Shown: positions 1-25,218 of the stretch, in pieces
Layout of the letters: every line of letters starts with the position of its first letter
How positions within the stretch are numbered: the stretch's first letter is position 1
DNA from: a virus
Virus record (IMG/VR): IMGVR_UViG_3300032038_000603
Coordinates: 1 to 25,218 of that record
DNA length: 25,218 bases
Reading direction: 5' to 3' (one strand)
Translations under genes and position numbers: made by a program
The notes under the pieces: model-generated
What the model was told of the DNA's origin: nothing
Seen by the model: only the letters and a program-made list of their open reading frames with translations
Database searches by the model: none

Positions 1-214
1 AAGACATTAAGTTGTTGACGTATTATGCTGGATTTATCACCGATCAACCTAATATGTCATTACAAGATGTTCAATCCTTACTAATGGAATGTTCTGATAA
101 TCAAATCGATTTATTAAATACGTATATTGATAAAAATTTATCTCTAAAATCTCCTTTAGAAATCGAGGAGCTATACACCAGAATCGTAGGAGAAATGGGT
201 ATAGCTCCTTCTGA
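1..214. repeat. Terminal direct repeat, copy 1 (equals 25005..25218)
   Basis: Read directly: 1-214 aligns base for base with 25005-25218. The only difference is T119 versus C25123. This implies a 25,004-bp circular or circularly permuted unit. Confidence 0.95.
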
Positions 215-425
215 TTTTTATCAGATGACAATACAAGATATTGATAATGCTTATGAAGGTTTTAAAAGAAGATTAGAAATTGATGCTAATATTTATTTAA
301 TCGCTTTACATAATAGAAATAATAAAAATGCTGATATTCGTTTTGTTGAAGATAAGGGTTATACTATTGGAAATTTTGAGGATAGGAAAGAAACATTCCA
401 AAAATTAAACATCAAGGAGGATTAG
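3..425 (+). CDS. Tail assembly chaperone-like protein, 5'-truncated by the window start (full gene starts at ATG 24917 and wraps; about 170 aa)
   Basis: The frame is open from the window edge. It is identical to the ORF that starts at 24917 by ATGA overlap with the major tail protein stop. It sits directly after the major tail gene. The C-half motif GIAPSDFYQMTIQDIDNAYEGF resembles the 'lG.sP.eFW.mTp.El' motif of gpT/GTA-type chaperone extensions. Confidence 0.6.
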   Translation, partial: DIKLLTYYAGFITDQPNMSLQDVQSLLMECSDNQIDLLNTYIDKNLSLKSPLEIEELYTRIVGEMGIAPSDFYQMTIQDIDNAYEGFKRRLEIDANIYLIALHNRNNKNADIRFVEDKGYTIGNFEDRKETFQKLNIKED

Positions 426-429
426 TCTT

Positions 430-660
430 ATGGCAATTAATGAGGATGTTCTCCAACACATTCATGAAAAACGTGCGGAGAATCCATATACACAACAAGT
501 GGGGTTTAGGCATAATGGAGGTAATGAACACATTGCCGATATTAATTCTTCTGATGCGGAATTAGAAGCTATTATGAATGAAACCTGGTTTTCAGAAGAA
601 GATGATGTTGAAATGGTTTCTAACCAATTAGCGCTACAAACCCAAAGAGGAGGCTATTGA
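430..660 (+). CDS. Hypothetical acidic 76-aa protein occupying the tape-measure position
   Basis: GGAGG at 416-420 lies upstream of ATG 430. Its stop TGA 658-660 overlaps the ATG 660 of the giant ORF. I recognise no family motif. Confidence 0.6.
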   Translation: MAINEDVLQHIHEKRAENPYTQQVGFRHNGGNEHIADINSSDAELEAIMNETWFSEEDDVEMVSNQLALQTQRGGY

Positions 661-1040
661 TGTTAATAAACAATATTGAATTAAGTAGTCTCGGCATCAA
701 GTTATATGATAGAGTCATTACAAGTAATCAGGTTAACACTAAAGAAGCATGGCTTGATGGTGATATACAGCCAACTCCAATTAGACAGCAAGATAGTTTT
801 AAAGATATCAGGCTGTCTTTTTTAGTATTAGGAAATGATGAAGATGATGCCTTTTTAAGAATTAGTAAATTAACTAGATTATTAAAAAAGGCAACTTTAA
901 AGTTTGATGATTTAGATTATTACTTTGATGTTAGTATGACTGGTAAAGCTGAACCTCAAAGATTAAAGAATGGTAATTTTGTAGTTGATTATAGTTTTAC
1001 TTCTGATTATGCAAAAGGTGAAAGAGAAATCTATACAACT
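660..1040 (+). other. Dit (distal tail protein) N-terminal belt-domain-like segment of the giant ORF
   Basis: The pattern KDIRLSFLVLGNDEDDAFLRISKLTRLLKKATLKFDDLDYYFDVSMTG...NFVVDYSFTSDYAKG mirrors the siphoviral Dit N-domain layout. Compare SPP1 gp19.1: RELEVDAIVFGD..LRRRIEYLNFLL..ITFSDEPSRTYYG..VTLNFYCQDPLKYG. Confidence 0.5.
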
Positions 1041-4000
1041 GATGCAAACTATACAAGTAGTTTTAAATTAACTATTTTATATTATCAGAATTCAACAACT
1101 CTATTATCAACAGATAGTATTACTGTTCGCGCAGCAATGTTTGAAGATACTGGTAATACATTTGCTTCTATAGGTATTGACGCAAATAAATATAGACCGA
1201 ATTATTATCAAGAAGGTATTGCTACAAATCTTGGTGGCAGAGAAATTACTTATGAAAACTTACAGTCATTAGGAACTCTTATTATTAATTATGCTCCTAT
1301 AGCTTATAATTTAACTATTAACTATTTTATGGACAATGGAACTGGTATTTACCAGGATATGTTTGTAAGTAATATACAATTTACATATCCGCAATTACAA
1401 AATATTCAGTCTATTGGACAGTTAGTAGATGTAAAAAGTTATAAACCAGAAGGTTATTTAGGAAGAATAGCTTTTACAGGAGCATTAACAGTTGAAAACT
1501 TATTAGCTGTAAGTCCAATTTATGTTTTCTATGATCAATTAGAGAACGATTTATCTAAAAGCATCACTGTCTCTTATTTAAAAGAAGACGATGATGGAAC
1601 TTATTCTACTGTTGGAGCTTTAACCAAAGTGTTTAAGCAAAGTGATTTCACTGATGGAATGACTCTTGGAGAAATTCTTAATGTAAATGCTTATAGACCA
1701 ACAGCCACTTATTATAATGAAGGTTATATTGAAGATCATAGTCTTACTGAATTAATTACATATGAAGATTTGAAAGTTAGTTATGAGATTAAATATGCTA
1801 AATCAACTAATATTGTATTTGTTGAATATTATGTTGGTGTATATCCAGGTTGGTATAGAGTATCTACAACCACACTTCGAACAGTATATAAAGAATCTTA
1901 TGAAGAAAGCTTTAGTCTTTCAGATATTAATTTAGATTTAAACAAATATCACACTTCAGAATATCAAAGTGGAGTTTTATATAATGGCAGTATCTATGAT
2001 AGTTATGATGCTGTTATTTCTGGTGGAGTATTACAGGTTTATTATGAACCAATTAACTATACAATCCAAGTTGGTTATTGGGTTCCAGAAGAAGAGCCTA
2101 TTGTAGAAGATGTTGTTATTAATGCTTTAGATTTTCTTGGAGATCCAGTATTAAGCGATATTATTCCAATAGCAAGTCATAGACCAGAAGGTTTCCAATT
2201 TGATGCTTTTCTTTCTTATGATGGACCTATTACTCTCGCGGGTTTGACTCAAGCTTCTCCAATTAATATTTACTATGAAGAAATAGTAGCTGCCCGCACA
2301 AAAAATATAATTTTAAAATACAAGCAAGAATTAGCTTCTACTTTTGCAACAATAAATACATCTATTATTACTATCAATGAAGCAGATACTATAAATGGTA
2401 TTAGACTTAAAGATGTATTTAATATGAATCTTTATAAGCCTGATTACTATGAAAATGGTATTTTAGATGGATACAGTTCAACTGCCCTTCTTAATTTTGA
2501 TGAAATTGAATCAGCTTATACCGTAGTTTATATGGCTTCTACTTTCATCACTCCAGTTAGATATTACACAGATGATGTAGATGATTTAAATTGGATTGGA
2601 AGTAGTTCAATATCCTATAAAGTTATTGATTTTACTATTGATACAACTTTATATGATTTAGGATTTAATATAAATGCTTATAAACCTAGTTATTGTGATG
2701 ATGGAGAACTTCAATATCATGGACCTATTAATTTTGAATCTTTAAGAAACTTAACAAGCCTAAATGTAGTTTATGAAACAATTATGGAGCCAGGTGGGGA
2801 TTTAGATTATCCACATAGATTCCTTTTCCTAGAGCACAATGATTTAGGTGATTATGAATACTTACATCCTAATTGGACAATGAACCATGCTTATATTAAT
2901 ACTGGAGTTTCAGTTGAAGATATGAGCAAATTAACCGTAGTTATGGAATGCGAACGTGTTGATAATGATGTTCCTTTACACAATGTTAATGCGGGCTTCG
3001 GTTATTTATTTGGTTCTCAATCTGCATTAGGATCTTACTATATGAGATTTAACAACCAGACACAGTATGGTGAGAATCTTACTGGAGTAAATACTTATGA
3101 AGCTCAAGCGGGTCTTTATTCTGATGCTTTGGTTCAGGCTGAAAGCTCTGCAATTGGTTTCTCTGCAAACTCTGGTATTTATGCTATTGAAAGACCAGGA
3201 TATTCTACTGCGGTCTTCACTTATAGCAACACAATGGCAAGCGAGGCCGCCCAAATGCCATATCCATTATATTTGTTCGCAAATAATAATGCTGGTCAAT
3301 ATGAGGAAGGTCTTGCTGGTATTGGTATTTATAGTTGTCGTATTTATTATAATGGAGCTTTGATTAGGGATTATATTCCAGTTCAATTCTATGATAAGAT
3401 TGGCGATCAAGTTGCTCCTTCAAATTGTTTGTATGATAAAATTACAGGCACTTTCTTTGAAGATGCTACTGGACAGAACAGTTTTAATATTAGAGACGAT
3501 GAAAGATATACAGATACTAATTTAGATCATAAGATCGGTCATTGTTATGTGAATTATTATAAGGGTGAAACTTTTATGCAAAATGTTGCTTATTATTTTA
3601 GAGCAAGTGATTTTGTAGATCAGATATTTGATCCTTATGAAAAATTCCAAATTGATTTATATCAACCATCATATTATAAATCTGGTGAAATTGTTAATGT
3701 TGAAAATTTAGTTTGGGATTTCGATAACATGAACAATGCTGTTTATACAGTCGTTTATCCAGAACAAGCAAATACAATTACAGTTAGATATTATACTGAA
3801 AATAGTGTTGGTGTTAGAACTCTTATCGAAGAGGAGACAATTGGAATATCTGAACAAGATTTCTATCAAGCTCCTACTTTTGGAGATATAGTTCGTATCA
3901 ATAAATATAAGCCAGAAGGATATGAAACTGATTTTGTATATCCTGGCACAAAAGTCTCTCTTACTAGAGTAGTTGATCATTCTCCTTATGAGATTGTTTA

Positions 4001-7000
4001 TAAAATTGCAGATAGAGAGCTTGAAACATATACAACAATAATTCGCTATATTAAAAAAGTTTATGGAATTAGAACTTATGAAACTATAGCTTCCGAAGTT
4101 TTAACCCTTGATGAAACTCAATTTAGAGATGGCGAATATATTGATTTTTATATAGATAAAAATCTTCATAAACCCGCTAATTTTTATAAAGATGGTGAGC
4201 CATATCAGTGGTATGAAATGGATGAGAAACTTGATACACCAAGCAAACTCAAAGAAATTTATACTATTGTATATCAAGTAGATACAACATATTTGGATGT
4301 AAATTATTATAAAAACTCTGTAAGCAGTGAAAATCTTATTGCTTCTACAACCTGGGGAATTAATATAGATGTTTTTGAACCAGGAATTCCAATTTATGTT
4401 TTAGATACTATTCCTAATGAATATATAAACAAGTATAAACCTTCAAATTGTAATGGTGGTCAAATACAAAATAGTTCTACTGCTTATCAAACATTTGCTG
4501 ACTTGGCCGCGATTGAAGAAATAGCTATAGTTTATGAAGAAACGACTCAACCGCACGATCCAGAATCTTTATCTTATGAACAAAAGGTTCTTTATTGGGG
4601 TGAAGTTAATGAGGAAGATTATTTTGATGATATTAATGGAAATACTCATTTCTATGGAGGAAGAATCCCTTATATTGATCTTGGGTATAAACCAAAAGAT
4701 TTAAGTAGATTAAGAGTTGAGTTAAAGGGTTATGCAAGACCTTGGGGTATTGGATCTAATACAGCTCAATATATGTATCAAGATTTAGGTTATACTTATT
4801 TCTTTGGATATTATGGTCCATTGGGTGAGTCTTATCTTGGCACTTCTGGAGCAAGTAGAGATGGTGTTGCAGCTTCTACTTCTGCTAATGGAACTCCAAG
4901 AGGTTCTGCGGTAAGTCCTTCTTCTTCTGGATGTTTTGGTTTTAGATGCAGAATTCCACAAGCTGGAGGATATGTATATTCAGCAGCTGGCCCGCAATCA
5001 ATTGATGGACAAACTTATTATAGAGCTGGAGATGGTATTGGAGTAATTTCTGGAGATCCACACCTTAAATACACAGGAATTGAAGCCGTTTATAGAAAAG
5101 GTAAATATAGTGATTATGATGATAATTATAATGTAATTAAAGGATTTAGTAATTATGGATTCACTAGGACAGACGAAGAAGATCTTCGTGAGATTATAAC
5201 AGACTTTGATCGTGTTCCAAATTGGTGTATTAATCGTGCTACTGGAGGAACTGATAGAATAAGAACTGCTTGCGGTAATCCTTATACAATAATTCTTGAT
5301 GCTTATAATAAATATGGGGCTGAATGGAGAGAAAGTGATAGTAATACTCCTACCACCTATATTTTTGATGAATCAGAAGACAATCCATTATTTGAAAATA
5401 TTTGTCAGCCTAAAGGAACATTATCATTATTCCAAACTACAAATCCAGATACTGGAAATGTGAATATAATGGCATTTAATCCAACAGTAATGCCTTTCCT
5501 TGGTAGTTCTAGTAGTTTAAACCTTTCTAACAACGCACTTGGTAATCCTTATGACAGAGACTTTTCAACTTCAGTCTCATATACAACTTGGGTAATAACA
5601 GGAACAAAGCAATCTTCTGAAGTAGAACAAGAGAAGCCGGGAACTATAGTTATGGAACAGAAGACTGAATCTAGGAATATTAATTATGCGACTTTCCCAG
5701 TGCCAGCTTTTCCTCAAATGACAGGTTGTGCTATTTGGGGCATTAAGATTTATGATCAAGATAGATTAGTAAGAAATCTTATCCCAGTGGCTCAAGGAGA
5801 TCAAGTATATGATTATGTAATGCCAGCTAATGGATTATTTGATCTGGTCACAGAGATCTTCTTTGGCAACTCAAATAAAGGTGGAACCTATACTTATGAT
5901 AGCTATTTAGCTCCTCAAACTGGAGGACCAGTTCATTCAGTTAGAACAATTGAAGCAAATGAGGTTTTACCTCTTAATTGTATCCTAGATCCTACAATTT
6001 TTGGTAAGACAATAGCTAATTATTATGATTATGATAATACATTTATTACAAATCAATTTGTAAATGTTCCTACTTGGTATAATAAAGCTAATGAAAATTT
6101 AGAAGATATTCTTCAATTCAATGATTATAAGCCTGATGATTTCCATCTTGATGGATTATTAGATTTAGATGTTGATTTAAGTTTCCAGAATATGTCTCTT
6201 GCAGATATTTATCTTATGGGAGCATTGAATATCTACTATAAATTAAGAAACTTTACCAAGACAGTTGTTTATTATAGAGATAATGTAAGAATAGGTTCAA
6301 GAGATATTTTCTATTCATTAGAAGATATTGAAAATGCTACTTCTTTAGCAGATCTTAATATTGATGTAGATTTATTCTACAATGAAGATTTTGCTCATGG
6401 TAGATTAGTGTTCGATGAATCAATAATTGAAAATGATGATATTGAAGCATTCATTGATGCTCCATCACCAATTGTTGTATATGATAAATTAACTAAACAA
6501 GAAGCTCCAAACTTATTGTATGTAGAATATTATAGACAAGGAGCTTATGATGATACATTAATTACAGTCAATGAAAATAGTCCTAACTATTTAGATTGTA
6601 ATTTAAGTGCGGTTGTATTAAATCCTAACGGAGCTATTAAATATTACAACCACTATCATACAGCCTTATATGAGGATGAAGATTATGATTACTTCATTCC
6701 TTATCAAGTGTATGTTAGAAATAAGTTTGCTGGTATCCATAGAGGCCCAGCCCGCAAGTTCCCTACTTTAGCTATGATTGTTGAAAATGACAATTATACA
6801 ATTATTGAAGAGAGAAATGGATGGGGTCGTCTTGATGAATACCAAGCAGGATGGATTTTATTAAATCAAACTGATCCTATTACAGGTCCAGGACAGAATC
6901 CAGATTATGATGTAGCTGATCAAGAGACGGCTACTATTCCTTTTGGATCTACCATTACCATAACCAAAATGACAATAGACAGATTATGGTGTTATTGTCC

Positions 7001-9503
7001 TGCTCAAGATAGCTGGATTAAGAATGAAGATATTTCATTTAACCAAGCTGGTAAGCTTTATAATGGATTAGGAATTGAGGTAATTCATTTAGATGAGATT
7101 AATTTCTCTAGTCCTACTTTAGATTCTATTGGAATTAATCCACAACAATATAAGTTAAGATTCCATGAACAAGCACAAGTTCCTATGCTTACTTTATCTT
7201 ATGCAAGTCTTTCAGATTTACATGAAATAGAGTTTGTATATCCTGAAACAATTTACAGTTATACTTGTAAATATTATCAGTATCAAGCAATTCCAGTTAA
7301 TCTTTTAGGCACGGCCGCATTTACTTGTTCTATTTCAGATTGGAATCCAGATTGGGAGAAATTCATAGAAACTTCTTGGCGGCAAGCTGAATTAATAGAT
7401 TATGGATATCTTCAAACTAAAAATACTGTAGATCCTCATTATTTAGTTGTTTATTCTGAATCAGATGATTCTTCAGCATCTGTAATTACTTATCCAACAG
7501 ACGGTAAAACTGTTTTAAGAATTACTGGGCCAATGACTCAACAATTTTATCCAGTGCAAAGTTGTGATAATGATTCAATTGTTGGTTATGTTAAAGCTAG
7601 AGATTCAGATTATTATCAATTAATTTCTGAATATGGAGGAACTATTACTGCTGATGTTGAACCAATTCTTTATAGAGATACAGAATTAGTATTAACTTGG
7701 GATTATTTTGGATTTGATAAAAACCTTTATAAACCATTAGGTTTTGGAGATGGTATTTATCTTTGGAATCCAAGACCTTGGAATAAAGATAATATTCAAT
7801 TTACATTTAATGAATTAGTTAGATGTGGAACACAATATGTTGTATATCCACCATTTGATCCTAATACTTATAAATTATGGAATCAACCTAATTATTTAGG
7901 AGTATATTATACTGTTTATCATACAGAAGGTTCTAACGAAATTAGGTATATTAAGAATCGTGGTATTAGTATTAATATGGCAGGAACATATGACTATTTT
8001 GAACCAGGAGAATATAGCGAACATAAAATTTATGACATTTATACTTCTGGGGAAATGACAAGACCATTTGTAAAAACAAGTGATACTTTAGACACTTCTG
8101 AAGATACATCTTACACTACTAGAACTTGGAATAGTGCATTATATTGGTATGATAATCGAGATGAATCTAATTCTCATACAACTGGTTATGTTCTTCCTTA
8201 TGTAGGAACTTGGGATTCAAGAAGTGGAAATATTCAAACTTTACTTGATAACCCAGAAATTGGAGATAGTTATTTTTATACATTCTCTAACTTTAGAAGT
8301 AGTCCTACTGTTGTTCTTGGTCTTGGTAATGAATATCTTAATAAAATTTCAAGATATTATTTACTTAAGAATATGAGCAGCACAATGTATGATGCAGATT
8401 GGCTTCGTATATATGATAATACTAATATTAACAGATACGCACTTGGTAAAGGTAGAGCAGATAAATATCTTATGACTGCAGATCCATATACCAATAATGT
8501 TATTCAAGGTGATAATGATTATGAACATTTAAGAGGTATTATTTATGACAATATAGCTTATGAGAACTTTATGATGATTCACTATTGGGTCCCAGTTCCA
8601 AAAGGTGTGAGATACAATTGGAATAATCAAGAAGAAAGAATCCCAGATAATGGATTATTTGATTTATTAACTGGTGATTTTGCTAGAAGCTATAGATTAA
8701 CCGATGGTGCTATTAAGCCTTATAGCGATTATCCTAATACTTTACAGCCAACTAGAGATGGTAATGATTTAATCTTCTTAAGAAATCAAACTGTTAATGA
8801 GAATAATGCATACAACTATTTTGCTAATAAAGAATTTGAGTATGAAACTATTAATACTATTTATCAAACAAATACGGCTGTTCAAACTTATAATTGGCCA
8901 GATACTTATGCAAATAGAATGTATAATCTTGCTCAATATACAGTTGTTCCAGGGACTAAATATGTTGATCCGCAAGCTAATTTGATTACAGGTAGTTGGG
9001 TGTTTGCTGGAAATCAATGGATTCCAGAGAATGCTTTAACTCCTGCTTCTGGAGATGTAGTTAATAGATTTACTTATACTAATGAAAAACAAACATTATG
9101 TTTAAGACCTACTCAATATGATAGCACTGTTAAAGCTTATCCAAATCCTGGTTATTTAAATGAAGATGGAGTTGATTATGGTTCTAATCCAATAGTAGTA
9201 GATTCTTATTGCACTTGTTATTCAACTTCTCTCCAAAGGGTTCAAGCTTACTTTATAGGAGATGGTTGGGTTTCTGCATCTCAAAGTCAAAACAGAGTGG
9301 TTGAAGATGGAACTAATTATGTAGTTGCAGTGAATACAAATTATTACCAGTATCCAATAGAGGATAATAATTACTTAATTGATCAATATCATTATGGTGA
9401 TAGAATTACCTCTATTCACACATTATATGCGGATAGTGATTGGATTTATACTGGTATAGGATGGATTAAGAAAACAGCTAATAACTTATCAATAGTTGAA
9501 TAA
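660..9503 (+). CDS. Giant (2947 aa) tail-tip adhesin-like protein: Dit N-domain-like head fused to MucBP-like repeats, three lectin/jelly-roll-like modules and SH3b-like domains
   Basis: The ORF is 8844 nt with no interruption. GGAGG at 649-653 lies 6 nt before ATG 660 (the track starts it at TTG 657). It is translationally coupled to the upstream ORF (TGATG). Domain calls come from motif reading, detailed in the sub-features. Confidence 0.9.
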   Translation: MLINNIELSSLGIKLYDRVITSNQVNTKEAWLDGDIQPTPIRQQDSFKDIRLSFLVLGNDEDDAFLRISKLTRLLKKATLKFDDLDYYFDVSMTGKAEPQRLKNGNFVVDYSFTSDYAKGEREIYTTDANYTSSFKLTILYYQNSTTLLSTDSITVRAAMFEDTGNTFASIGIDANKYRPNYYQEGIATNLGGREITYENLQSLGTLIINYAPIAYNLTINYFMDNGTGIYQDMFVSNIQFTYPQLQNIQSIGQLVDVKSYKPEGYLGRIAFTGALTVENLLAVSPIYVFYDQLENDLSKSITVSYLKEDDDGTYSTVGALTKVFKQSDFTDGMTLGEILNVNAYRPTATYYNEGYIEDHSLTELITYEDLKVSYEIKYAKSTNIVFVEYYVGVYPGWYRVSTTTLRTVYKESYEESFSLSDINLDLNKYHTSEYQSGVLYNGSIYDSYDAVISGGVLQVYYEPINYTIQVGYWVPEEEPIVEDVVINALDFLGDPVLSDIIPIASHRPEGFQFDAFLSYDGPITLAGLTQASPINIYYEEIVAARTKNIILKYKQELASTFATINTSIITINEADTINGIRLKDVFNMNLYKPDYYENGILDGYSSTALLNFDEIESAYTVVYMASTFITPVRYYTDDVDDLNWIGSSSISYKVIDFTIDTTLYDLGFNINAYKPSYCDDGELQYHGPINFESLRNLTSLNVVYETIMEPGGDLDYPHRFLFLEHNDLGDYEYLHPNWTMNHAYINTGVSVEDMSKLTVVMECERVDNDVPLHNVNAGFGYLFGSQSALGSYYMRFNNQTQYGENLTGVNTYEAQAGLYSDALVQAESSAIGFSANSGIYAIERPGYSTAVFTYSNTMASEAAQMPYPLYLFANNNAGQYEEGLAGIGIYSCRIYYNGALIRDYIPVQFYDKIGDQVAPSNCLYDKITGTFFEDATGQNSFNIRDDERYTDTNLDHKIGHCYVNYYKGETFMQNVAYYFRASDFVDQIFDPYEKFQIDLYQPSYYKSGEIVNVENLVWDFDNMNNAVYTVVYPEQANTITVRYYTENSVGVRTLIEEETIGISEQDFYQAPTFGDIVRINKYKPEGYETDFVYPGTKVSLTRVVDHSPYEIVYKIADRELETYTTIIRYIKKVYGIRTYETIASEVLTLDETQFRDGEYIDFYIDKNLHKPANFYKDGEPYQWYEMDEKLDTPSKLKEIYTIVYQVDTTYLDVNYYKNSVSSENLIASTTWGINIDVFEPGIPIYVLDTIPNEYINKYKPSNCNGGQIQNSSTAYQTFADLAAIEEIAIVYEETTQPHDPESLSYEQKVLYWGEVNEEDYFDDINGNTHFYGGRIPYIDLGYKPKDLSRLRVELKGYARPWGIGSNTAQYMYQDLGYTYFFGYYGPLGESYLGTSGASRDGVAASTSANGTPRGSAVSPSSSGCFGFRCRIPQAGGYVYSAAGPQSIDGQTYYRAGDGIGVISGDPHLKYTGIEAVYRKGKYSDYDDNYNVIKGFSNYGFTRTDEEDLREIITDFDRVPNWCINRATGGTDRIRTACGNPYTIILDAYNKYGAEWRESDSNTPTTYIFDESEDNPLFENICQPKGTLSLFQTTNPDTGNVNIMAFNPTVMPFLGSSSSLNLSNNALGNPYDRDFSTSVSYTTWVITGTKQSSEVEQEKPGTIVMEQKTESRNINYATFPVPAFPQMTGCAIWGIKIYDQDRLVRNLIPVAQGDQVYDYVMPANGLFDLVTEIFFGNSNKGGTYTYDSYLAPQTGGPVHSVRTIEANEVLPLNCILDPTIFGKTIANYYDYDNTFITNQFVNVPTWYNKANENLEDILQFNDYKPDDFHLDGLLDLDVDLSFQNMSLADIYLMGALNIYYKLRNFTKTVVYYRDNVRIGSRDIFYSLEDIENATSLADLNIDVDLFYNEDFAHGRLVFDESIIENDDIEAFIDAPSPIVVYDKLTKQEAPNLLYVEYYRQGAYDDTLITVNENSPNYLDCNLSAVVLNPNGAIKYYNHYHTALYEDEDYDYFIPYQVYVRNKFAGIHRGPARKFPTLAMIVENDNYTIIEERNGWGRLDEYQAGWILLNQTDPITGPGQNPDYDVADQETATIPFGSTITITKMTIDRLWCYCPAQDSWIKNEDISFNQAGKLYNGLGIEVIHLDEINFSSPTLDSIGINPQQYKLRFHEQAQVPMLTLSYASLSDLHEIEFVYPETIYSYTCKYYQYQAIPVNLLGTAAFTCSISDWNPDWEKFIETSWRQAELIDYGYLQTKNTVDPHYLVVYSESDDSSASVITYPTDGKTVLRITGPMTQQFYPVQSCDNDSIVGYVKARDSDYYQLISEYGGTITADVEPILYRDTELVLTWDYFGFDKNLYKPLGFGDGIYLWNPRPWNKDNIQFTFNELVRCGTQYVVYPPFDPNTYKLWNQPNYLGVYYTVYHTEGSNEIRYIKNRGISINMAGTYDYFEPGEYSEHKIYDIYTSGEMTRPFVKTSDTLDTSEDTSYTTRTWNSALYWYDNRDESNSHTTGYVLPYVGTWDSRSGNIQTLLDNPEIGDSYFYTFSNFRSSPTVVLGLGNEYLNKISRYYLLKNMSSTMYDADWLRIYDNTNINRYALGKGRADKYLMTADPYTNNVIQGDNDYEHLRGIIYDNIAYENFMMIHYWVPVPKGVRYNWNNQEERIPDNGLFDLLTGDFARSYRLTDGAIKPYSDYPNTLQPTRDGNDLIFLRNQTVNENNAYNYFANKEFEYETINTIYQTNTAVQTYNWPDTYANRMYNLAQYTVVPGTKYVDPQANLITGSWVFAGNQWIPENALTPASGDVVNRFTYTNEKQTLCLRPTQYDSTVKAYPNPGYLNEDGVDYGSNPIVVDSYCTCYSTSLQRVQAYFIGDGWVSASQSQNRVVEDGTNYVVAVNTNYYQYPIEDNNYLIDQYHYGDRITSIHTLYADSDWIYTGIGWIKKTANNLSIVE
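1060..2790 (+). repeat. Array A: seven tandem ~77-85-codon beta-rich repeats (MucBP-like), each carrying a Y(K/R/H)P..(Y/F) motif
   Basis: The motif Tyr/His codons fall at 1191, 1440, 1692, 1947, 2178, 2433 and 2679. The motifs are KYRPNYY, SYKPEGY, AYRPTATYY, KYHTSEY, SHRPEGF, LYKPDYY and AYKPSYC. Each repeat is flanked by V.Y / I.YY strand-like motifs. The copies are diverged at the nucleotide level. Confidence 0.7.
2800..3500 (+). other. Module J1: lectin/jelly-roll-like domain ending in ...LYLFANNNAG..IGIYSCRIYYNGALIRDYIPV...CLYDKITGTFFEDATGQNSF
   Basis: Its C-terminal signature (LFa.n....iy..kIy..g.l(I/V)R(D/N)(Y/L)IPV....G(L)(Y/F)D..t..FF.n.g) is shared with J2 and J3. I recall the signature from uncharacterised phage tail-associated proteins but cannot name the family. 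Confidence 0.4.
3540..4545 (+). repeat. Array B: four more MucBP-like repeats (LYQPSYY, KYKPEGY, LHKPANFY, KYKPSNC)
   Basis: It has the same Y(K/Q)P motif and V.YY strand pattern as array A, read from the translation. Confidence 0.65.
4590..5920 (+). other. Module J2: second lectin/jelly-roll-like domain with a large Gly/Ser-rich insertion
   Basis: It starts YWGEVNEEDYFDDINGNTHFYGGRIPYIDLGYKP and ends CAIWGIKIYDQDRLVRNLIPVAQGDQVYDYVMPANGLFDLVTEIFFGNSNKGGTY. The end is parallel to the J1 C-terminal signature. Confidence 0.4.
6010..6700 (+). repeat. Array C: about three degenerate copies of the same repeat (DYKPDDF plus weaker copies)
   Basis: The strand motifs IANYYDYD, KTVVYYRDN and LLYVEYYRQG recur at repeat spacing. 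Only the first copy retains a clear YKP motif. Confidence 0.4.
6708..7040 (+). other. Two SH3b-like domains inside the giant ORF
   Basis: VYVRNKFAGIHRGPARKFPTLAMIVENDNYTIIEERNGWGRLDEYQAGWILLN is a typical bacterial SH3 pattern (G.W..v....GW(I/V)). A weaker second copy follows: TITITKMTIDRLWCYCPAQDSWIKNEDI. Confidence 0.5.
7930..8710 (+). other. Module J3: third, more diverged copy of the J-type module
   Basis: It ends ...IIYDNIAYENFMMIHYWVPVPKGVRYNWNNQEERIPDNGLFDLLTGDFARSY. It shares the PV....NGLFDL.T..F signature with J2. The start boundary is uncertain. Confidence 0.3.
8925..9490 (+). other. C-terminal triplet of SH3-like / cell-wall-binding-like units
   Basis: Three units each end in an aromatic-Gly-Trp motif: GSWVFAGNQWIPENAL, YFIGDGWVSASQS and WIYTGIGWIKKTANNL. 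Confidence 0.35.
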
Positions 9504-9514
9504 GGGAGGCAAAT

Positions 9515-9865
9515 ATGGAGAATTATTATCCAATTGAATTCGATAATAATGGTAGCAGTTTCACTATCACAAATAATGGAACTGCTCCAGCTCCTTGCCT
9601 GATAACTTTTATACCTCAAGTAGATTTCATCACTCTTTCCATTACTGGATTGAGTGATGAACCTATAGAGGTAAGTGGAATTCGAGCTAATGATGTCTTG
9701 GTCATTGATGGAGAGAATAGACAAGTCCTTCTCAATGATCAAGATTATTTTAGCCATTATAATGGTTGGGAATTCCCAAAGTTGCAGCCAGGAGTGAATG
9801 AAATTAGAATCCCTAGTGGATCATTGGCTAATATTCAAATAGAATATAATGCGAGGTATATCTAA
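9515..9865 (+). CDS. Dit C-terminal-domain-like protein (116 aa)
   Basis: GGGAGG lies upstream of ATG 9515. The sequence FTITNNGTAPAPCLITF...ITGLSDEPIEVSG.RANDVLVIDGENRQVLLNDQD...FPKLQPGVNEIRIP...IQIEYNARYI matches the siphoviral Dit/Sipho_tail C-half pattern (N.G....P.i.i......gd.l.iD......v.lng......f..L.pG.N.i......i.y...y). Confidence 0.55.
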   Translation: MENYYPIEFDNNGSSFTITNNGTAPAPCLITFIPQVDFITLSITGLSDEPIEVSGIRANDVLVIDGENRQVLLNDQDYFSHYNGWEFPKLQPGVNEIRIPSGSLANIQIEYNARYI

Positions 9866-10896
9866 TGTTCAAAATATATGATACTAATAAGCATTTTCTT
9901 ATGCTTTTAGATTCCTGCCAAGATATTCATACTATTGAACAATTAGCCACAGGGACAAGAAACCTAGAGTTTTATGCCCCAGTTAATGACATAAATTTAG
10001 CCAATTTAGTAGAGGAAAACTACCTCGAGACCGCAGATTATAGCTACATAATTAAAGAAGTGATAATGAATGATAATTCCTTCTTTAAGGTATTTTGTAT
10101 AGCTAATTATGAAGAATTGGCTGGAATCAATTTTGAAGTATTCGATTTATATAGATTAAACCTACAACAAGGTTATGAATATTGTATAAGCCAAGCTCCA
10201 GAATGGTCTATTGATTATAGAAGTGGGAATAGGACAATGATTACTTATCAAGAACCTAATAAGTCAGGTTTTGAGATGATCAAGACCATTGCCGCAGATA
10301 ACAATCAAGAGCTTTGGTTTGATACAAAAAATAAGAAGGTGATTATTTACGATCAAGGTCAAATGGGGAAAGAGATTGGAACTTATTATTCAAACGAATT
10401 GAAGCTCCAACAATTATCCAAACAATCATCTTCTTATGAATATTGCACTGTCCTCTATCCTTATGGAAAAGACGGACTTAATATATCTTCAGTTAATGGA
10501 GGAAAGAAATATCTTACTAATAACATATACACAAACAAATACATCGAGAAGGTATGGGTCGATGAGAAGTATGAGTATGCTGAAGATTTAAAGAAGGCTG
10601 CTGAAATGTATCTTGAAGAACTTGCACAGCCTAAATGTAGTTATAAGTTAAAGCTTTCTTCTATTGGCGATGAAGTTCAATTAGGAGATACCATTTTCCT
10701 AGTTGATAAACTCAAGAGGATTAAACAAAAGCAGAGAGTTGTTAAGATAGTAAGATATCCAAAGCAACCTGAAAAATCTGTAATTGAAATATCTAACTTG
10801 AGATTAGATTTTACTACAACATATTTAAAAAACCAGGAAAAGATAAAACAAGATATAGATTACATAAAGAAGCAAATTGATTTGTTGAGACAATAA
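9865..10896 (+). CDS. Tail-associated (Tal) N-terminal gp27-like baseplate hub protein / phage minor structural protein N-terminal region (343 aa, short form)
   Basis: It has an ATG/TAA overlap with the upstream ORF and sits immediately after the Dit-like gene. The sequence MFKIYDTNKHFLMLLDS...TGTRNLEFYAP...YIIKEV... fits the prophage-tail N-terminal family pattern. Confidence 0.6.
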   Translation: MFKIYDTNKHFLMLLDSCQDIHTIEQLATGTRNLEFYAPVNDINLANLVEENYLETADYSYIIKEVIMNDNSFFKVFCIANYEELAGINFEVFDLYRLNLQQGYEYCISQAPEWSIDYRSGNRTMITYQEPNKSGFEMIKTIAADNNQELWFDTKNKKVIIYDQGQMGKEIGTYYSNELKLQQLSKQSSSYEYCTVLYPYGKDGLNISSVNGGKKYLTNNIYTNKYIEKVWVDEKYEYAEDLKKAAEMYLEELAQPKCSYKLKLSSIGDEVQLGDTIFLVDKLKRIKQKQRVVKIVRYPKQPEKSVIEISNLRLDFTTTYLKNQEKIKQDIDYIKKQIDLLRQ

Positions 10897-10979
10897 ATCT
10901 ATTGAAAATGCTTAAAATTTAAGGGCTTTCGTCTTGAGTCAGAGGTTTAATTTTTGCGCTGGTCTCCAACCCTTTTGTA

Positions 10980-10988
10980 TGCTATAAT
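10980..10988 (+). promoter_or_regulatory. Extended -10 promoter candidate (TGcTATAAT) reading toward attP and the integrase
   Basis: TGCTATAAT is read at 10980-10988. I see no good -35 element. Confidence 0.3.
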
Positions 10989-11071
10989 GCCTAGAGTCAA
11001 GAGGTCATAGTCCTAAATCAGTCAAGCTGTCTTGTTGATTTTAAAGATATTAAAGATAGATTGGTGGGTAG

Positions 11072-11121
11072 TTTGACTGGCAGTCAGGAGGTCACGAGTT
11101 CGAGCCTCGTACGCTCCACCA
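11072..11121 (+). other. 3' portion of a tRNA-Ala(GGC)-like gene (anticodon arm to CCA): putative attP core, not a complete tRNA
   Basis: The parts are: anticodon stem TTTGA/TCAGG (two G-U pairs), loop CTGGCAG (U33, GGC, A37), variable AGGTC, T-arm ACGAG-TTCGAGC-CTCGT, acceptor 3' strand ACGCTCC with U70, discriminator A, and CCA. No D-arm and no matching 5' acceptor strand lie upstream. A tmRNA 3' end (also ...CTCCACCA) is an alternative reading. Confidence 0.6.
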
Positions 11122-11202
11122 CCTAGTATTTTCAATACTTTATTGAGGTTAAAGACCTCTTGACTAGAAGCTTATTTATAAGGAGTCAGGAGGTCTTTAA
11201 TT

Positions 11203-12099
11203 ATGATTACAATGAAACCAGTATCAAAATCCATTGAAGAAACTTTTGAAGATTTTATTAATTCTAAAAGAGCAAATGGAATAAGGAATAAAACTCTTCA
11301 GACGTATTCTCAGCAATTCCATACAATTAGCAAGGAATTAACTGTAGAAAAGCAAATTGAAGAGCTTTCCAAAAAAGATTTAGAGAATGTAATTTTAGCC
11401 TTGAGAAATAGAGGATTATCCCCCAATTCTATTCGAAGTTATACTGCAACTTTACAATCTTTTTTGTCTTGGTGTAATGATGAAGGTCTAACAGATCTTA
11501 AAATCAAAAAATATAAAGGCCAAGAGTCAATCAAAACAACTTACACAAACGAAGAACTTGTTAAACTTTTAAAGAGACCCGATCGGAAATCCTGTACATT
11601 TTGTGAATATAGAAATTGGGTCATCATCAACTTATTGCTTAATTCTGGTTGTAGAGCTGCTACTATTCGTAATATAAGAATTCAAGATATCAATTTGGAT
11701 GAAGGAATTATTAGTTACAGACATACAAAGAATGGTTCTTCTCAAATTGTGCCTTTGTGCCAGGAGATGAAGAAAATATTGAAAGATTATTTAAAAGTAA
11801 GAGGAGGTTCTCAAACTGATTTTCTCTTTCCAAAAGAGAATGAAGAACAAATGACAGAGAACGGTTTATCTGAAGCCATTCGAAGATATAACAGAAAAAG
11901 AGGCGTTGAAAAAACTTCAATTCATTTGTTTAGACATTCATTTGCGGAAAGGTATCTTAGGGCAGGCGGAAACGCATTTGATTTACAAAGAATTTTGGGT
12001 CACTCGACTCTAGATATGACAAAGCACTATTGCCGCATTTACGATACTGAATTAATGAAAAATTATGATTCTTTATCTCCTTTACAGAGATTGGTTTAA
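11203..12099 (+). CDS. int: Tyrosine recombinase / phage integrase
   Basis: GGAGG at 11189-11193 precedes the start. An N-terminal SAM-like domain is present (TLQTYSQQF...IRSYTATLQSFLSW). The catalytic pattern is R (CRAATIRNI), H-x-x-R (HLFRHSF) and H...Y (LGHSTLDMTKHY). Confidence 0.9.
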   Translation: MITMKPVSKSIEETFEDFINSKRANGIRNKTLQTYSQQFHTISKELTVEKQIEELSKKDLENVILALRNRGLSPNSIRSYTATLQSFLSWCNDEGLTDLKIKKYKGQESIKTTYTNEELVKLLKRPDRKSCTFCEYRNWVIINLLLNSGCRAATIRNIRIQDINLDEGIISYRHTKNGSSQIVPLCQEMKKILKDYLKVRGGSQTDFLFPKENEEQMTENGLSEAIRRYNRKRGVEKTSIHLFRHSFAERYLRAGGNAFDLQRILGHSTLDMTKHYCRIYDTELMKNYDSLSPLQRLV

Positions 12100-12102
12100 A
12101 AA

Positions 12103-12137
12103 AGACCCAGCTTTGATTAGCTGGGTCTTTTTTTTTT
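12103..12137. terminator. Bidirectional rho-independent terminator between the integrase and the minus-strand gene
   Basis: Stem AGACCCAGC (12103-12111) pairs with GCTGGGTCT (12120-12128). An A-run lies upstream and a T-run at 12128-12137. Confidence 0.8.
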
Positions 12138-12324
12138 ATTGCCTAGTGTGCAGGTATTTATCTGTATCAGACATTGCTATTTCGAATGACTTCTGGATGA
12201 GATCGAGAGGTTTAACTTTCTCACCTCCCATCTTGGTGATGAGTTCATTTTGCTTATCAATAATTTTGAAATAGTTCTTTGGGACTGTGATAATGTTGGT
12301 ATCAAGATCGAGTGTAATTTTCAT
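12136..12324 (-). CDS. Hypothetical 62-aa protein, the only minus-strand gene (candidate regulator or excision factor)
   Basis: On the minus strand, AAAGGAGG lies 7-8 nt before the ATG. The gene has its own sigma70-like promoter and a palindromic operator. I recognise no family motif. Confidence 0.65.
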   Translation of the reverse strand: MKITLDLDTNIITVPKNYFKIIDKQNELITKMGGEKVKPLDLIQKSFEIAMSDTDKYLHTRQ

Positions 12325-12345
12325 TTGGTTAACCTCCTTTGTGAA

Positions 12346-12363
12346 TTAATATAATTATATTAA
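12346..12363. promoter_or_regulatory. Perfect 18-bp palindrome TTAATATAATTATATTAA overlapping the -10 of the minus-strand promoter (operator candidate)
   Basis: Read directly: TTAATATAA is the reverse complement of TTATATTAA. Confidence 0.6.
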
Positions 12364-12385
12364 CTCTTTTTTGTGTGTAGTGCAA
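12357..12385 (-). promoter_or_regulatory. Sigma70-like promoter for the 62-aa gene (TTGCAC-17-TAATAT on the minus strand)
   Basis: The -35 is the reverse complement of 12380-12385 and the -10 is the reverse complement of 12357-12362. The spacer is 17 nt. Confidence 0.6.
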
Positions 12386-12435
12386 TAGTTGCGGTTTAGG
12401 CCCGATCGGTTTGTTTGGATAAAGCGAACGGTTGT

Positions 12436-12464
12436 TTGATTTTCAAAAAAATTTTTTGTATAAT
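12436..12464 (+). promoter_or_regulatory. Near-consensus sigma70 promoter TTGATT-17-TATAAT
   Basis: TTGATT is at 12436-12441 and TATAAT at 12459-12464, with a 17-nt spacer. The first 21 nt are identical to 17476-17496. Confidence 0.7.
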
Positions 12465-12470
12465 AATAAT

Positions 12471-12695
12471 GAGAAAGCAAATAAAAACTCCTTTCATCTC
12501 ATAGAATATAAAAATAATTTCCTTTCTCAAAGGACAAATTCCTTTAAAAAACTTAACCTGATTTTTATTATTATATGAGAGCAAATGTGCTATTTTTTAA
12601 GAGCCAAATTTGTCTAAACATCTTTAAAAAGACATTGTGGTTATCTTCCTTTTAACTCCGGGGTTGAACTCTTTATGGGTTCAACTCTTTTTTTT
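12471..12695 (+). ncRNA. Candidate ~220-nt non-coding transcript (promoter to terminator; no ORF with an RBS; four CU-rich UCCUUU motifs)
   Basis: It is bounded by the 12436 promoter and the 12660-12695 terminator. Only unsupported mini-ORFs lie inside. CCTTT(C) motifs occur at about 12489, 12521, 12541 and 12643. Both ends are inferred. Confidence 0.4.
12660..12695 (+). terminator. Rho-independent terminator
   Basis: Stem GGGGTTGAAC pairs with GTTCAACTCT (7 Watson-Crick pairs plus G-U pairs) around a 9-nt loop. A run of T follows to 12695. Confidence 0.6.
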
Positions 12696-12815
12696 ATCTA
12701 AAAATTTTTCTAATTTTTTGGACAAAACTAATTTGGCGATCTTTTTCAATTTTCAAAATCTAATGAGGGGGAAGATTTTCTAAAAAATTTTTTTTTGAAA
12801 AGGAGAAAAAGACAA

Positions 12816-13316
12816 ATGTTAAAAGATATTAAAGGTTATGAAGGTTTATATGCTGTTACTGAAGAAGGACAGGTGTGGAGTTATAGAAAACAAAAGTTTT
12901 TAAAACCTTGGGATGATTCTCATGGTTATTTAAAAGTAGGATTAGTTGTAAATTATCATAAAGATCAAAGACGAGTACATAGATTGGTTTTAGAAACTTT
13001 TAATCCAGTAGAAGGAATGGAAAATCTTGAAGTTAATCATCTCGATGAAGATAAAACTAATAATAAATTAACCAATCTTTCTTGGAGCACTAGATTAGAA
13101 AATGTTAGACATGGCACTGGAATTCAAAGATCAGCACTTACAAGAAGTAAACCAGTAGCGCAATTAACTAAACAGGGAGAAATAATTGCAACTTACCCTT
13201 CTATTAGTGAAGCTGCTAGACAGACTGGGGCAAAAAAAGCAAGAATTTCAATGTGTTGTAATGGAAAAGCAATATCAACACACGGATATAAATGGAGGTT
13301 TATAGATGGAAAATAA
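12816..13316 (+). CDS. NUMOD4/HNH_3 homing endonuclease with a C-terminal helix-turn-helix (HTH, NUMOD1/IENR-like) motif
   Basis: AGGAG at 12801-12805 precedes ATG 12816 (the track starts at TTG 12795). The motifs are IKGYEGLYAVTEEGQVWS (NUMOD4), VHRLVLETF...VNHLDEDKTNNKLTNLSWSTRLEN (HNH) and YPSISEAARQTG...GYKWRF. Confidence 0.85.
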   Translation: MLKDIKGYEGLYAVTEEGQVWSYRKQKFLKPWDDSHGYLKVGLVVNYHKDQRRVHRLVLETFNPVEGMENLEVNHLDEDKTNNKLTNLSWSTRLENVRHGTGIQRSALTRSKPVAQLTKQGEIIATYPSISEAARQTGAKKARISMCCNGKAISTHGYKWRFIDGK

Positions 13317-13488
13317 ATATTTAAGAAAAACTCTTGGAATGAAATGCACACAAGAATTTTATGACATAGTTTGTGAATATGTCCAAGAGAGAGGGATGAC
13401 TGTCTCTAATTTAATTCGCAAGGCTCTTAAAGAAACTTATAATCTTGAAGAAAAAGCTGAAATTAAAAAAGGAAAGAAATCAAATTAA
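13306..13488 (+). CDS. Small ribbon-helix-helix (CopG/Arc-like) protein
   Basis: GGAGG lies upstream, and the start overlaps the HNH gene end. The beta-strand then helix pattern ends in MTVSNLIRKALKETY. Confidence 0.45.
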   Translation: MENKYLRKTLGMKCTQEFYDIVCEYVQERGMTVSNLIRKALKETYNLEEKAEIKKGKKSN

Positions 13489-13526
13489 TCAGAATAGAGC
13501 GGGCTAGGTTCTAAGCACTATTTGTC

Positions 13527-13555
13527 AGACACTGTAAGACTGTGTCTTTTTTTTT
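13527..13555 (+). terminator. Rho-independent terminator
   Basis: Stem AGACAC (13527-13532) pairs with GTGTCT (13542-13547), followed by a run of T. Confidence 0.55.
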
Positions 13556-13734
13556 CAGAAAAAATAATTTTTGATAAGTTGGACAAAGTTAATTAAAGTA
13601 AATGTCCTAATTTTTATATATAAAGAGCAGTTGGGGGAAGGGTCTATATCGGTCTTTTTAAACACTTCGCTTCGCTCGTGTTTAAAAATCCCTCTTTAAA
13701 AACTTTTCCTTAGCTCGCAACCAAAAGGAGAAGA

Positions 13735-14184
13735 ATGTATAATAAAAAAGTTTATAAAGCACAATTAGATGCTATAGAGGCTTCTGCTCCTGGAAAGTAT
13801 GATTGTGCAGGAATATATTCTATCTCTATTGGAGGGAAATTAGTTTATATAGGTAAGTCTAATGATGTAAAAACAAGAATTGCTTTTCATATAATGAACT
13901 TAACAGATCAATCAATAAGAGATTCTCACTCACACAAGTATGATGTAATAAGAGAGGCTGTTGGAAGAAAAATAATTGTTGAGTTTGACTTATTATACAA
14001 AGCTAAAGAGATAGATAAAGAAAAGATTCAAGAAGAAATTGGTATTAAAGAAGGAGAATTAATACGAAAATATATGCCTCCTTTAAATTATCAAATACCA
14101 AAAGAAAAAAATTATAAAAGATATACAGTACAAAAAACTGCAAAAACAATTACTTTAGATGAGATTATGGACGATTCTAAATAA
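13735..14184 (+). CDS. GIY-YIG nuclease (free-standing homing-endonuclease-like, catalytic domain only)
   Basis: AAGGAG lies upstream. The motifs are GIYSISIGGKLVYIGKSNDVKTRIAFH (GIY...YIG...R) and EGELIRKYMPPLNYQ (E...N). Confidence 0.8.
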   Translation: MYNKKVYKAQLDAIEASAPGKYDCAGIYSISIGGKLVYIGKSNDVKTRIAFHIMNLTDQSIRDSHSHKYDVIREAVGRKIIVEFDLLYKAKEIDKEKIQEEIGIKEGELIRKYMPPLNYQIPKEKNYKRYTVQKTAKTITLDEIMDDSK

Positions 14185-14244
14185 TTTCGCAGGATTTTTT
14201 TTTATTACTAAATGGAGACCAGTATTAACAAAGGAGGGTTGATT

Positions 14245-14610
14245 ATGACTAAGAAACACCAACTCTTTGCTGATACTTATTTGAGCAATGGTATGAATGC
14301 TAGACAAGCATATTTTACGGTTTATGGTACAAATCATACCAAAGACCCAACATACTGTTATGATTTGTTACGCAGGCCAGATATTAAAGAGTATATAGAA
14401 AAGCGTAGACAAGAAACTTATGAGGCTCTTAATATTGATGCTATGCGAGTAATGGAAGAGATTGCTATGATTGCGTTCGGAGAACCTGGTGAAAACCTTC
14501 CTTTGAACTCGAAGATAAAAGCTCTGGACCTGCTTAGCCGCAATCTTTCTTTACAAACTGTTAAAACAGAAAATAAAGATACGATTGAAGTTCAATTAGT
14601 GGAGGATTAA
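14245..14610 (+). CDS. terS: Terminase small subunit (Terminase_2-like)
   Basis: AAAGGAGGG precedes ATG 14245, whereas ATG 14212 has no RBS. The sequence KHQLFADTYLSNGMNARQAYFTVYG...LLRRPDIKEYIEKRR fits the family. The gene sits directly upstream of the large terminase. Confidence 0.8.
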   Translation: MTKKHQLFADTYLSNGMNARQAYFTVYGTNHTKDPTYCYDLLRRPDIKEYIEKRRQETYEALNIDAMRVMEEIAMIAFGEPGENLPLNSKIKALDLLSRNLSLQTVKTENKDTIEVQLVED

Positions 14611-14619
14611 GAGTTATTT

Positions 14620-14847
14620 ATGGATGAGATTAAAAAGCAAATAGAAGAGGTTTATAAAAAAGCTGGTGAAGCTGGTAATGAATTCTCCAAATGTTTAATG
14701 GATTTGAGAAGTATTGATTATCCAGTAGATCCAGATAACGAGGAGGAAGTTAAACTTGCTCTCGCTCTTGGAAGAGATATTGATATGAGAGTAGCGTTTC
14801 TTCTTCGTGCTCTCTTGGTGCAACACGGTAATGTATTGTTCCTATGA
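14620..14847 (+). CDS. Hypothetical 75-aa protein between the terminase subunits
   Basis: The ORF has an ATGA overlap with the terL start. I recognise no motif. Confidence 0.5.
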   Translation: MDEIKKQIEEVYKKAGEAGNEFSKCLMDLRSIDYPVDPDNEEEVKLALALGRDIDMRVAFLLRALLVQHGNVLFL

Positions 14848-16085
14848 GATTAAATATTCATAAAAACATATTTAATGAGTGCTATCTACCATACCTAGAA
14901 GATTTTAGCACTAGAATAATTGTTTTTTATGGCGGGGCTGGCTCTGGAAAGAGCTTTTTTATTGCCCAAAGATTAGTGTACAAAGCTCTAAAAGATACTA
15001 GAAAAATATTGGTGTTAAGAAAAGTAAATAGAACTACTAAAACTTCTACTTTTCAACTACTTTTAGATACTTTGGTACAATTTGGCATTGTGGATAAATG
15101 TAGAATTAATAGAACTGACTTTTCCATTACTTTACCTAATGGAAGTCAATTTCTTTGTATGGGGTTAGATGACCCTGAAAAAATTAAATCTATAACTGGA
15201 TTAACTGATGCTTGGCTTGAAGAAGCTACTGAGTTTACCCTTGACGATTTTTCACAGGTGAACTTAAGAATCAGAGATCCTAAGGCCGCAAACCAACAGA
15301 TAGTACTTTCTTTTAACCCAGTTTCAAAAGCTAATTGGTGTTATTTACAATTTTTTGCTGATAATCCTGATCTTTTGGAATTTAGAAAGTCAGTCACTGT
15401 GGTTCATACTAATTATCAAGATAATAGATTTTTACCTCAAGAGTACGTTGAATCATTATTACAAATGAAAAAAACCAATCCTGTCTATTATAAAATTTAT
15501 GCTCTTGGAGAGTTCGGTTCTCTTGATAAATTGGTTTATAACAATTGGCAAGTTATGGATTTTGATTCAGATAAATTAAAAGGTCAATCTATGTGCGGGC
15601 TGGACTTTGGGTATACCAATGACCCAACGGCTTTTGTGTATTCAGTGATGGTTCCAGAAGAACAAAGAATTTATGTTTGTAAAGAATGGGGCGGCACTGG
15701 TTATTTGAATGATGCTATTGCAGATCAAATTAGAGAAATGGGTTTTGCTAAAAGTATTATTATGGCCGATTCCGCCGAACAGAAATCTATAGACGAGATT
15801 AAAAGATCGGGCATAGACCGCATTAAACCTTGTGCAAAAGGAAAAGGTTCTATTTTACAGGGTATCCAAAAGGTGCAACAATATGAACTTATTGTGCATC
15901 CAAGTTGTAAAAAAGTGAAGGAGGAACTGGAGAACTACTCCTGGAAAAAAGATAAAAACACCAATGAATATATAAATGAGCCTGTTGATGATTTTAATCA
16001 CTATTTAGATGCTCTTAGATATTCTATGCAGTGCCTTGATGCGCGAGTACAACTAAAATCAATGAGTAAAGATTTATTGTTCTAA
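14844..16085 (+). CDS. terL: Terminase large subunit (PBSX/Terminase_3-like)
   Basis: Walker A is FYGGAGSGKSF. The length, position and a C-terminal nuclease-like region (DFGYTNDPTA...DDFNHYLDALRY) fit the family. Confidence 0.9.
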   Translation: MRLNIHKNIFNECYLPYLEDFSTRIIVFYGGAGSGKSFFIAQRLVYKALKDTRKILVLRKVNRTTKTSTFQLLLDTLVQFGIVDKCRINRTDFSITLPNGSQFLCMGLDDPEKIKSITGLTDAWLEEATEFTLDDFSQVNLRIRDPKAANQQIVLSFNPVSKANWCYLQFFADNPDLLEFRKSVTVVHTNYQDNRFLPQEYVESLLQMKKTNPVYYKIYALGEFGSLDKLVYNNWQVMDFDSDKLKGQSMCGLDFGYTNDPTAFVYSVMVPEEQRIYVCKEWGGTGYLNDAIADQIREMGFAKSIIMADSAEQKSIDEIKRSGIDRIKPCAKGKGSILQGIQKVQQYELIVHPSCKKVKEELENYSWKKDKNTNEYINEPVDDFNHYLDALRYSMQCLDARVQLKSMSKDLLF

Positions 16086-16099
16086 TAAGGAGGCTAAAA

Positions 16100-17479
16100 A
16101 TGATTACGCTCAATAGCGTTGATGAACTTACTGAAAGCGTCATCAAACGAATTGTTAATAATCATAGAATGACAGTCTTACCTCGATTACAAAAATTGGA
16201 TAGGTATTATTGCACTGAAAATAATATTAAAAACCGTGTTATGAACGATACTACCAAACCTAACAATAAAATAGCCAATGCTTATGCGAGCTATATTACA
16301 GATACTTTAGTGGGTTATTTTATTGGAGAGCCAATTACATATAATTGTCAAGATAAGACTTTGTTAGATAGTTTAAATATGATTTTTGAATATAATGATG
16401 AAGCTGACGAAAATTCTGAATTAGCAAAAGATGCTTCAATATATGGAGTAGCTTTTGAAGAACTGTATATAAGTGAAAATCAATTAAGGTTTAAAAGATT
16501 AAACCCGCAAGAAGTTATTCCTATCTATGATAAAACAATTGAGCAAAATTTAATTGCTATAATTAGATATTATGATGATTATAATTTTTATGAAGATAAA
16601 GATTATACAATTATTGAGATTATAGATTCTAAATCTGTCCGCAGATTTATGACAGGAAATAATATAACTGGAATGACTTCTTTTGTTCTTCTGGAAGAAT
16701 ATCCGCATTATTTTAATATGGTTCCAATAGCTATATATGAAAATAATGAAGATCAAACCGGAGACTTTGAAAAGGTAATTAGTTTGATTGATGCTTATGA
16801 CAAAATGGAATCTGATTCTCTTAATGATTTTGAATATTTTACAGATTGCTATTTAGCTCTTTATGGCTTTACTGCGGATGCTGATGATATTAAAGAGATG
16901 AAAGAAAAAAGAGTGCTTTTAATGGATGAAGGCACTAATGCGGAATGGTTAGTTAAACAGACCGATGATTCTACAATAGAGAATATGAAAACTAGATTAG
17001 ATGCAGATATTCATAAATTTGCAAAATGTCCTAATTTAGCTGATAAAGAATTCTCTTCTAACGCTTCTGGAGTTGCTATTAAATTTAAGCTTTTAGGTAC
17101 TGAAAATTTAGTATCTATAAAAGAAAGAAAATTTAAAAAAGGACTTCAAATGAGATTTGAATTAATAGCACAAATTAGTTCATTATTAGGTAGTCAATTT
17201 GATTGGAGAGATGTTGATATTATCTTTACAAGAAATATTCCTAGTAATATTACTGATATTGCTAATATGGTTAAATCTTTAGAGGGTATTGTTTCTGATG
17301 AAACATTACTTGCTCAAATTCCTTTTGTAGAAAATGTAGAAAGTGAATTAGATAAAGTAAAGAAGCAAAAAGAAGAGGAAAAAGAACTTTCACCTTTTTT
17401 CTTAGCTGATCCAGGTGGTTATAAAACTGCGGCCATGGAGAAGGAGCAAAAGGGTCAGTCTGAAGATGACGCAAGTTGA
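16100..17479 (+). CDS. Portal protein (SPP1 gp6-like)
   Basis: AAGGAGG lies upstream. NKIANAYASYITDTLVGYFIGEPITY is typical of SPP1-family portals. The gene sits after terL. Confidence 0.85.
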   Translation: MITLNSVDELTESVIKRIVNNHRMTVLPRLQKLDRYYCTENNIKNRVMNDTTKPNNKIANAYASYITDTLVGYFIGEPITYNCQDKTLLDSLNMIFEYNDEADENSELAKDASIYGVAFEELYISENQLRFKRLNPQEVIPIYDKTIEQNLIAIIRYYDDYNFYEDKDYTIIEIIDSKSVRRFMTGNNITGMTSFVLLEEYPHYFNMVPIAIYENNEDQTGDFEKVISLIDAYDKMESDSLNDFEYFTDCYLALYGFTADADDIKEMKEKRVLLMDEGTNAEWLVKQTDDSTIENMKTRLDADIHKFAKCPNLADKEFSSNASGVAIKFKLLGTENLVSIKERKFKKGLQMRFELIAQISSLLGSQFDWRDVDIIFTRNIPSNITDIANMVKSLEGIVSDETLLAQIPFVENVESELDKVKKQKEEEKELSPFFLADPGGYKTAAMEKEQKGQSEDDAS

Positions 17480-17504
17480 TTTTCAAAAAAATTTTTGATA
17501 AAAT
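17476..17504 (+). promoter_or_regulatory. Sigma70-like promoter TTGATT-17-TAAAAT, a 21-nt duplicate of the 12436 promoter
   Basis: TTGATTTTCAAAAAAATTTTT at 17476-17496 is identical to 12436-12456. It overlaps the portal stop codon. Confidence 0.6.
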
Positions 17505-17532
17505 TTTTATAGGAGGGTAGAAAGGATAAACA

Positions 17533-17775
17533 TTGAAAAGAAAAGCACAAATTGTAAAAAATGTAGACTTAGCCGCTAAAGCTATGAAACATTATGGGAT
17601 TGAAAAACAAGAAAACATGATGTGGATGTATGTGGGGTTATATTCTGGATTAAAATGGATTTTAGATAATCAAGACCCCTCTGATATTGCCGCAAGTTTG
17701 TTGGGAGAGAATGAAATTAAAACAGTGTTTCAAGATGAGGTGGTTAATTCTAAAAGACCACATTCGTGGGATTAA
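17533..17775 (+). CDS. Hypothetical 80-aa protein (moron-like insert between the portal and minor head genes)
   Basis: It uses a TTG start with AAAGGA 6 nt upstream. It has its own promoter, and hairpins follow at 17786-17802 and 17816-17851. Confidence 0.5.
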   Translation: MKRKAQIVKNVDLAAKAMKHYGIEKQENMMWMYVGLYSGLKWILDNQDPSDIAASLLGENEIKTVFQDEVVNSKRPHSWD

Positions 17776-17862
17776 TTTTGTAGGGATAGTCATTGCGACT
17801 ATTTTAAATATAGATAAAAGAGTCTATGGTTAATACTGTGGGCTCTTTTTTATGGAGGTATT

Positions 17863-18750
17863 ATGAATAAGTTCCGAGATTTAGAAGAGCCAACCGCAGA
17901 AATGCTTCTTTCTCTTCTGGAAGATGCATATGAAGATGAGGTGGTTATTGATAATCTTTTATATGATTTTTTCGAGGAGCTTGTTGATGATTTTGAAGAA
18001 TTATTTGATGAATTCGAAGAAGATGAAGATTTGATTTTGGGTGAGCCAACTAATTTGAGAGATCATCCTAGAGTTTATCAAGAAATCTTAAAACAAGAAA
18101 ATGAGTTGTGGGGAGTCCTTACGGGGGCAATAATGACAACTATGGTTTCATTAATTGGCAGTTCAATGCAGAGATCTTATAGAGAATCAATGATTAAAAC
18201 ATATCAATTATTTGAACCATATATTCCACAAGCTCGAATATTAGGAAAGGAAGTGCCTGTTCAAATAACAGATACTTATTTTACTAGTAATATTTTACCA
18301 ATTCCCTGGTGTCAAGATGGCAAAGTATATAGTCAAAGATTATATAGTCATGTGGCTCAATTCCAATCTAAACTTAATTTTATTTTAGAAAAAGGAATTA
18401 AAGAGGGTAAAGGATATGATTGGATGGTTGCTTCTTGGAGGAAATTAACTGGTTCATTGGCTTATGATGCAGCTAGATTAATTAAAACAGAAACGGTGGC
18501 TATGTGGTCACAAGCAACCAAGGCCGCATATTTGAATATGGGAATTGTTTACATAGAAATTGTAGGTGATGCTGCTTGCGGGCAAATTTGTACGAGTTAT
18601 GTTGGAGAAGTAATCCCATTAAGGGATGCAGAATTAGGAGATGAACTTCCACCATATCATCCAAATTGTGCTTGTAGCTATATAGCTTATGAAGAAGTAG
18701 CAGATGAAGAAATTGAAGTAGAAGTAGAATTAGAAATGGTAAATGATTAA
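17863..18750 (+). CDS. Minor head / head morphogenesis protein (SPP1 gp7 / Mu F-like)
   Basis: GGAGG lies upstream. The C-terminal LPPYHPNCACSY motif is typical of the family. The gene sits after the portal. Confidence 0.8.
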   Translation: MNKFRDLEEPTAEMLLSLLEDAYEDEVVIDNLLYDFFEELVDDFEELFDEFEEDEDLILGEPTNLRDHPRVYQEILKQENELWGVLTGAIMTTMVSLIGSSMQRSYRESMIKTYQLFEPYIPQARILGKEVPVQITDTYFTSNILPIPWCQDGKVYSQRLYSHVAQFQSKLNFILEKGIKEGKGYDWMVASWRKLTGSLAYDAARLIKTETVAMWSQATKAAYLNMGIVYIEIVGDAACGQICTSYVGEVIPLRDAELGDELPPYHPNCACSYIAYEEVADEEIEVEVELEMVND

Positions 18751-18845
18751 GGACAAGAATGATTTATCTTGCTCTTGTTATTTTCCAATTTAGTAGGAGA
18801 TGAACTCCTTTGAGGGCATCTTATTTAATTTAAGGAGGAAAATGT

Positions 18846-19424
18846 ATGGCAGAAGAAGTTAAGGGTTCTGTACAAGAAACTTCAACTCAAGAAGGGGAAG
18901 TAAAAAATGAGAAAACTTATACCGAATCAGAAGTCCAGGCTTTATTACAGTCCGAAGCTGATAGGAGAGTTTCTCAAGCTTTAAAAAAGCAACAGAAAGA
19001 ATTTGAAAATAAAATGGCGGAGGCTGAAAAGTTGAAGTCTATGGATGAAAGTCAAAGAAAAGATTATGAATATAATCAAAGACTCCAAGAATTAGAGCAA
19101 AGAGAAAAAGAATTCACCATAGCTCAAAATAAACTTGAAGCCACAAAAATTTTAGCTAAAAGAGAAATCCCAGTTGAGTTTGTTGATTATATTGTGGCTG
19201 ACGATGCTGAGACTATGATGGATAATATTACAACTTTTGAAAAAATGTTTAAGGCTGCAGTGGCTGATGAGGTTTCAAGAAAAATTTCTGCACCATCTCC
19301 AAAAACAGGAATGGTTCAACAAAAAGGTATGACACAAGAAGACTTTAAGAAATTAAGTATTTCACAAAGAGCCATGCTACAGCAGTCTAATCCTGAATTA
19401 TATAATCAATTAAGAACAAAATAA
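18846..19424 (+). CDS. Scaffolding protein
   Basis: AAGGAGG lies upstream. The protein is charged and coiled-coil-like (EADRRVSQALKKQQKEFENKMAEAEKLK...). It sits immediately upstream of the major capsid gene. Confidence 0.75.
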   Translation: MAEEVKGSVQETSTQEGEVKNEKTYTESEVQALLQSEADRRVSQALKKQQKEFENKMAEAEKLKSMDESQRKDYEYNQRLQELEQREKEFTIAQNKLEATKILAKREIPVEFVDYIVADDAETMMDNITTFEKMFKAAVADEVSRKISAPSPKTGMVQQKGMTQEDFKKLSISQRAMLQQSNPELYNQLRTK

Positions 19425-19438
19425 GGAGGCTATTAAAA

Positions 19439-20386
19439 ATGGCTAGTAATTATGATACACAAACTCTTCTTGTTTTTGATAACAAGATTTTAGAGGAAAA
19501 ACTTGAAGAGCAGCTTATTACTGCTCTTGATATGAATCAGTTTATTACTACTGATTATTCTCTTTCAGCACAGCCTGGAATGAAGATTGAAATTCATACT
19601 TATCATGGCTCTGGAGATGTAGAAGACCTCGATATGGGTGATGGAAACACTGGCGACATCGGTGCTTTCTATACAACTGAAGAGTATGAAGTAACTACAA
19701 CTCAAGGTAGAGTTCCTTACTTCGATGAGCAGCAAATGAATGATCCAACAGCTGTAGATAAAGCTATTGAGCATTTAAGTGAGCAGCTTACAAATGATAT
19801 TACAAAGAAAGTTGTTGGTGAACTTGATAAGGCTCCAAGAATTCAGTTTGGTTTTAAATTTGATTTTGATGGAATTGTTGAAGCTATTTCCGCACTCCCA
19901 AAAGAAAGAAACGAAGGTCTTTTCTTACTGATTGCTAGAAAAGATGTAGCTAAATATCAAAAAGCTCTTAAGAATCTTCTTTCTTATACAGAAGATTTTG
20001 TAAGAACTGGAGCAATCGGAGCTATTGCTGGTGTTCCACTTTTCCCAACAGATGCTGTTGCTTCTGGAGTAGCTTTCCTTGCTACAAGTGAAGCTGTTAC
20101 TTGCTTTGTTAAGAAGGGCGTTGAAATTGAACAGGAAAGAGACGCTAATAAGAGAAAGAACACTATTTATGGAAGAAATGTTAAGGTTATTGCTTTAACA
20201 AATGCTGATAAGGTTATGAAGCTTACTTCTGATGAAAATCCTTATAGCGAAGTTGATCCTGAAGGCCAAGGTTATTCTGCATCTAATCCAAAGACTTCTG
20301 GATGGTTTGAATTCGTAAATGGTATTTATGTTGCATCTGAAGATACTACTGTAGATACTGATAAGACATATTATTCAAAGGCTTAA
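19439..20386 (+). CDS. Major capsid protein
   Basis: AAGGAGG lies upstream and the protein is 315 aa. It sits after the scaffold gene and is followed by a strong terminator. Its codon choice looks like that of a highly expressed gene. Confidence 0.8.
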   Translation: MASNYDTQTLLVFDNKILEEKLEEQLITALDMNQFITTDYSLSAQPGMKIEIHTYHGSGDVEDLDMGDGNTGDIGAFYTTEEYEVTTTQGRVPYFDEQQMNDPTAVDKAIEHLSEQLTNDITKKVVGELDKAPRIQFGFKFDFDGIVEAISALPKERNEGLFLLIARKDVAKYQKALKNLLSYTEDFVRTGAIGAIAGVPLFPTDAVASGVAFLATSEAVTCFVKKGVEIEQERDANKRKNTIYGRNVKVIALTNADKVMKLTSDENPYSEVDPEGQGYSASNPKTSGWFEFVNGIYVASEDTTVDTDKTYYSKA

Positions 20387-20396
20387 TTAGATAACT

Positions 20397-20440
20397 AGGG
20401 CTTGCTTGTCTTAAAAGGGCAAGTCAAGCCCTATTTTTTG
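20397..20440 (+). terminator. Strong rho-independent terminator after the capsid gene
   Basis: Outer stem AGGGCTTG (20397-20404) pairs with CAAGCCCT (20425-20432), with an inner extension. ATTTTTTG follows. Confidence 0.8.
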
Positions 20441-20456
20441 TTTAAGGAGGATTTTA

Positions 20457-20753
20457 ATGTTAGAAAAAATAAAAATGCTACTTCATCTTGAGAATGATGA
20501 TGATAGTGACGAACTCCTTGTGGTGCTAATTGCTTTGTGCAAAGAAGAGGCTTATACCTATTGCAATTTAGAAGAATACTCCGATAAGCTCGATTTTGTT
20601 GTGATTCAAATGGTAATTGAAAGATATAACAGAATGGGAAGCGAAGGAGCTGTAAGTCAAAGTACATCTGGGGTATCAGCTTCATATACAGATTTTTACA
20701 GCGAAAAGGTAGTGAAGTTATTGAATAAACACAGAAAGGTGAAAATGCTATGA
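20457..20753 (+). CDS. Head-tail connector/adaptor protein (gp6-like)
   Basis: LHLENDDDSDELLVVLIALCKEEAYTYCN... is typical of the Phage_connect_1-type N-terminus. It is the first gene after the capsid gene. Confidence 0.7.
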   Translation: MLEKIKMLLHLENDDDSDELLVVLIALCKEEAYTYCNLEEYSDKLDFVVIQMVIERYNRMGSEGAVSQSTSGVSASYTDFYSEKVVKLLNKHRKVKML

Positions 20754-21052
20754 TCAAAAGAGATACATTACAAAGGGTCATAGTTACCCCTATTGATGAT
20801 GATATGGGTGGCAATTCTGTTTCTATAGAGCCTAAAGAAACCATTGTAGCTCATGTCTCTATTAATACAACATATAAAGATTTAACTCAATATGGAGTTA
20901 AAGACCAGATGTTATTACATGTGGTTTCTAGTATAAAACTTGATGAATATATTTATGCCAGATATGTTTTTTCAGAAAAATTGTTTAAAGTCATGAGACA
21001 AGTTAAAAATGGCAATGAATATTTTTCCGTCCTTATGGAAGTAAATGAATAA
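20750..21052 (+). CDS. Head closure / head-tail joining protein (SPP1 gp16-like)
   Basis: It has an ATGA overlap with the upstream gene. Its size and position fit, and the pattern is R......V.....D..GG......V.A.V. Confidence 0.6.
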   Translation: MIKRDTLQRVIVTPIDDDMGGNSVSIEPKETIVAHVSINTTYKDLTQYGVKDQMLLHVVSSIKLDEYIYARYVFSEKLFKVMRQVKNGNEYFSVLMEVNE

Positions 21053-21067
21053 GGAGGTTTATATAAA

Positions 21068-21397
21068 ATGCTTATATATGATAAAGAAACCAAGGCTATG
21101 AGTATTGTAGCAAAAGATACTGGTAGTTTTGGTTTTATATTAAACAACTATCAATTAGATGAAGGTGATGTAGTTTACTTTACTGTTAATACAGAATTAG
21201 AAAATGAAGATCCCAAGATTCAAAAGATAGTTAATAGTTTTCAAGATCATAAGGCTTTAATTCAGTTATCTAGTGCAGATACAGATATTCCAGTAGGAAA
21301 ATATTACTATGATATTCAAGTTAATACTGCGGATGGTCGTGTAGATACTATAGTTGGGCCTTATAAATTTAAAGTATTGGGGGGTGTAACATACTAA
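21068..21397 (+). CDS. Ig-like / BppU-N-like small structural protein (possible fibre anchor)
   Basis: GGAGG lies upstream. GDVVYFTV...IPVGKYYYDIQVNTADGRVDTIVGPYKFKV resembles Ig-like phage fibre-attachment domains. Confidence 0.4.
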   Translation: MLIYDKETKAMSIVAKDTGSFGFILNNYQLDEGDVVYFTVNTELENEDPKIQKIVNSFQDHKALIQLSSADTDIPVGKYYYDIQVNTADGRVDTIVGPYKFKVLGGVTY

Positions 21398-21398
21398 T

Positions 21399-22172
21399 AT
21401 GGCTAATGAAATTTATACAATCGATAATGAATTAGTTATTGAGGCTAGTTTATCAAACCCTACCTATAAAGGTGAAAGTGGAAAGACTCCTGTAAAATGG
21501 GTCGATTATTTTACTCCAGAAGATATTGTAGAAATTGCGGAACAAATTACTTCTTTAGAAGTAGAAGTGCCAACAAAATTAAGTGAACTGCAAAATGATG
21601 TTGGTTTTATTACTTCTTACACAGAAACTGACCCTACAGTACCTAGTTGGGCAAAACAATCTACGAAACCTAGTTATACTGCTAGTGAAGTTGGAGCTTT
21701 AGAATCCACAGCACCAGCGGCCGCAATCACTAATAATGATATTAGTAATTGGAATAATAAGTCTGATTTCAGTGGTTCTTATGAAGATTTAACTGACAAA
21801 CCAACCATTCCTAGTGCTTATACTCTTCCTGCTGCTTCTACATCTATTCTTGGAGGAGTTAAAGTAGATGGTTCTACTATTACTATTGATAATAATGGGA
21901 TTATTAGTTCTACTTCTTCTGGAGGAGGAGTTAGTTATACAGCTGGAAATAATATATCTATAAATAATGGAGTTATTTCTGCTACTGATACTGATACTAC
22001 TTATACAGCTGGAACGGGCATTAATATTGATGCAAATAATGAAATTAGTGTCACTGTTCAAGGACTTCCAACTCAGTCTTCTACAGATGGTACTTATATT
22101 CTTATGTCAACAGTGTCTTCTGGTGTTGCTACCCAATCTTGGGAATCTGTTACAGTAGGAGGTAGTTATTGA
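21399..22172 (+). CDS. Fibre protein (neck, head or tail fibre-like)
   Basis: The motifs are LSELQNDVGFIT, DPTVPSWAKQSTKPSYTASEVGA and YEDLTDKPTIP. Repeats of the type YTAGNNISINNGVIS / YTAGTGINIDANNEIS are typical of phage fibre shafts. Confidence 0.65.
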   Translation: MANEIYTIDNELVIEASLSNPTYKGESGKTPVKWVDYFTPEDIVEIAEQITSLEVEVPTKLSELQNDVGFITSYTETDPTVPSWAKQSTKPSYTASEVGALESTAPAAAITNNDISNWNNKSDFSGSYEDLTDKPTIPSAYTLPAASTSILGGVKVDGSTITIDNNGIISSTSSGGGVSYTAGNNISINNGVISATDTDTTYTAGTGINIDANNEISVTVQGLPTQSSTDGTYILMSTVSSGVATQSWESVTVGGSY

Positions 22173-23311
22173 TGGCTTATAGTTTAGAAAATACAATAGA
22201 TTTAACAAATCTTGCCAATGCTATTAGAGCAAAGACTGGTGGCAATAGTAGTATGACTGTTGCTGAAATGGCTACTGAAGTTAGCACTATTTCTGGTGGA
22301 GAGACAATAGACTCTAGAATATTTCAAATGCCTACTAATGTTCAATCTCTTTTTTCTGAGAATAGGTGGCAATATTTGCTTCAACAATATGCTGATAGAC
22401 TCGTTTTTCCTAGTTCTGGGGTATCTGGTTCAAGTATGTTTCAAGGATCATCATATTTAACTGATGAATTAGCTCCTATATCATTGGTATTGAATACACA
22501 ATCCACTTCTCATAGTATGTTTTATAATTGTAATGATTTAACAGATATACCTACATTGTCTGGGACTGTATACAATAATATAAATCAGATGTTTAGTGGT
22601 TGTTATAGGTTACGAACAATACCCGATGCAAAAGTAGCTAATTTAAATTTTTCTACAAACTTTAATAATTATGCTGGTTCAACTGGCGCTCAAAGTATTT
22701 TTCAAGACTGTAGGTCATTAAGGGCCATTCCAAGCCATCTTTTAACGCATATTTATACAAGTGGAACCAATGCGAATAGTAGTGGTTATGTTAATCAATT
22801 TAGGAATTGTTATTGTTTAGATGAAATTGTTGGTTTACATGTAAGTTCTACTCAGTCTAAAAAAGCAAATATGTTTTCAAGTACTTTTTATTGGTGTTGT
22901 AGATTAAAAAATTTAACTTTTATTACTAATAATGGAACTCCTTATTCAAGAACTTGGTCTAATCAAAGTATTGATTTAAGTACAGGTGTGGGGTATTTCT
23001 TCCCCACAACAGGTGCACTATTAGGAAACTCTGGAATTACCACTAATAAAGAAGTAACTGATGCAGCATCATATGCAGTTTTAAAAAGTGATCCAGATTG
23101 GTATACATTAGATGTAGCATATTCTAGATATAATCACGACTCAGCTGTAGCAACAATTAATTCTTTACCAGATTGCTCAGCAGGTTCTAACAATGTAATT
23201 ACATTTTTAGGTGCTTCAGGATCTGCAACTGATGGAGGAGCTATTAACACTTTAACCTCAGCAGAGATAGCGGTTGCTACTAATAAAGGATGGACCGTTA
23301 CTCTGGTATAA
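22172..23311 (+). CDS. BspA-type leucine-rich-repeat (LRR_5-like) protein
   Basis: AGGAGG at 22157-22162 precedes ATG 22172 (the track starts at TTG 22169). F..C..L..IP units recur: FYNCNDLTDIP, FSGCYRLRTIP, FQDCRSLRAIP, FRNCYCLDEI and FYWCCRLKNLT. Confidence 0.65.
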   Translation: MAYSLENTIDLTNLANAIRAKTGGNSSMTVAEMATEVSTISGGETIDSRIFQMPTNVQSLFSENRWQYLLQQYADRLVFPSSGVSGSSMFQGSSYLTDELAPISLVLNTQSTSHSMFYNCNDLTDIPTLSGTVYNNINQMFSGCYRLRTIPDAKVANLNFSTNFNNYAGSTGAQSIFQDCRSLRAIPSHLLTHIYTSGTNANSSGYVNQFRNCYCLDEIVGLHVSSTQSKKANMFSSTFYWCCRLKNLTFITNNGTPYSRTWSNQSIDLSTGVGYFFPTTGALLGNSGITTNKEVTDAASYAVLKSDPDWYTLDVAYSRYNHDSAVATINSLPDCSAGSNNVITFLGASGSATDGGAINTLTSAEIAVATNKGWTVTLV

Positions 23312-23323
23312 AGAGGTGTTTTT

Positions 23324-23929
23324 ATGGGTTTATATGCAGAATTTACTGTTCAACAGATGGGGTTCCCTACAGAGCTTAACCAAACAGTCCTAGGAGAAGA
23401 TTTATGGGTTGAGGTTGATTACTCTCAAGCTTTACAAGATGCTGTTGATACATTTTTAAGTATAGCAACAGATTTAGTCCCGGTTGATACGGGTTATTTA
23501 CAATCAACCATTGATGCTGGTTGTGATGATACTTCAGCTTGGTTTGAAGCTTATGCAGAATATGCTCAATATCCAGAATTTGGGACTTGGTGCCAAGATG
23601 CTCAACCATATTTTAGACCAGCTTTAGATGAAGCGGTTGCTGTATTTGGAGAAGGTGCTACAGAAGCTTATGATTGGGCGCAAGAAGAAATGCAAAATTT
23701 AATAGATGATGTAATTTCTGCGGCTCAAGAAGCTGCTATGGCAGAAATGGGGCCAGACTTTGGATCATATATGATTGGAACCCTTGCCGCAGTAGCACTA
23801 TTATTCATAGCTTTTCCACTTTTAGTCAATCTTTATGGAATTATGGACACAATAGGTAATTCTATGACTGGTGGAGGCAGCTATGCAAACTTTGGATCTG
23901 GTAGCTCTGTAGATATAATCATTACTTAA
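23324..23929 (+). CDS. HK97 gp10-like neck protein with a ~90-aa C-terminal extension containing a predicted transmembrane helix
   Basis: The gp10 pattern is present: LVPVDTGYLQSTI...AEYAQYPEFGT...AQPYFRPAL. A hydrophobic stretch MIGTLAAVALLFIAFPLLVNLYGIM follows, then a Gly/Ser tail. Confidence 0.6.
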   Translation: MGLYAEFTVQQMGFPTELNQTVLGEDLWVEVDYSQALQDAVDTFLSIATDLVPVDTGYLQSTIDAGCDDTSAWFEAYAEYAQYPEFGTWCQDAQPYFRPALDEAVAVFGEGATEAYDWAQEEMQNLIDDVISAAQEAAMAEMGPDFGSYMIGTLAAVALLFIAFPLLVNLYGIMDTIGNSMTGGGSYANFGSGSSVDIIIT

Positions 23930-23942
23930 AGGGGTTAATTAA

Positions 23943-24140
23943 ATGAATGATAGAATTTTTAGATTTGAGGCTCCAGAAGGAAAGCTTTATGACTGGGCAG
24001 AGCCTCGTTTTGCTTATATAAAAGATAAAGATGGGAATGAAACTCAAGAACAAGAACATCTTTATGCTAAGTATTTATGTTTGGGTCAGTTTGATCTTAT
24101 AGATAATTATATTTTAGTAGATGCTCCTCAGGAGGGGTAA
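23943..24140 (+). CDS. Hypothetical 65-aa protein
   Basis: GGGG lies upstream of the ATG. The gene is tightly packed between connector genes. Confidence 0.5.
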   Translation: MNDRIFRFEAPEGKLYDWAEPRFAYIKDKDGNETQEQEHLYAKYLCLGQFDLIDNYILVDAPQEG

Positions 24141-24142
24141 TA

Positions 24143-24562
24143 ATGTTAGAAAAAATTAAAACACAGTTTGTTCAGTTCTTAAAAGACCTGGGATACAGTG
24201 TTACCGACAATGGAACATATAAAGAAGAGTTTCCTTGGTTAATGGTTAGAACTGGAGGATATCAATCTACAGTAAGCTTAGATGTAAGATATGATATTGT
24301 AACTCTTACTTTAGATATTTTTTCTACCTACAATGGGGAACAAGAAATAATTAACATTGGTGAGAATATCATAAATCACTTACAAAATTTGCGGGCAGTG
24401 GCTCCAGAGATCACCGCAGTGGGACAAAACAGTATGGTTGTCCTAGGTGATAAGGAAACAGGGCCTGTCCGTAAACACGGAGTGCTTACTTATAGATTTG
24501 TTCTTGCTTCTGGATTACAAGAGGAGGAAGATGATGAAACAACAAGTGCAACAGGGAATTGA
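24143..24562 (+). CDS. Tail completion protein (DUF3168 / gp17-like)
   Basis: GGAGGGG lies upstream. It sits just before the major tail gene. The N-terminal pattern L..I...f..fL..lg and the size fit the family. Confidence 0.55.
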   Translation: MLEKIKTQFVQFLKDLGYSVTDNGTYKEEFPWLMVRTGGYQSTVSLDVRYDIVTLTLDIFSTYNGEQEIINIGENIINHLQNLRAVAPEITAVGQNSMVVLGDKETGPVRKHGVLTYRFVLASGLQEEEDDETTSATGN

Positions 24563-24920
24563 TGTAATTCTTTATATCAATAATAAAGCAGTTGCTGGAC
24601 AACAAAATGTAAGTTTAAACCGTTCTTCTTCTCCTTTGGATATTACAAATAAAATTACTGGAGATTGGCAAGAACGGTTAATTGGATTAAGAACCTGGAG
24701 TATTAATTGCTCTGGGCTTTATATTGTTAATTCTACAAGCTATTCTCTTTTGGAAGGTGCTTTTATGAATAACAATGATATAGAAGTTGAAATTAGAATT
24801 AAAGATAAAACTTATAAAGGTAACGCAATCATTACAAGCTTTCCCTTATCTGCTGGATATAATGGACAGTTTCAATATCGAATTGCGTTATTAGGTAATG
24901 GAGCTTTAGAAACCGTATGA
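24531..24920 (+). CDS. Major tail (tube) protein, TP901-1/phi13-like, 129 aa
   Basis: GAGGAGGA at 24521-24528 precedes ATG 24531 (the track ORF starts earlier, at 24447). The sequence is GIDVILYINNKAVAGQQNVSLNRSSSPLDITNK..GDWQERL.GLRTWSINCSGLY...YKGNAIITSF......G. Confidence 0.65.
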   Translation: MMKQQVQQGIDVILYINNKAVAGQQNVSLNRSSSPLDITNKITGDWQERLIGLRTWSINCSGLYIVNSTSYSLLEGAFMNNNDIEVEIRIKDKTYKGNAIITSFPLSAGYNGQFQYRIALLGNGALETV

Positions 24921-25218
24921 TTTTATATAAAAACAATATTCTATATAGTTTTAGGTTTGGACTTAAAGGGTTAATAATCTTAAACGATTTATTATATTTA
25001 AATGAAGACATTAAGTTGTTGACGTATTATGCTGGATTTATCACCGATCAACCTAATATGTCATTACAAGATGTTCAATCCTTACTAATGGAATGTTCTG
25101 ATAATCAAATCGATTTATTAAACACGTATATTGATAAAAATTTATCTCTAAAATCTCCTTTAGAAATCGAGGAGCTATACACCAGAATCGTAGGAGAAAT
25201 GGGTATAGCTCCTTCTGA
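24917..25218 (+). CDS. Tail assembly chaperone-like protein, 5' part (runs off the window; continues as 3..425)
   Basis: ATG 24917 overlaps the major tail protein stop (ATGA). I translated it by hand as MILYKNNILYSFRFGLKGLIILNDLLYLNEDIKLLTYY..., with no stops to the window end. Confidence 0.6.
   Translation, partial: MILYKNNILYSFRFGLKGLIILNDLLYLNEDIKLLTYYAGFITDQPNMSLQDVQSLLMECSDNQIDLLNTYIDKNLSLKSPLEIEELYTRIVGEMGIAPS
25005..25218. repeat. Terminal direct repeat, copy 2 (equals 1..214)
   Basis: See copy 1. The single difference is C25123 versus T119. Confidence 0.95.

Follow-up and report, generated by a model that had tools for sequence, protein, structure and literature searches.

To our knowledge, a tape measure protein is considered universal among long-tailed phages and essential to them. 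A long, largely alpha-helical protein whose length follows that of the tail, it initiates assembly of the tail tube, sets tail length and helps DNA across the cell envelope; its C-termini dock in Dit or Tal, and its other jobs are to fill the tube lumen behind the DNA end and to provide hydrophobic segments for membrane crossing. In the canonical tail module of Gram-positive siphoviruses such as phi8074-B1, SPP1, TP901-1 and 80alpha, the genes run in the order tube protein, chaperone G/GT, tape measure, Dit and Tal, with the two chaperone forms produced as a pair by programmed frameshift. Podovirus tails (phi29, T7, P22) have no tape measure, and membrane penetration is performed by other virion proteins, for example through the hydrophobic loops of phi29 gp9.

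The stretch of DNA analysed here, hereafter the window (25,218 nt; IMG/VR virus record IMGVR_UViG_3300032038_000603, positions 1 to 25,218), contains a complete unit of 25,004 bp that is circular or terminally redundant: bases 1–214 match bases 25005–25218 at 100%, giving a 214-nt terminal overlap. About 95% of the genome is coding. It carries a siphovirus-type tail module without a recognisable tape measure, and the original prediction, made from the sequence, was right in this core claim. Genes for a tail completion protein, terminator, major tail protein, chaperone-like protein and small acidic ORF are followed by those for a giant protein with a Dit-type N-terminal domain, a separate Dit C-terminal domain and Tal (Table 1), an order that had been proposed from the major tail protein onward and was borne out, with small corrections, when family matches and coordinates were rechecked.

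Table 1. Genes of the tail module, with coordinates in the window and supporting matches.
Feature	Coordinates	Strand	Evidence
Predicted tail completion protein (HK97 gp10-like / Neck1), 201 aa	23324..23929	+	PHROG 5, E 3.9e-8
Conserved 65-aa protein between tail completion protein and terminator	23943..24140	+	
Tail terminator, 139 aa	24143..24562	+	Pfam Tail_completion_gp17, E 2.3e-5; PHROG 176, E 3.5e-8
Major tail (tube) protein, 129 aa	24531..24920	+	Phage_tail_2, E 8.4e-20; PHROG 1407, E 2.7e-28
Chaperone-like gene, 170 aa	24917..25004 then 1..425 (24917..25218 reaches into the terminal repeat)	+	
Acidic ORF, 76 aa	430..660	+	Own Shine-Dalgarno AAGGAGG
Giant protein, 2,947 aa	660..9503 (most likely start)	+	AlphaFold2/Foldseek, predicted Dit-type N-terminal ring domain
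Dit C-terminal (galectin-like) domain, 116 aa	9515..9865	+	PF22768, E 2.5e-11; PHROG 33 (Dit), E 2.1e-21
Tal (tail hub), 343 aa, hub domains only	9865..10896	+	Pfam Prophage_tail PF06605, E 7.3e-33

Gene order and the families of the adaptor, tail completion protein, terminator, tube, Dit domains and Tal are shared with the canonical module. A tube protein, a terminator, a tail completion protein, a Dit ring and a Tal hub were all matched, in agreement with the predicted siphovirus type, and no tape measure was found between chaperone and Dit. The nearest cultured relative is Clostridium phage phi8074-B1, whose tube protein is 35% and TerL 49% identical to those of the window. The match of the tube protein to Phage_tail_2 covers profile positions 2–131 of 132; identity is 35–41% to annotated major tail proteins of Bacillus, Geobacillus and Clostridium phages and 35–77% within the clade described below. 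In contrast to phi8074-B1, which has a 732-aa tape measure with PF10145, the window has none; its chaperone-like gene is a single ORF without a frameshift partner, its Dit is split into two genes and enlarged by ~2,800 aa, and its tail completion protein has almost double the usual length. Lack of a tape measure is shared with podovirus tails; unlike podoviruses, however, the window keeps a siphovirus tube protein, terminator, tail completion protein, chaperone-like gene, Dit and Tal, and so does not fit a podovirus-type tail. Nor does it fit a cf-PICI-type satellite, which has capsid and packaging but no tail genes, since the standard tail genes are present minus the tape measure.

All ORFs of at least 60 aa were scanned with Pfam and/or PHROGs, with the exception of TerL, which was identified by tblastn. 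As the original prediction would have it, none of the scanned ORFs matched a tape-measure family, and no domain turned up in these profile searches that would speak against that claim. As a positive control, PF10145 detects the tape measure of phi8074-B1 with an E-value of 6.9e-46. When the giant protein was cut into ten overlapping chunks of ~350 aa, searches against Pfam and PHROGs again gave nothing relevant. The slot that would normally hold the tape measure contains only the 76-aa ORF, as had been observed, which lies 4 nt after the chaperone-like gene and overlaps the giant gene. With this spacing and overlap, the high coding density and a largest non-coding gap of 306 nt, there is no room for a hidden gene. 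Alternative genetic codes were considered and yield no longer protein: with TGA read as Trp, the 76-aa ORF gains 2 codons, and with TAG read as Gln, the chaperone-like gene gains 5. A frameshift from the chaperone-like gene into the 76-aa ORF was also rejected, as the frame of the latter is open only from base 409, a +1 shift would be needed within 15 nt, a slippery site is absent and the ORF carries a ribosome-binding site of its own. Searching the literature for siphophages without a tape measure yielded nothing relevant.

The same layout is present in 29 relatives from IMG/VR, ENA and Logan that have sequence upstream of the giant gene (27 are distinct; L027 repeats L017 and L031 repeats L012), and the absence of a tape measure gene is conserved throughout the clade. 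The distance from the tube gene stop to the giant gene start is 466–909 nt in 28 of these 29, and 111 nt in L013, where the gap contains neither the chaperone-like gene nor the small ORF. Homologues of the giant protein number at least 209, measure 2,830–3,030 aa and lie nearly all on contigs of 24–27 kb. Megablast of the whole genome against a phage collection gave no match, and two scans of 185,579 species-representative genomes revealed no integrated copies. A 47-kb contig resembling a prophage turned out to be a head-to-tail dimer of a 23.7-kb genome. In-frame TAG codons number 23–30 in the giant genes of L004 and L005, and there are none in those of L001 or the window, which uses the standard code. 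An integrase is encoded in the genome of the window (PF00589, E = 3.8e-32).

Judged by genome traits, the clade probably corresponds to the 'Topaz' phages of Borges et al. (bioRxiv 10.1101/2021.08.26.457843). Topaz genomes are given there as 22 ± 3 kb, with one example of 23.7 kb, and the window, at 25,004 bp and with its integrase, agrees with the size and integrase definition. A TAG-free integrase, unidirectional GC skew and an origin in gut metagenomes are common to Topaz and our clade, and TAG recoding, another Topaz trait, is seen here in L004 and L005. Unlike the recoded structural genes of Topaz, in which TAG is read as Gln, the window itself uses the standard code; the preprint reports clades that mix genetic codes. 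Topaz is further defined by a TerL clade and by hosts among the Oscillospiraceae or other Firmicutes. The sections of the Topaz description available to us mention neither a missing tape measure nor a giant Dit.

The ATG at 24917 of the chaperone-like gene overlaps the stop codon of the tube gene. The product has the same length as its homologue in L001 (170 aa), and a protein identical to that of the window occurs in an ENA record. An alignment of the clade divides the protein into an N-terminal part of ~70 aa that some relatives can do without and a C-terminal domain of ~100 aa that is conserved; the N-terminal part is absent from L004/L028, L005, L011/L037 and L020, and the whole gene is gone from L013, together with the small ORF. 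Matches that are sub-threshold, but repeated and colinear, point to tail assembly chaperone profiles: 6 of 15 members match Phage_TAC_6 through the C-terminal motif, at best with E = 0.007, and 3 of 15 match Phage_TAC_12, involving the N-terminal motif in one of two matches followed in detail. Comparison by hhalign of the chaperone family with gp12 and gp13 of phi8074-B1 and with Phage_TAC_19-type chaperones was not significant, and a profile search of PDB sequences with the chaperone alignment found nothing. With the chaperone profile, HMMER retrieved 120 matches from 1.84 billion representative proteins, all of 213 aa or less and none providing a link to other families. The gene shows dN/dS values of 0.10–0.41. 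Decay of the chaperone would be expected once its client, the tape measure, is gone.

Because all homologues of the giant protein begin with MLIN, its most likely start codon is ATG 660 and not TTG 657. A predicted Dit-type ring domain (residues ~1–125) is followed by ~2,800 aa of beta-rich repeats or domains, presumed to be an adhesin or receptor-binding part. An AlphaFold2 model of residues 1–300 (pLDDT 79) gave as top Foldseek matches a monocin tip and the baseplates of TP901-1 and 80alpha (E = 2.5e-4 to 2e-3), with ubiquitin-like beta-grasp folds next, which bears out the Dit-like character ascribed to this protein. No Pfam or PHROG profile matches the giant protein of the window, and SH3_3 is found in some of its homologues. 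The composition is rich in Tyr, Thr, Asp and Asn; the most helix-prone 60-aa stretch, which lies within the Dit-like N-terminal domain, has 48% helix-forming residues, and neither a helical stretch nor a TM-like segment was found. A profile search of PDB sequences with the alignment of the Dit N-terminal domain found nothing; this domain has dN/dS values of 0.02–0.10. Since the N-terminus is predicted to consist of a Dit ring and then beta-grasp repeats, the bulk of the protein should lie outside the tube. The 'evolved' Dits of lactococcal and lactobacillus phages, with their carbohydrate-binding insertions, share with it the combination of a Dit ring domain and added binding modules. Compared to these, the addition in the window is about ten times larger and comes directly after the ring domain, and the galectin-like domain is a separate gene. 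That gene has its own ribosome-binding site, and its products are 115–134 aa long in relatives. Readthrough or frameshifting that would join it to the giant gene was rejected, as the two lie in different frames with a TAA between them and the second has its own initiation signal. Tal is 93% identical in L001 and 27–30% identical to the Tal regions of phages that possess tape measures.

The tail completion protein shares its sequence family, at the PHROG/TIGRFAM level, and its position upstream of the terminator with 80alpha gp51, SPP1 gp16.1, HK97 gp10 and lambda gpZ. This assignment is a prediction from PHROG-level or sub-threshold matches: TIGR01725 (E = 3.4e-5) and PF04883 (E = 0.005) are both below the curated cut-offs, and PF04883 is precomputed for many homologues. 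A protein identical to that of the window occurs in an ENA record. Compared to the family members named above, the window protein is extended at its C-terminus by ~100 aa that include a long helix and a hydrophobic segment; the counterpart in phi8074-B1 has only 114 aa. The extension is conserved in the clade and consists of an acidic helix, a hydrophobic segment and a Gly-rich tail. AlphaFold2 predicts a single helix at residues 97–181 (85 residues), and of just two TM-like stretches encoded in the genome one lies here, at residues 145–178; the hydrophobic segment is absent in L005, L011 and L014. Foldseek found nothing significantly similar to the model in PDB or BFVD. The 80alpha tail completion protein, gp51, sits as a monomer in the neck lumen, between the DNA end and the N-termini of the tape measure, and has ~115 modelled residues with a C-terminal helix of only 29 Å (bioRxiv 10.1101/2024.12.10.627806). 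SPP1 gp16.1 is required for routing DNA into the cytoplasm (PMC11099176). The extension is a candidate replacement for the tape measure that the original prediction had not considered, and it may plug the tube and reach the membrane. More tentatively, and we regard this as rather doubtful, the protein might act as ruler and plug from the opposite end of the tail, its 85-residue helix fixing about three rings before being ejected ahead of the DNA as a membrane conduit. If true, tail length would be set and DNA delivered by a new mechanism, and these phages would be a living intermediate linking siphovirus to podovirus architecture.

We consider it reasonably probable that the tape measure was lost in evolution throughout this clade of ~25-kb uncultured phages and that the tail has become independent of it and is probably very short. 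With the gene lost, the tail must assemble without a tape measure. Retained would be the tail completion protein, the terminator, the tube protein and Tal, along with a decaying chaperone and a Dit that is split in two and has grown enormously; the tail genes still in place are intact and evolve under constraint. A few rings of tube protein between the Dit ring and the terminator would make up a very short tube, and the particle would be siphovirus-derived yet podovirus-looking, with a baseplate of ~2 MDa formed by six copies of the 2,947-aa Dit-adhesin. Filling of the lumen and membrane crossing would most plausibly fall to the tail completion protein, whose predicted helix, with its conserved hydrophobic stretch, would measure ~12.7 nm, roughly three tube rings. 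The 76-aa acidic protein would then be an accessory or vestigial factor and not a ruler. A short tail would be the most economical reading of the genes; tube length in the absence of a ruler could instead be unregulated rather than short. The lack of recognised replication and lysis genes counts against this explanation, as it would also fit dependence on a helper. The role proposed for the tail completion protein is weakened by the members without its hydrophobic segment, by the lack of a significant structural match for its model and by the sub-threshold or PHROG-level matches behind its family assignment. In addition, purifying selection maintains the chaperone-like gene and the small ORF in most members, a hint that a tape-measure-like client may still exist.

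None of the three explanations originally proposed gains direct support. The 76-aa ORF had been put forward as an ultra-short tape measure giving a very short tube, which would have two to three rings, an option that our results weaken and that we consider unlikely. The ORF occupies the exact slot between chaperone and Dit with the chaperone-like protein kept beside it, and homologues of 45–80 aa are found in the same position in 22 relatives; at 1.5 Å per residue these would span 7–12 nm. Its dN/dS of 0.04–0.75, below 1 in all pairs, indicates a real gene, and a C-terminal motif of ~14 aa, (L/M)(L/M)NxIGLE(V/I)QRxGG, could dock in Dit or Tal. However, this motif is the only conserved part of the family, its RGG is encoded by the Shine-Dalgarno sequence of the next gene, and the C-terminus does not resemble those of three real tape measures. 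The protein (net charge −11) belongs to a family that is acidic in 20 of 22 members, S/T/N/Q-rich, polar and of low complexity, in contrast to the net basic tape measures that served as controls and to that of 80alpha, which is positively charged, matching an acidic lumen (bioRxiv 10.1101/2024.12.10.627806). It is far from the several hundred residues or more expected of a tape measure, has no hydrophobic or TM-like segment where a tape measure would have hydrophobic or Gly-rich ones, and finds no match in Pfam, PHROG or NCBIfam. Small ORFs are 34% identical between genomes whose giant proteins are 84% identical, and L013 does without one. Acidic, polar and poorly conserved, the protein is unlike a tape measure. 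The giant protein had been proposed as another stand-in, and as an internal or external ruler it would at least adjoin the empty slot, belong with its N-terminus to the tail-tip ring and be long enough for any tail. Its beta-rich, helix-poor sequence without TM-like segments, its Dit-like fold, and its beta-grasp repeats, typical of surface adhesins and accompanied by SH3 domains in homologues, make such a role very improbable; the part of the protein past the ring domain is expected to point outward, like the insertions of evolved Dits.

The last of the original proposals, that the particle depends on another element, would make the window a helper-dependent, satellite-like element obtaining its tape measure, and perhaps replication and lysis functions, from a co-resident phage or the host. 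In its favour, no replication, lysis or endolysin genes were recognised among the ORFs of the genome in Pfam, PHROG and NCBIfam scans, the non-structural region is only ~3.3 kb and an integrase is encoded. Helper dependence is nonetheless quite improbable, because the virion gene set is complete and conserved in hundreds of ~25-kb genomes. A borrowed tape measure would have to match the tube, chaperone, Dit and Tal, all of which are encoded here and conserved, and the loss of the chaperone in some lineages argues against an imported client. The large size of the clade, its occurrence as free ~25-kb genomes in many samples and the lack of integrated copies among the 185,579 genomes point the same way. 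If the clade is indeed Topaz, so does the active replication of a Topaz phage at ~50-fold coverage, described by Borges et al. (bioRxiv 10.1101/2021.08.26.457843). An assembly artefact, by which a tape measure gene collapsed or was deleted between 425 and 660, has nothing more than the unusual layout in its favour. It can effectively be ruled out, because the layout recurs in the relatives, which come from different samples and assemblers; moreover, identical chaperone and tail completion proteins are recorded from ENA, and at the tight junctions between genes, stop codons overlap start codons and the ribosome-binding sites are normal.

Loss of the tape measure in a large and widespread clade that retains the rest of the siphovirus tail toolkit would mean that the tail is probably assembled by a route as yet undescribed, which probably also keeps it short. 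If confirmed, these phages would offer a natural experiment on how a tube assembles and stops growing without a ruler, would reveal the proteins that take over the plug and membrane roles, and could represent an evolutionary intermediate between long-tailed and short-tailed phages. They also provide a warning for annotation pipelines in which a tape measure gene serves as the marker of phage completeness or morphotype.

A minor feature of the module is the 65-aa protein encoded between the tail completion protein and the terminator. It has no family match in Pfam, PHROG or NCBIfam, and counterparts of 60–67 aa with common motifs occur in L004, L005 and L038.

The tail genes of the window run, as originally predicted, from major tail protein through chaperone-like protein, 76-aa ORF, giant protein and Dit C-terminal domain to Tal, and the tape-measure slot, between the tube/chaperone side and Dit, is filled by the 76-aa ORF only. 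The accompanying claim, that this siphovirus-type tail module has no recognisable tape measure, also held: searches with Pfam and/or PHROGs of every ORF of at least 60 aa except TerL, the giant being additionally scanned as ten overlapping chunks, gave no tape-measure family match. As a positive control, the identical Pfam library was run on Clostridium phage phi8074-B1, the nearest cultured relative (TerL 49% and major tail protein 35% identical to those of the window), and its 732-aa tape measure was detected (E 6.9e-46). We classify the window tail as a siphovirus-type module that has done away with the tape measure; literature searches turned up no account of siphophages without one.

Since positions 1-214 are identical to 25005-25218, the window represents a single complete genome of 25,004 bp, either circular or terminally redundant. 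Its GC content is ~32% and cumulative GC skew climbs monotonically. The + strand carries all credible genes; coding sequence accounts for ~95% of the unit, and gaps reach 306 nt at most. Because all homologues open with MLIN, the giant gene, which makes up ~35% of the genome, most likely begins at the ATG at 660.

Gene map of the window, from family searches
Feature	Position	Strand	Remarks
Integrase	11203-12099	+	
HNH/NUMOD endonuclease	12795-13316	+	
60-aa regulator	13306-13488	+	
Weak GIY-YIG-like protein	13735-14184	+	
TerS	from 14212	+	
TerL	from 14844	+	by tblastn
SPP1-type portal	from 16100	+	
MuF-like protein	from 17863	+	
Scaffold	from 18846	+	
Capsid protein	from 19439	+	
Head-tail adaptor	from 20457	+	
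100-aa ORF	from 20750	+	
Three beta-rich ORFs (109, 257, 380 aa)	21068-23311	+	without family assignment
Tail completion protein, 201 aa	23324-23929	+	
Conserved 65-aa ORF	from 23943	+	
Tail terminator	from 24143	+	
Major tail protein	24531-24920	+	Phage_tail_2 full-length, E 8.4e-20
Chaperone-like protein, 170 aa	ATG 24917, wraps through repeat, ends 425	+	start overlaps tail tube gene stop
76-aa ORF	430-660	+	four bases past chaperone-like gene; own AAGGAGG; stop overlaps giant start
Giant protein, 2,947 aa	ATG 660 to 9503	+	
Dit C-terminal domain, 116 aa	9515-9865	+	PF22768, E 2.5e-11; own ribosome-binding site
Tal, 343 aa	after Dit C-terminal gene	+	PF06605, E 7.3e-33

Searching with the giant protein returned at least 209 homologues, all of them 2,830-3,030 aa long; the contigs bearing them measure, in their longest version, 24-27 kb with few exceptions. 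Twenty-nine relatives with sequence upstream of the giant gene (27 distinct, after two near-duplicates) were obtained from IMG/VR, ENA and Logan, and in 28 of the 29 the distance from tail tube stop to giant start was 466-909 nt. The other, L013 (IMGVR_UViG_3300031992_000423), is a divergent clade member in which this spacing is 111 nt and non-coding (region 9491-10001). Neither the chaperone-like gene nor the small ORF was found in the 23.8 kb of L013 examined, all but 1.8 kb of its contig, and its six-frame translation matched the chaperone HMM, filters off, at E 0.41 at best. Distant phages sharing only ~27% Tal identity carry ordinary tape measures (1,121 and 1,228 aa), with a ~230-aa Dit next in order; as the clade has none, the loss is specific to it. 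Recurrence of the layout across all three sources leaves practically no room for an assembly artefact, and the missing tape measure is a clade-wide trait. The ENA records include proteins identical to the chaperone and to the tail completion protein of the window. One Hadza gut contig (NODE_2152, 47,438 bp; L038/L040) holds the same genes twice, ~23.7 kb apart; it was rejected as a prophage in host DNA and is a head-to-tail dimer of a clade genome.

The window copy of the chaperone-like protein gave no above-threshold match in any library scanned, and the family is confined to the clade (120 matches, all of at most 213 aa, among 1.84 billion representative proteins). When 15 members were scanned singly, sub-threshold matches recurred to Pfam Phage_TAC_6 (6 of 15, best E 0.007), on the conserved motif LYxxAVGExGISPxDFYxMTPxExxLAY, and to Phage_TAC_12 (3 of 15, best E 0.05), where one of two matches examined in detail sits on the N-terminal motif IxIDGKxYxFKFGL. 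Matches on these two motifs keep the expected N-to-C order, and from these recurring matches we take the protein to be a chaperone composed of two parts fused together; aligning the family to known chaperones with hhalign gave no confirmation. The N-terminal part is absent from the relatives L004/L028, L005, L011/L037 and L020, as is the entire gene from L013, and dN/dS is 0.10-0.41 versus 0.02-0.10 for the Dit N-terminal domain. This resembles the step-by-step decay of a chaperone that has lost its client. Such decay also argues against a helper supplying the tape measure, as does the presence in the window of every partner of a tape measure. Family searches recognised neither a replication gene nor an endolysin in the window, which would suit dependence on a helper; we nevertheless regard it as improbable.

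The original prediction had proposed the 76-aa ORF as an ultra-short tape measure or the giant as its substitute, and neither proposal fared well. Homologues of the small ORF in 22 relatives are 45-80 aa long (median 66), rich in S/T/N/Q and net acidic in 20 cases, and lack any hydrophobic segment, whereas the three bona fide tape measures that served as controls carry a net basic charge. Between the window and L001, identity is 34% in the small ORF, as opposed to 69% in the chaperone and 84% in the giant. Conservation is limited to a C-terminal motif of ~14 residues, (L/M)(L/M)NxIGLE(V/I)QRxGG, with no likeness to the C-termini of the control tape measures. At 640-660 in the window, and at homologous positions in relatives, the conserved C-terminus reads RGG(N)Y, whose RGG is encoded by the AGGAGG Shine-Dalgarno of the giant gene, so part of the apparent protein conservation is a translation signal. 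Nei-Gojobori dN/dS (0.04-0.75) is below 1 in 13 of 13 pairs, marking the small ORF as a real gene under relaxed constraint; a possible role for its motif is docking at Dit or Tal. Because of its composition, weak conservation, mismatch to the controls and absence from L013, we judge it no tape measure, and a miniature one is unlikely. That the giant acts as the ruler is less likely still, indeed very unlikely: it is rich in Tyr, Thr, Asp and Asn, helix-forming residues make up at most 48% of any 60-aa window, and it has no TM-like segment and nothing that points to a part able to thread through the tube. We consider it reasonably probable that the tape measure has genuinely been lost; tube assembly would then proceed with no ruler, starting at the Tal-Dit hub, and the resulting tail would probably be very short.

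An AlphaFold2 model of giant residues 1-300 (14-sequence alignment, pLDDT 79) was compared by Foldseek. The first ~125 residues matched tail-tip and Dit proteins, including a monocin tip (9j1k_K, E 2.5e-4), the TP901-1 baseplate (4v96, 8e-4), the 80alpha baseplate (6v8i_AC, 2e-3) and a GTA virion chain, and the repeats that follow resemble ubiquitin-like beta-grasp domains; SH3_3 is present in some homologues. The giant is thus a fusion of a Dit ring domain with a ~2,800-aa array, made up of beta-grasp repeats together with further beta-rich domains, that presumably serves as an adhesin or in receptor binding. Dit is thereby split, its galectin-like C-terminal domain being a separate downstream gene.

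The candidates originally listed for the tape-measure role were incomplete, in that the tail completion protein had been overlooked. TM-like stretches occur in two window ORFs only: this 201-aa protein and a doubtful 69-aa ORF (12065-12274). The latter, the only holin-like candidate, overlaps the integrase gene at its end. The tail completion protein matched PHROG 5 (E 3.9e-8) and, falling short of the curated cut-offs, TIGR01725 (E 3.4e-5) and PF04883 (E 0.005), the latter being precomputed for many homologues. It is nearly twice the usual size: clade homologues have 173-225 aa compared with 114 aa for the phi8074-B1 gp10-like protein. The extension, kept in the clade, opens with an acidic helix; a hydrophobic segment (FPxLVNxYGIMD, Pro invariant) comes next, flanked on either side by a Gly-rich stretch, and a conserved end of VIIT type closes it. 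L005, L011 and L014 lack the hydrophobic part. AlphaFold2 (25 sequences, pLDDT 77) predicted residues 97-181 as one continuous helix holding the hydrophobic segment, followed by the Gly-rich tail; the model had no significant fold match in PDB or BFVD. At 1.5 A per residue, these 85 residues would measure ~12.7 nm. Tube rings rise ~4 nm each in lambda, SPP1 and T5, so such a helix would span roughly three rings. By comparison, the C-terminal helix measures only 29 A in the tail completion protein of 80alpha, which sits as a monomer in the lumen of the neck, where it caps the DNA end and binds tape measure N-termini (bioRxiv 10.1101/2024.12.10.627806). In SPP1, particles that lack gp16.1 release their DNA to the cell exterior (PMC11099176). 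From the model and these analogies, we infer that the extension may fill the lumen where the tape measure would lie and provide a membrane-active segment.

The clade matches, in several respects, the published description of Topaz phages, which in the portion drawn on here covers genomes of 22 +/- 3 kb, TAG recoding, a TAG-free integrase, unidirectional GC skew and a 23.7-kb Oscillospiraceae prophage; that portion does not mention a missing tape measure (bioRxiv 10.1101/2021.08.26.457843). By their sequences, L004 and L005 are TAG-to-Gln recoded: in-frame TAG codons number 30 and 23, respectively, in the giant gene (9858-18959 and 8317-17058) and 11-12 in TerL, and TAG of relatives aligns with Gln-37 of the window giant. 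No gene of the window or L001 contains an in-frame TAG, TAG serves as a stop in the window just once (423-425), and no tRNA genes were found in the window, L001, L004 or L005.

Between the post-adaptor 100-aa ORF and the tail completion protein lies a variable beta-rich gene set that may encode neck or head fibres; in L004 (4056-6314) it includes a 752-aa collagen-repeat protein, the counterpart of the middle beta-rich ORF. The non-structural region (10897-14211) totals ~3.3 kb. Integrase position is mobile: after Tal in the window, and inside the structural module of L004 (6546-7484, - strand), between fibre gene and tail completion protein; none was recognisable in L005. In the window, L004 and L005 alike, an HNH/NUMOD4 gene is kept shortly upstream of TerS; instead of a homing endonuclease, its product may be an HNH protein associated with the terminase.

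Follow-up and report, generated by a model that had tools for sequence, protein, structure and literature searches.

What does a phage with a genome of 25 kb encode in a single gene that takes up a third of it, and where in the virion would the product sit? The question is raised by a metagenomic virus (IMG/VR record IMGVR_UViG_3300032038_000603), whose analysed stretch of 25,218 nt, the window, is described below.

A single reading frame over a third of the genome

The window begins and ends with the same sequence, positions 1-214 being identical to 25005-25218, which gives a unit of 25,004 nt. An origin of this circle in a genomic repeat was considered and rejected: independently assembled relatives break elsewhere and have the same gene order at ~25 kb. 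On the + strand, an open reading frame runs from 657 (TTG) or 660 (ATG) to 9503 and encodes, from the ATG, a giant protein of 2947 aa (337 kDa); the runner-up ORFs reach 459 and 413 aa. The ATG is preceded by AGAGGAGG, its start overlaps the upstream stop (TGATG), and the frame ends with TAA. An earlier note on this DNA had read one ORF taking about 35% of the genome, which is borne out by the absence of in-frame stops (table 11) and a length of 8844 nt (35.4%). The metagenomic search that it proposed for proteins of this architecture was productive, yielding full-length homologues (2830-3034 aa, 48-84% identity) in at least 231 database clusters, on contigs of 22-27 kb from several assemblers, and relatives of the gene at 28 IMG/VR loci.

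A chimeric assembly, or a pseudogene that has stayed open by chance, has a negligible probability as the source of this ORF, and nothing was found in its favour. The full-length homologues from independent assemblies and the IMG/VR loci argue against a chimera, 2947 codons without a stop would arise by chance with a frequency of ~10^-111 at the base composition of the window, and conservation follows the domain structure. The only in-frame 'stop' in the giant gene of relatives is TAG, present 2-33 times, with TAA and TGA never occurring; in most relatives TAG is read as Gln.

Table 1. Features of the tail-tip locus and its surroundings (nt, positions in the window; aa, residues of the giant protein unless another protein is named)
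Feature	Position (nt)	Strand	Basis
Chaperone-like ORF	12-425	+	only weak family matches; alignable to 177-aa homologue in relative L013
Acidic 76-aa ORF directly upstream of giant gene	430-660	+	TGATG overlap
Dit N-terminal (ring) domain, aa 1-125	660-1034	+	phrog_33, hhalign, AF2 + Foldseek
R1-R7, seven tandem ~83-aa Mub/MucBP-like modules, aa 129-708	1044-2783	+	repeat HMM, iE 1e-14 to 1e-26
J1, predicted ConA/LamG-like jelly roll, aa 708-954	2781-3521	+	AF2, Foldseek, family conservation
R8-R11, four Mub/MucBP-like modules, aa 954-1295	3519-4544	+	repeat HMM, iE 4e-14 to 2e-22
J2, predicted expanded J-type jelly roll, aa 1295-1776	4542-5987	+	hhalign to J1
R12-R13, aa 1776-1944	5985-6491	+	iterated HMM, iE 7e-17 and 4e-19
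Region X, aa 1945-2114, with probable SH3b at ~aa 2026-2067	6492-7001	+	SH3_3 scores of orthologues
Possible second SH3b, ~aa 2085-2130, extending into part of R14	to ~7049	+	hhalign E 0.046 only
R14, aa 2115-2197	7002-7250	+	iterated repeat HMM, iE 3e-13
R15, aa 2193-2399, split by inserted SH3b	7236-7856	+	iterated repeat HMM
SH3b inserted in R15, aa 2253-2315	7416-7604	+	query-free SH3 HMM, orthologue P0074
J3, divergent J-type module, aa 2400-2720	7857-8819	+	hhalign to J2
C-terminal 227 aa, beta-rich, variable, fold not established	8820-9503	+	
Dit C-terminal domain, separate 116-aa ORF	9515-9865	+	SPP1_Dit, phrog_33, identity to phiSM101
Tal (tail-associated lysin), 343 aa, structural N-terminal core	9865-10896	+	Pfam Prophage_tail E 7e-33; PHROG tail matches
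attP core, 48 nt identical to the 3' part of tRNA-Ala(GGC)	11075-11122	+	
Integrase gene	11203-12099		phrog_1 E 1e-50
Tail tube protein, 129 aa	24531-24920	+	Pfam Phage_tail_2 E 8e-20

A Dit ring domain and a separate C-terminal domain

The first 125 residues of the giant protein fold as the N-terminal domain of a distal tail protein (Dit), as the earlier reading had proposed for roughly this stretch. Against the Dit profile phrog_33, aa 3-119 score E 4.5e-3 over profile positions 41-163, and the best family member reaches 8e-4. By sequence, the closest classical Dit is that of Clostridium phage phiSM101 (233 aa): its residues 1-106 align by hhalign with aa 1-104 at a probability of 78.6% (E 1.7e-5), and both proteins start with MLINNI. 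An AlphaFold (AF2) model of the domain (pLDDT 81) shows the fold of solved Dits (beta-sandwich, helix and belt hairpin) and matches, with a Foldseek probability of 1.0, the tail-tip or baseplate structures of TP901-1, p2, 80alpha, monocin, NF5 and Douge, through chains (4v96_AS/AV, 2wzp_P, 6v8i_AC, 9j1k_K, 9m8o_G and 8zdo_m) that, judged from their length, would be the Dit subunits. The model contains a low-confidence hairpin (aa 24-44), disordered in the monomer, and a linker (aa 121-132); Foldseek TM-scores are low for models of the giant protein because these are multi-domain. Taken alone, sequence comparison would lend weak support to the assignment. Pfam Sipho_tail did not match the giant protein, hhalign gave no alignment of the N-domain with the GBSV1 Dit, and no PDB sequence was returned by profiles made from the N-domain alignment or the full-length family alignment.

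The Dit C-terminal domain, which is galectin-type in solved Dits, comes from an ORF of its own, which lies 11 nt past the TAA of the giant gene and is served by a GGGAGG ribosome-binding site. Its product covers positions 1-97 of the 97 in Pfam SPP1_Dit (PF22768, E 2.5e-11), without insertions, and matches phrog_33 positions 174-278 (E 2e-21); its best match is the C-terminal half of the phiSM101 Dit (37% identity). The two matched stretches of phrog_33 are complementary, one lying on the giant N-terminus and the other on the ORF just downstream. This split was found in all relatives examined, a PF22768 domain is fused to none of the giant homologues, and stand-alone homologues of the C-domain form 149 clusters. 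Fusion of the two products by frameshifting or readthrough was rejected: after the TAA come a strong ribosome-binding site and an ATG, and relatives differ in the gap between the two genes (-1, 11 or 22 nt). Record MT835666, a 24-kb human-gut sequence matched by the C-domain ORF, was rejected as a relative: it is an ordinary siphophage with an intact 231-aa Dit and a 1121-aa ORF at the tape-measure position. The earlier note had missed both the Dit split and the absence of a tape measure.

An arm of adhesin-like modules

Fifteen ~83-aa repeats are present in the giant protein (Table 1), and profile HMMs were required for their detection, because the repeats are too diverged for a BLASTP self-comparison, which gave no repeat match. 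The HMM was built from 11 units and then iterated on the family; R12-R13 were recovered though they lay outside the training set, and R14 and the split R15 only after iteration. R1-R7 carry the motif N.Y[KR]P..Y..G, and R15 aligns in two parts, HMM positions 1-42 with aa 2193-2267 and positions 25-87 with aa 2307-2399. The AF2 model of R1-R2 (pLDDT ~90) has YwfG of Lactococcus lactis as its top Foldseek matches (7yl4_A/B, E 3e-5 and 1e-4, ~250 aligned columns), and also matches the Ig-binding protein of R. gnavus (7kpj). YwfG is an adhesin composed of a lectin domain, MucBP and a Mub repeat, in which the Mub/MucBP stalk presents the lectin and sugar is bound by the lectin domain only (PMC9815576). 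The models thus support a predicted Mub/MucBP-like adhesin fold for R1-R15, although Pfam MucBP (PF06458) matched neither the whole protein nor its pieces at E<=1.

The three J modules are supported as related ConA/LamG-like jelly rolls by model and profile comparisons, and are predicted to bind sugars. The J1 model (pLDDT 78.7, pTM 0.79) matches a neurexin LNS domain (2h0b, Foldseek probability 0.99), V. cholerae neuraminidase (1kit, 0.99) and botulinum-neurotoxin receptor-binding domains in the PDB, at E-values of only 3e-3 to 4e-2 across these matches, and in BFVD it matches phage proteins at E 1.5e-8 together with entries named LamG-like or ConA-like. By hhalign, J1 is linked to J2 (probability 97.3%, E 2e-11) and J2 to J3 (92.8%, E 4e-7), the latter over a shared C-terminal motif of ~50 aa. 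J1 is the most conserved part of the giant protein (family conservation 0.72-0.85); the middle of J2 is variable and partly low-complexity, with lower conservation at aa 1350-1700, and J3 lies within the hypervariable C-terminal quarter (identity to family 0.15-0.34). The J module was found in 1,393 representative proteins, mostly in several copies, and nine such proteins sampled had no Pfam or PHROG annotation for it.

SH3b domains, which typically bind peptidoglycan, are supported at two to three positions through orthologues, the giant protein itself giving no SH3_3 or SH3 Pfam match, whole or in pieces. At aa ~2026-2067, the corresponding segment of an orthologue (P0012-type) scores 30.4 bits against SH3_3 (PF08239; gathering cut-off 27), and three further orthologues give E 0.001-0.012. 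At aa 2256-2319, orthologue P0074 scores 50 bits, and an SH3 HMM from which the query was left out matches aa 2253-2315 (iE 5e-7). Across the family, conservation extends over aa 1-2250, and aa 2250-2947 are variable or swapped.

The module order given in the earlier note thus largely stands: seven repeats followed by J1, four more followed by J2, and further repeats before J3 are all recovered, and their likeness to MucBP is upheld by the YwfG match. After J2, where it had put about three degenerate repeats, the HMM gives two units (R12-R13). Of its two mid-protein SH3b-like domains, that at ~aa 2026-2067 is retained as probable, and that at ~aa 2085-2130 has no significant hhalign link to the family SH3 profile (E 0.046); its three C-terminal SH3-like units were not confirmed, the last 227 aa giving hhalign E 0.16 against the same profile and SH3_3 E 0.039 in one orthologue. 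Annotation piece by piece, which it had suggested, succeeded in part: Pfam and PHROGs gave nothing meaningful for the whole protein or ten pieces, and AlphaFold with Foldseek gave the fold matches.

Gene neighbourhood and the missing tape measure

The giant gene lies directly upstream of the genes for the Dit C-domain and Tal, and is preceded by the tail tube gene, a chaperone-like ORF and the 76-aa ORF. The chaperone-like ORF occupies the position that normally belongs to the tail assembly chaperone G; translated from its true start, ATG 24917, and on across the repeat junction, it has ~170 aa. The 76-aa ORF is conserved in position among relatives (56-86 aa there), and the order tube, chaperone-like ORF, giant, Dit C-domain and Tal is kept in relatives L001, L004, L013, L042 and L044.

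Tape measure proteins are long, largely helical and encoded between the chaperones and Dit, and the giant gene holds the position usual for their gene. The giant protein was rejected as a tape measure, being all-beta where modelled and Dit-like at its N-terminus. No tape-measure gene was found in the window, nor in any of six relatives, and none of the window ORFs scanned gave a PHROG or Pfam tape-measure match. The ~170-aa and 76-aa ORFs before the giant gene, and a gp10-like protein that has a transmembrane tail, are left as candidates for the role.

Tal lacks a lysin or fibre extension, and a 341-aa Tal without extension has been described (PMC7291167). The Tal gene is followed by the attP site and then the integrase gene. 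With Tal reduced to its core and followed by no further receptor-binding gene, the giant protein is, as read from the genes, the only candidate receptor-binding device at the tail tip. Positions 21399-23311 contain a fibre-like ORF and then a weakly BspA-LRR-like ORF (LRR_5 E 0.025), a second adhesin candidate. In the 25-kb genome, genes for replication, lysis or a suppressor tRNA could not be recognised.

Integration, host and relatives

The attP core lies 80 nt upstream of the integrase gene, and its 48 nt of tRNA-Ala sequence point to a predicted host among ruminant-gut Mogibacterium/Anaerovoracaceae. Searches of 50,697 GenBank phage records, by megablast with the window and tblastn with the giant protein, gave no match; GTDB species genomes contained no giant relative, and so no prophage copy was found. 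The available part of the description of the 'Topaz' clade (bioRxiv 10.1101/2021.08.26.457843) presents phages that share a set of features with this family: they are small TAG-recoded temperate gut phages with circular genomes of ~22-25 kb, structural genes with TAG read as Gln, an integrase, one-directional GC skew and integration into Firmicutes tRNA genes. The host proposed there is Oscillospiraceae, by contrast with Anaerovoracaceae here, and that part of the description makes no mention of a giant Dit gene.

A predicted receptor-binding arm on the Dit ring

Sequence and models together make it likely that the giant protein serves as the virion's receptor-binding arm and is joined directly to the Dit ring. 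Residues 1-125 would assemble into a hexamer, a ring lying between tail tube and Tal trimer, and each of the six subunits would extend an arm of ~2,800 aa and about 25 domains. If stretched out, the arm could reach an estimated length in the range of 100 nm, taking the ~4-5 nm that a domain occupies in YwfG. The stalk of such an arm would be formed by 15 Mub/MucBP-like modules, and it would carry three ConA/LamG-like jelly rolls, some three SH3b domains and, at its C-terminal end, ~700 hypervariable residues. The jelly rolls and SH3b domains may bind cell-wall glycans or peptidoglycan of the Gram-positive host, probably ruminant-gut Anaerovoracaceae/Mogibacterium, in a multivalent manner, and the variable tip may set host range; a conserved trunk (aa 1-2250) with a variable or swapped end is a receptor-binding signature. 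The Dit C-terminal domain, translated from the next ORF, presumably docks non-covalently on the ring periphery. We know of no precedent for a Dit ring that lacks both a covalent C-domain and a tape measure, and assembly could therefore depart from the textbook picture.

Two other readings of the protein deserve attention. The arm might mainly tether the virion to its environment (mucus, plant fibre, rumen or gut surfaces), leaving host recognition to neck fibre/LRR-like proteins or the Tal tip. This would suit the likeness of the repeats to Mub/MucBP modules from adhesins that bind mucus and Ig (YwfG, R. gnavus IbpA) and the presence of the separate fibre-like and weakly BspA-LRR-like ORFs, but is made improbable by several observations: the Mub/MucBP parts of YwfG are a stalk, with sugar left to the lectin; host-range determinants show the pattern seen here, a conserved trunk with a hypervariable C-terminal quarter; the typical SH3b target is peptidoglycan; and Tal is without an extension. 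The tethering reading parallels the 'adherence to mucus' idea. Still further from the data, the N-domain might be a generic tail-tube-fold domain, with the giant protein a side fibre elsewhere or no virion component at all, and other proteins forming the hub. Tube and terminator proteins do share the Dit-N fold and the sequence scores for Dit-N are modest; however, tube and terminator proteins rank lower in the Foldseek list, where the best phage matches are tail-tip/baseplate entries, the profile match is in register with that of the C-domain ORF, the MLINNI start is common to the giant protein and the phiSM101 Dit, and the fully accounted 25-kb genome offers no other Dit N-domain candidate. 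This makes a generic tube fold very improbable.

The receptor-binding arm could also form part of a larger evolutionary change, which we regard as possible but rather unlikely: a siphovirus-derived lineage may have lost its tape measure, and a split and hugely expanded Dit gene may have taken its place. The tail would then be a short stub, its tip ring bearing six adhesin arms of ~100 nm. Dependence on a helper phage or on host functions yet to be found would make this a virion-encoding, satellite-like element; such dependence is conceivable because recognisable replication, lysis and suppressor-tRNA genes are absent, yet most members need TAG to be read as Gln.

Relation to known Dits and adhesins

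Evolved Dits are known from siphophages of lactic-acid bacteria, among them Lactobacillus phages J-1/PL-1, the lactococcal 936 group and S. thermophilus phages (PMC7291167), and resemble the giant protein as Dits with extra modules of carbohydrate-binding type. They are tail-tip adhesion devices present in six copies per virion, as the giant protein would be. They carry one or two carbohydrate-binding modules, of BppA type, in loops of the galectin domain within a single polypeptide (PMC7291167), whereas the giant protein carries a ~2,800-aa, ~25-domain arm of Mub/MucBP-like, LamG-like and SH3b modules after the N-domain, and the Dit C-domain is a separate, insertion-free 116-aa protein. The parallel with evolved Dits in the earlier note therefore applies to the extra modules on a Dit but not to their place, and the giant protein is a new, extreme form of the 'evolved Dit' idea. 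A literature search for MucBP together with Dit or phage tails found no prior description.

Classical Dits (SPP1 gp19.1, TP901-1, p2 ORF15) share with the giant protein the N-domain fold and profile and sequence similarity, and with this locus the C-domain family PF22768 and the position immediately upstream of Tal. They have both domains in one chain, whereas here there are two polypeptides, and the tape-measure gene directly upstream of the Dit gene in phiSM101 and GBSV1 is missing. Lambda gpM and T5 pb9, which are Dits with the ring domain only or with a non-galectin C-domain, show that the ring domain works without a covalent galectin domain (PMC7291167); by contrast, lambda and T5 have tape measures and separate fibres, and no giant arm on the ring domain. 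Gram-positive adhesins (L. lactis YwfG, L. reuteri Mub, S. aureus SraP) combine a Mub/MucBP stalk with a lectin head, and those of YwfG type are the best structural match of the giant repeats, sharing tandem small beta modules and jelly-roll lectin-type modules. The giant protein differs in being anchored by a phage ring domain, without signal peptide or LPXTG, and in having jelly rolls spread over the length of the arm, not confined to its tip.

Implications

The proposed arm would widen the known range of phage adhesion devices to ~25 domains on a split Dit, encoded by a third of the genome, and would represent the reuse of a bacterial-adhesin architecture on a phage tail hub, in which a ring domain bears a Mub/MucBP stalk together with lectin-type jelly rolls and SH3b domains. 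The J-type jelly roll defines a widespread unnamed module, present in ~1,400 representative proteins. The missing tape measure and separate Dit C-domain raise the question of how tube initiation, tube length and assembly of the Dit periphery are brought about. The family, abundant in gut metagenomes and with a predicted host clade, is experimentally approachable.

The giant ORF and its relatives

The window comprises a 25,004-nt unit and a 214-nt exact terminal overlap (1-214 = 25005-25218), which points to a circular or terminally redundant genome. The giant encodes 2947 aa (336.9 kDa, pI 4.4) and occupies 35.4% of the unit, the next longest ORFs in the window being 459 and 413 aa. Its ATG at 660 is preceded by AGAGGAGG, the preceding ORF having its stop codon in overlap with this start (TGATG), and the probability of 2947 codons without a stop, given the A+T-rich composition of the window, is ~10^-111. 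Among 5.8 billion proteins, homologues fall in 231 clusters according to a word-indexed search; the 120 listed contain full-length members of 2830-3034 aa with 48-84% identity, and the longest contigs listed are 22-27 kb in almost all. Relatives occur at 28 IMG/VR loci. Independent assemblies (MEGAHIT k141, scaffolds from several studies) have different breakpoints and an identical circular gene order. The suspicion of an assembly artefact is thus refuted, and the ORF is real and of the size claimed in the earlier note.

Features of the unit and modules of the giant (aa positions refer to the giant)
Feature	Position	Strand	Basis or remark
Giant ORF	657 (TTG) or 660 (ATG) to 9503	+	ORF scan
R1-R7	aa 129-708		iterated repeat HMM
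J1	aa 708-954		between repeat blocks
R8-R11	aa 954-1295		iterated repeat HMM
J2	aa 1295-1776		between repeat blocks
R12-R13	aa 1776-1944		iterated repeat HMM
R14	aa 2115-2197		iterated repeat HMM
R15, in two halves	aa 2193-2267 + 2307-2399		iterated repeat HMM
J3	aa 2400-2720		module related to J2
Dit-C ORF, 116 aa	9515-9865		own GGGAGG ribosome-binding site; 11 nt downstream of giant
Tal, 343 aa	after Dit-C		Prophage_tail core only
Putative attP, integrase, HNH/NUMOD4 (12795-13316), 60-aa ORF, GIY-YIG (13735-14184)	after Tal		
Small and large terminase, portal, MuF-like protein, scaffold, major capsid protein, head-tail adaptor, two small ORFs	first block		
Fibre-like ORF, 257 aa	21399-22172		Pfam/PHROG scan of window
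BspA-type LRR ORF (weak), 380 aa	22169-23311		LRR_5 E 0.025; repeated C..L motifs
HK97-gp10-like tail component	23324-23929		C-terminal transmembrane segment
65-aa ORF, then tail-completion gp17	between gp10-like and tube genes		
Tube protein	24531-24920		precedes chaperone-like ORF
Chaperone-like ORF, ~170 aa	ATG 24917 across junction to 425		translation over repeat junction
Acidic ORF, 76 aa	between chaperone-like ORF and giant		

A Dit divided between two ORFs

Profile matches and gene layout indicate that the distal tail protein (Dit) is made as two polypeptides, with its N-terminal domain (Dit-N, aa 1-125) on the giant and its C-terminal domain (Dit-C) as a separate ORF. The Dit-C ORF covers the entire PF22768 ('Siphovirus-type tail component, C-terminal domain', positions 1-97 of 97, E 2.5e-11) and positions 174-278 of the Dit profile phrog_33 (E 2e-21), while giant aa 3-119 match positions 41-163 of the same profile (E 4.5e-3, and 8e-4 for the best member of the family). 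Among GenBank phages, Dit-C is most similar to the C-terminal half of a 233-aa protein, the Dit of Clostridium phage phiSM101 (37% identity, E 3e-13), and giant aa 1-104 align with residues 1-106 of that protein (hhalign probability 78.6%, E 1.7e-5), both N-termini reading MLINNI. The stand-alone Dit-C ORF is found in 149 clusters (114-122 aa among full-length members), and in no giant homologue is it fused to the giant. The spacing of the two genes differs among relatives (-1, 11 or 22 nt), which speaks for independent initiation and against a frameshift site.

The AlphaFold2 model of aa 1-296 (mean pLDDT 81, low only at aa 24-44 and the linker aa 121-132) has as its top Foldseek PDB match 7yl4 (E 3e-5), the Lactococcus lactis protein YwfG, whose crystal structure contains an L-type lectin, a MucBP domain and a Mub repeat in a head-to-tail stalk (PMC9815576). 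The next group consists of phage tail-tip or baseplate chains, all at probability 1.0, from TP901-1 (4v96_AS/AV, E 3e-4), the monocin tip (9j1k_K), p2 (2wzp_P, 298 aa), 80alpha (6v8i_AC), NF5 and Douge, which, judging by chain length, we take to be Dit subunits. The earlier note's core reading of an adhesin arm on a Dit N-domain is borne out by the phrog_33 register with Dit-C, these tail-tip chains and the YwfG match; it had recognized Dit-N, and overlooked both the split of the Dit and the missing tape-measure gene.

Modules of the arm

Self-comparison by BLASTP gave no internal repeats in the giant; an HMM built from eleven units picked by hand, then iterated on the giant's family, resolves 15 Mub/MucBP-like units (R1-R15) of ~83 aa, with the jelly-roll modules J1-J3 interspersed. 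The latter have a ~50-aa C-terminal motif in common (hhalign probability 97% for J1-J2, 93% for J2-J3), and J1 and J2 may also share N-terminal strands, in an alignment that is not significant (hhalign probability 3%). R15 is broken by a probable bacterial SH3 (SH3b) domain at aa 2253-2315 (iE 5e-7), detected with an SH3 HMM from homologues built with the query and its close kin left out; Pfam SH3_3 gives 50 bits at the equivalent position of homologue P0074. Between aa 1945 and 2114, the SH3_3 score of orthologues rises to 30.4 bits at aa ~2026-2067 (gathering score 27), and a second SH3b-like unit downstream is only hinted at. SH3b in mid-protein, as proposed in the earlier note, is supported through the HMM and orthologues; its three C-terminal SH3-like units are unconfirmed, the last 227 aa having no assignment, SH3 included (hhalign; Pfam SH3_3 on orthologues). 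Conservation follows the domains: aa 1-2250 form a conserved trunk of this adhesin-like modular arm, and aa 2250-2947 a tip that is variable or replaced.

The J1 model (pLDDT 78.7, pTM 0.79) is all-beta, with PDB matches to neurexin LNS/LG, Vibrio cholerae neuraminidase, botulinum-neurotoxin receptor-binding domains and SHBG at probabilities up to 0.99, but with E values of only 3e-3 to 4e-2. Its BFVD matches are uncharacterised gut-phage proteins (E 1.5e-8), together with entries named LamG-like or Concanavalin A-like. A J1 profile retrieved 1,393 representatives (50% identity) from 1.84 billion proteins, 195 of them at E<1e-10; among those listed, proteins of 400-2,000 aa with 2-8 J-like stretches are frequent. 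The J-type jelly roll constitutes a large family without annotation, nine sampled J-module proteins having nothing informative in Pfam or PHROG. One sampled protein combines a J module with an ALK/LTK glycine-rich domain.

Gene context and TAG recoding

No tape-measure gene was found among the profile-scanned ORFs of the window, nor in the relatives L001, L004, L005, L013, L042 and L044. The giant's slot, between chaperone-like ORFs and Dit-C/Tal, is the position of the tape-measure gene in phiSM101 and GBSV1, phages with classical Dit genes. The chaperone-like ORF had been listed as 12-425, shortened at its 5' end. Genes for lysis, replication or a repressor were not recognized in scans of the 25-kb unit. 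The gp10-like protein has a ~70-aa C-terminal extension unusual for its family (a hydrophobic transmembrane-like segment and a Gly/Ser-rich tail), which might be related to the missing tape measure. Because the tail-associated lysin (Tal) has no extension (a 341-aa Tal has been described as such, PMC7291167) and no receptor-binding-like protein was found after it in the window, the giant alone qualifies as a candidate for adhesion at the tail tip. Elsewhere, 21399-23311 encodes a second candidate adhesin, flanked by the genes of the head-tail connector and the gp10-like gene; L001 has a 752-aa collagen-repeat protein there. The integrase of L001 lies on the opposite strand, upstream of the gp10-like gene, and none was called in L013, L042 or L044. 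In the window, 10896-14212 contains nothing but the integrase, HNH/NUMOD4, 60-aa and GIY-YIG ORFs and, at 12330-12795, an AT-rich part that has few ORFs and carries short repeats.

In most of the relatives covered (L001, L004, L042, L044, L014-L041), TAG stands in frame 2-33 times in the giant gene and occurs also in the Dit-C and chaperone-like ORFs, never TAA or TGA; database proteins of relatives read TAG as Gln. The window is TAG-free, with no in-frame TAG and 25 genes ending in TAA (18) or TGA (7). Neither the window nor the complete relative L001 contains tRNA genes, suppressor tRNAs included. The 'Topaz' phages of Firmicutes, as the preprint of Borges et al. presents them, are temperate, TAG-recoded and 22 +/- 3 kb in size (bioRxiv 10.1101/2021.08.26.457843), and the giant's phage family may fall within this group.

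Integration site and host

The putative attP, at 11075-11122 and 80 nt upstream of the integrase, is identical over 48 nt to the 3' part of a tRNA-Ala(GGC) gene. Exact matches to a 32-mer taken from this site number only 37 stretches in 185,579 species genomes, the carriers being nearly all ruminant-gut MAGs (Mogibacterium sp., Anaerovoracaceae bacterium, 'uncultured Clostridiales RUG'), which suggests that the phage is temperate, infects Gram-positive Anaerovoracaceae and uses tRNA-Ala as its integration site. The G+C content is ~45% in L050, the single host locus profiled, versus 31% in the phage, and this host assignment is therefore offered as a hypothesis. One Mogibacterium MAG contig (L049) contains the 32-mer twice on the same strand, at 364-395 and 6018-6049, 5.6 kb apart, possibly as the two att sites of a small integrated element.

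Proposed role of the giant

We know of no described split Dit, and no account of a Dit carrying MucBP-type repeats came up in the literature searched. The giant resembles evolved Dits as a Dit seemingly functionalised for adhesion, and differs from them in that its modules are not in the galectin domain, where those of evolved Dits are inserted (PMC7291167); unlike in classical Dits, with two domains in one chain, Dit-N and Dit-C are on separate chains. A non-Dit role of the N-terminal domain is very improbable: tube and terminator proteins have the same fold as Dit-N and rank below the tail-tip chains in Foldseek, and fold, phrog_33 register and gene order agree on a Dit. That the arm serves environmental tethering rather than host recognition is somewhat less improbable, though still unlikely.

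As a host-recognition device, six copies of the giant would form a ring between tube and Tal, on which the separately made Dit-C would dock. Each arm might extend ~100 nm, by our estimate of ~25 domains at 4-5 nm each, scaled on YwfG, whose four domains span 180 A (PMC9815576). The arms would bind glycans and peptidoglycan multivalently, and their variable tip would set the host range.

Follow-up and report, generated by a model that had tools for sequence, protein, structure and literature searches.

A distal tail protein divided between a giant ring-domain protein and a separate galectin-like domain in small siphovirus-like gut phages

The distal tail protein (Dit) is the universal tail-tip hub of siphophages and has been described so far as a single chain, in classical, loop-evolved or ring-only form. 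In classical Dits (SPP1 gp19.1, PDB 2X8K; TP901-1; p2 ORF15; 80alpha), an N-terminal ring domain (Hcp- or tube-like, RIFT-related; Pfam Sipho_tail, PF05709) and a C-terminal peripheral galectin-like domain (SPP1_Dit, PF22768) are joined in one protein, the gene for which lies behind the tape measure gene and directly upstream of Tal; the assembled homo-hexamer links the tube hexamer with the Tal trimer. Evolved Dits, represented by Lactobacillus phage J-1/PL-1, Streptococcus thermophilus and lactococcal phages, and mycobacteriophage Bxb1, are also single chains, with one or two carbohydrate-binding modules inserted into galectin-domain loops (PMC7291167). Other Dits have the ring alone or a different second domain (lambda gpM; T5 pb9, which has an OB fold), and their ring can work with no galectin domain covalently attached (PMC7291167). 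The hub ring of the Ceduovirus phages c2 and bIL67 consists of two Hcp-like gene products (PMC12474359). Our literature searches for a split Dit found no description of one.

The locus studied here lies in a window of 25,218 nt (IMG/VR record IMGVR_UViG_3300032038_000603), which represents a complete circular genome of 25,004 bp. As in classical Dits, both Dit domains are homologous and the second is encoded directly upstream of Tal, but they form two polypeptides, with 2,819 extra residues and a stop codon between the domains, and a tape measure gene is missing upstream. Evolved Dits likewise use the hub as a platform for host-binding modules; compared with them, the extra chain here starts at the domain boundary, is about 10 times longer and ends the polypeptide. 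Seven evolved Dits recovered in the phmmer search described below have an insertion at C-domain profile position ~78, giving a split HMM match, whereas no split match is seen here. Lambda gpM and T5 pb9, unlike this locus, have neither a separate galectin gene nor a fibre on the ring protein. Ceduovirus shares the small siphophage genome and the distribution of hub ring function over two adjacent genes, but there two paralogous ring subunits alternate in a hetero-hexamer, while here one gene supplies the ring and the other the peripheral domain only. Long host-binding appendages also radiate from the tail tip in TP901-1 (BppU), T5 (pb1 with the p132 collar) and lambda (Stf), as we propose here; those are separate proteins that dock on Dit or the tube, whereas here the fibre would be the Dit chain itself.

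Ring and galectin-like domains on separate polypeptides

The giant ORF runs on the plus strand from an ATG at 660 to a TAA at 9501-9503 and encodes a protein of 2,947 aa and 334 kDa. In its first ~125 residues, the initial annotation had noticed a Dit N-domain pattern. This was borne out when 1.84 billion proteins were searched exhaustively by phmmer with residues 1-150: of 126 matches, 48 were proteins of 175-261 aa (46 of them 210-261 aa) with N-termini that aligned to giant residues 1 to ~125. From residue ~130 to the end, the same 48 proteins matched an HMM built from the family of the standalone 116-aa protein encoded downstream; they are ordinary (classical) Dits. The best of them, P0140, matched the giant N-terminus with an E value of 1.5e-23 and 44% identity. 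The N-terminal piece also covered positions 41-184 of the Dit family phrog_33, and the ring-domain part of an AF2 model had a pLDDT of 95-98. A direct Pfam Sipho_tail match was absent in the giant and weak in its relatives, and tblastn of the N-domain against GenBank phages gave no match. Together, these results identify giant residues 1-128 (660..1043, plus strand) as a Dit ring domain, which is the best conserved part of the giant protein family.

The 116-aa ORF (9515..9865, plus strand) had been read as the C-half of the same Dit. It matched Pfam PF22768 (SPP1_Dit) over the full profile, positions 1-97 of 97 (E 2.5e-11; 44.1 bits, with a cut-off of 25 bits), so its galectin domain is uninterrupted, and it matched phrog_33 at positions 174-278 (E 2e-21). 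The ORF might have encoded an unrelated fold, but its AF2 model (pLDDT 91.8) had Dit chains as the best Foldseek matches (6v8i_AC, 9j1k_K and 2x8k), and it shares a C-terminal Y-x-A-R-Y-I ending with single-chain Dits. At its N-terminus, it carries a conserved 11-residue peptide (Y4, P6, I7, F9) that is absent from classical Dits. Sequence searches of the PDB, run with the giant and the 116-aa protein and with a profile of each, found nothing significant, SPP1 2x8k reaching only E 0.36. The only tblastn matches to the 116-aa protein among GenBank phages were ordinary Dits, from phiSM101, GBSV1 and two faecal contigs; MT835666 proved to be a normal phage with a tape measure protein (TMP), Dit and Tal. 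The 116-aa ORF thus encodes the peripheral galectin-like domain of Dit.

We then compared the joined halves with known Dits. By BLASTP, the concatenate aligned end to end with P0140, an ordinary Dit of 236 aa (37% identity, E 1e-58), and it matched phrog_33 positions 41-278 as one stretch (E 4.6e-27). An AF2 model of the concatenate (pLDDT 93.6, pTM 0.83) matched solved Dits in Foldseek with E values from 1.5e-15 to 1e-10, among them monocin 9j1k_K (E 1.5e-15), 80alpha 6v8i_AC, TP901-1 4v96 and p2 2wzp_P, and superposed on SPP1 Dit 2x8k_C with TM scores of 0.77/0.78 and an rmsd of 3.3 Å. The BLASTP and Foldseek E values exclude a chance resemblance. Whole Dit chains of SPP1, TP901-1, p2, 80alpha and monocin were matched over both domains; the domain packing in the model is borrowed from single-chain Dits, because these made up its alignment. 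The proposal of one Dit spread over two cistrons is therefore strongly supported.

The junction agrees with separate translation. As first annotated, the second cistron has its own RBS and ATG 11 nt past the giant stop: the intercistronic spacer GGGAGGCAAAT (9504..9514, plus strand) contains GGGAGG at 9504-9509. One detail of the proposed in-frame interruption needs correction: the second cistron is read in frame -1 with respect to the giant ORF, and a TGA at 9497-9499 closes that frame six codons before the ATG. Neither read-through nor frameshifting can fuse the products, and the ring and galectin-like domains are separate polypeptides. The stop codon of the 116-aa ORF overlaps the start of a short Tal of 343 aa (TAATG; 9865..10896, plus strand; Pfam Prophage_tail, E 7e-33) that consists of the structural domain only.

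Conservation and history of the split

The split layout was present in all 15 independent related loci, at 44-95% identity: 6 of 6 from assemblies and 9 of 9 IMG/VR loci on 24- to 27-kb contigs. By contrast, all 10 loci on 28- to 46-kb contigs had ordinary Dits behind tape-measure-sized ORFs. More than 120 giant homologues were found, all of 2,832-3,033 aa, and those of the 116-aa protein fell into at least 120 clusters, with lengths among the matches listed of 104-122 aa and in nearly every case 114-122 aa. The spacers of the relatives measured -4 to +22 nt, likewise with G-rich RBS-like sequences. Across a clade of siphovirus-like gut phages of 16-27 kb, the arrangement is fixed, and the percentage identities of DitN and DitC given below show purifying selection on it.

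According to the initial annotation, a single ~8.4-kb adhesin block had interrupted a Dit gene, which was then resolved into two cistrons. This part was not supported, as more distant relatives (loci L008-L010 and L014-L018) are already split but have far shorter extensions, of ~350-900 residues, in DitN-extension proteins of 488-1,054 aa. Their DitN-extension gene is followed by one for a protein of 214-221 aa; hhalign identified its C-half as a Dit C-domain (probability 97.9%, E 5e-13), preceded by an extra N-terminal domain of ~110 aa. A first hhalign match had reached into the Dit N-domain; tested alone, however, the N-half of the 214-220 aa proteins had no Dit N-domain similarity (probability <1%), and we rejected the idea that the downstream protein is a decayed second Dit left by duplication.

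The composition of the extension bears on the same question. Within its 2,819 residues, an 84-aa repeat marked by the motif N-x-Y-K-P-x-x-Y occurs 13 times and a globular module three times. Motif positions and profile-profile comparison placed seven tandem repeats at residues 129-708 (1044..2783), the first copy starting directly after the ring domain; these are followed by module A (residues ~709-950; 2784..3509) and four further repeats recognized by profile comparison (residues 951-1293; 3510..4538). Beyond these, by conservation, repeat and module comparison, the middle of the putative fibre (residues ~1294-2244; 4539..7391) includes a poorly conserved region, module B, a repeat at residues 1773-1857 and an SH3b-like stretch near residues 2040-2070. 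The C-terminal ~700 residues (7392..9503, including the TAA stop) hold the weakest repeat copy, at 2307-2391. All of these segments lie on the plus strand. Repeat units matched one another with probabilities of up to 99.7% (E 1.7e-26), and the conserved 50-aa segment of module A (residues 886-939, 'IYYNGALIRDYIPV') recurs at 1674-1727, in module B, and at 2594-2647, in the C-terminal region. Module A is also homologous to the central domain of DitN-extension relatives of ~600 aa (probability 94.3% over 180 columns), and the GC content of the block equals that of the rest of the genome. Because short-extension relatives are split, the units are duplicated internally, the module is shared with ~600-aa relatives and GC is uniform, these sequence comparisons indicate that the split predates the giant and that the block grew in place by duplication from an ancestor of ~500-1,000 aa.

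The extension and a proposed two-gene hub

No Pfam profile or PDB sequence matched the extension. When the whole giant and three homologues were scanned with Pfam and PHROG, nothing came up beyond a sub-threshold SH3_3; this domain was recorded in several giant homologues, in P0131 at an E value of 2.8e-4, under the Pfam cut-off. An identity as Listeria-Bacteroides/InlB B-repeats (Pfam Flg_new, Flg_new_2) was rejected, with no Pfam match in the giant. Shorter relatives (P0142, P0150, P0162 and P0215) do contain InlB-type repeats, and no profile link was found between the 84-aa repeats of the giant and these Flg_new_2/InlB-type regions. We also rejected the giant as a tape measure protein, which its gene position had made a candidate; TMPs are long, mostly alpha-helical proteins encoded between the chaperone pair and dit. 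The evidence against it is clear: its N-terminus is a Dit domain, helix-forming residues make up 30% of it versus 44-48% in two TMPs, tyrosine 9.4% versus 1.7%, and no 120-aa window reaches a TMP-like composition. The composition is instead rich in beta and turn residues. In pairwise comparisons, the C-terminal ~700 residues were 35-40% identical versus 54-66% upstream in the same pairs. Architecture and this divergence gradient suggest a fibre or adhesin role for the extension, with the C-terminal ~700 residues presumably forming the receptor-binding end. The tightly kept length of the giant (2.83-3.03 k aa), unusual for a repeat adhesin, counts against an adhesin.

The reading we favour, and think probable, is a two-cistron distal tail protein in which the giant supplies ring and fibre and the 116-aa domain docks in trans. 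By analogy with the known Dit hubs of SPP1, TP901-1, p2 and 80alpha (reviewed in PMC7291167), six giant subunits would assemble into a hexameric ring, with the last ring of the tail tube on one side and the Tal trimer on the other. Each chain would exit at the outer edge, from the point at which a galectin domain would normally start, and run on as a beta-rich string of domains of ~2,800 residues; six very long fibres would then be rooted in the hub, with the rapidly diverging C-terminal ~700 residues as the host-binding end. The galectin-like domain would be made from its own RBS, in translational coupling to Tal, and would dock back on the hub, possibly via its N-terminal peptide. A fibre this large would be possible only as a terminal extension, so the domain downstream of it would have to be supplied separately. 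If so, the ring subunit itself can root a 334-kDa fibre, and the conserved two-gene Dit would make the ring and peripheral domains separable assembly units.

Alternatively, the 116-aa protein may have left the hub after the split, and with it the canonical place next to the ring domain, to work independently: it might, for example, be a carbohydrate-binding decoration in its own right, serve the fibre or Tal as an adaptor, or help in assembly. We regard this as unlikely. The N-terminal peptide without a counterpart in classical Dits and the extra ~110-aa domain in the distant lineage would fit such a role, and the overlap with the Tal start would suit a Tal partner too. Against it, the protein retains the full Dit C-domain profile and the Y-x-A-R-Y-I ending, its gene always lies directly after the DitN-bearing gene, and its conservation keeps pace with that of the ring domain: between the window and either of two relatives (L001 or L004), DitC is 64-68% and DitN 67-70% identical, compared with 51-55% for Tal and 35-37% for the fibre tip.

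Tail genes without a tape measure gene

No tape measure gene was found in the complete circular genome or in its relatives, and our literature searches for siphophages lacking one retrieved nothing relevant. The canonical TMP-Dit-Tal initiation complex, the basis of the ring proposed above, would thus be unable to form as described. Tal follows, but the genes directly before the giant are two small ORFs and not a tape measure gene: a 170-aa ORF (ATG at 24917, wrapping to 425) and, downstream of it, one for a 76-aa acidic protein (430..660, plus strand), the TGA of which overlaps the giant ATG (TGATG). The major tail (tube) protein of 128 aa is encoded at 24534..24920 on the plus strand (Pfam Phage_tail_2, E 8e-20; phrog_1407). 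Compared with the gene order of phiSM101, the two ORFs occupy the slot of the tail chaperones G/T, before the tape measure gene in ordinary siphophages. Neither protein had a family match in Pfam or PHROG, and hhalign against the chaperones and TMPs of phiSM101 and MT835666, together with a homologue search, identified neither as a chaperone or a mini tape measure. The genome itself had no megablast match among GenBank phages, and a scan of genome contigs for prophages or hosts recovered one unrelated 1.1-kb fragment only.

In several relatives, TAG is a glutamine codon; a search for tRNA genes found none in the window and none in seven related loci. We raise as a speculative and rather improbable idea that the 16- to 27-kb clade builds a tubed noncontractile tail without a TMP and that the split Dit belongs to the same re-engineered tail initiation, in which a DitN-fibre hexamer and the two small upstream proteins might nucleate the tube and perhaps set its length, or else that its members are satellites that rely on a helper phage for a tape measure, a TAG suppressor and lysis functions.

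In the latter form, the element would be a helper-dependent satellite or incomplete phage, with its tape measure, suppressor tRNA, lysis and replication supplied by another phage and the split Dit a by-product of genome minimisation rather than a fibre-anchoring device. The complete 25,004-bp circle indeed has no recognizable tape measure, replication or lysis genes, and TAG is a sense codon in relatives with no tRNA gene in the stretches examined. We nevertheless find this reading very doubtful, because the element has genes of its own for terminase, portal, capsid, connectors, tube, terminator, Dit and Tal, no helper was identified, and a foreign tape measure would need to fit its own Dit-Tal cavity; that a minimised genome gives one third of its length to the giant gene also speaks for a function that is needed. 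Finally, the split might be an artefact: a frameshift introduced by sequencing or assembly, a Dit pseudogene, or a fused product of programmed frameshifting or read-through. Nothing but the short gap between the ORFs would suggest this, and the sequence comparisons refute it, with the two-ORF layout in every one of the 15 loci, a TAA boundary stop even in TAG-recoded relatives, the closed -1 frame, and no fused homologue among 149 matches to the 116-aa protein.

With a two-cistron distal tail protein, annotation pipelines that seek a ~230-aa Dit after the tape measure gene will miss the hub in such phages; we expect the 116-aa protein to be labelled Dit and the giant hypothetical. The fast-evolving fibre tips are obvious places to look for host-range determinants, and the combination of a missing tape measure with TAG-to-Gln recoding in relatives offers a tractable test case for tube initiation and measurement without the canonical machinery. 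The clade is abundant in gut metagenomes, with at least 120 clusters at 90% identity.

Dit domains encoded by two genes

The 116-aa ORF at 9515-9865 matched the entire Pfam profile SPP1_Dit, the C-terminal domain of the siphovirus distal tail protein (Dit; E 2.5e-11), and aligned to positions 174-278 of the Dit family PHROG 33. An AlphaFold2 model built with 41 homologues reached a pLDDT of 91.8, and its top PDB matches in Foldseek were the Dit chains of 80alpha (6v8i_AC), monocin (9j1k_K) and SPP1 (2x8k); the Douge, NF5 and p2 baseplates were also matched, and each match covered about half of the target. The initial annotation had read this ORF as the C-terminal half of a Dit, and both profile and predicted fold, which is a Dit fold and not a complete unrelated one, bear this out.

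A Dit N-domain had likewise been claimed for residues 1 to ~125 of the giant ORF (2,947 aa; 660-9503). Residues 1-147 alone matched PHROG 33 weakly (E 0.005), at positions 41-184, complementary to those of the 116-aa ORF. An exhaustive phmmer search of 1.84 billion representative proteins with residues 1-150 returned 126 matches, which were sorted by means of an HMM for the standalone 116-aa proteins. Among the matches, 48 were single-chain Dits, 175-261 aa long (46 of these 210-261 aa), in which the HMM matched from residue ~130 to the end; seven were “evolved” Dits whose C-domain was interrupted by an insertion at HMM position ~78, and in 38 the N-domain led into a long extension that lacked a C-domain. 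This search settles the N-terminal half as a Dit N-domain. No match to it was found among GenBank phages in the August 2025 collection.

When the N-terminal piece of the giant was joined to the 116-aa protein, the concatenate matched PHROG 33 in one collinear stretch (41-278, E 4.6e-27). The closest classical Dit, the 236-aa P0140, is encoded between the C-terminus of a tape measure protein (TMP) and Tal, the protein encoded next to Dit; it aligned with the concatenate end to end at 37% identity (E 1e-58), leaving unaligned in the concatenate only giant residues 129-150 and residues 1-11 of the 116-aa ORF, and a 43-sequence alignment agreed with this fit. AlphaFold2 modeled giant residues 1-128 plus the 116-aa protein with a pLDDT of 93.6 and a pTM of 0.83, from an alignment of single-chain Dits, so that the domain placement is inherited from these and is no independent evidence that the pieces associate. 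In Foldseek, this model matched whole Dit chains of monocin (E 1.5e-15), 80alpha, TP901-1 (4v96), p2 (2wzp_P) and Bxb1, and it superposed on SPP1 2x8k_C with TM scores of 0.77/0.78 and an rmsd of 3.3 Å over 259 columns. By homology and predicted fold, both domains are members of the Dit family.

The giant ends with TAA at 9501-9503, and the 116-aa ORF lies in the −1 frame relative to it, with a TGA in that frame at 9497-9499. The 11-nt spacer, GGGAGGCAAAT, contains a ribosome-binding site, as expected if the second half has its own RBS and ATG. The flanking junctions are a TGATG overlap of the 76-aa ORF stop with the giant start and a TAATG overlap of the 116-aa ORF stop with the Tal start.

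Conservation and history of the split

The homologues listed for the 116-aa protein all fall within 104-122 aa. Each of six loci in public assemblies encodes a tube protein, two small ORFs, a giant of 2,881-3,038 aa, a Dit-C of 115-117 aa and a ~340-aa Tal, and all nine related IMG/VR loci on 24- to 27-kb contigs carry a separate ORF of 115-134 aa −4 to +20 nt past the giant ORF. The 10 more distant IMG/VR matches, on 28- to 46-kb contigs, all had ordinary 232-aa Dits (one of 404 aa), with a tape-measure-sized ORF directly upstream in nearly every case. Giant homologues formed >120 clusters (2,832-3,033 aa), collinear over their full length. Aligned with its close relatives L001 or L004, the window showed 67-70% identity in the ring domain, 64-68% in the 116-aa protein, 51-55% in Tal and 54-61% in the fibre shaft, against 35-37% over the last 700 residues of the giant. 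On these identities, both Dit halves are under strong and similar constraint.

The initial annotation had proposed that a single adhesin block of ~8.4 kb interrupted the Dit gene. The division over two cistrons stands, since both halves are homologous to Dit, but the one-block origin does not. The more distant small phages L008, L009, L010, L014, L015-16 and L017-18 (12- to 20-kb contigs) keep the same gene order with DitN-extension proteins of only 488-1,054 aa, some with Listeria-Bacteroides or InlB-type repeats; a 214-221 aa protein comes next, and then a ~340-aa Tal. The C-terminal half of the 214-221 aa proteins (L008:2670-3266, L009:13187-13849, L010:5618-6262, L014:3191-3856, L015:1872-2531 and L017:10092-10754) is a Dit C-domain (hhalign probability 97.9%, E 5e-13); in the N-terminal half, no relation to the Dit N-domain could be detected. 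The giant extension contains 13 copies of a ~84-aa unit with the motif N-x-Y-K-P-x-x-Y (pairwise probabilities up to 99.7%): seven in tandem directly after the ring domain (residues 129-708), four at 951-1293 and single copies at 1773-1857 and 2307-2391. A module is present three times, marked by a conserved 50-aa segment at residues 886-939, 1674-1727 and 2594-2647, and its first copy is homologous to the centre of ~600-aa relatives (probability 94%). The shorter split relatives and these repeats argue that the split came earlier and that the giant grew by duplication in place.

The extra ~110-aa N-terminal domain of the shorter-extension Dit-C proteins (MYPNLQYNPIEIP...) is well conserved, with no detectable homology to anything.

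A classical Dit is a single chain, and known evolved Dits take small modules as loop insertions (PMC7291167); the Dit described here fits neither class. Open-literature searches for a split Dit, separately encoded Dit domains or siphophages without a tape measure found nothing, in agreement with the initial annotation, which knew of no description of the arrangement for Dit. It is of real interest for tail-tip structural biology and gut phage annotation.

Close relatives (L001, L004, L005 and L021-L026 from IMG/VR) contain many in-frame TAG codons (68 among 6,060 codons in L001), and none of their genes ends in TAG. These positions align most often with glutamine and are spelled Q in the database, indicating a code-15-like reading of TAG as glutamine; the stretches examined yielded no gene for a suppressor tRNA. 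Of 24 genes in the window, 17 stop at TAA and seven at TGA, and none contains a TAG.

Genome layout and the missing tape measure

Positions 25005-25218 repeat 1-214 (214 nt) with one mismatch, leaving 25,004 unique bases; the window is a complete genome, circular or terminally redundant, and the ORFs at its ends are therefore one wrapped gene. GC content is ~32% throughout, and every gene is on the + strand. The gene order begins with an integrase, followed by two endonuclease genes, an HNH/NUMOD4 and a weak GIY-YIG one (12795-13316 and 13735-14184), which lie a short way ahead of the gene for the small terminase. In relatives, this site holds one or two NUMOD4 genes. Genes for the small terminase, large terminase, portal, Mu-F-like head protein, scaffold, capsid and head-tail adaptor follow in that order. 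Between the adaptor and Neck1/terminator genes, an unusual site for possible neck or head appendages, lie genes for a 257-aa fibre-like protein with DLTDKPT and ISxxxNNxIS repeats (21399-22172) and a 380-aa leucine-rich-repeat-like protein of BspA/DUF285 type (22169-23311), whose L009 counterpart matched Pfam DUF285. Tail completion (Neck1), tail terminator and tube (24534-24920) genes lead to the 170-aa ORF running across the contig ends (24917-25218 continuing 215-425), the 76-aa ORF in its +1 frame (430-660), the giant, Dit-C and a short Tal (9865-10896).

The genome encodes tube, terminator, tail completion protein, Dit and Tal. Its complete 25,004 bp hold no tape measure gene: all ORFs >150 aa are accounted for, no gap is large enough, and a tape-measure-like composition is seen in no part of the giant. 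Replication and lysis genes were not recognised either. A tape measure was likewise absent from all relatives examined (L001, L004, L009, L010 and L014-L018; 16-27 kb), which share the order tube, ~80-170 aa ORF, ~50-86 aa ORF and DitN-extension. In contrast, classical-Dit phages (that of P0140 in L007, phiSM101 and MT835666) have a normal chaperone pair, TMP, Dit and Tal. The 170-aa and 76-aa ORFs occupy the site of tail chaperones G and T, and the motif VGE(M/I)GI(A/P)P..(F/Y)..M(T/S)..E(I/L)..AYEG(F/Y) of the 170-aa protein is kept across the clade; neither protein matched any family, and comparison with the tape measures and chaperones from two reference phages gave no match. Compared with the split Dit, the absent tape measure raises the more radical question.

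A possible tail-tip architecture

In the hub, the N-domains of Dit assemble into a hexameric ring around a 40-Å channel, with galectin-like domains at the periphery that make no mutual contact and in some phages anchor receptor-binding proteins (PMC7291167). We propose that six giant subunits would build the ring, each running on from its peripheral exit point as a β-rich chain of ~2,800 residues (tyrosine content of the giant, 9.4%) whose distal, fast-evolving part may bind the host, while the 116-aa galectin-like domain would rejoin the hub in trans. We favor this scheme as a whole with reasonable confidence, which is limited mainly by the missing tape measure gene: in its absence, the canonical TMP-Dit-Tal initiation complex cannot assemble in the described way. 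Unlike the small modules that evolved Dits accept in loops, a fibre this large would have to be terminal, and this would account for the separate gene of the downstream domain. The 116-aa protein has a conserved N-terminal peptide (Y4, P6, I7, F9) that classical Dits lack and that shows little order in the models; on these grounds it is a candidate docking element.

Follow-up and report, generated by a model that had tools for sequence, protein, structure and literature searches.

The window, by which we mean the whole stretch of 25,218 nucleotides analyzed here, is a temperate siphovirus of rumen Mogibacterium/Anaerovoracaceae. Its first 214 nt are repeated at 25005-25218 and the genome is therefore circular or terminally redundant, with a length of 25,004 bp and a GC content of about 31%. 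Genes were assigned by scanning nearly all ORFs against Pfam and PHROGs and, with the single exception of the gene for a 62-aa protein, they all reside on the plus strand:

Genome start, plus strand: two small ORFs, possibly encoding tail chaperones, followed by a 2,948-aa ORF in tape-measure position
After the 2,948-aa ORF, plus strand: tail proteins Dit and Tal
11071-11121: attP, 98% identical to the 3' 51 nt of tRNA-Ala(GGC)
11203-12099, plus strand: tyrosine integrase, 298 aa
12136-12324, minus strand: conserved 62-aa gene, transcribed divergently from the promoter P_R
Between the 62-aa gene and the HNH/NUMOD4 endonuclease gene: gap of 470 nt that holds the promoter-to-terminator unit
3' of the gap, plus strand: genes for an HNH/NUMOD4 endonuclease, a ribbon-helix-helix (RHH) protein and a GIY-YIG nuclease, in this order
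13306-13488, plus strand: the RHH gene, 60 aa, with weak Pfam and PHROGs matches and, in relatives, the typical RHH pattern
After the GIY-YIG gene, plus strand: small and large terminase, portal, MuF-like protein, scaffold, major head protein, connectors and tail tube

The phage attachment site matches tRNA-Ala(GGC) 3' ends in 37 genomes of rumen Mogibacterium, Anaerovoracaceae and Clostridiales, and it is on this basis that the host group is named. Its location excludes that it forms part of the promoter-to-terminator unit. The Pfam and PHROGs scans of nearly all ORFs revealed no recognizable replication gene and no Q-like or other antiterminator family, nor was a CI-type repressor recognizable among the ORFs of the window. 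Searches of GenBank phages with the region and with the whole genome as queries did not yield a match.

The promoter-to-terminator unit and its place in related phages

The host group belongs to the low-GC Firmicutes, which typically rely on sigma-A promoters, intrinsic terminators and strong Shine-Dalgarno sites. The gap between the 62-aa gene and the HNH gene, together with the region that follows it, contains the following elements:

12325-12430: divergent-promoter/operator region between the 62-aa gene and P_R, with a weak leftward promoter and the GC-rich palindrome GGCCCGATCGG (read directly)
12436-12464, plus strand: P_R, near-consensus sigma-70 promoter TTGATT-17-TATAAT, consensus score 10/12
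12471-12695, plus strand: predicted non-coding transcript of about 225 nt, without ORF (141-249 nt with the same ends in relatives)
12487-12500, plus strand: block B1, ACTCCTTTCATCTC, the first CU-rich motif, complementary to Shine-Dalgarno sequences and kept in all four alleles (alignment A4)
12497-12515, plus strand: 5' arm of hairpin SL-M, pairing with 12561-12580
12528-12583, plus strand: interior M1-M2 box (AAAGGACAA, about 30 nt, TATTAT..TGAGAG), forming the top and the 3' arm of SL-M
12561-12580, plus strand: 3' arm of SL-M (inverted repeat I1)
12631-12659, plus strand: block ahead of the terminator (GACAT, 8 nt, TCTTCCTTTTAACTCC), which mirrors a Shine-Dalgarno sequence plus AUG
12660-12695, plus strand: intrinsic terminator T1 (stem 12660-12688 with 12 pairs, five of them G-C, and a loop of 5, then seven T)
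12711-12775, plus strand: second M1-M2 box (TTTTTTGGACAAAAC ... TTTTCAAAATCTAATGAGGGGGAAG), upstream of the HNH gene with its probable ATG at 12816
13528-13555, plus strand: terminator T2, 3' of the RHH gene
13572-13631, plus strand: third M1-M2 box, with TTGGACAA at 13579-13586, upstream of the GIY-YIG and terminase genes

An initial annotation of this DNA had proposed a near-consensus promoter firing away from the divergent 62-aa gene, a terminator at 12660-12695 and, between the two, four CU-rich motifs and no start codon led by a ribosome-binding site. All of these elements are borne out by our analysis, and so is the resulting claim of a discrete non-coding unit in the lysogeny/lysis switch region, the place of which is conserved in relatives. 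P_R has its predicted start near 12471. Since promoter-like matches are mildly enriched as a class in this AT-rich region (23 versus 14.2 expected), the weight of P_R rests on its conservation: it is the most widely conserved non-coding block among relatives and 85-100% identical within the subclade of the window. A search of viral contigs with the promoter returned the L001 contig as the sole match.

Relatives were collected by searching viral and metagenome contigs with the integrase and the 62-aa protein, from clusters of the 62-aa protein in the protein database and by contig look-ups. Many of them are contigs of 22-27 kb from the rumen of cattle, sheep or goats. Their layout is constant and comprises the integrase gene, the leftward 62-aa gene, a leftward promoter (minus-strand TTGACA/TTGACT-17-TATATT/TAAAAT), a sigma-70 promoter that is directed rightward and lies about 95-125 nt away from where the 62-aa gene begins, a variable stretch, one or two intrinsic terminators behind a CU-rich tract and, finally, the RHH gene as the conserved first gene of the rightward operon. 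A promoter-to-terminator unit is thus kept at the same place; the terminators differ in sequence with their hairpins retained. Tandem units are present in L007, L021 and L025, and small protein genes fill the variable stretch in place of non-coding sequence in L012-L017 and L025. No HNH gene is present in a sister subclade (L008, L074-L087), whose units measure 141-214 nt. The subclade of the window itself, defined by 62-aa proteins that are at least 94% identical, contains four alleles with units of 225-249 nt:

Allele W: the window and L088-L091
Allele of the L001 type: L001, L092, L095 and L096
Allele L093: L093 alone
Allele L094: L094 alone

The unit is flanked by the genes for the 62-aa protein and the RHH protein. 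The 62-aa protein falls among 117 unnamed clusters and has no Pfam domain. Its AlphaFold2 model (pLDDT 95.7) consists of two short N-terminal strands followed by helices and finds no match in the PDB. The RHH protein is plausibly a DNA-binding regulator, as judged from its domain matches. The earlier statement that the element has no protein repressor is unsafe, because a switch based on proteins would be in keeping with the RHH protein, the conserved 62-aa protein and the palindrome that separates the divergent promoters.

Coding capacity and sequence motifs

All six frames of the unit are interrupted by stop codons and no ATG, GTG or TTG resides behind a GGAG-type site. A protein remnant was not detected by tblastx against all fetched relatives, and a decayed gene was rejected, as was a hidden tRNA or suppressor tRNA, for which ARAGORN gave no hit. 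On the minus strand, a Shine-Dalgarno sequence is followed at a distance of eight nucleotides by ATG in all four alleles, and mini-ORFs thus lie behind the CU motifs. These comprise 3-11 codons in the four alleles and at most 28 codons in other lineages. A coding function of the minus strand was not adopted because these frames are short, shifted by indels and not conserved.

The hexamer TCCTTT starts at 12489, 12520, 12540 and 12647. Four of the 15 copies on the plus strand of the genome hence occur within 190 nt, where 0.11 would be expected (Poisson P ~6e-6). This is the densest cluster of the genome and was not equalled in any of 20,000 shuffles. For two of the four CU motifs, pairing with GA-rich runs close by is predicted, and therefore not all four are free anti-Shine-Dalgarno sites. 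Two CU-rich motifs are kept in all four alleles, namely ACUCCUUU near the 5' end and CAU-N8-UCUUCCUUU ahead of the terminator. Both lie (almost wholly) outside the consensus helices, that is, a conserved unpaired pyrimidine-rich seed is present. The word ACUCCUUU occurs about 17-30 nt after the predicted start in the four alleles and is invariant in the L008 subclade; block B1 extends with its 3' end (12497-12500) into the beginning of the 5' SL-M arm. The block preceding the terminator has the form GACAU, 8-10 nt, UCUUCCUUU or AUCCUUUC in all alleles and is also conserved in the L007/L020/L021 group. Within the interior M1-M2 box, the spacing between GGACA and TATGAG amounts to 40-41 nt in each of the four alleles, and a promoter-like match (TTTAAA-17-TATTAT) is found inside the unit at 12543-12571.

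The AT-rich sequence had also raised the idea of a replication origin with iteron-like repeats. The genome encodes no recognizable replication protein and its origin must lie somewhere; moreover, the region has two direct repeats of 24 nt that are 71% identical and 31 nt apart. These two weak repeats are, however, the only ones, and reading the region by eye did not disclose a cluster of DnaA boxes. The GC skew is monotonic without a turn at the unit, the interior differs between near-identical genomes, and those relatives that do possess replication genes have iterons inside or beside these genes and far from the unit. An origin at this site thus finds no support and is highly improbable.

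Hairpins and covariation

The folding z-score of the unit is -2.5. Alignments of units from distant lineages with MAFFT were too poor for use; covariation was evaluated on the four alleles of the subclade. For SL-M, two-sided changes are found in seven of 17 pairs across alleles. For T1, the 12 pairs are kept in every sequence, four of them with two-sided changes and many as G-U pairs; in L088 the terminator consists of a perfect stem of 11 bp plus nine T. When the 29 pairs of both elements are taken together, 94.8% of the cells are paired as compared to 38-54% when the partners are slid by one to three columns, and two-sided changes occur in 11 pairs versus 0-3 in the slid controls. The values observed for paired cells, for two-sided pairs or cells and for the covariation score were not attained in any of 500 shuffles, while the number of further pair types is ordinary (84 of 500 shuffles). 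Only four alleles are independent and covariation is therefore good evidence but not proof. Structure conservation among relatives, one of the checks that had been named for the RNA, is thereby found for SL-M and T1. In the sister subclade, the L008 version begins with a 5' hairpin located right where transcription starts. A central helix comes next, and an invariant UGCCA..UGGCA hairpin is then followed by ACUCCUUU and the terminator; on the full L008 set RNAalifold called the terminator alone.

The arms of SL-M could also represent inverted sites in DNA to which a protein binds, and this speaks against a regulatory RNA. A DNA-level element would imply that transcription is incidental and that the inverted repeats and M1-M2 boxes serve as promoters or as binding sites for proteins, and this may be considered jointly with the possibility that the interval is a decayed slot for cargo genes (morons). 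Both are in line with several features: the M1-M2 box is present in three copies in the window at promoter-like positions, the SL-M arms share the words CTCTCA/TGAGAG with the downstream boxes, and small genes occupy the slot in L014, L012, L017 and L025. The latter fact also means that the interior could be cargo rather than the core regulator. On the other hand, protein sites in DNA do not readily account for a helix of 17 pairs that is kept although the sequences differ by allele. Nor do they explain why G-U pairs are tolerated on the plus strand only, as seen throughout the terminator and in variants within an allele: within the L001 allele, L096 (C to T) and L092 (A to G) each carry a substitution that falls in the helix or adjacent to it and leaves G-U on the plus strand, where the other strand would have an A-C mismatch. 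Decay of a slot is difficult to reconcile with a unit that remains nearly unchanged between genomes with divergent flanks (see below), and a former gene has left no trace. Altogether, we judge these explanations to be improbable.

Exchange of alleles

From P_R to the 5' arm of T1 the window and L088 are 98-100% identical. Their flanks are far more divergent, with identities of 49% for the leftward promoter region, 86% for the 62-aa gene, 72% for the terminator, 60% for the downstream box and 73% for the HNH gene. The comparison with L001 gives the reverse picture: here the flanks are 83-92% and the unit interior 44-65% identical. The segment 12325-12430 exhibits 45-54% identity to close relatives. 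Identity of the unit is decoupled from that of its flanks, and the unit is therefore exchanged as a module, independently of the adjoining genes and the leftward promoter region. The right-hand exchange junction lies within the T1 loop, so that T1 of the window is a hybrid with a W-type 5' arm and an L001-like loop and 3' arm. Cassette exchange with discrete alleles suggests that the unit carries specificity.

Such specificity recalls the immunity RNAs of the P4 CI and P1 c4 type, which had been put forward as models for RNA-based immunity or translation control at this locus. The RNA made from the unit in a lysogen would pair with the leader of a superinfecting or the resident genome and block rightward expression, and the alleles would represent immunity groups. 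Discrete alleles that reassort independently of their flanks are compatible with this part of the proposal, as are the allele-specific internal complementarity of the two SL-M arms and a minimal gene set without a recognizable CI-type repressor. Moreover, the leader 5' of the first gene contains another copy of the 3' arm motif (M2) that matches in part. Inspection by eye shows this copy (12748-12775) to be partly complementary, whereas the SL-M arms constitute one strong pair. Rfam, however, detects no homology to P4 CI or P1 c4 RNA or to any other known immunity RNA. In addition, an ordinary hairpin explains the internal complementarity equally well, the window and L088 share the same allele and yet their downstream M2 copies differ, and the flanking RHH and 62-aa proteins together with the palindrome are suited for a switch based on protein. 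Immunity of this kind is thus a rather improbable function of the unit.

The region downstream of T1

The M1-M2 box has the general form TCTAAAAATTTTT..TTGGACAA, about 30 nt, a -10-like TATAnT and TGAGRG. Exact copies of TTGGACAA occur three times on the plus strand of the genome, two of them in the boxes after T1 and T2. The box following T1 is conserved across all lineages just 5' of the first rightward gene; a pattern search of viral contigs for the post-terminator box returned one chance match in a GC-rich gene of L005. The box does not qualify as an ordinary sigma-70 promoter, since there is neither a -35 element 16-18 nt from the -10-like part nor a -10 element 17-18 nt from TTGGAC. Its upstream half, as we presume, resembles the UP-element consensus, which Estrem and colleagues reportedly gave in 1998 as AAAWWTWTTTTNNNAAA. 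M1-M2 may accordingly represent, as far as its sequence tells, a class of promoters that require assistance by the alpha subunit or by an activator.

The arrangement of these elements raises the question whether the unit is purely a cis-acting leader or attenuator, with P_R as the early rightward promoter, T1 as a conditional barrier and the RNA as a by-product. Read-through of T1 brought about by some factor or an alternative fold would then turn on the HNH and RHH genes as well as the packaging genes. In fact, the unit is located directly upstream of this operon in the same orientation, all lineages examined have a terminator ahead of the RHH gene, and in 15 of 17 lineages the interval from the last terminator to the first gene is devoid of a sigma-70-type promoter. 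This interval measures only 41-49 nt in L014, L012 and L021, and the RHH operon must therefore be reached by terminator read-through in these cases, which argues against the M1-M2 box as a promoter. At the same time, T1 is strong, as exemplified by its perfect version in L088, the UP-element-like M1-M2 box after each terminator could itself drive the genes, and neither an antiterminator gene nor a conserved alternative (antiterminator) pairing was found. The interior is too variable for a ligand-binding leader: it does not contain the conserved core of a metabolite riboswitch or T-box but diverges to 44-65% identity where the flanks retain 83-92%, and Rfam reports no member of these classes. 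A role restricted to that of a leader therefore appears unlikely to us. A number of features point to an independent RNA, i.e. the strong promoter and the terminator of its own, tandem copies, unpaired CU motifs, the 5' hairpin and the promoter-like box behind each terminator.

Search for pairing targets and known RNA families

Pairing of the unit with the ribosome-binding sites (RBSs) of phage genes had been suggested as a further check. The block preceding the terminator forms a compact predicted duplex of 18 bp with the RBS of the 62-aa gene, which makes a specific antisense function attractive. Nevertheless, cognate duplexes with this RBS did not differ from non-cognate ones in ten lineages (p = 0.27), and the same applied to the RBS of the first downstream gene (p = 0.68). 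Furthermore, pairing of the unit with the 27 RBSs of the window was no better than that of shuffled units. A specific target thus did not emerge among these sites, antisense action on the 62-aa gene was rejected, and the proposed control of translation via a specific Shine-Dalgarno target is not sustained. Since the cognate and shuffle tests were negative, the anti-Shine-Dalgarno character of the unit is real but generic.

A search of the window against Rfam, likewise suggested earlier, resulted in nothing at gathering score and only sub-threshold, terminator-like matches in 12100-12900; for 15 relatives, tRNAs were the sole matches. The unit accordingly corresponds to no known Rfam family.

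Discussion

Judged from its sequence and its conservation, the unit is a separate, early non-coding transcription unit in the switch region of a temperate phage. Its strong promoter probably directs the synthesis of a folded non-coding RNA of about 225 nt, and the unit probably represents a regulatory RNA of an undescribed family. As a more specific proposal, to which we assign an even chance of being correct, the early transcript that stops at T1 would be a structured regulatory RNA with anti-Shine-Dalgarno motifs, built like the PR'-tR' element of phage lambda. By default, T1 would halt transcription from P_R, such that this promoter would be uncoupled from the HNH, RHH and packaging genes. 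The terminated RNA would then act as a regulator by pairing of its CU-rich motifs with ribosome-binding sites. Alternatively, regulated read-through of T1 would gate entry into the rightward operon. Production and stability of the RNA are presumed in this scheme, and it may be either the CU motifs or the read-through of T1 that carry the function. The two possibilities, a leader acting in cis and an independent RNA, are not mutually exclusive, because the terminated leader in the lambda/Stx phage PR'-tR' system also acts as a small RNA, StxS (PMC7547250).

The unit shares with lambda PR'-tR' (6S/StxS) a promoter and an intrinsic terminator within about 200 nt upstream of a packaging/structural operon. 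Unlike lambda, the genome of the rumen phage specifies no recognizable Q-type antiterminator or Q-binding site, the unit resides at a divergent early switch and not behind the early operon, and sequence similarity is not detectable with Rfam. The host is a Gram-positive anaerobe and a dependence of the RNA on Hfq is therefore unlikely. The P4 CI and P1/P7 c4 RNAs are made from the leader of the operon that they control; they resemble the unit in being non-coding RNAs at an immunity locus, in having segments that are complementary to each other and in their allelic variation, from which specificity could arise. The unit differs from them in having no Rfam match and just one clear complementary pair, which a simple stem-loop accounts for. 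P22 sar and lambda OOP RNA cover ribosome-binding sites, and the resemblance of the block ahead of T1 to the mirror image of a Shine-Dalgarno sequence plus AUG, including the predicted 18-bp duplex, is reminiscent of this mode of action. However, the unit is not a true antisense of the RBS of the 62-aa gene, as it is about 300 nt away, and its cognate pairs were no better than non-cognate pairs in the ten lineages compared.

Among Firmicutes, the CU- or C-rich small RNAs LhrC and RsaE/RoxS likewise combine several anti-Shine-Dalgarno pyrimidine motifs with a promoter and terminator of their own, and the tandem copies in some relatives of the window add to this likeness. They differ by their motif (UCCC/CCCC versus UCCUUU in the unit), and the unit is phage-borne, about 225 nt in length and not matched to them by Rfam. 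Countertranscript-driven attenuation in pIP501 and pT181 offers a further parallel: the first gene is preceded by a leader with a terminator, the leaders are allelic, and a small RHH-type repressor is encoded close by. In contrast to these plasmids, an antisense promoter is only weakly suggested in the unit (8-10 of 12 matches in three of four alleles) and an antisense terminator was not seen.

The most far-reaching interpretation would be an RNA-only specificity or immunity cassette, in which the 225-nt RNA from the rightward promoter decides on expression of the lytic operon. We consider this a long shot. If true, interchangeable RNA alleles would define immunity groups just as the protein immunity regions of lambdoid phages do, and this would apply to a minimal temperate phage of 25 kb without recognizable CI-type repressor, replication genes or antiterminator.

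To our knowledge, what is known of regulatory RNAs that act at phage switches comes almost exclusively from a small number of enterobacterial model phages. The model cases are OOP and 6S/StxS of lambda, sar of P22, CI RNA of P4 and c4 of P1. The unit described here would constitute an undescribed RNA family in uncultured phages infecting rumen Clostridia that is supported by covariation and characterized by cassette-like exchange of alleles. It would provide a handle on lysogeny control in very small temperate phages with few regulators, and it warns annotators that the largest seemingly empty gap in such genomes is occupied.

Genome organization

The two ends of the window share an overlap of 214 nt (positions 1-214 and 25005-25218) and the genome is therefore a complete molecule of 25,004 bp, either circular or terminally redundant. 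No recognisable gene for replication, lysis (endolysin or holin), a CI-type repressor or an antiterminator is present in the whole window. Replication-type winged-helix genes, accompanied in several cases by iterons, occur in more distant relatives (contigs L007, L021, L023, L026, L029 and L036), unlike in the subclade to which the window belongs. The position of the tape measure gene is occupied by a very large reading frame:

657-9503: ORF of 2,948 aa

This ORF did not yield any Pfam or PHROGs match at E <= 0.001. It takes up more than one third of the genome, an unusual length for a 25-kb phage.

Probable integration site and signals flanking the integrase gene

Three sequence features lie around the integrase gene:

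10955-10990: promoter-like TTGTATGCTATAATG with extended -10, in the gap between the tail protein gene tal and attP/integrase
11071-11121: probable attP core, identical in large part to the 3' end of tRNA-Ala(GGC)
12098-12133: perfect 15-bp hairpin with A and T runs on either side, between the convergent genes for the integrase and the 62-aa protein

The first of these could drive the integrase gene, and the hairpin is probably a terminator acting in both directions. The assignment of the probable attP core is based on 98% identity with the 51 nt at the 3' end of tRNA-Ala(GGC), as present in 37 genomes from Mogibacterium, Anaerovoracaceae and rumen Clostridiales. An entire tRNA-Ala(GGC) adjoins the integrase gene in the relatives L075 and L079. 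In host contig L040, the att core is found in two copies (361-395 and 6015-6049); the additional copy, 5.6 kb from tRNA-Ala(GGC), suggests that a small element has integrated at the same site. In contig L044, tRNA-Leu and the neighbouring tRNA-Ala are 3.4 kb apart rather than about 35 nt.

Additional elements in the window and its relatives

In L001 (1218-1560), and likewise in L095 and L096, an additional segment of about 245 bp is inserted between the 62-aa gene and the rightward promoter. This insertion, which is missing from the window, holds a minus-strand gene for 60-61 aa together with its own hairpin. L018 has a segment of about 170 nt, rich in both GC and hairpins, that lies upstream of the 62-aa gene, some 480-640 nt from its start when read in the orientation of the window. 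This segment is flanked by a copy of the bipartite M1-M2 box and a 253-aa gene, contrasts with AT-rich surroundings and could represent another RNA element.

Further features are situated downstream of the predicted RNA:

12795-13316: HNH/NUMOD4 homing-type endonuclease gene, between an M1-M2 box and the ribbon-helix-helix gene
13489-13734: second 'empty' gap
13528-13555: terminator within this gap
13579-13586: TTGGACAA of the third M1-M2 box, within this gap

The HNH/NUMOD4 gene looks like an inserted mobile gene. At this position it is confined to the window's subclade; it is absent from the L008 subclade, and the HNH gene of L088-L091 is a different one (227 aa). The second gap also contains a CU-rich stretch preceding the ribosome-binding site of the GIY-YIG nuclease gene.

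Use of TAG codons

TAG-related sites were noted at two places:

423-425: TAG-related site
13678-13735: TAG-related site

Of the 25 genes in the window, no more than one has TAG as its stop codon. One in-frame TAG is found directly upstream of the GIY-YIG gene. A suppressor tRNA was found neither in the window nor in the scanned loci. In-frame TAG codons are numerous in early genes of relatives (L007, L008, L018, L021, L026 and others), which suggests that these phages decode TAG as an amino acid (code 15).
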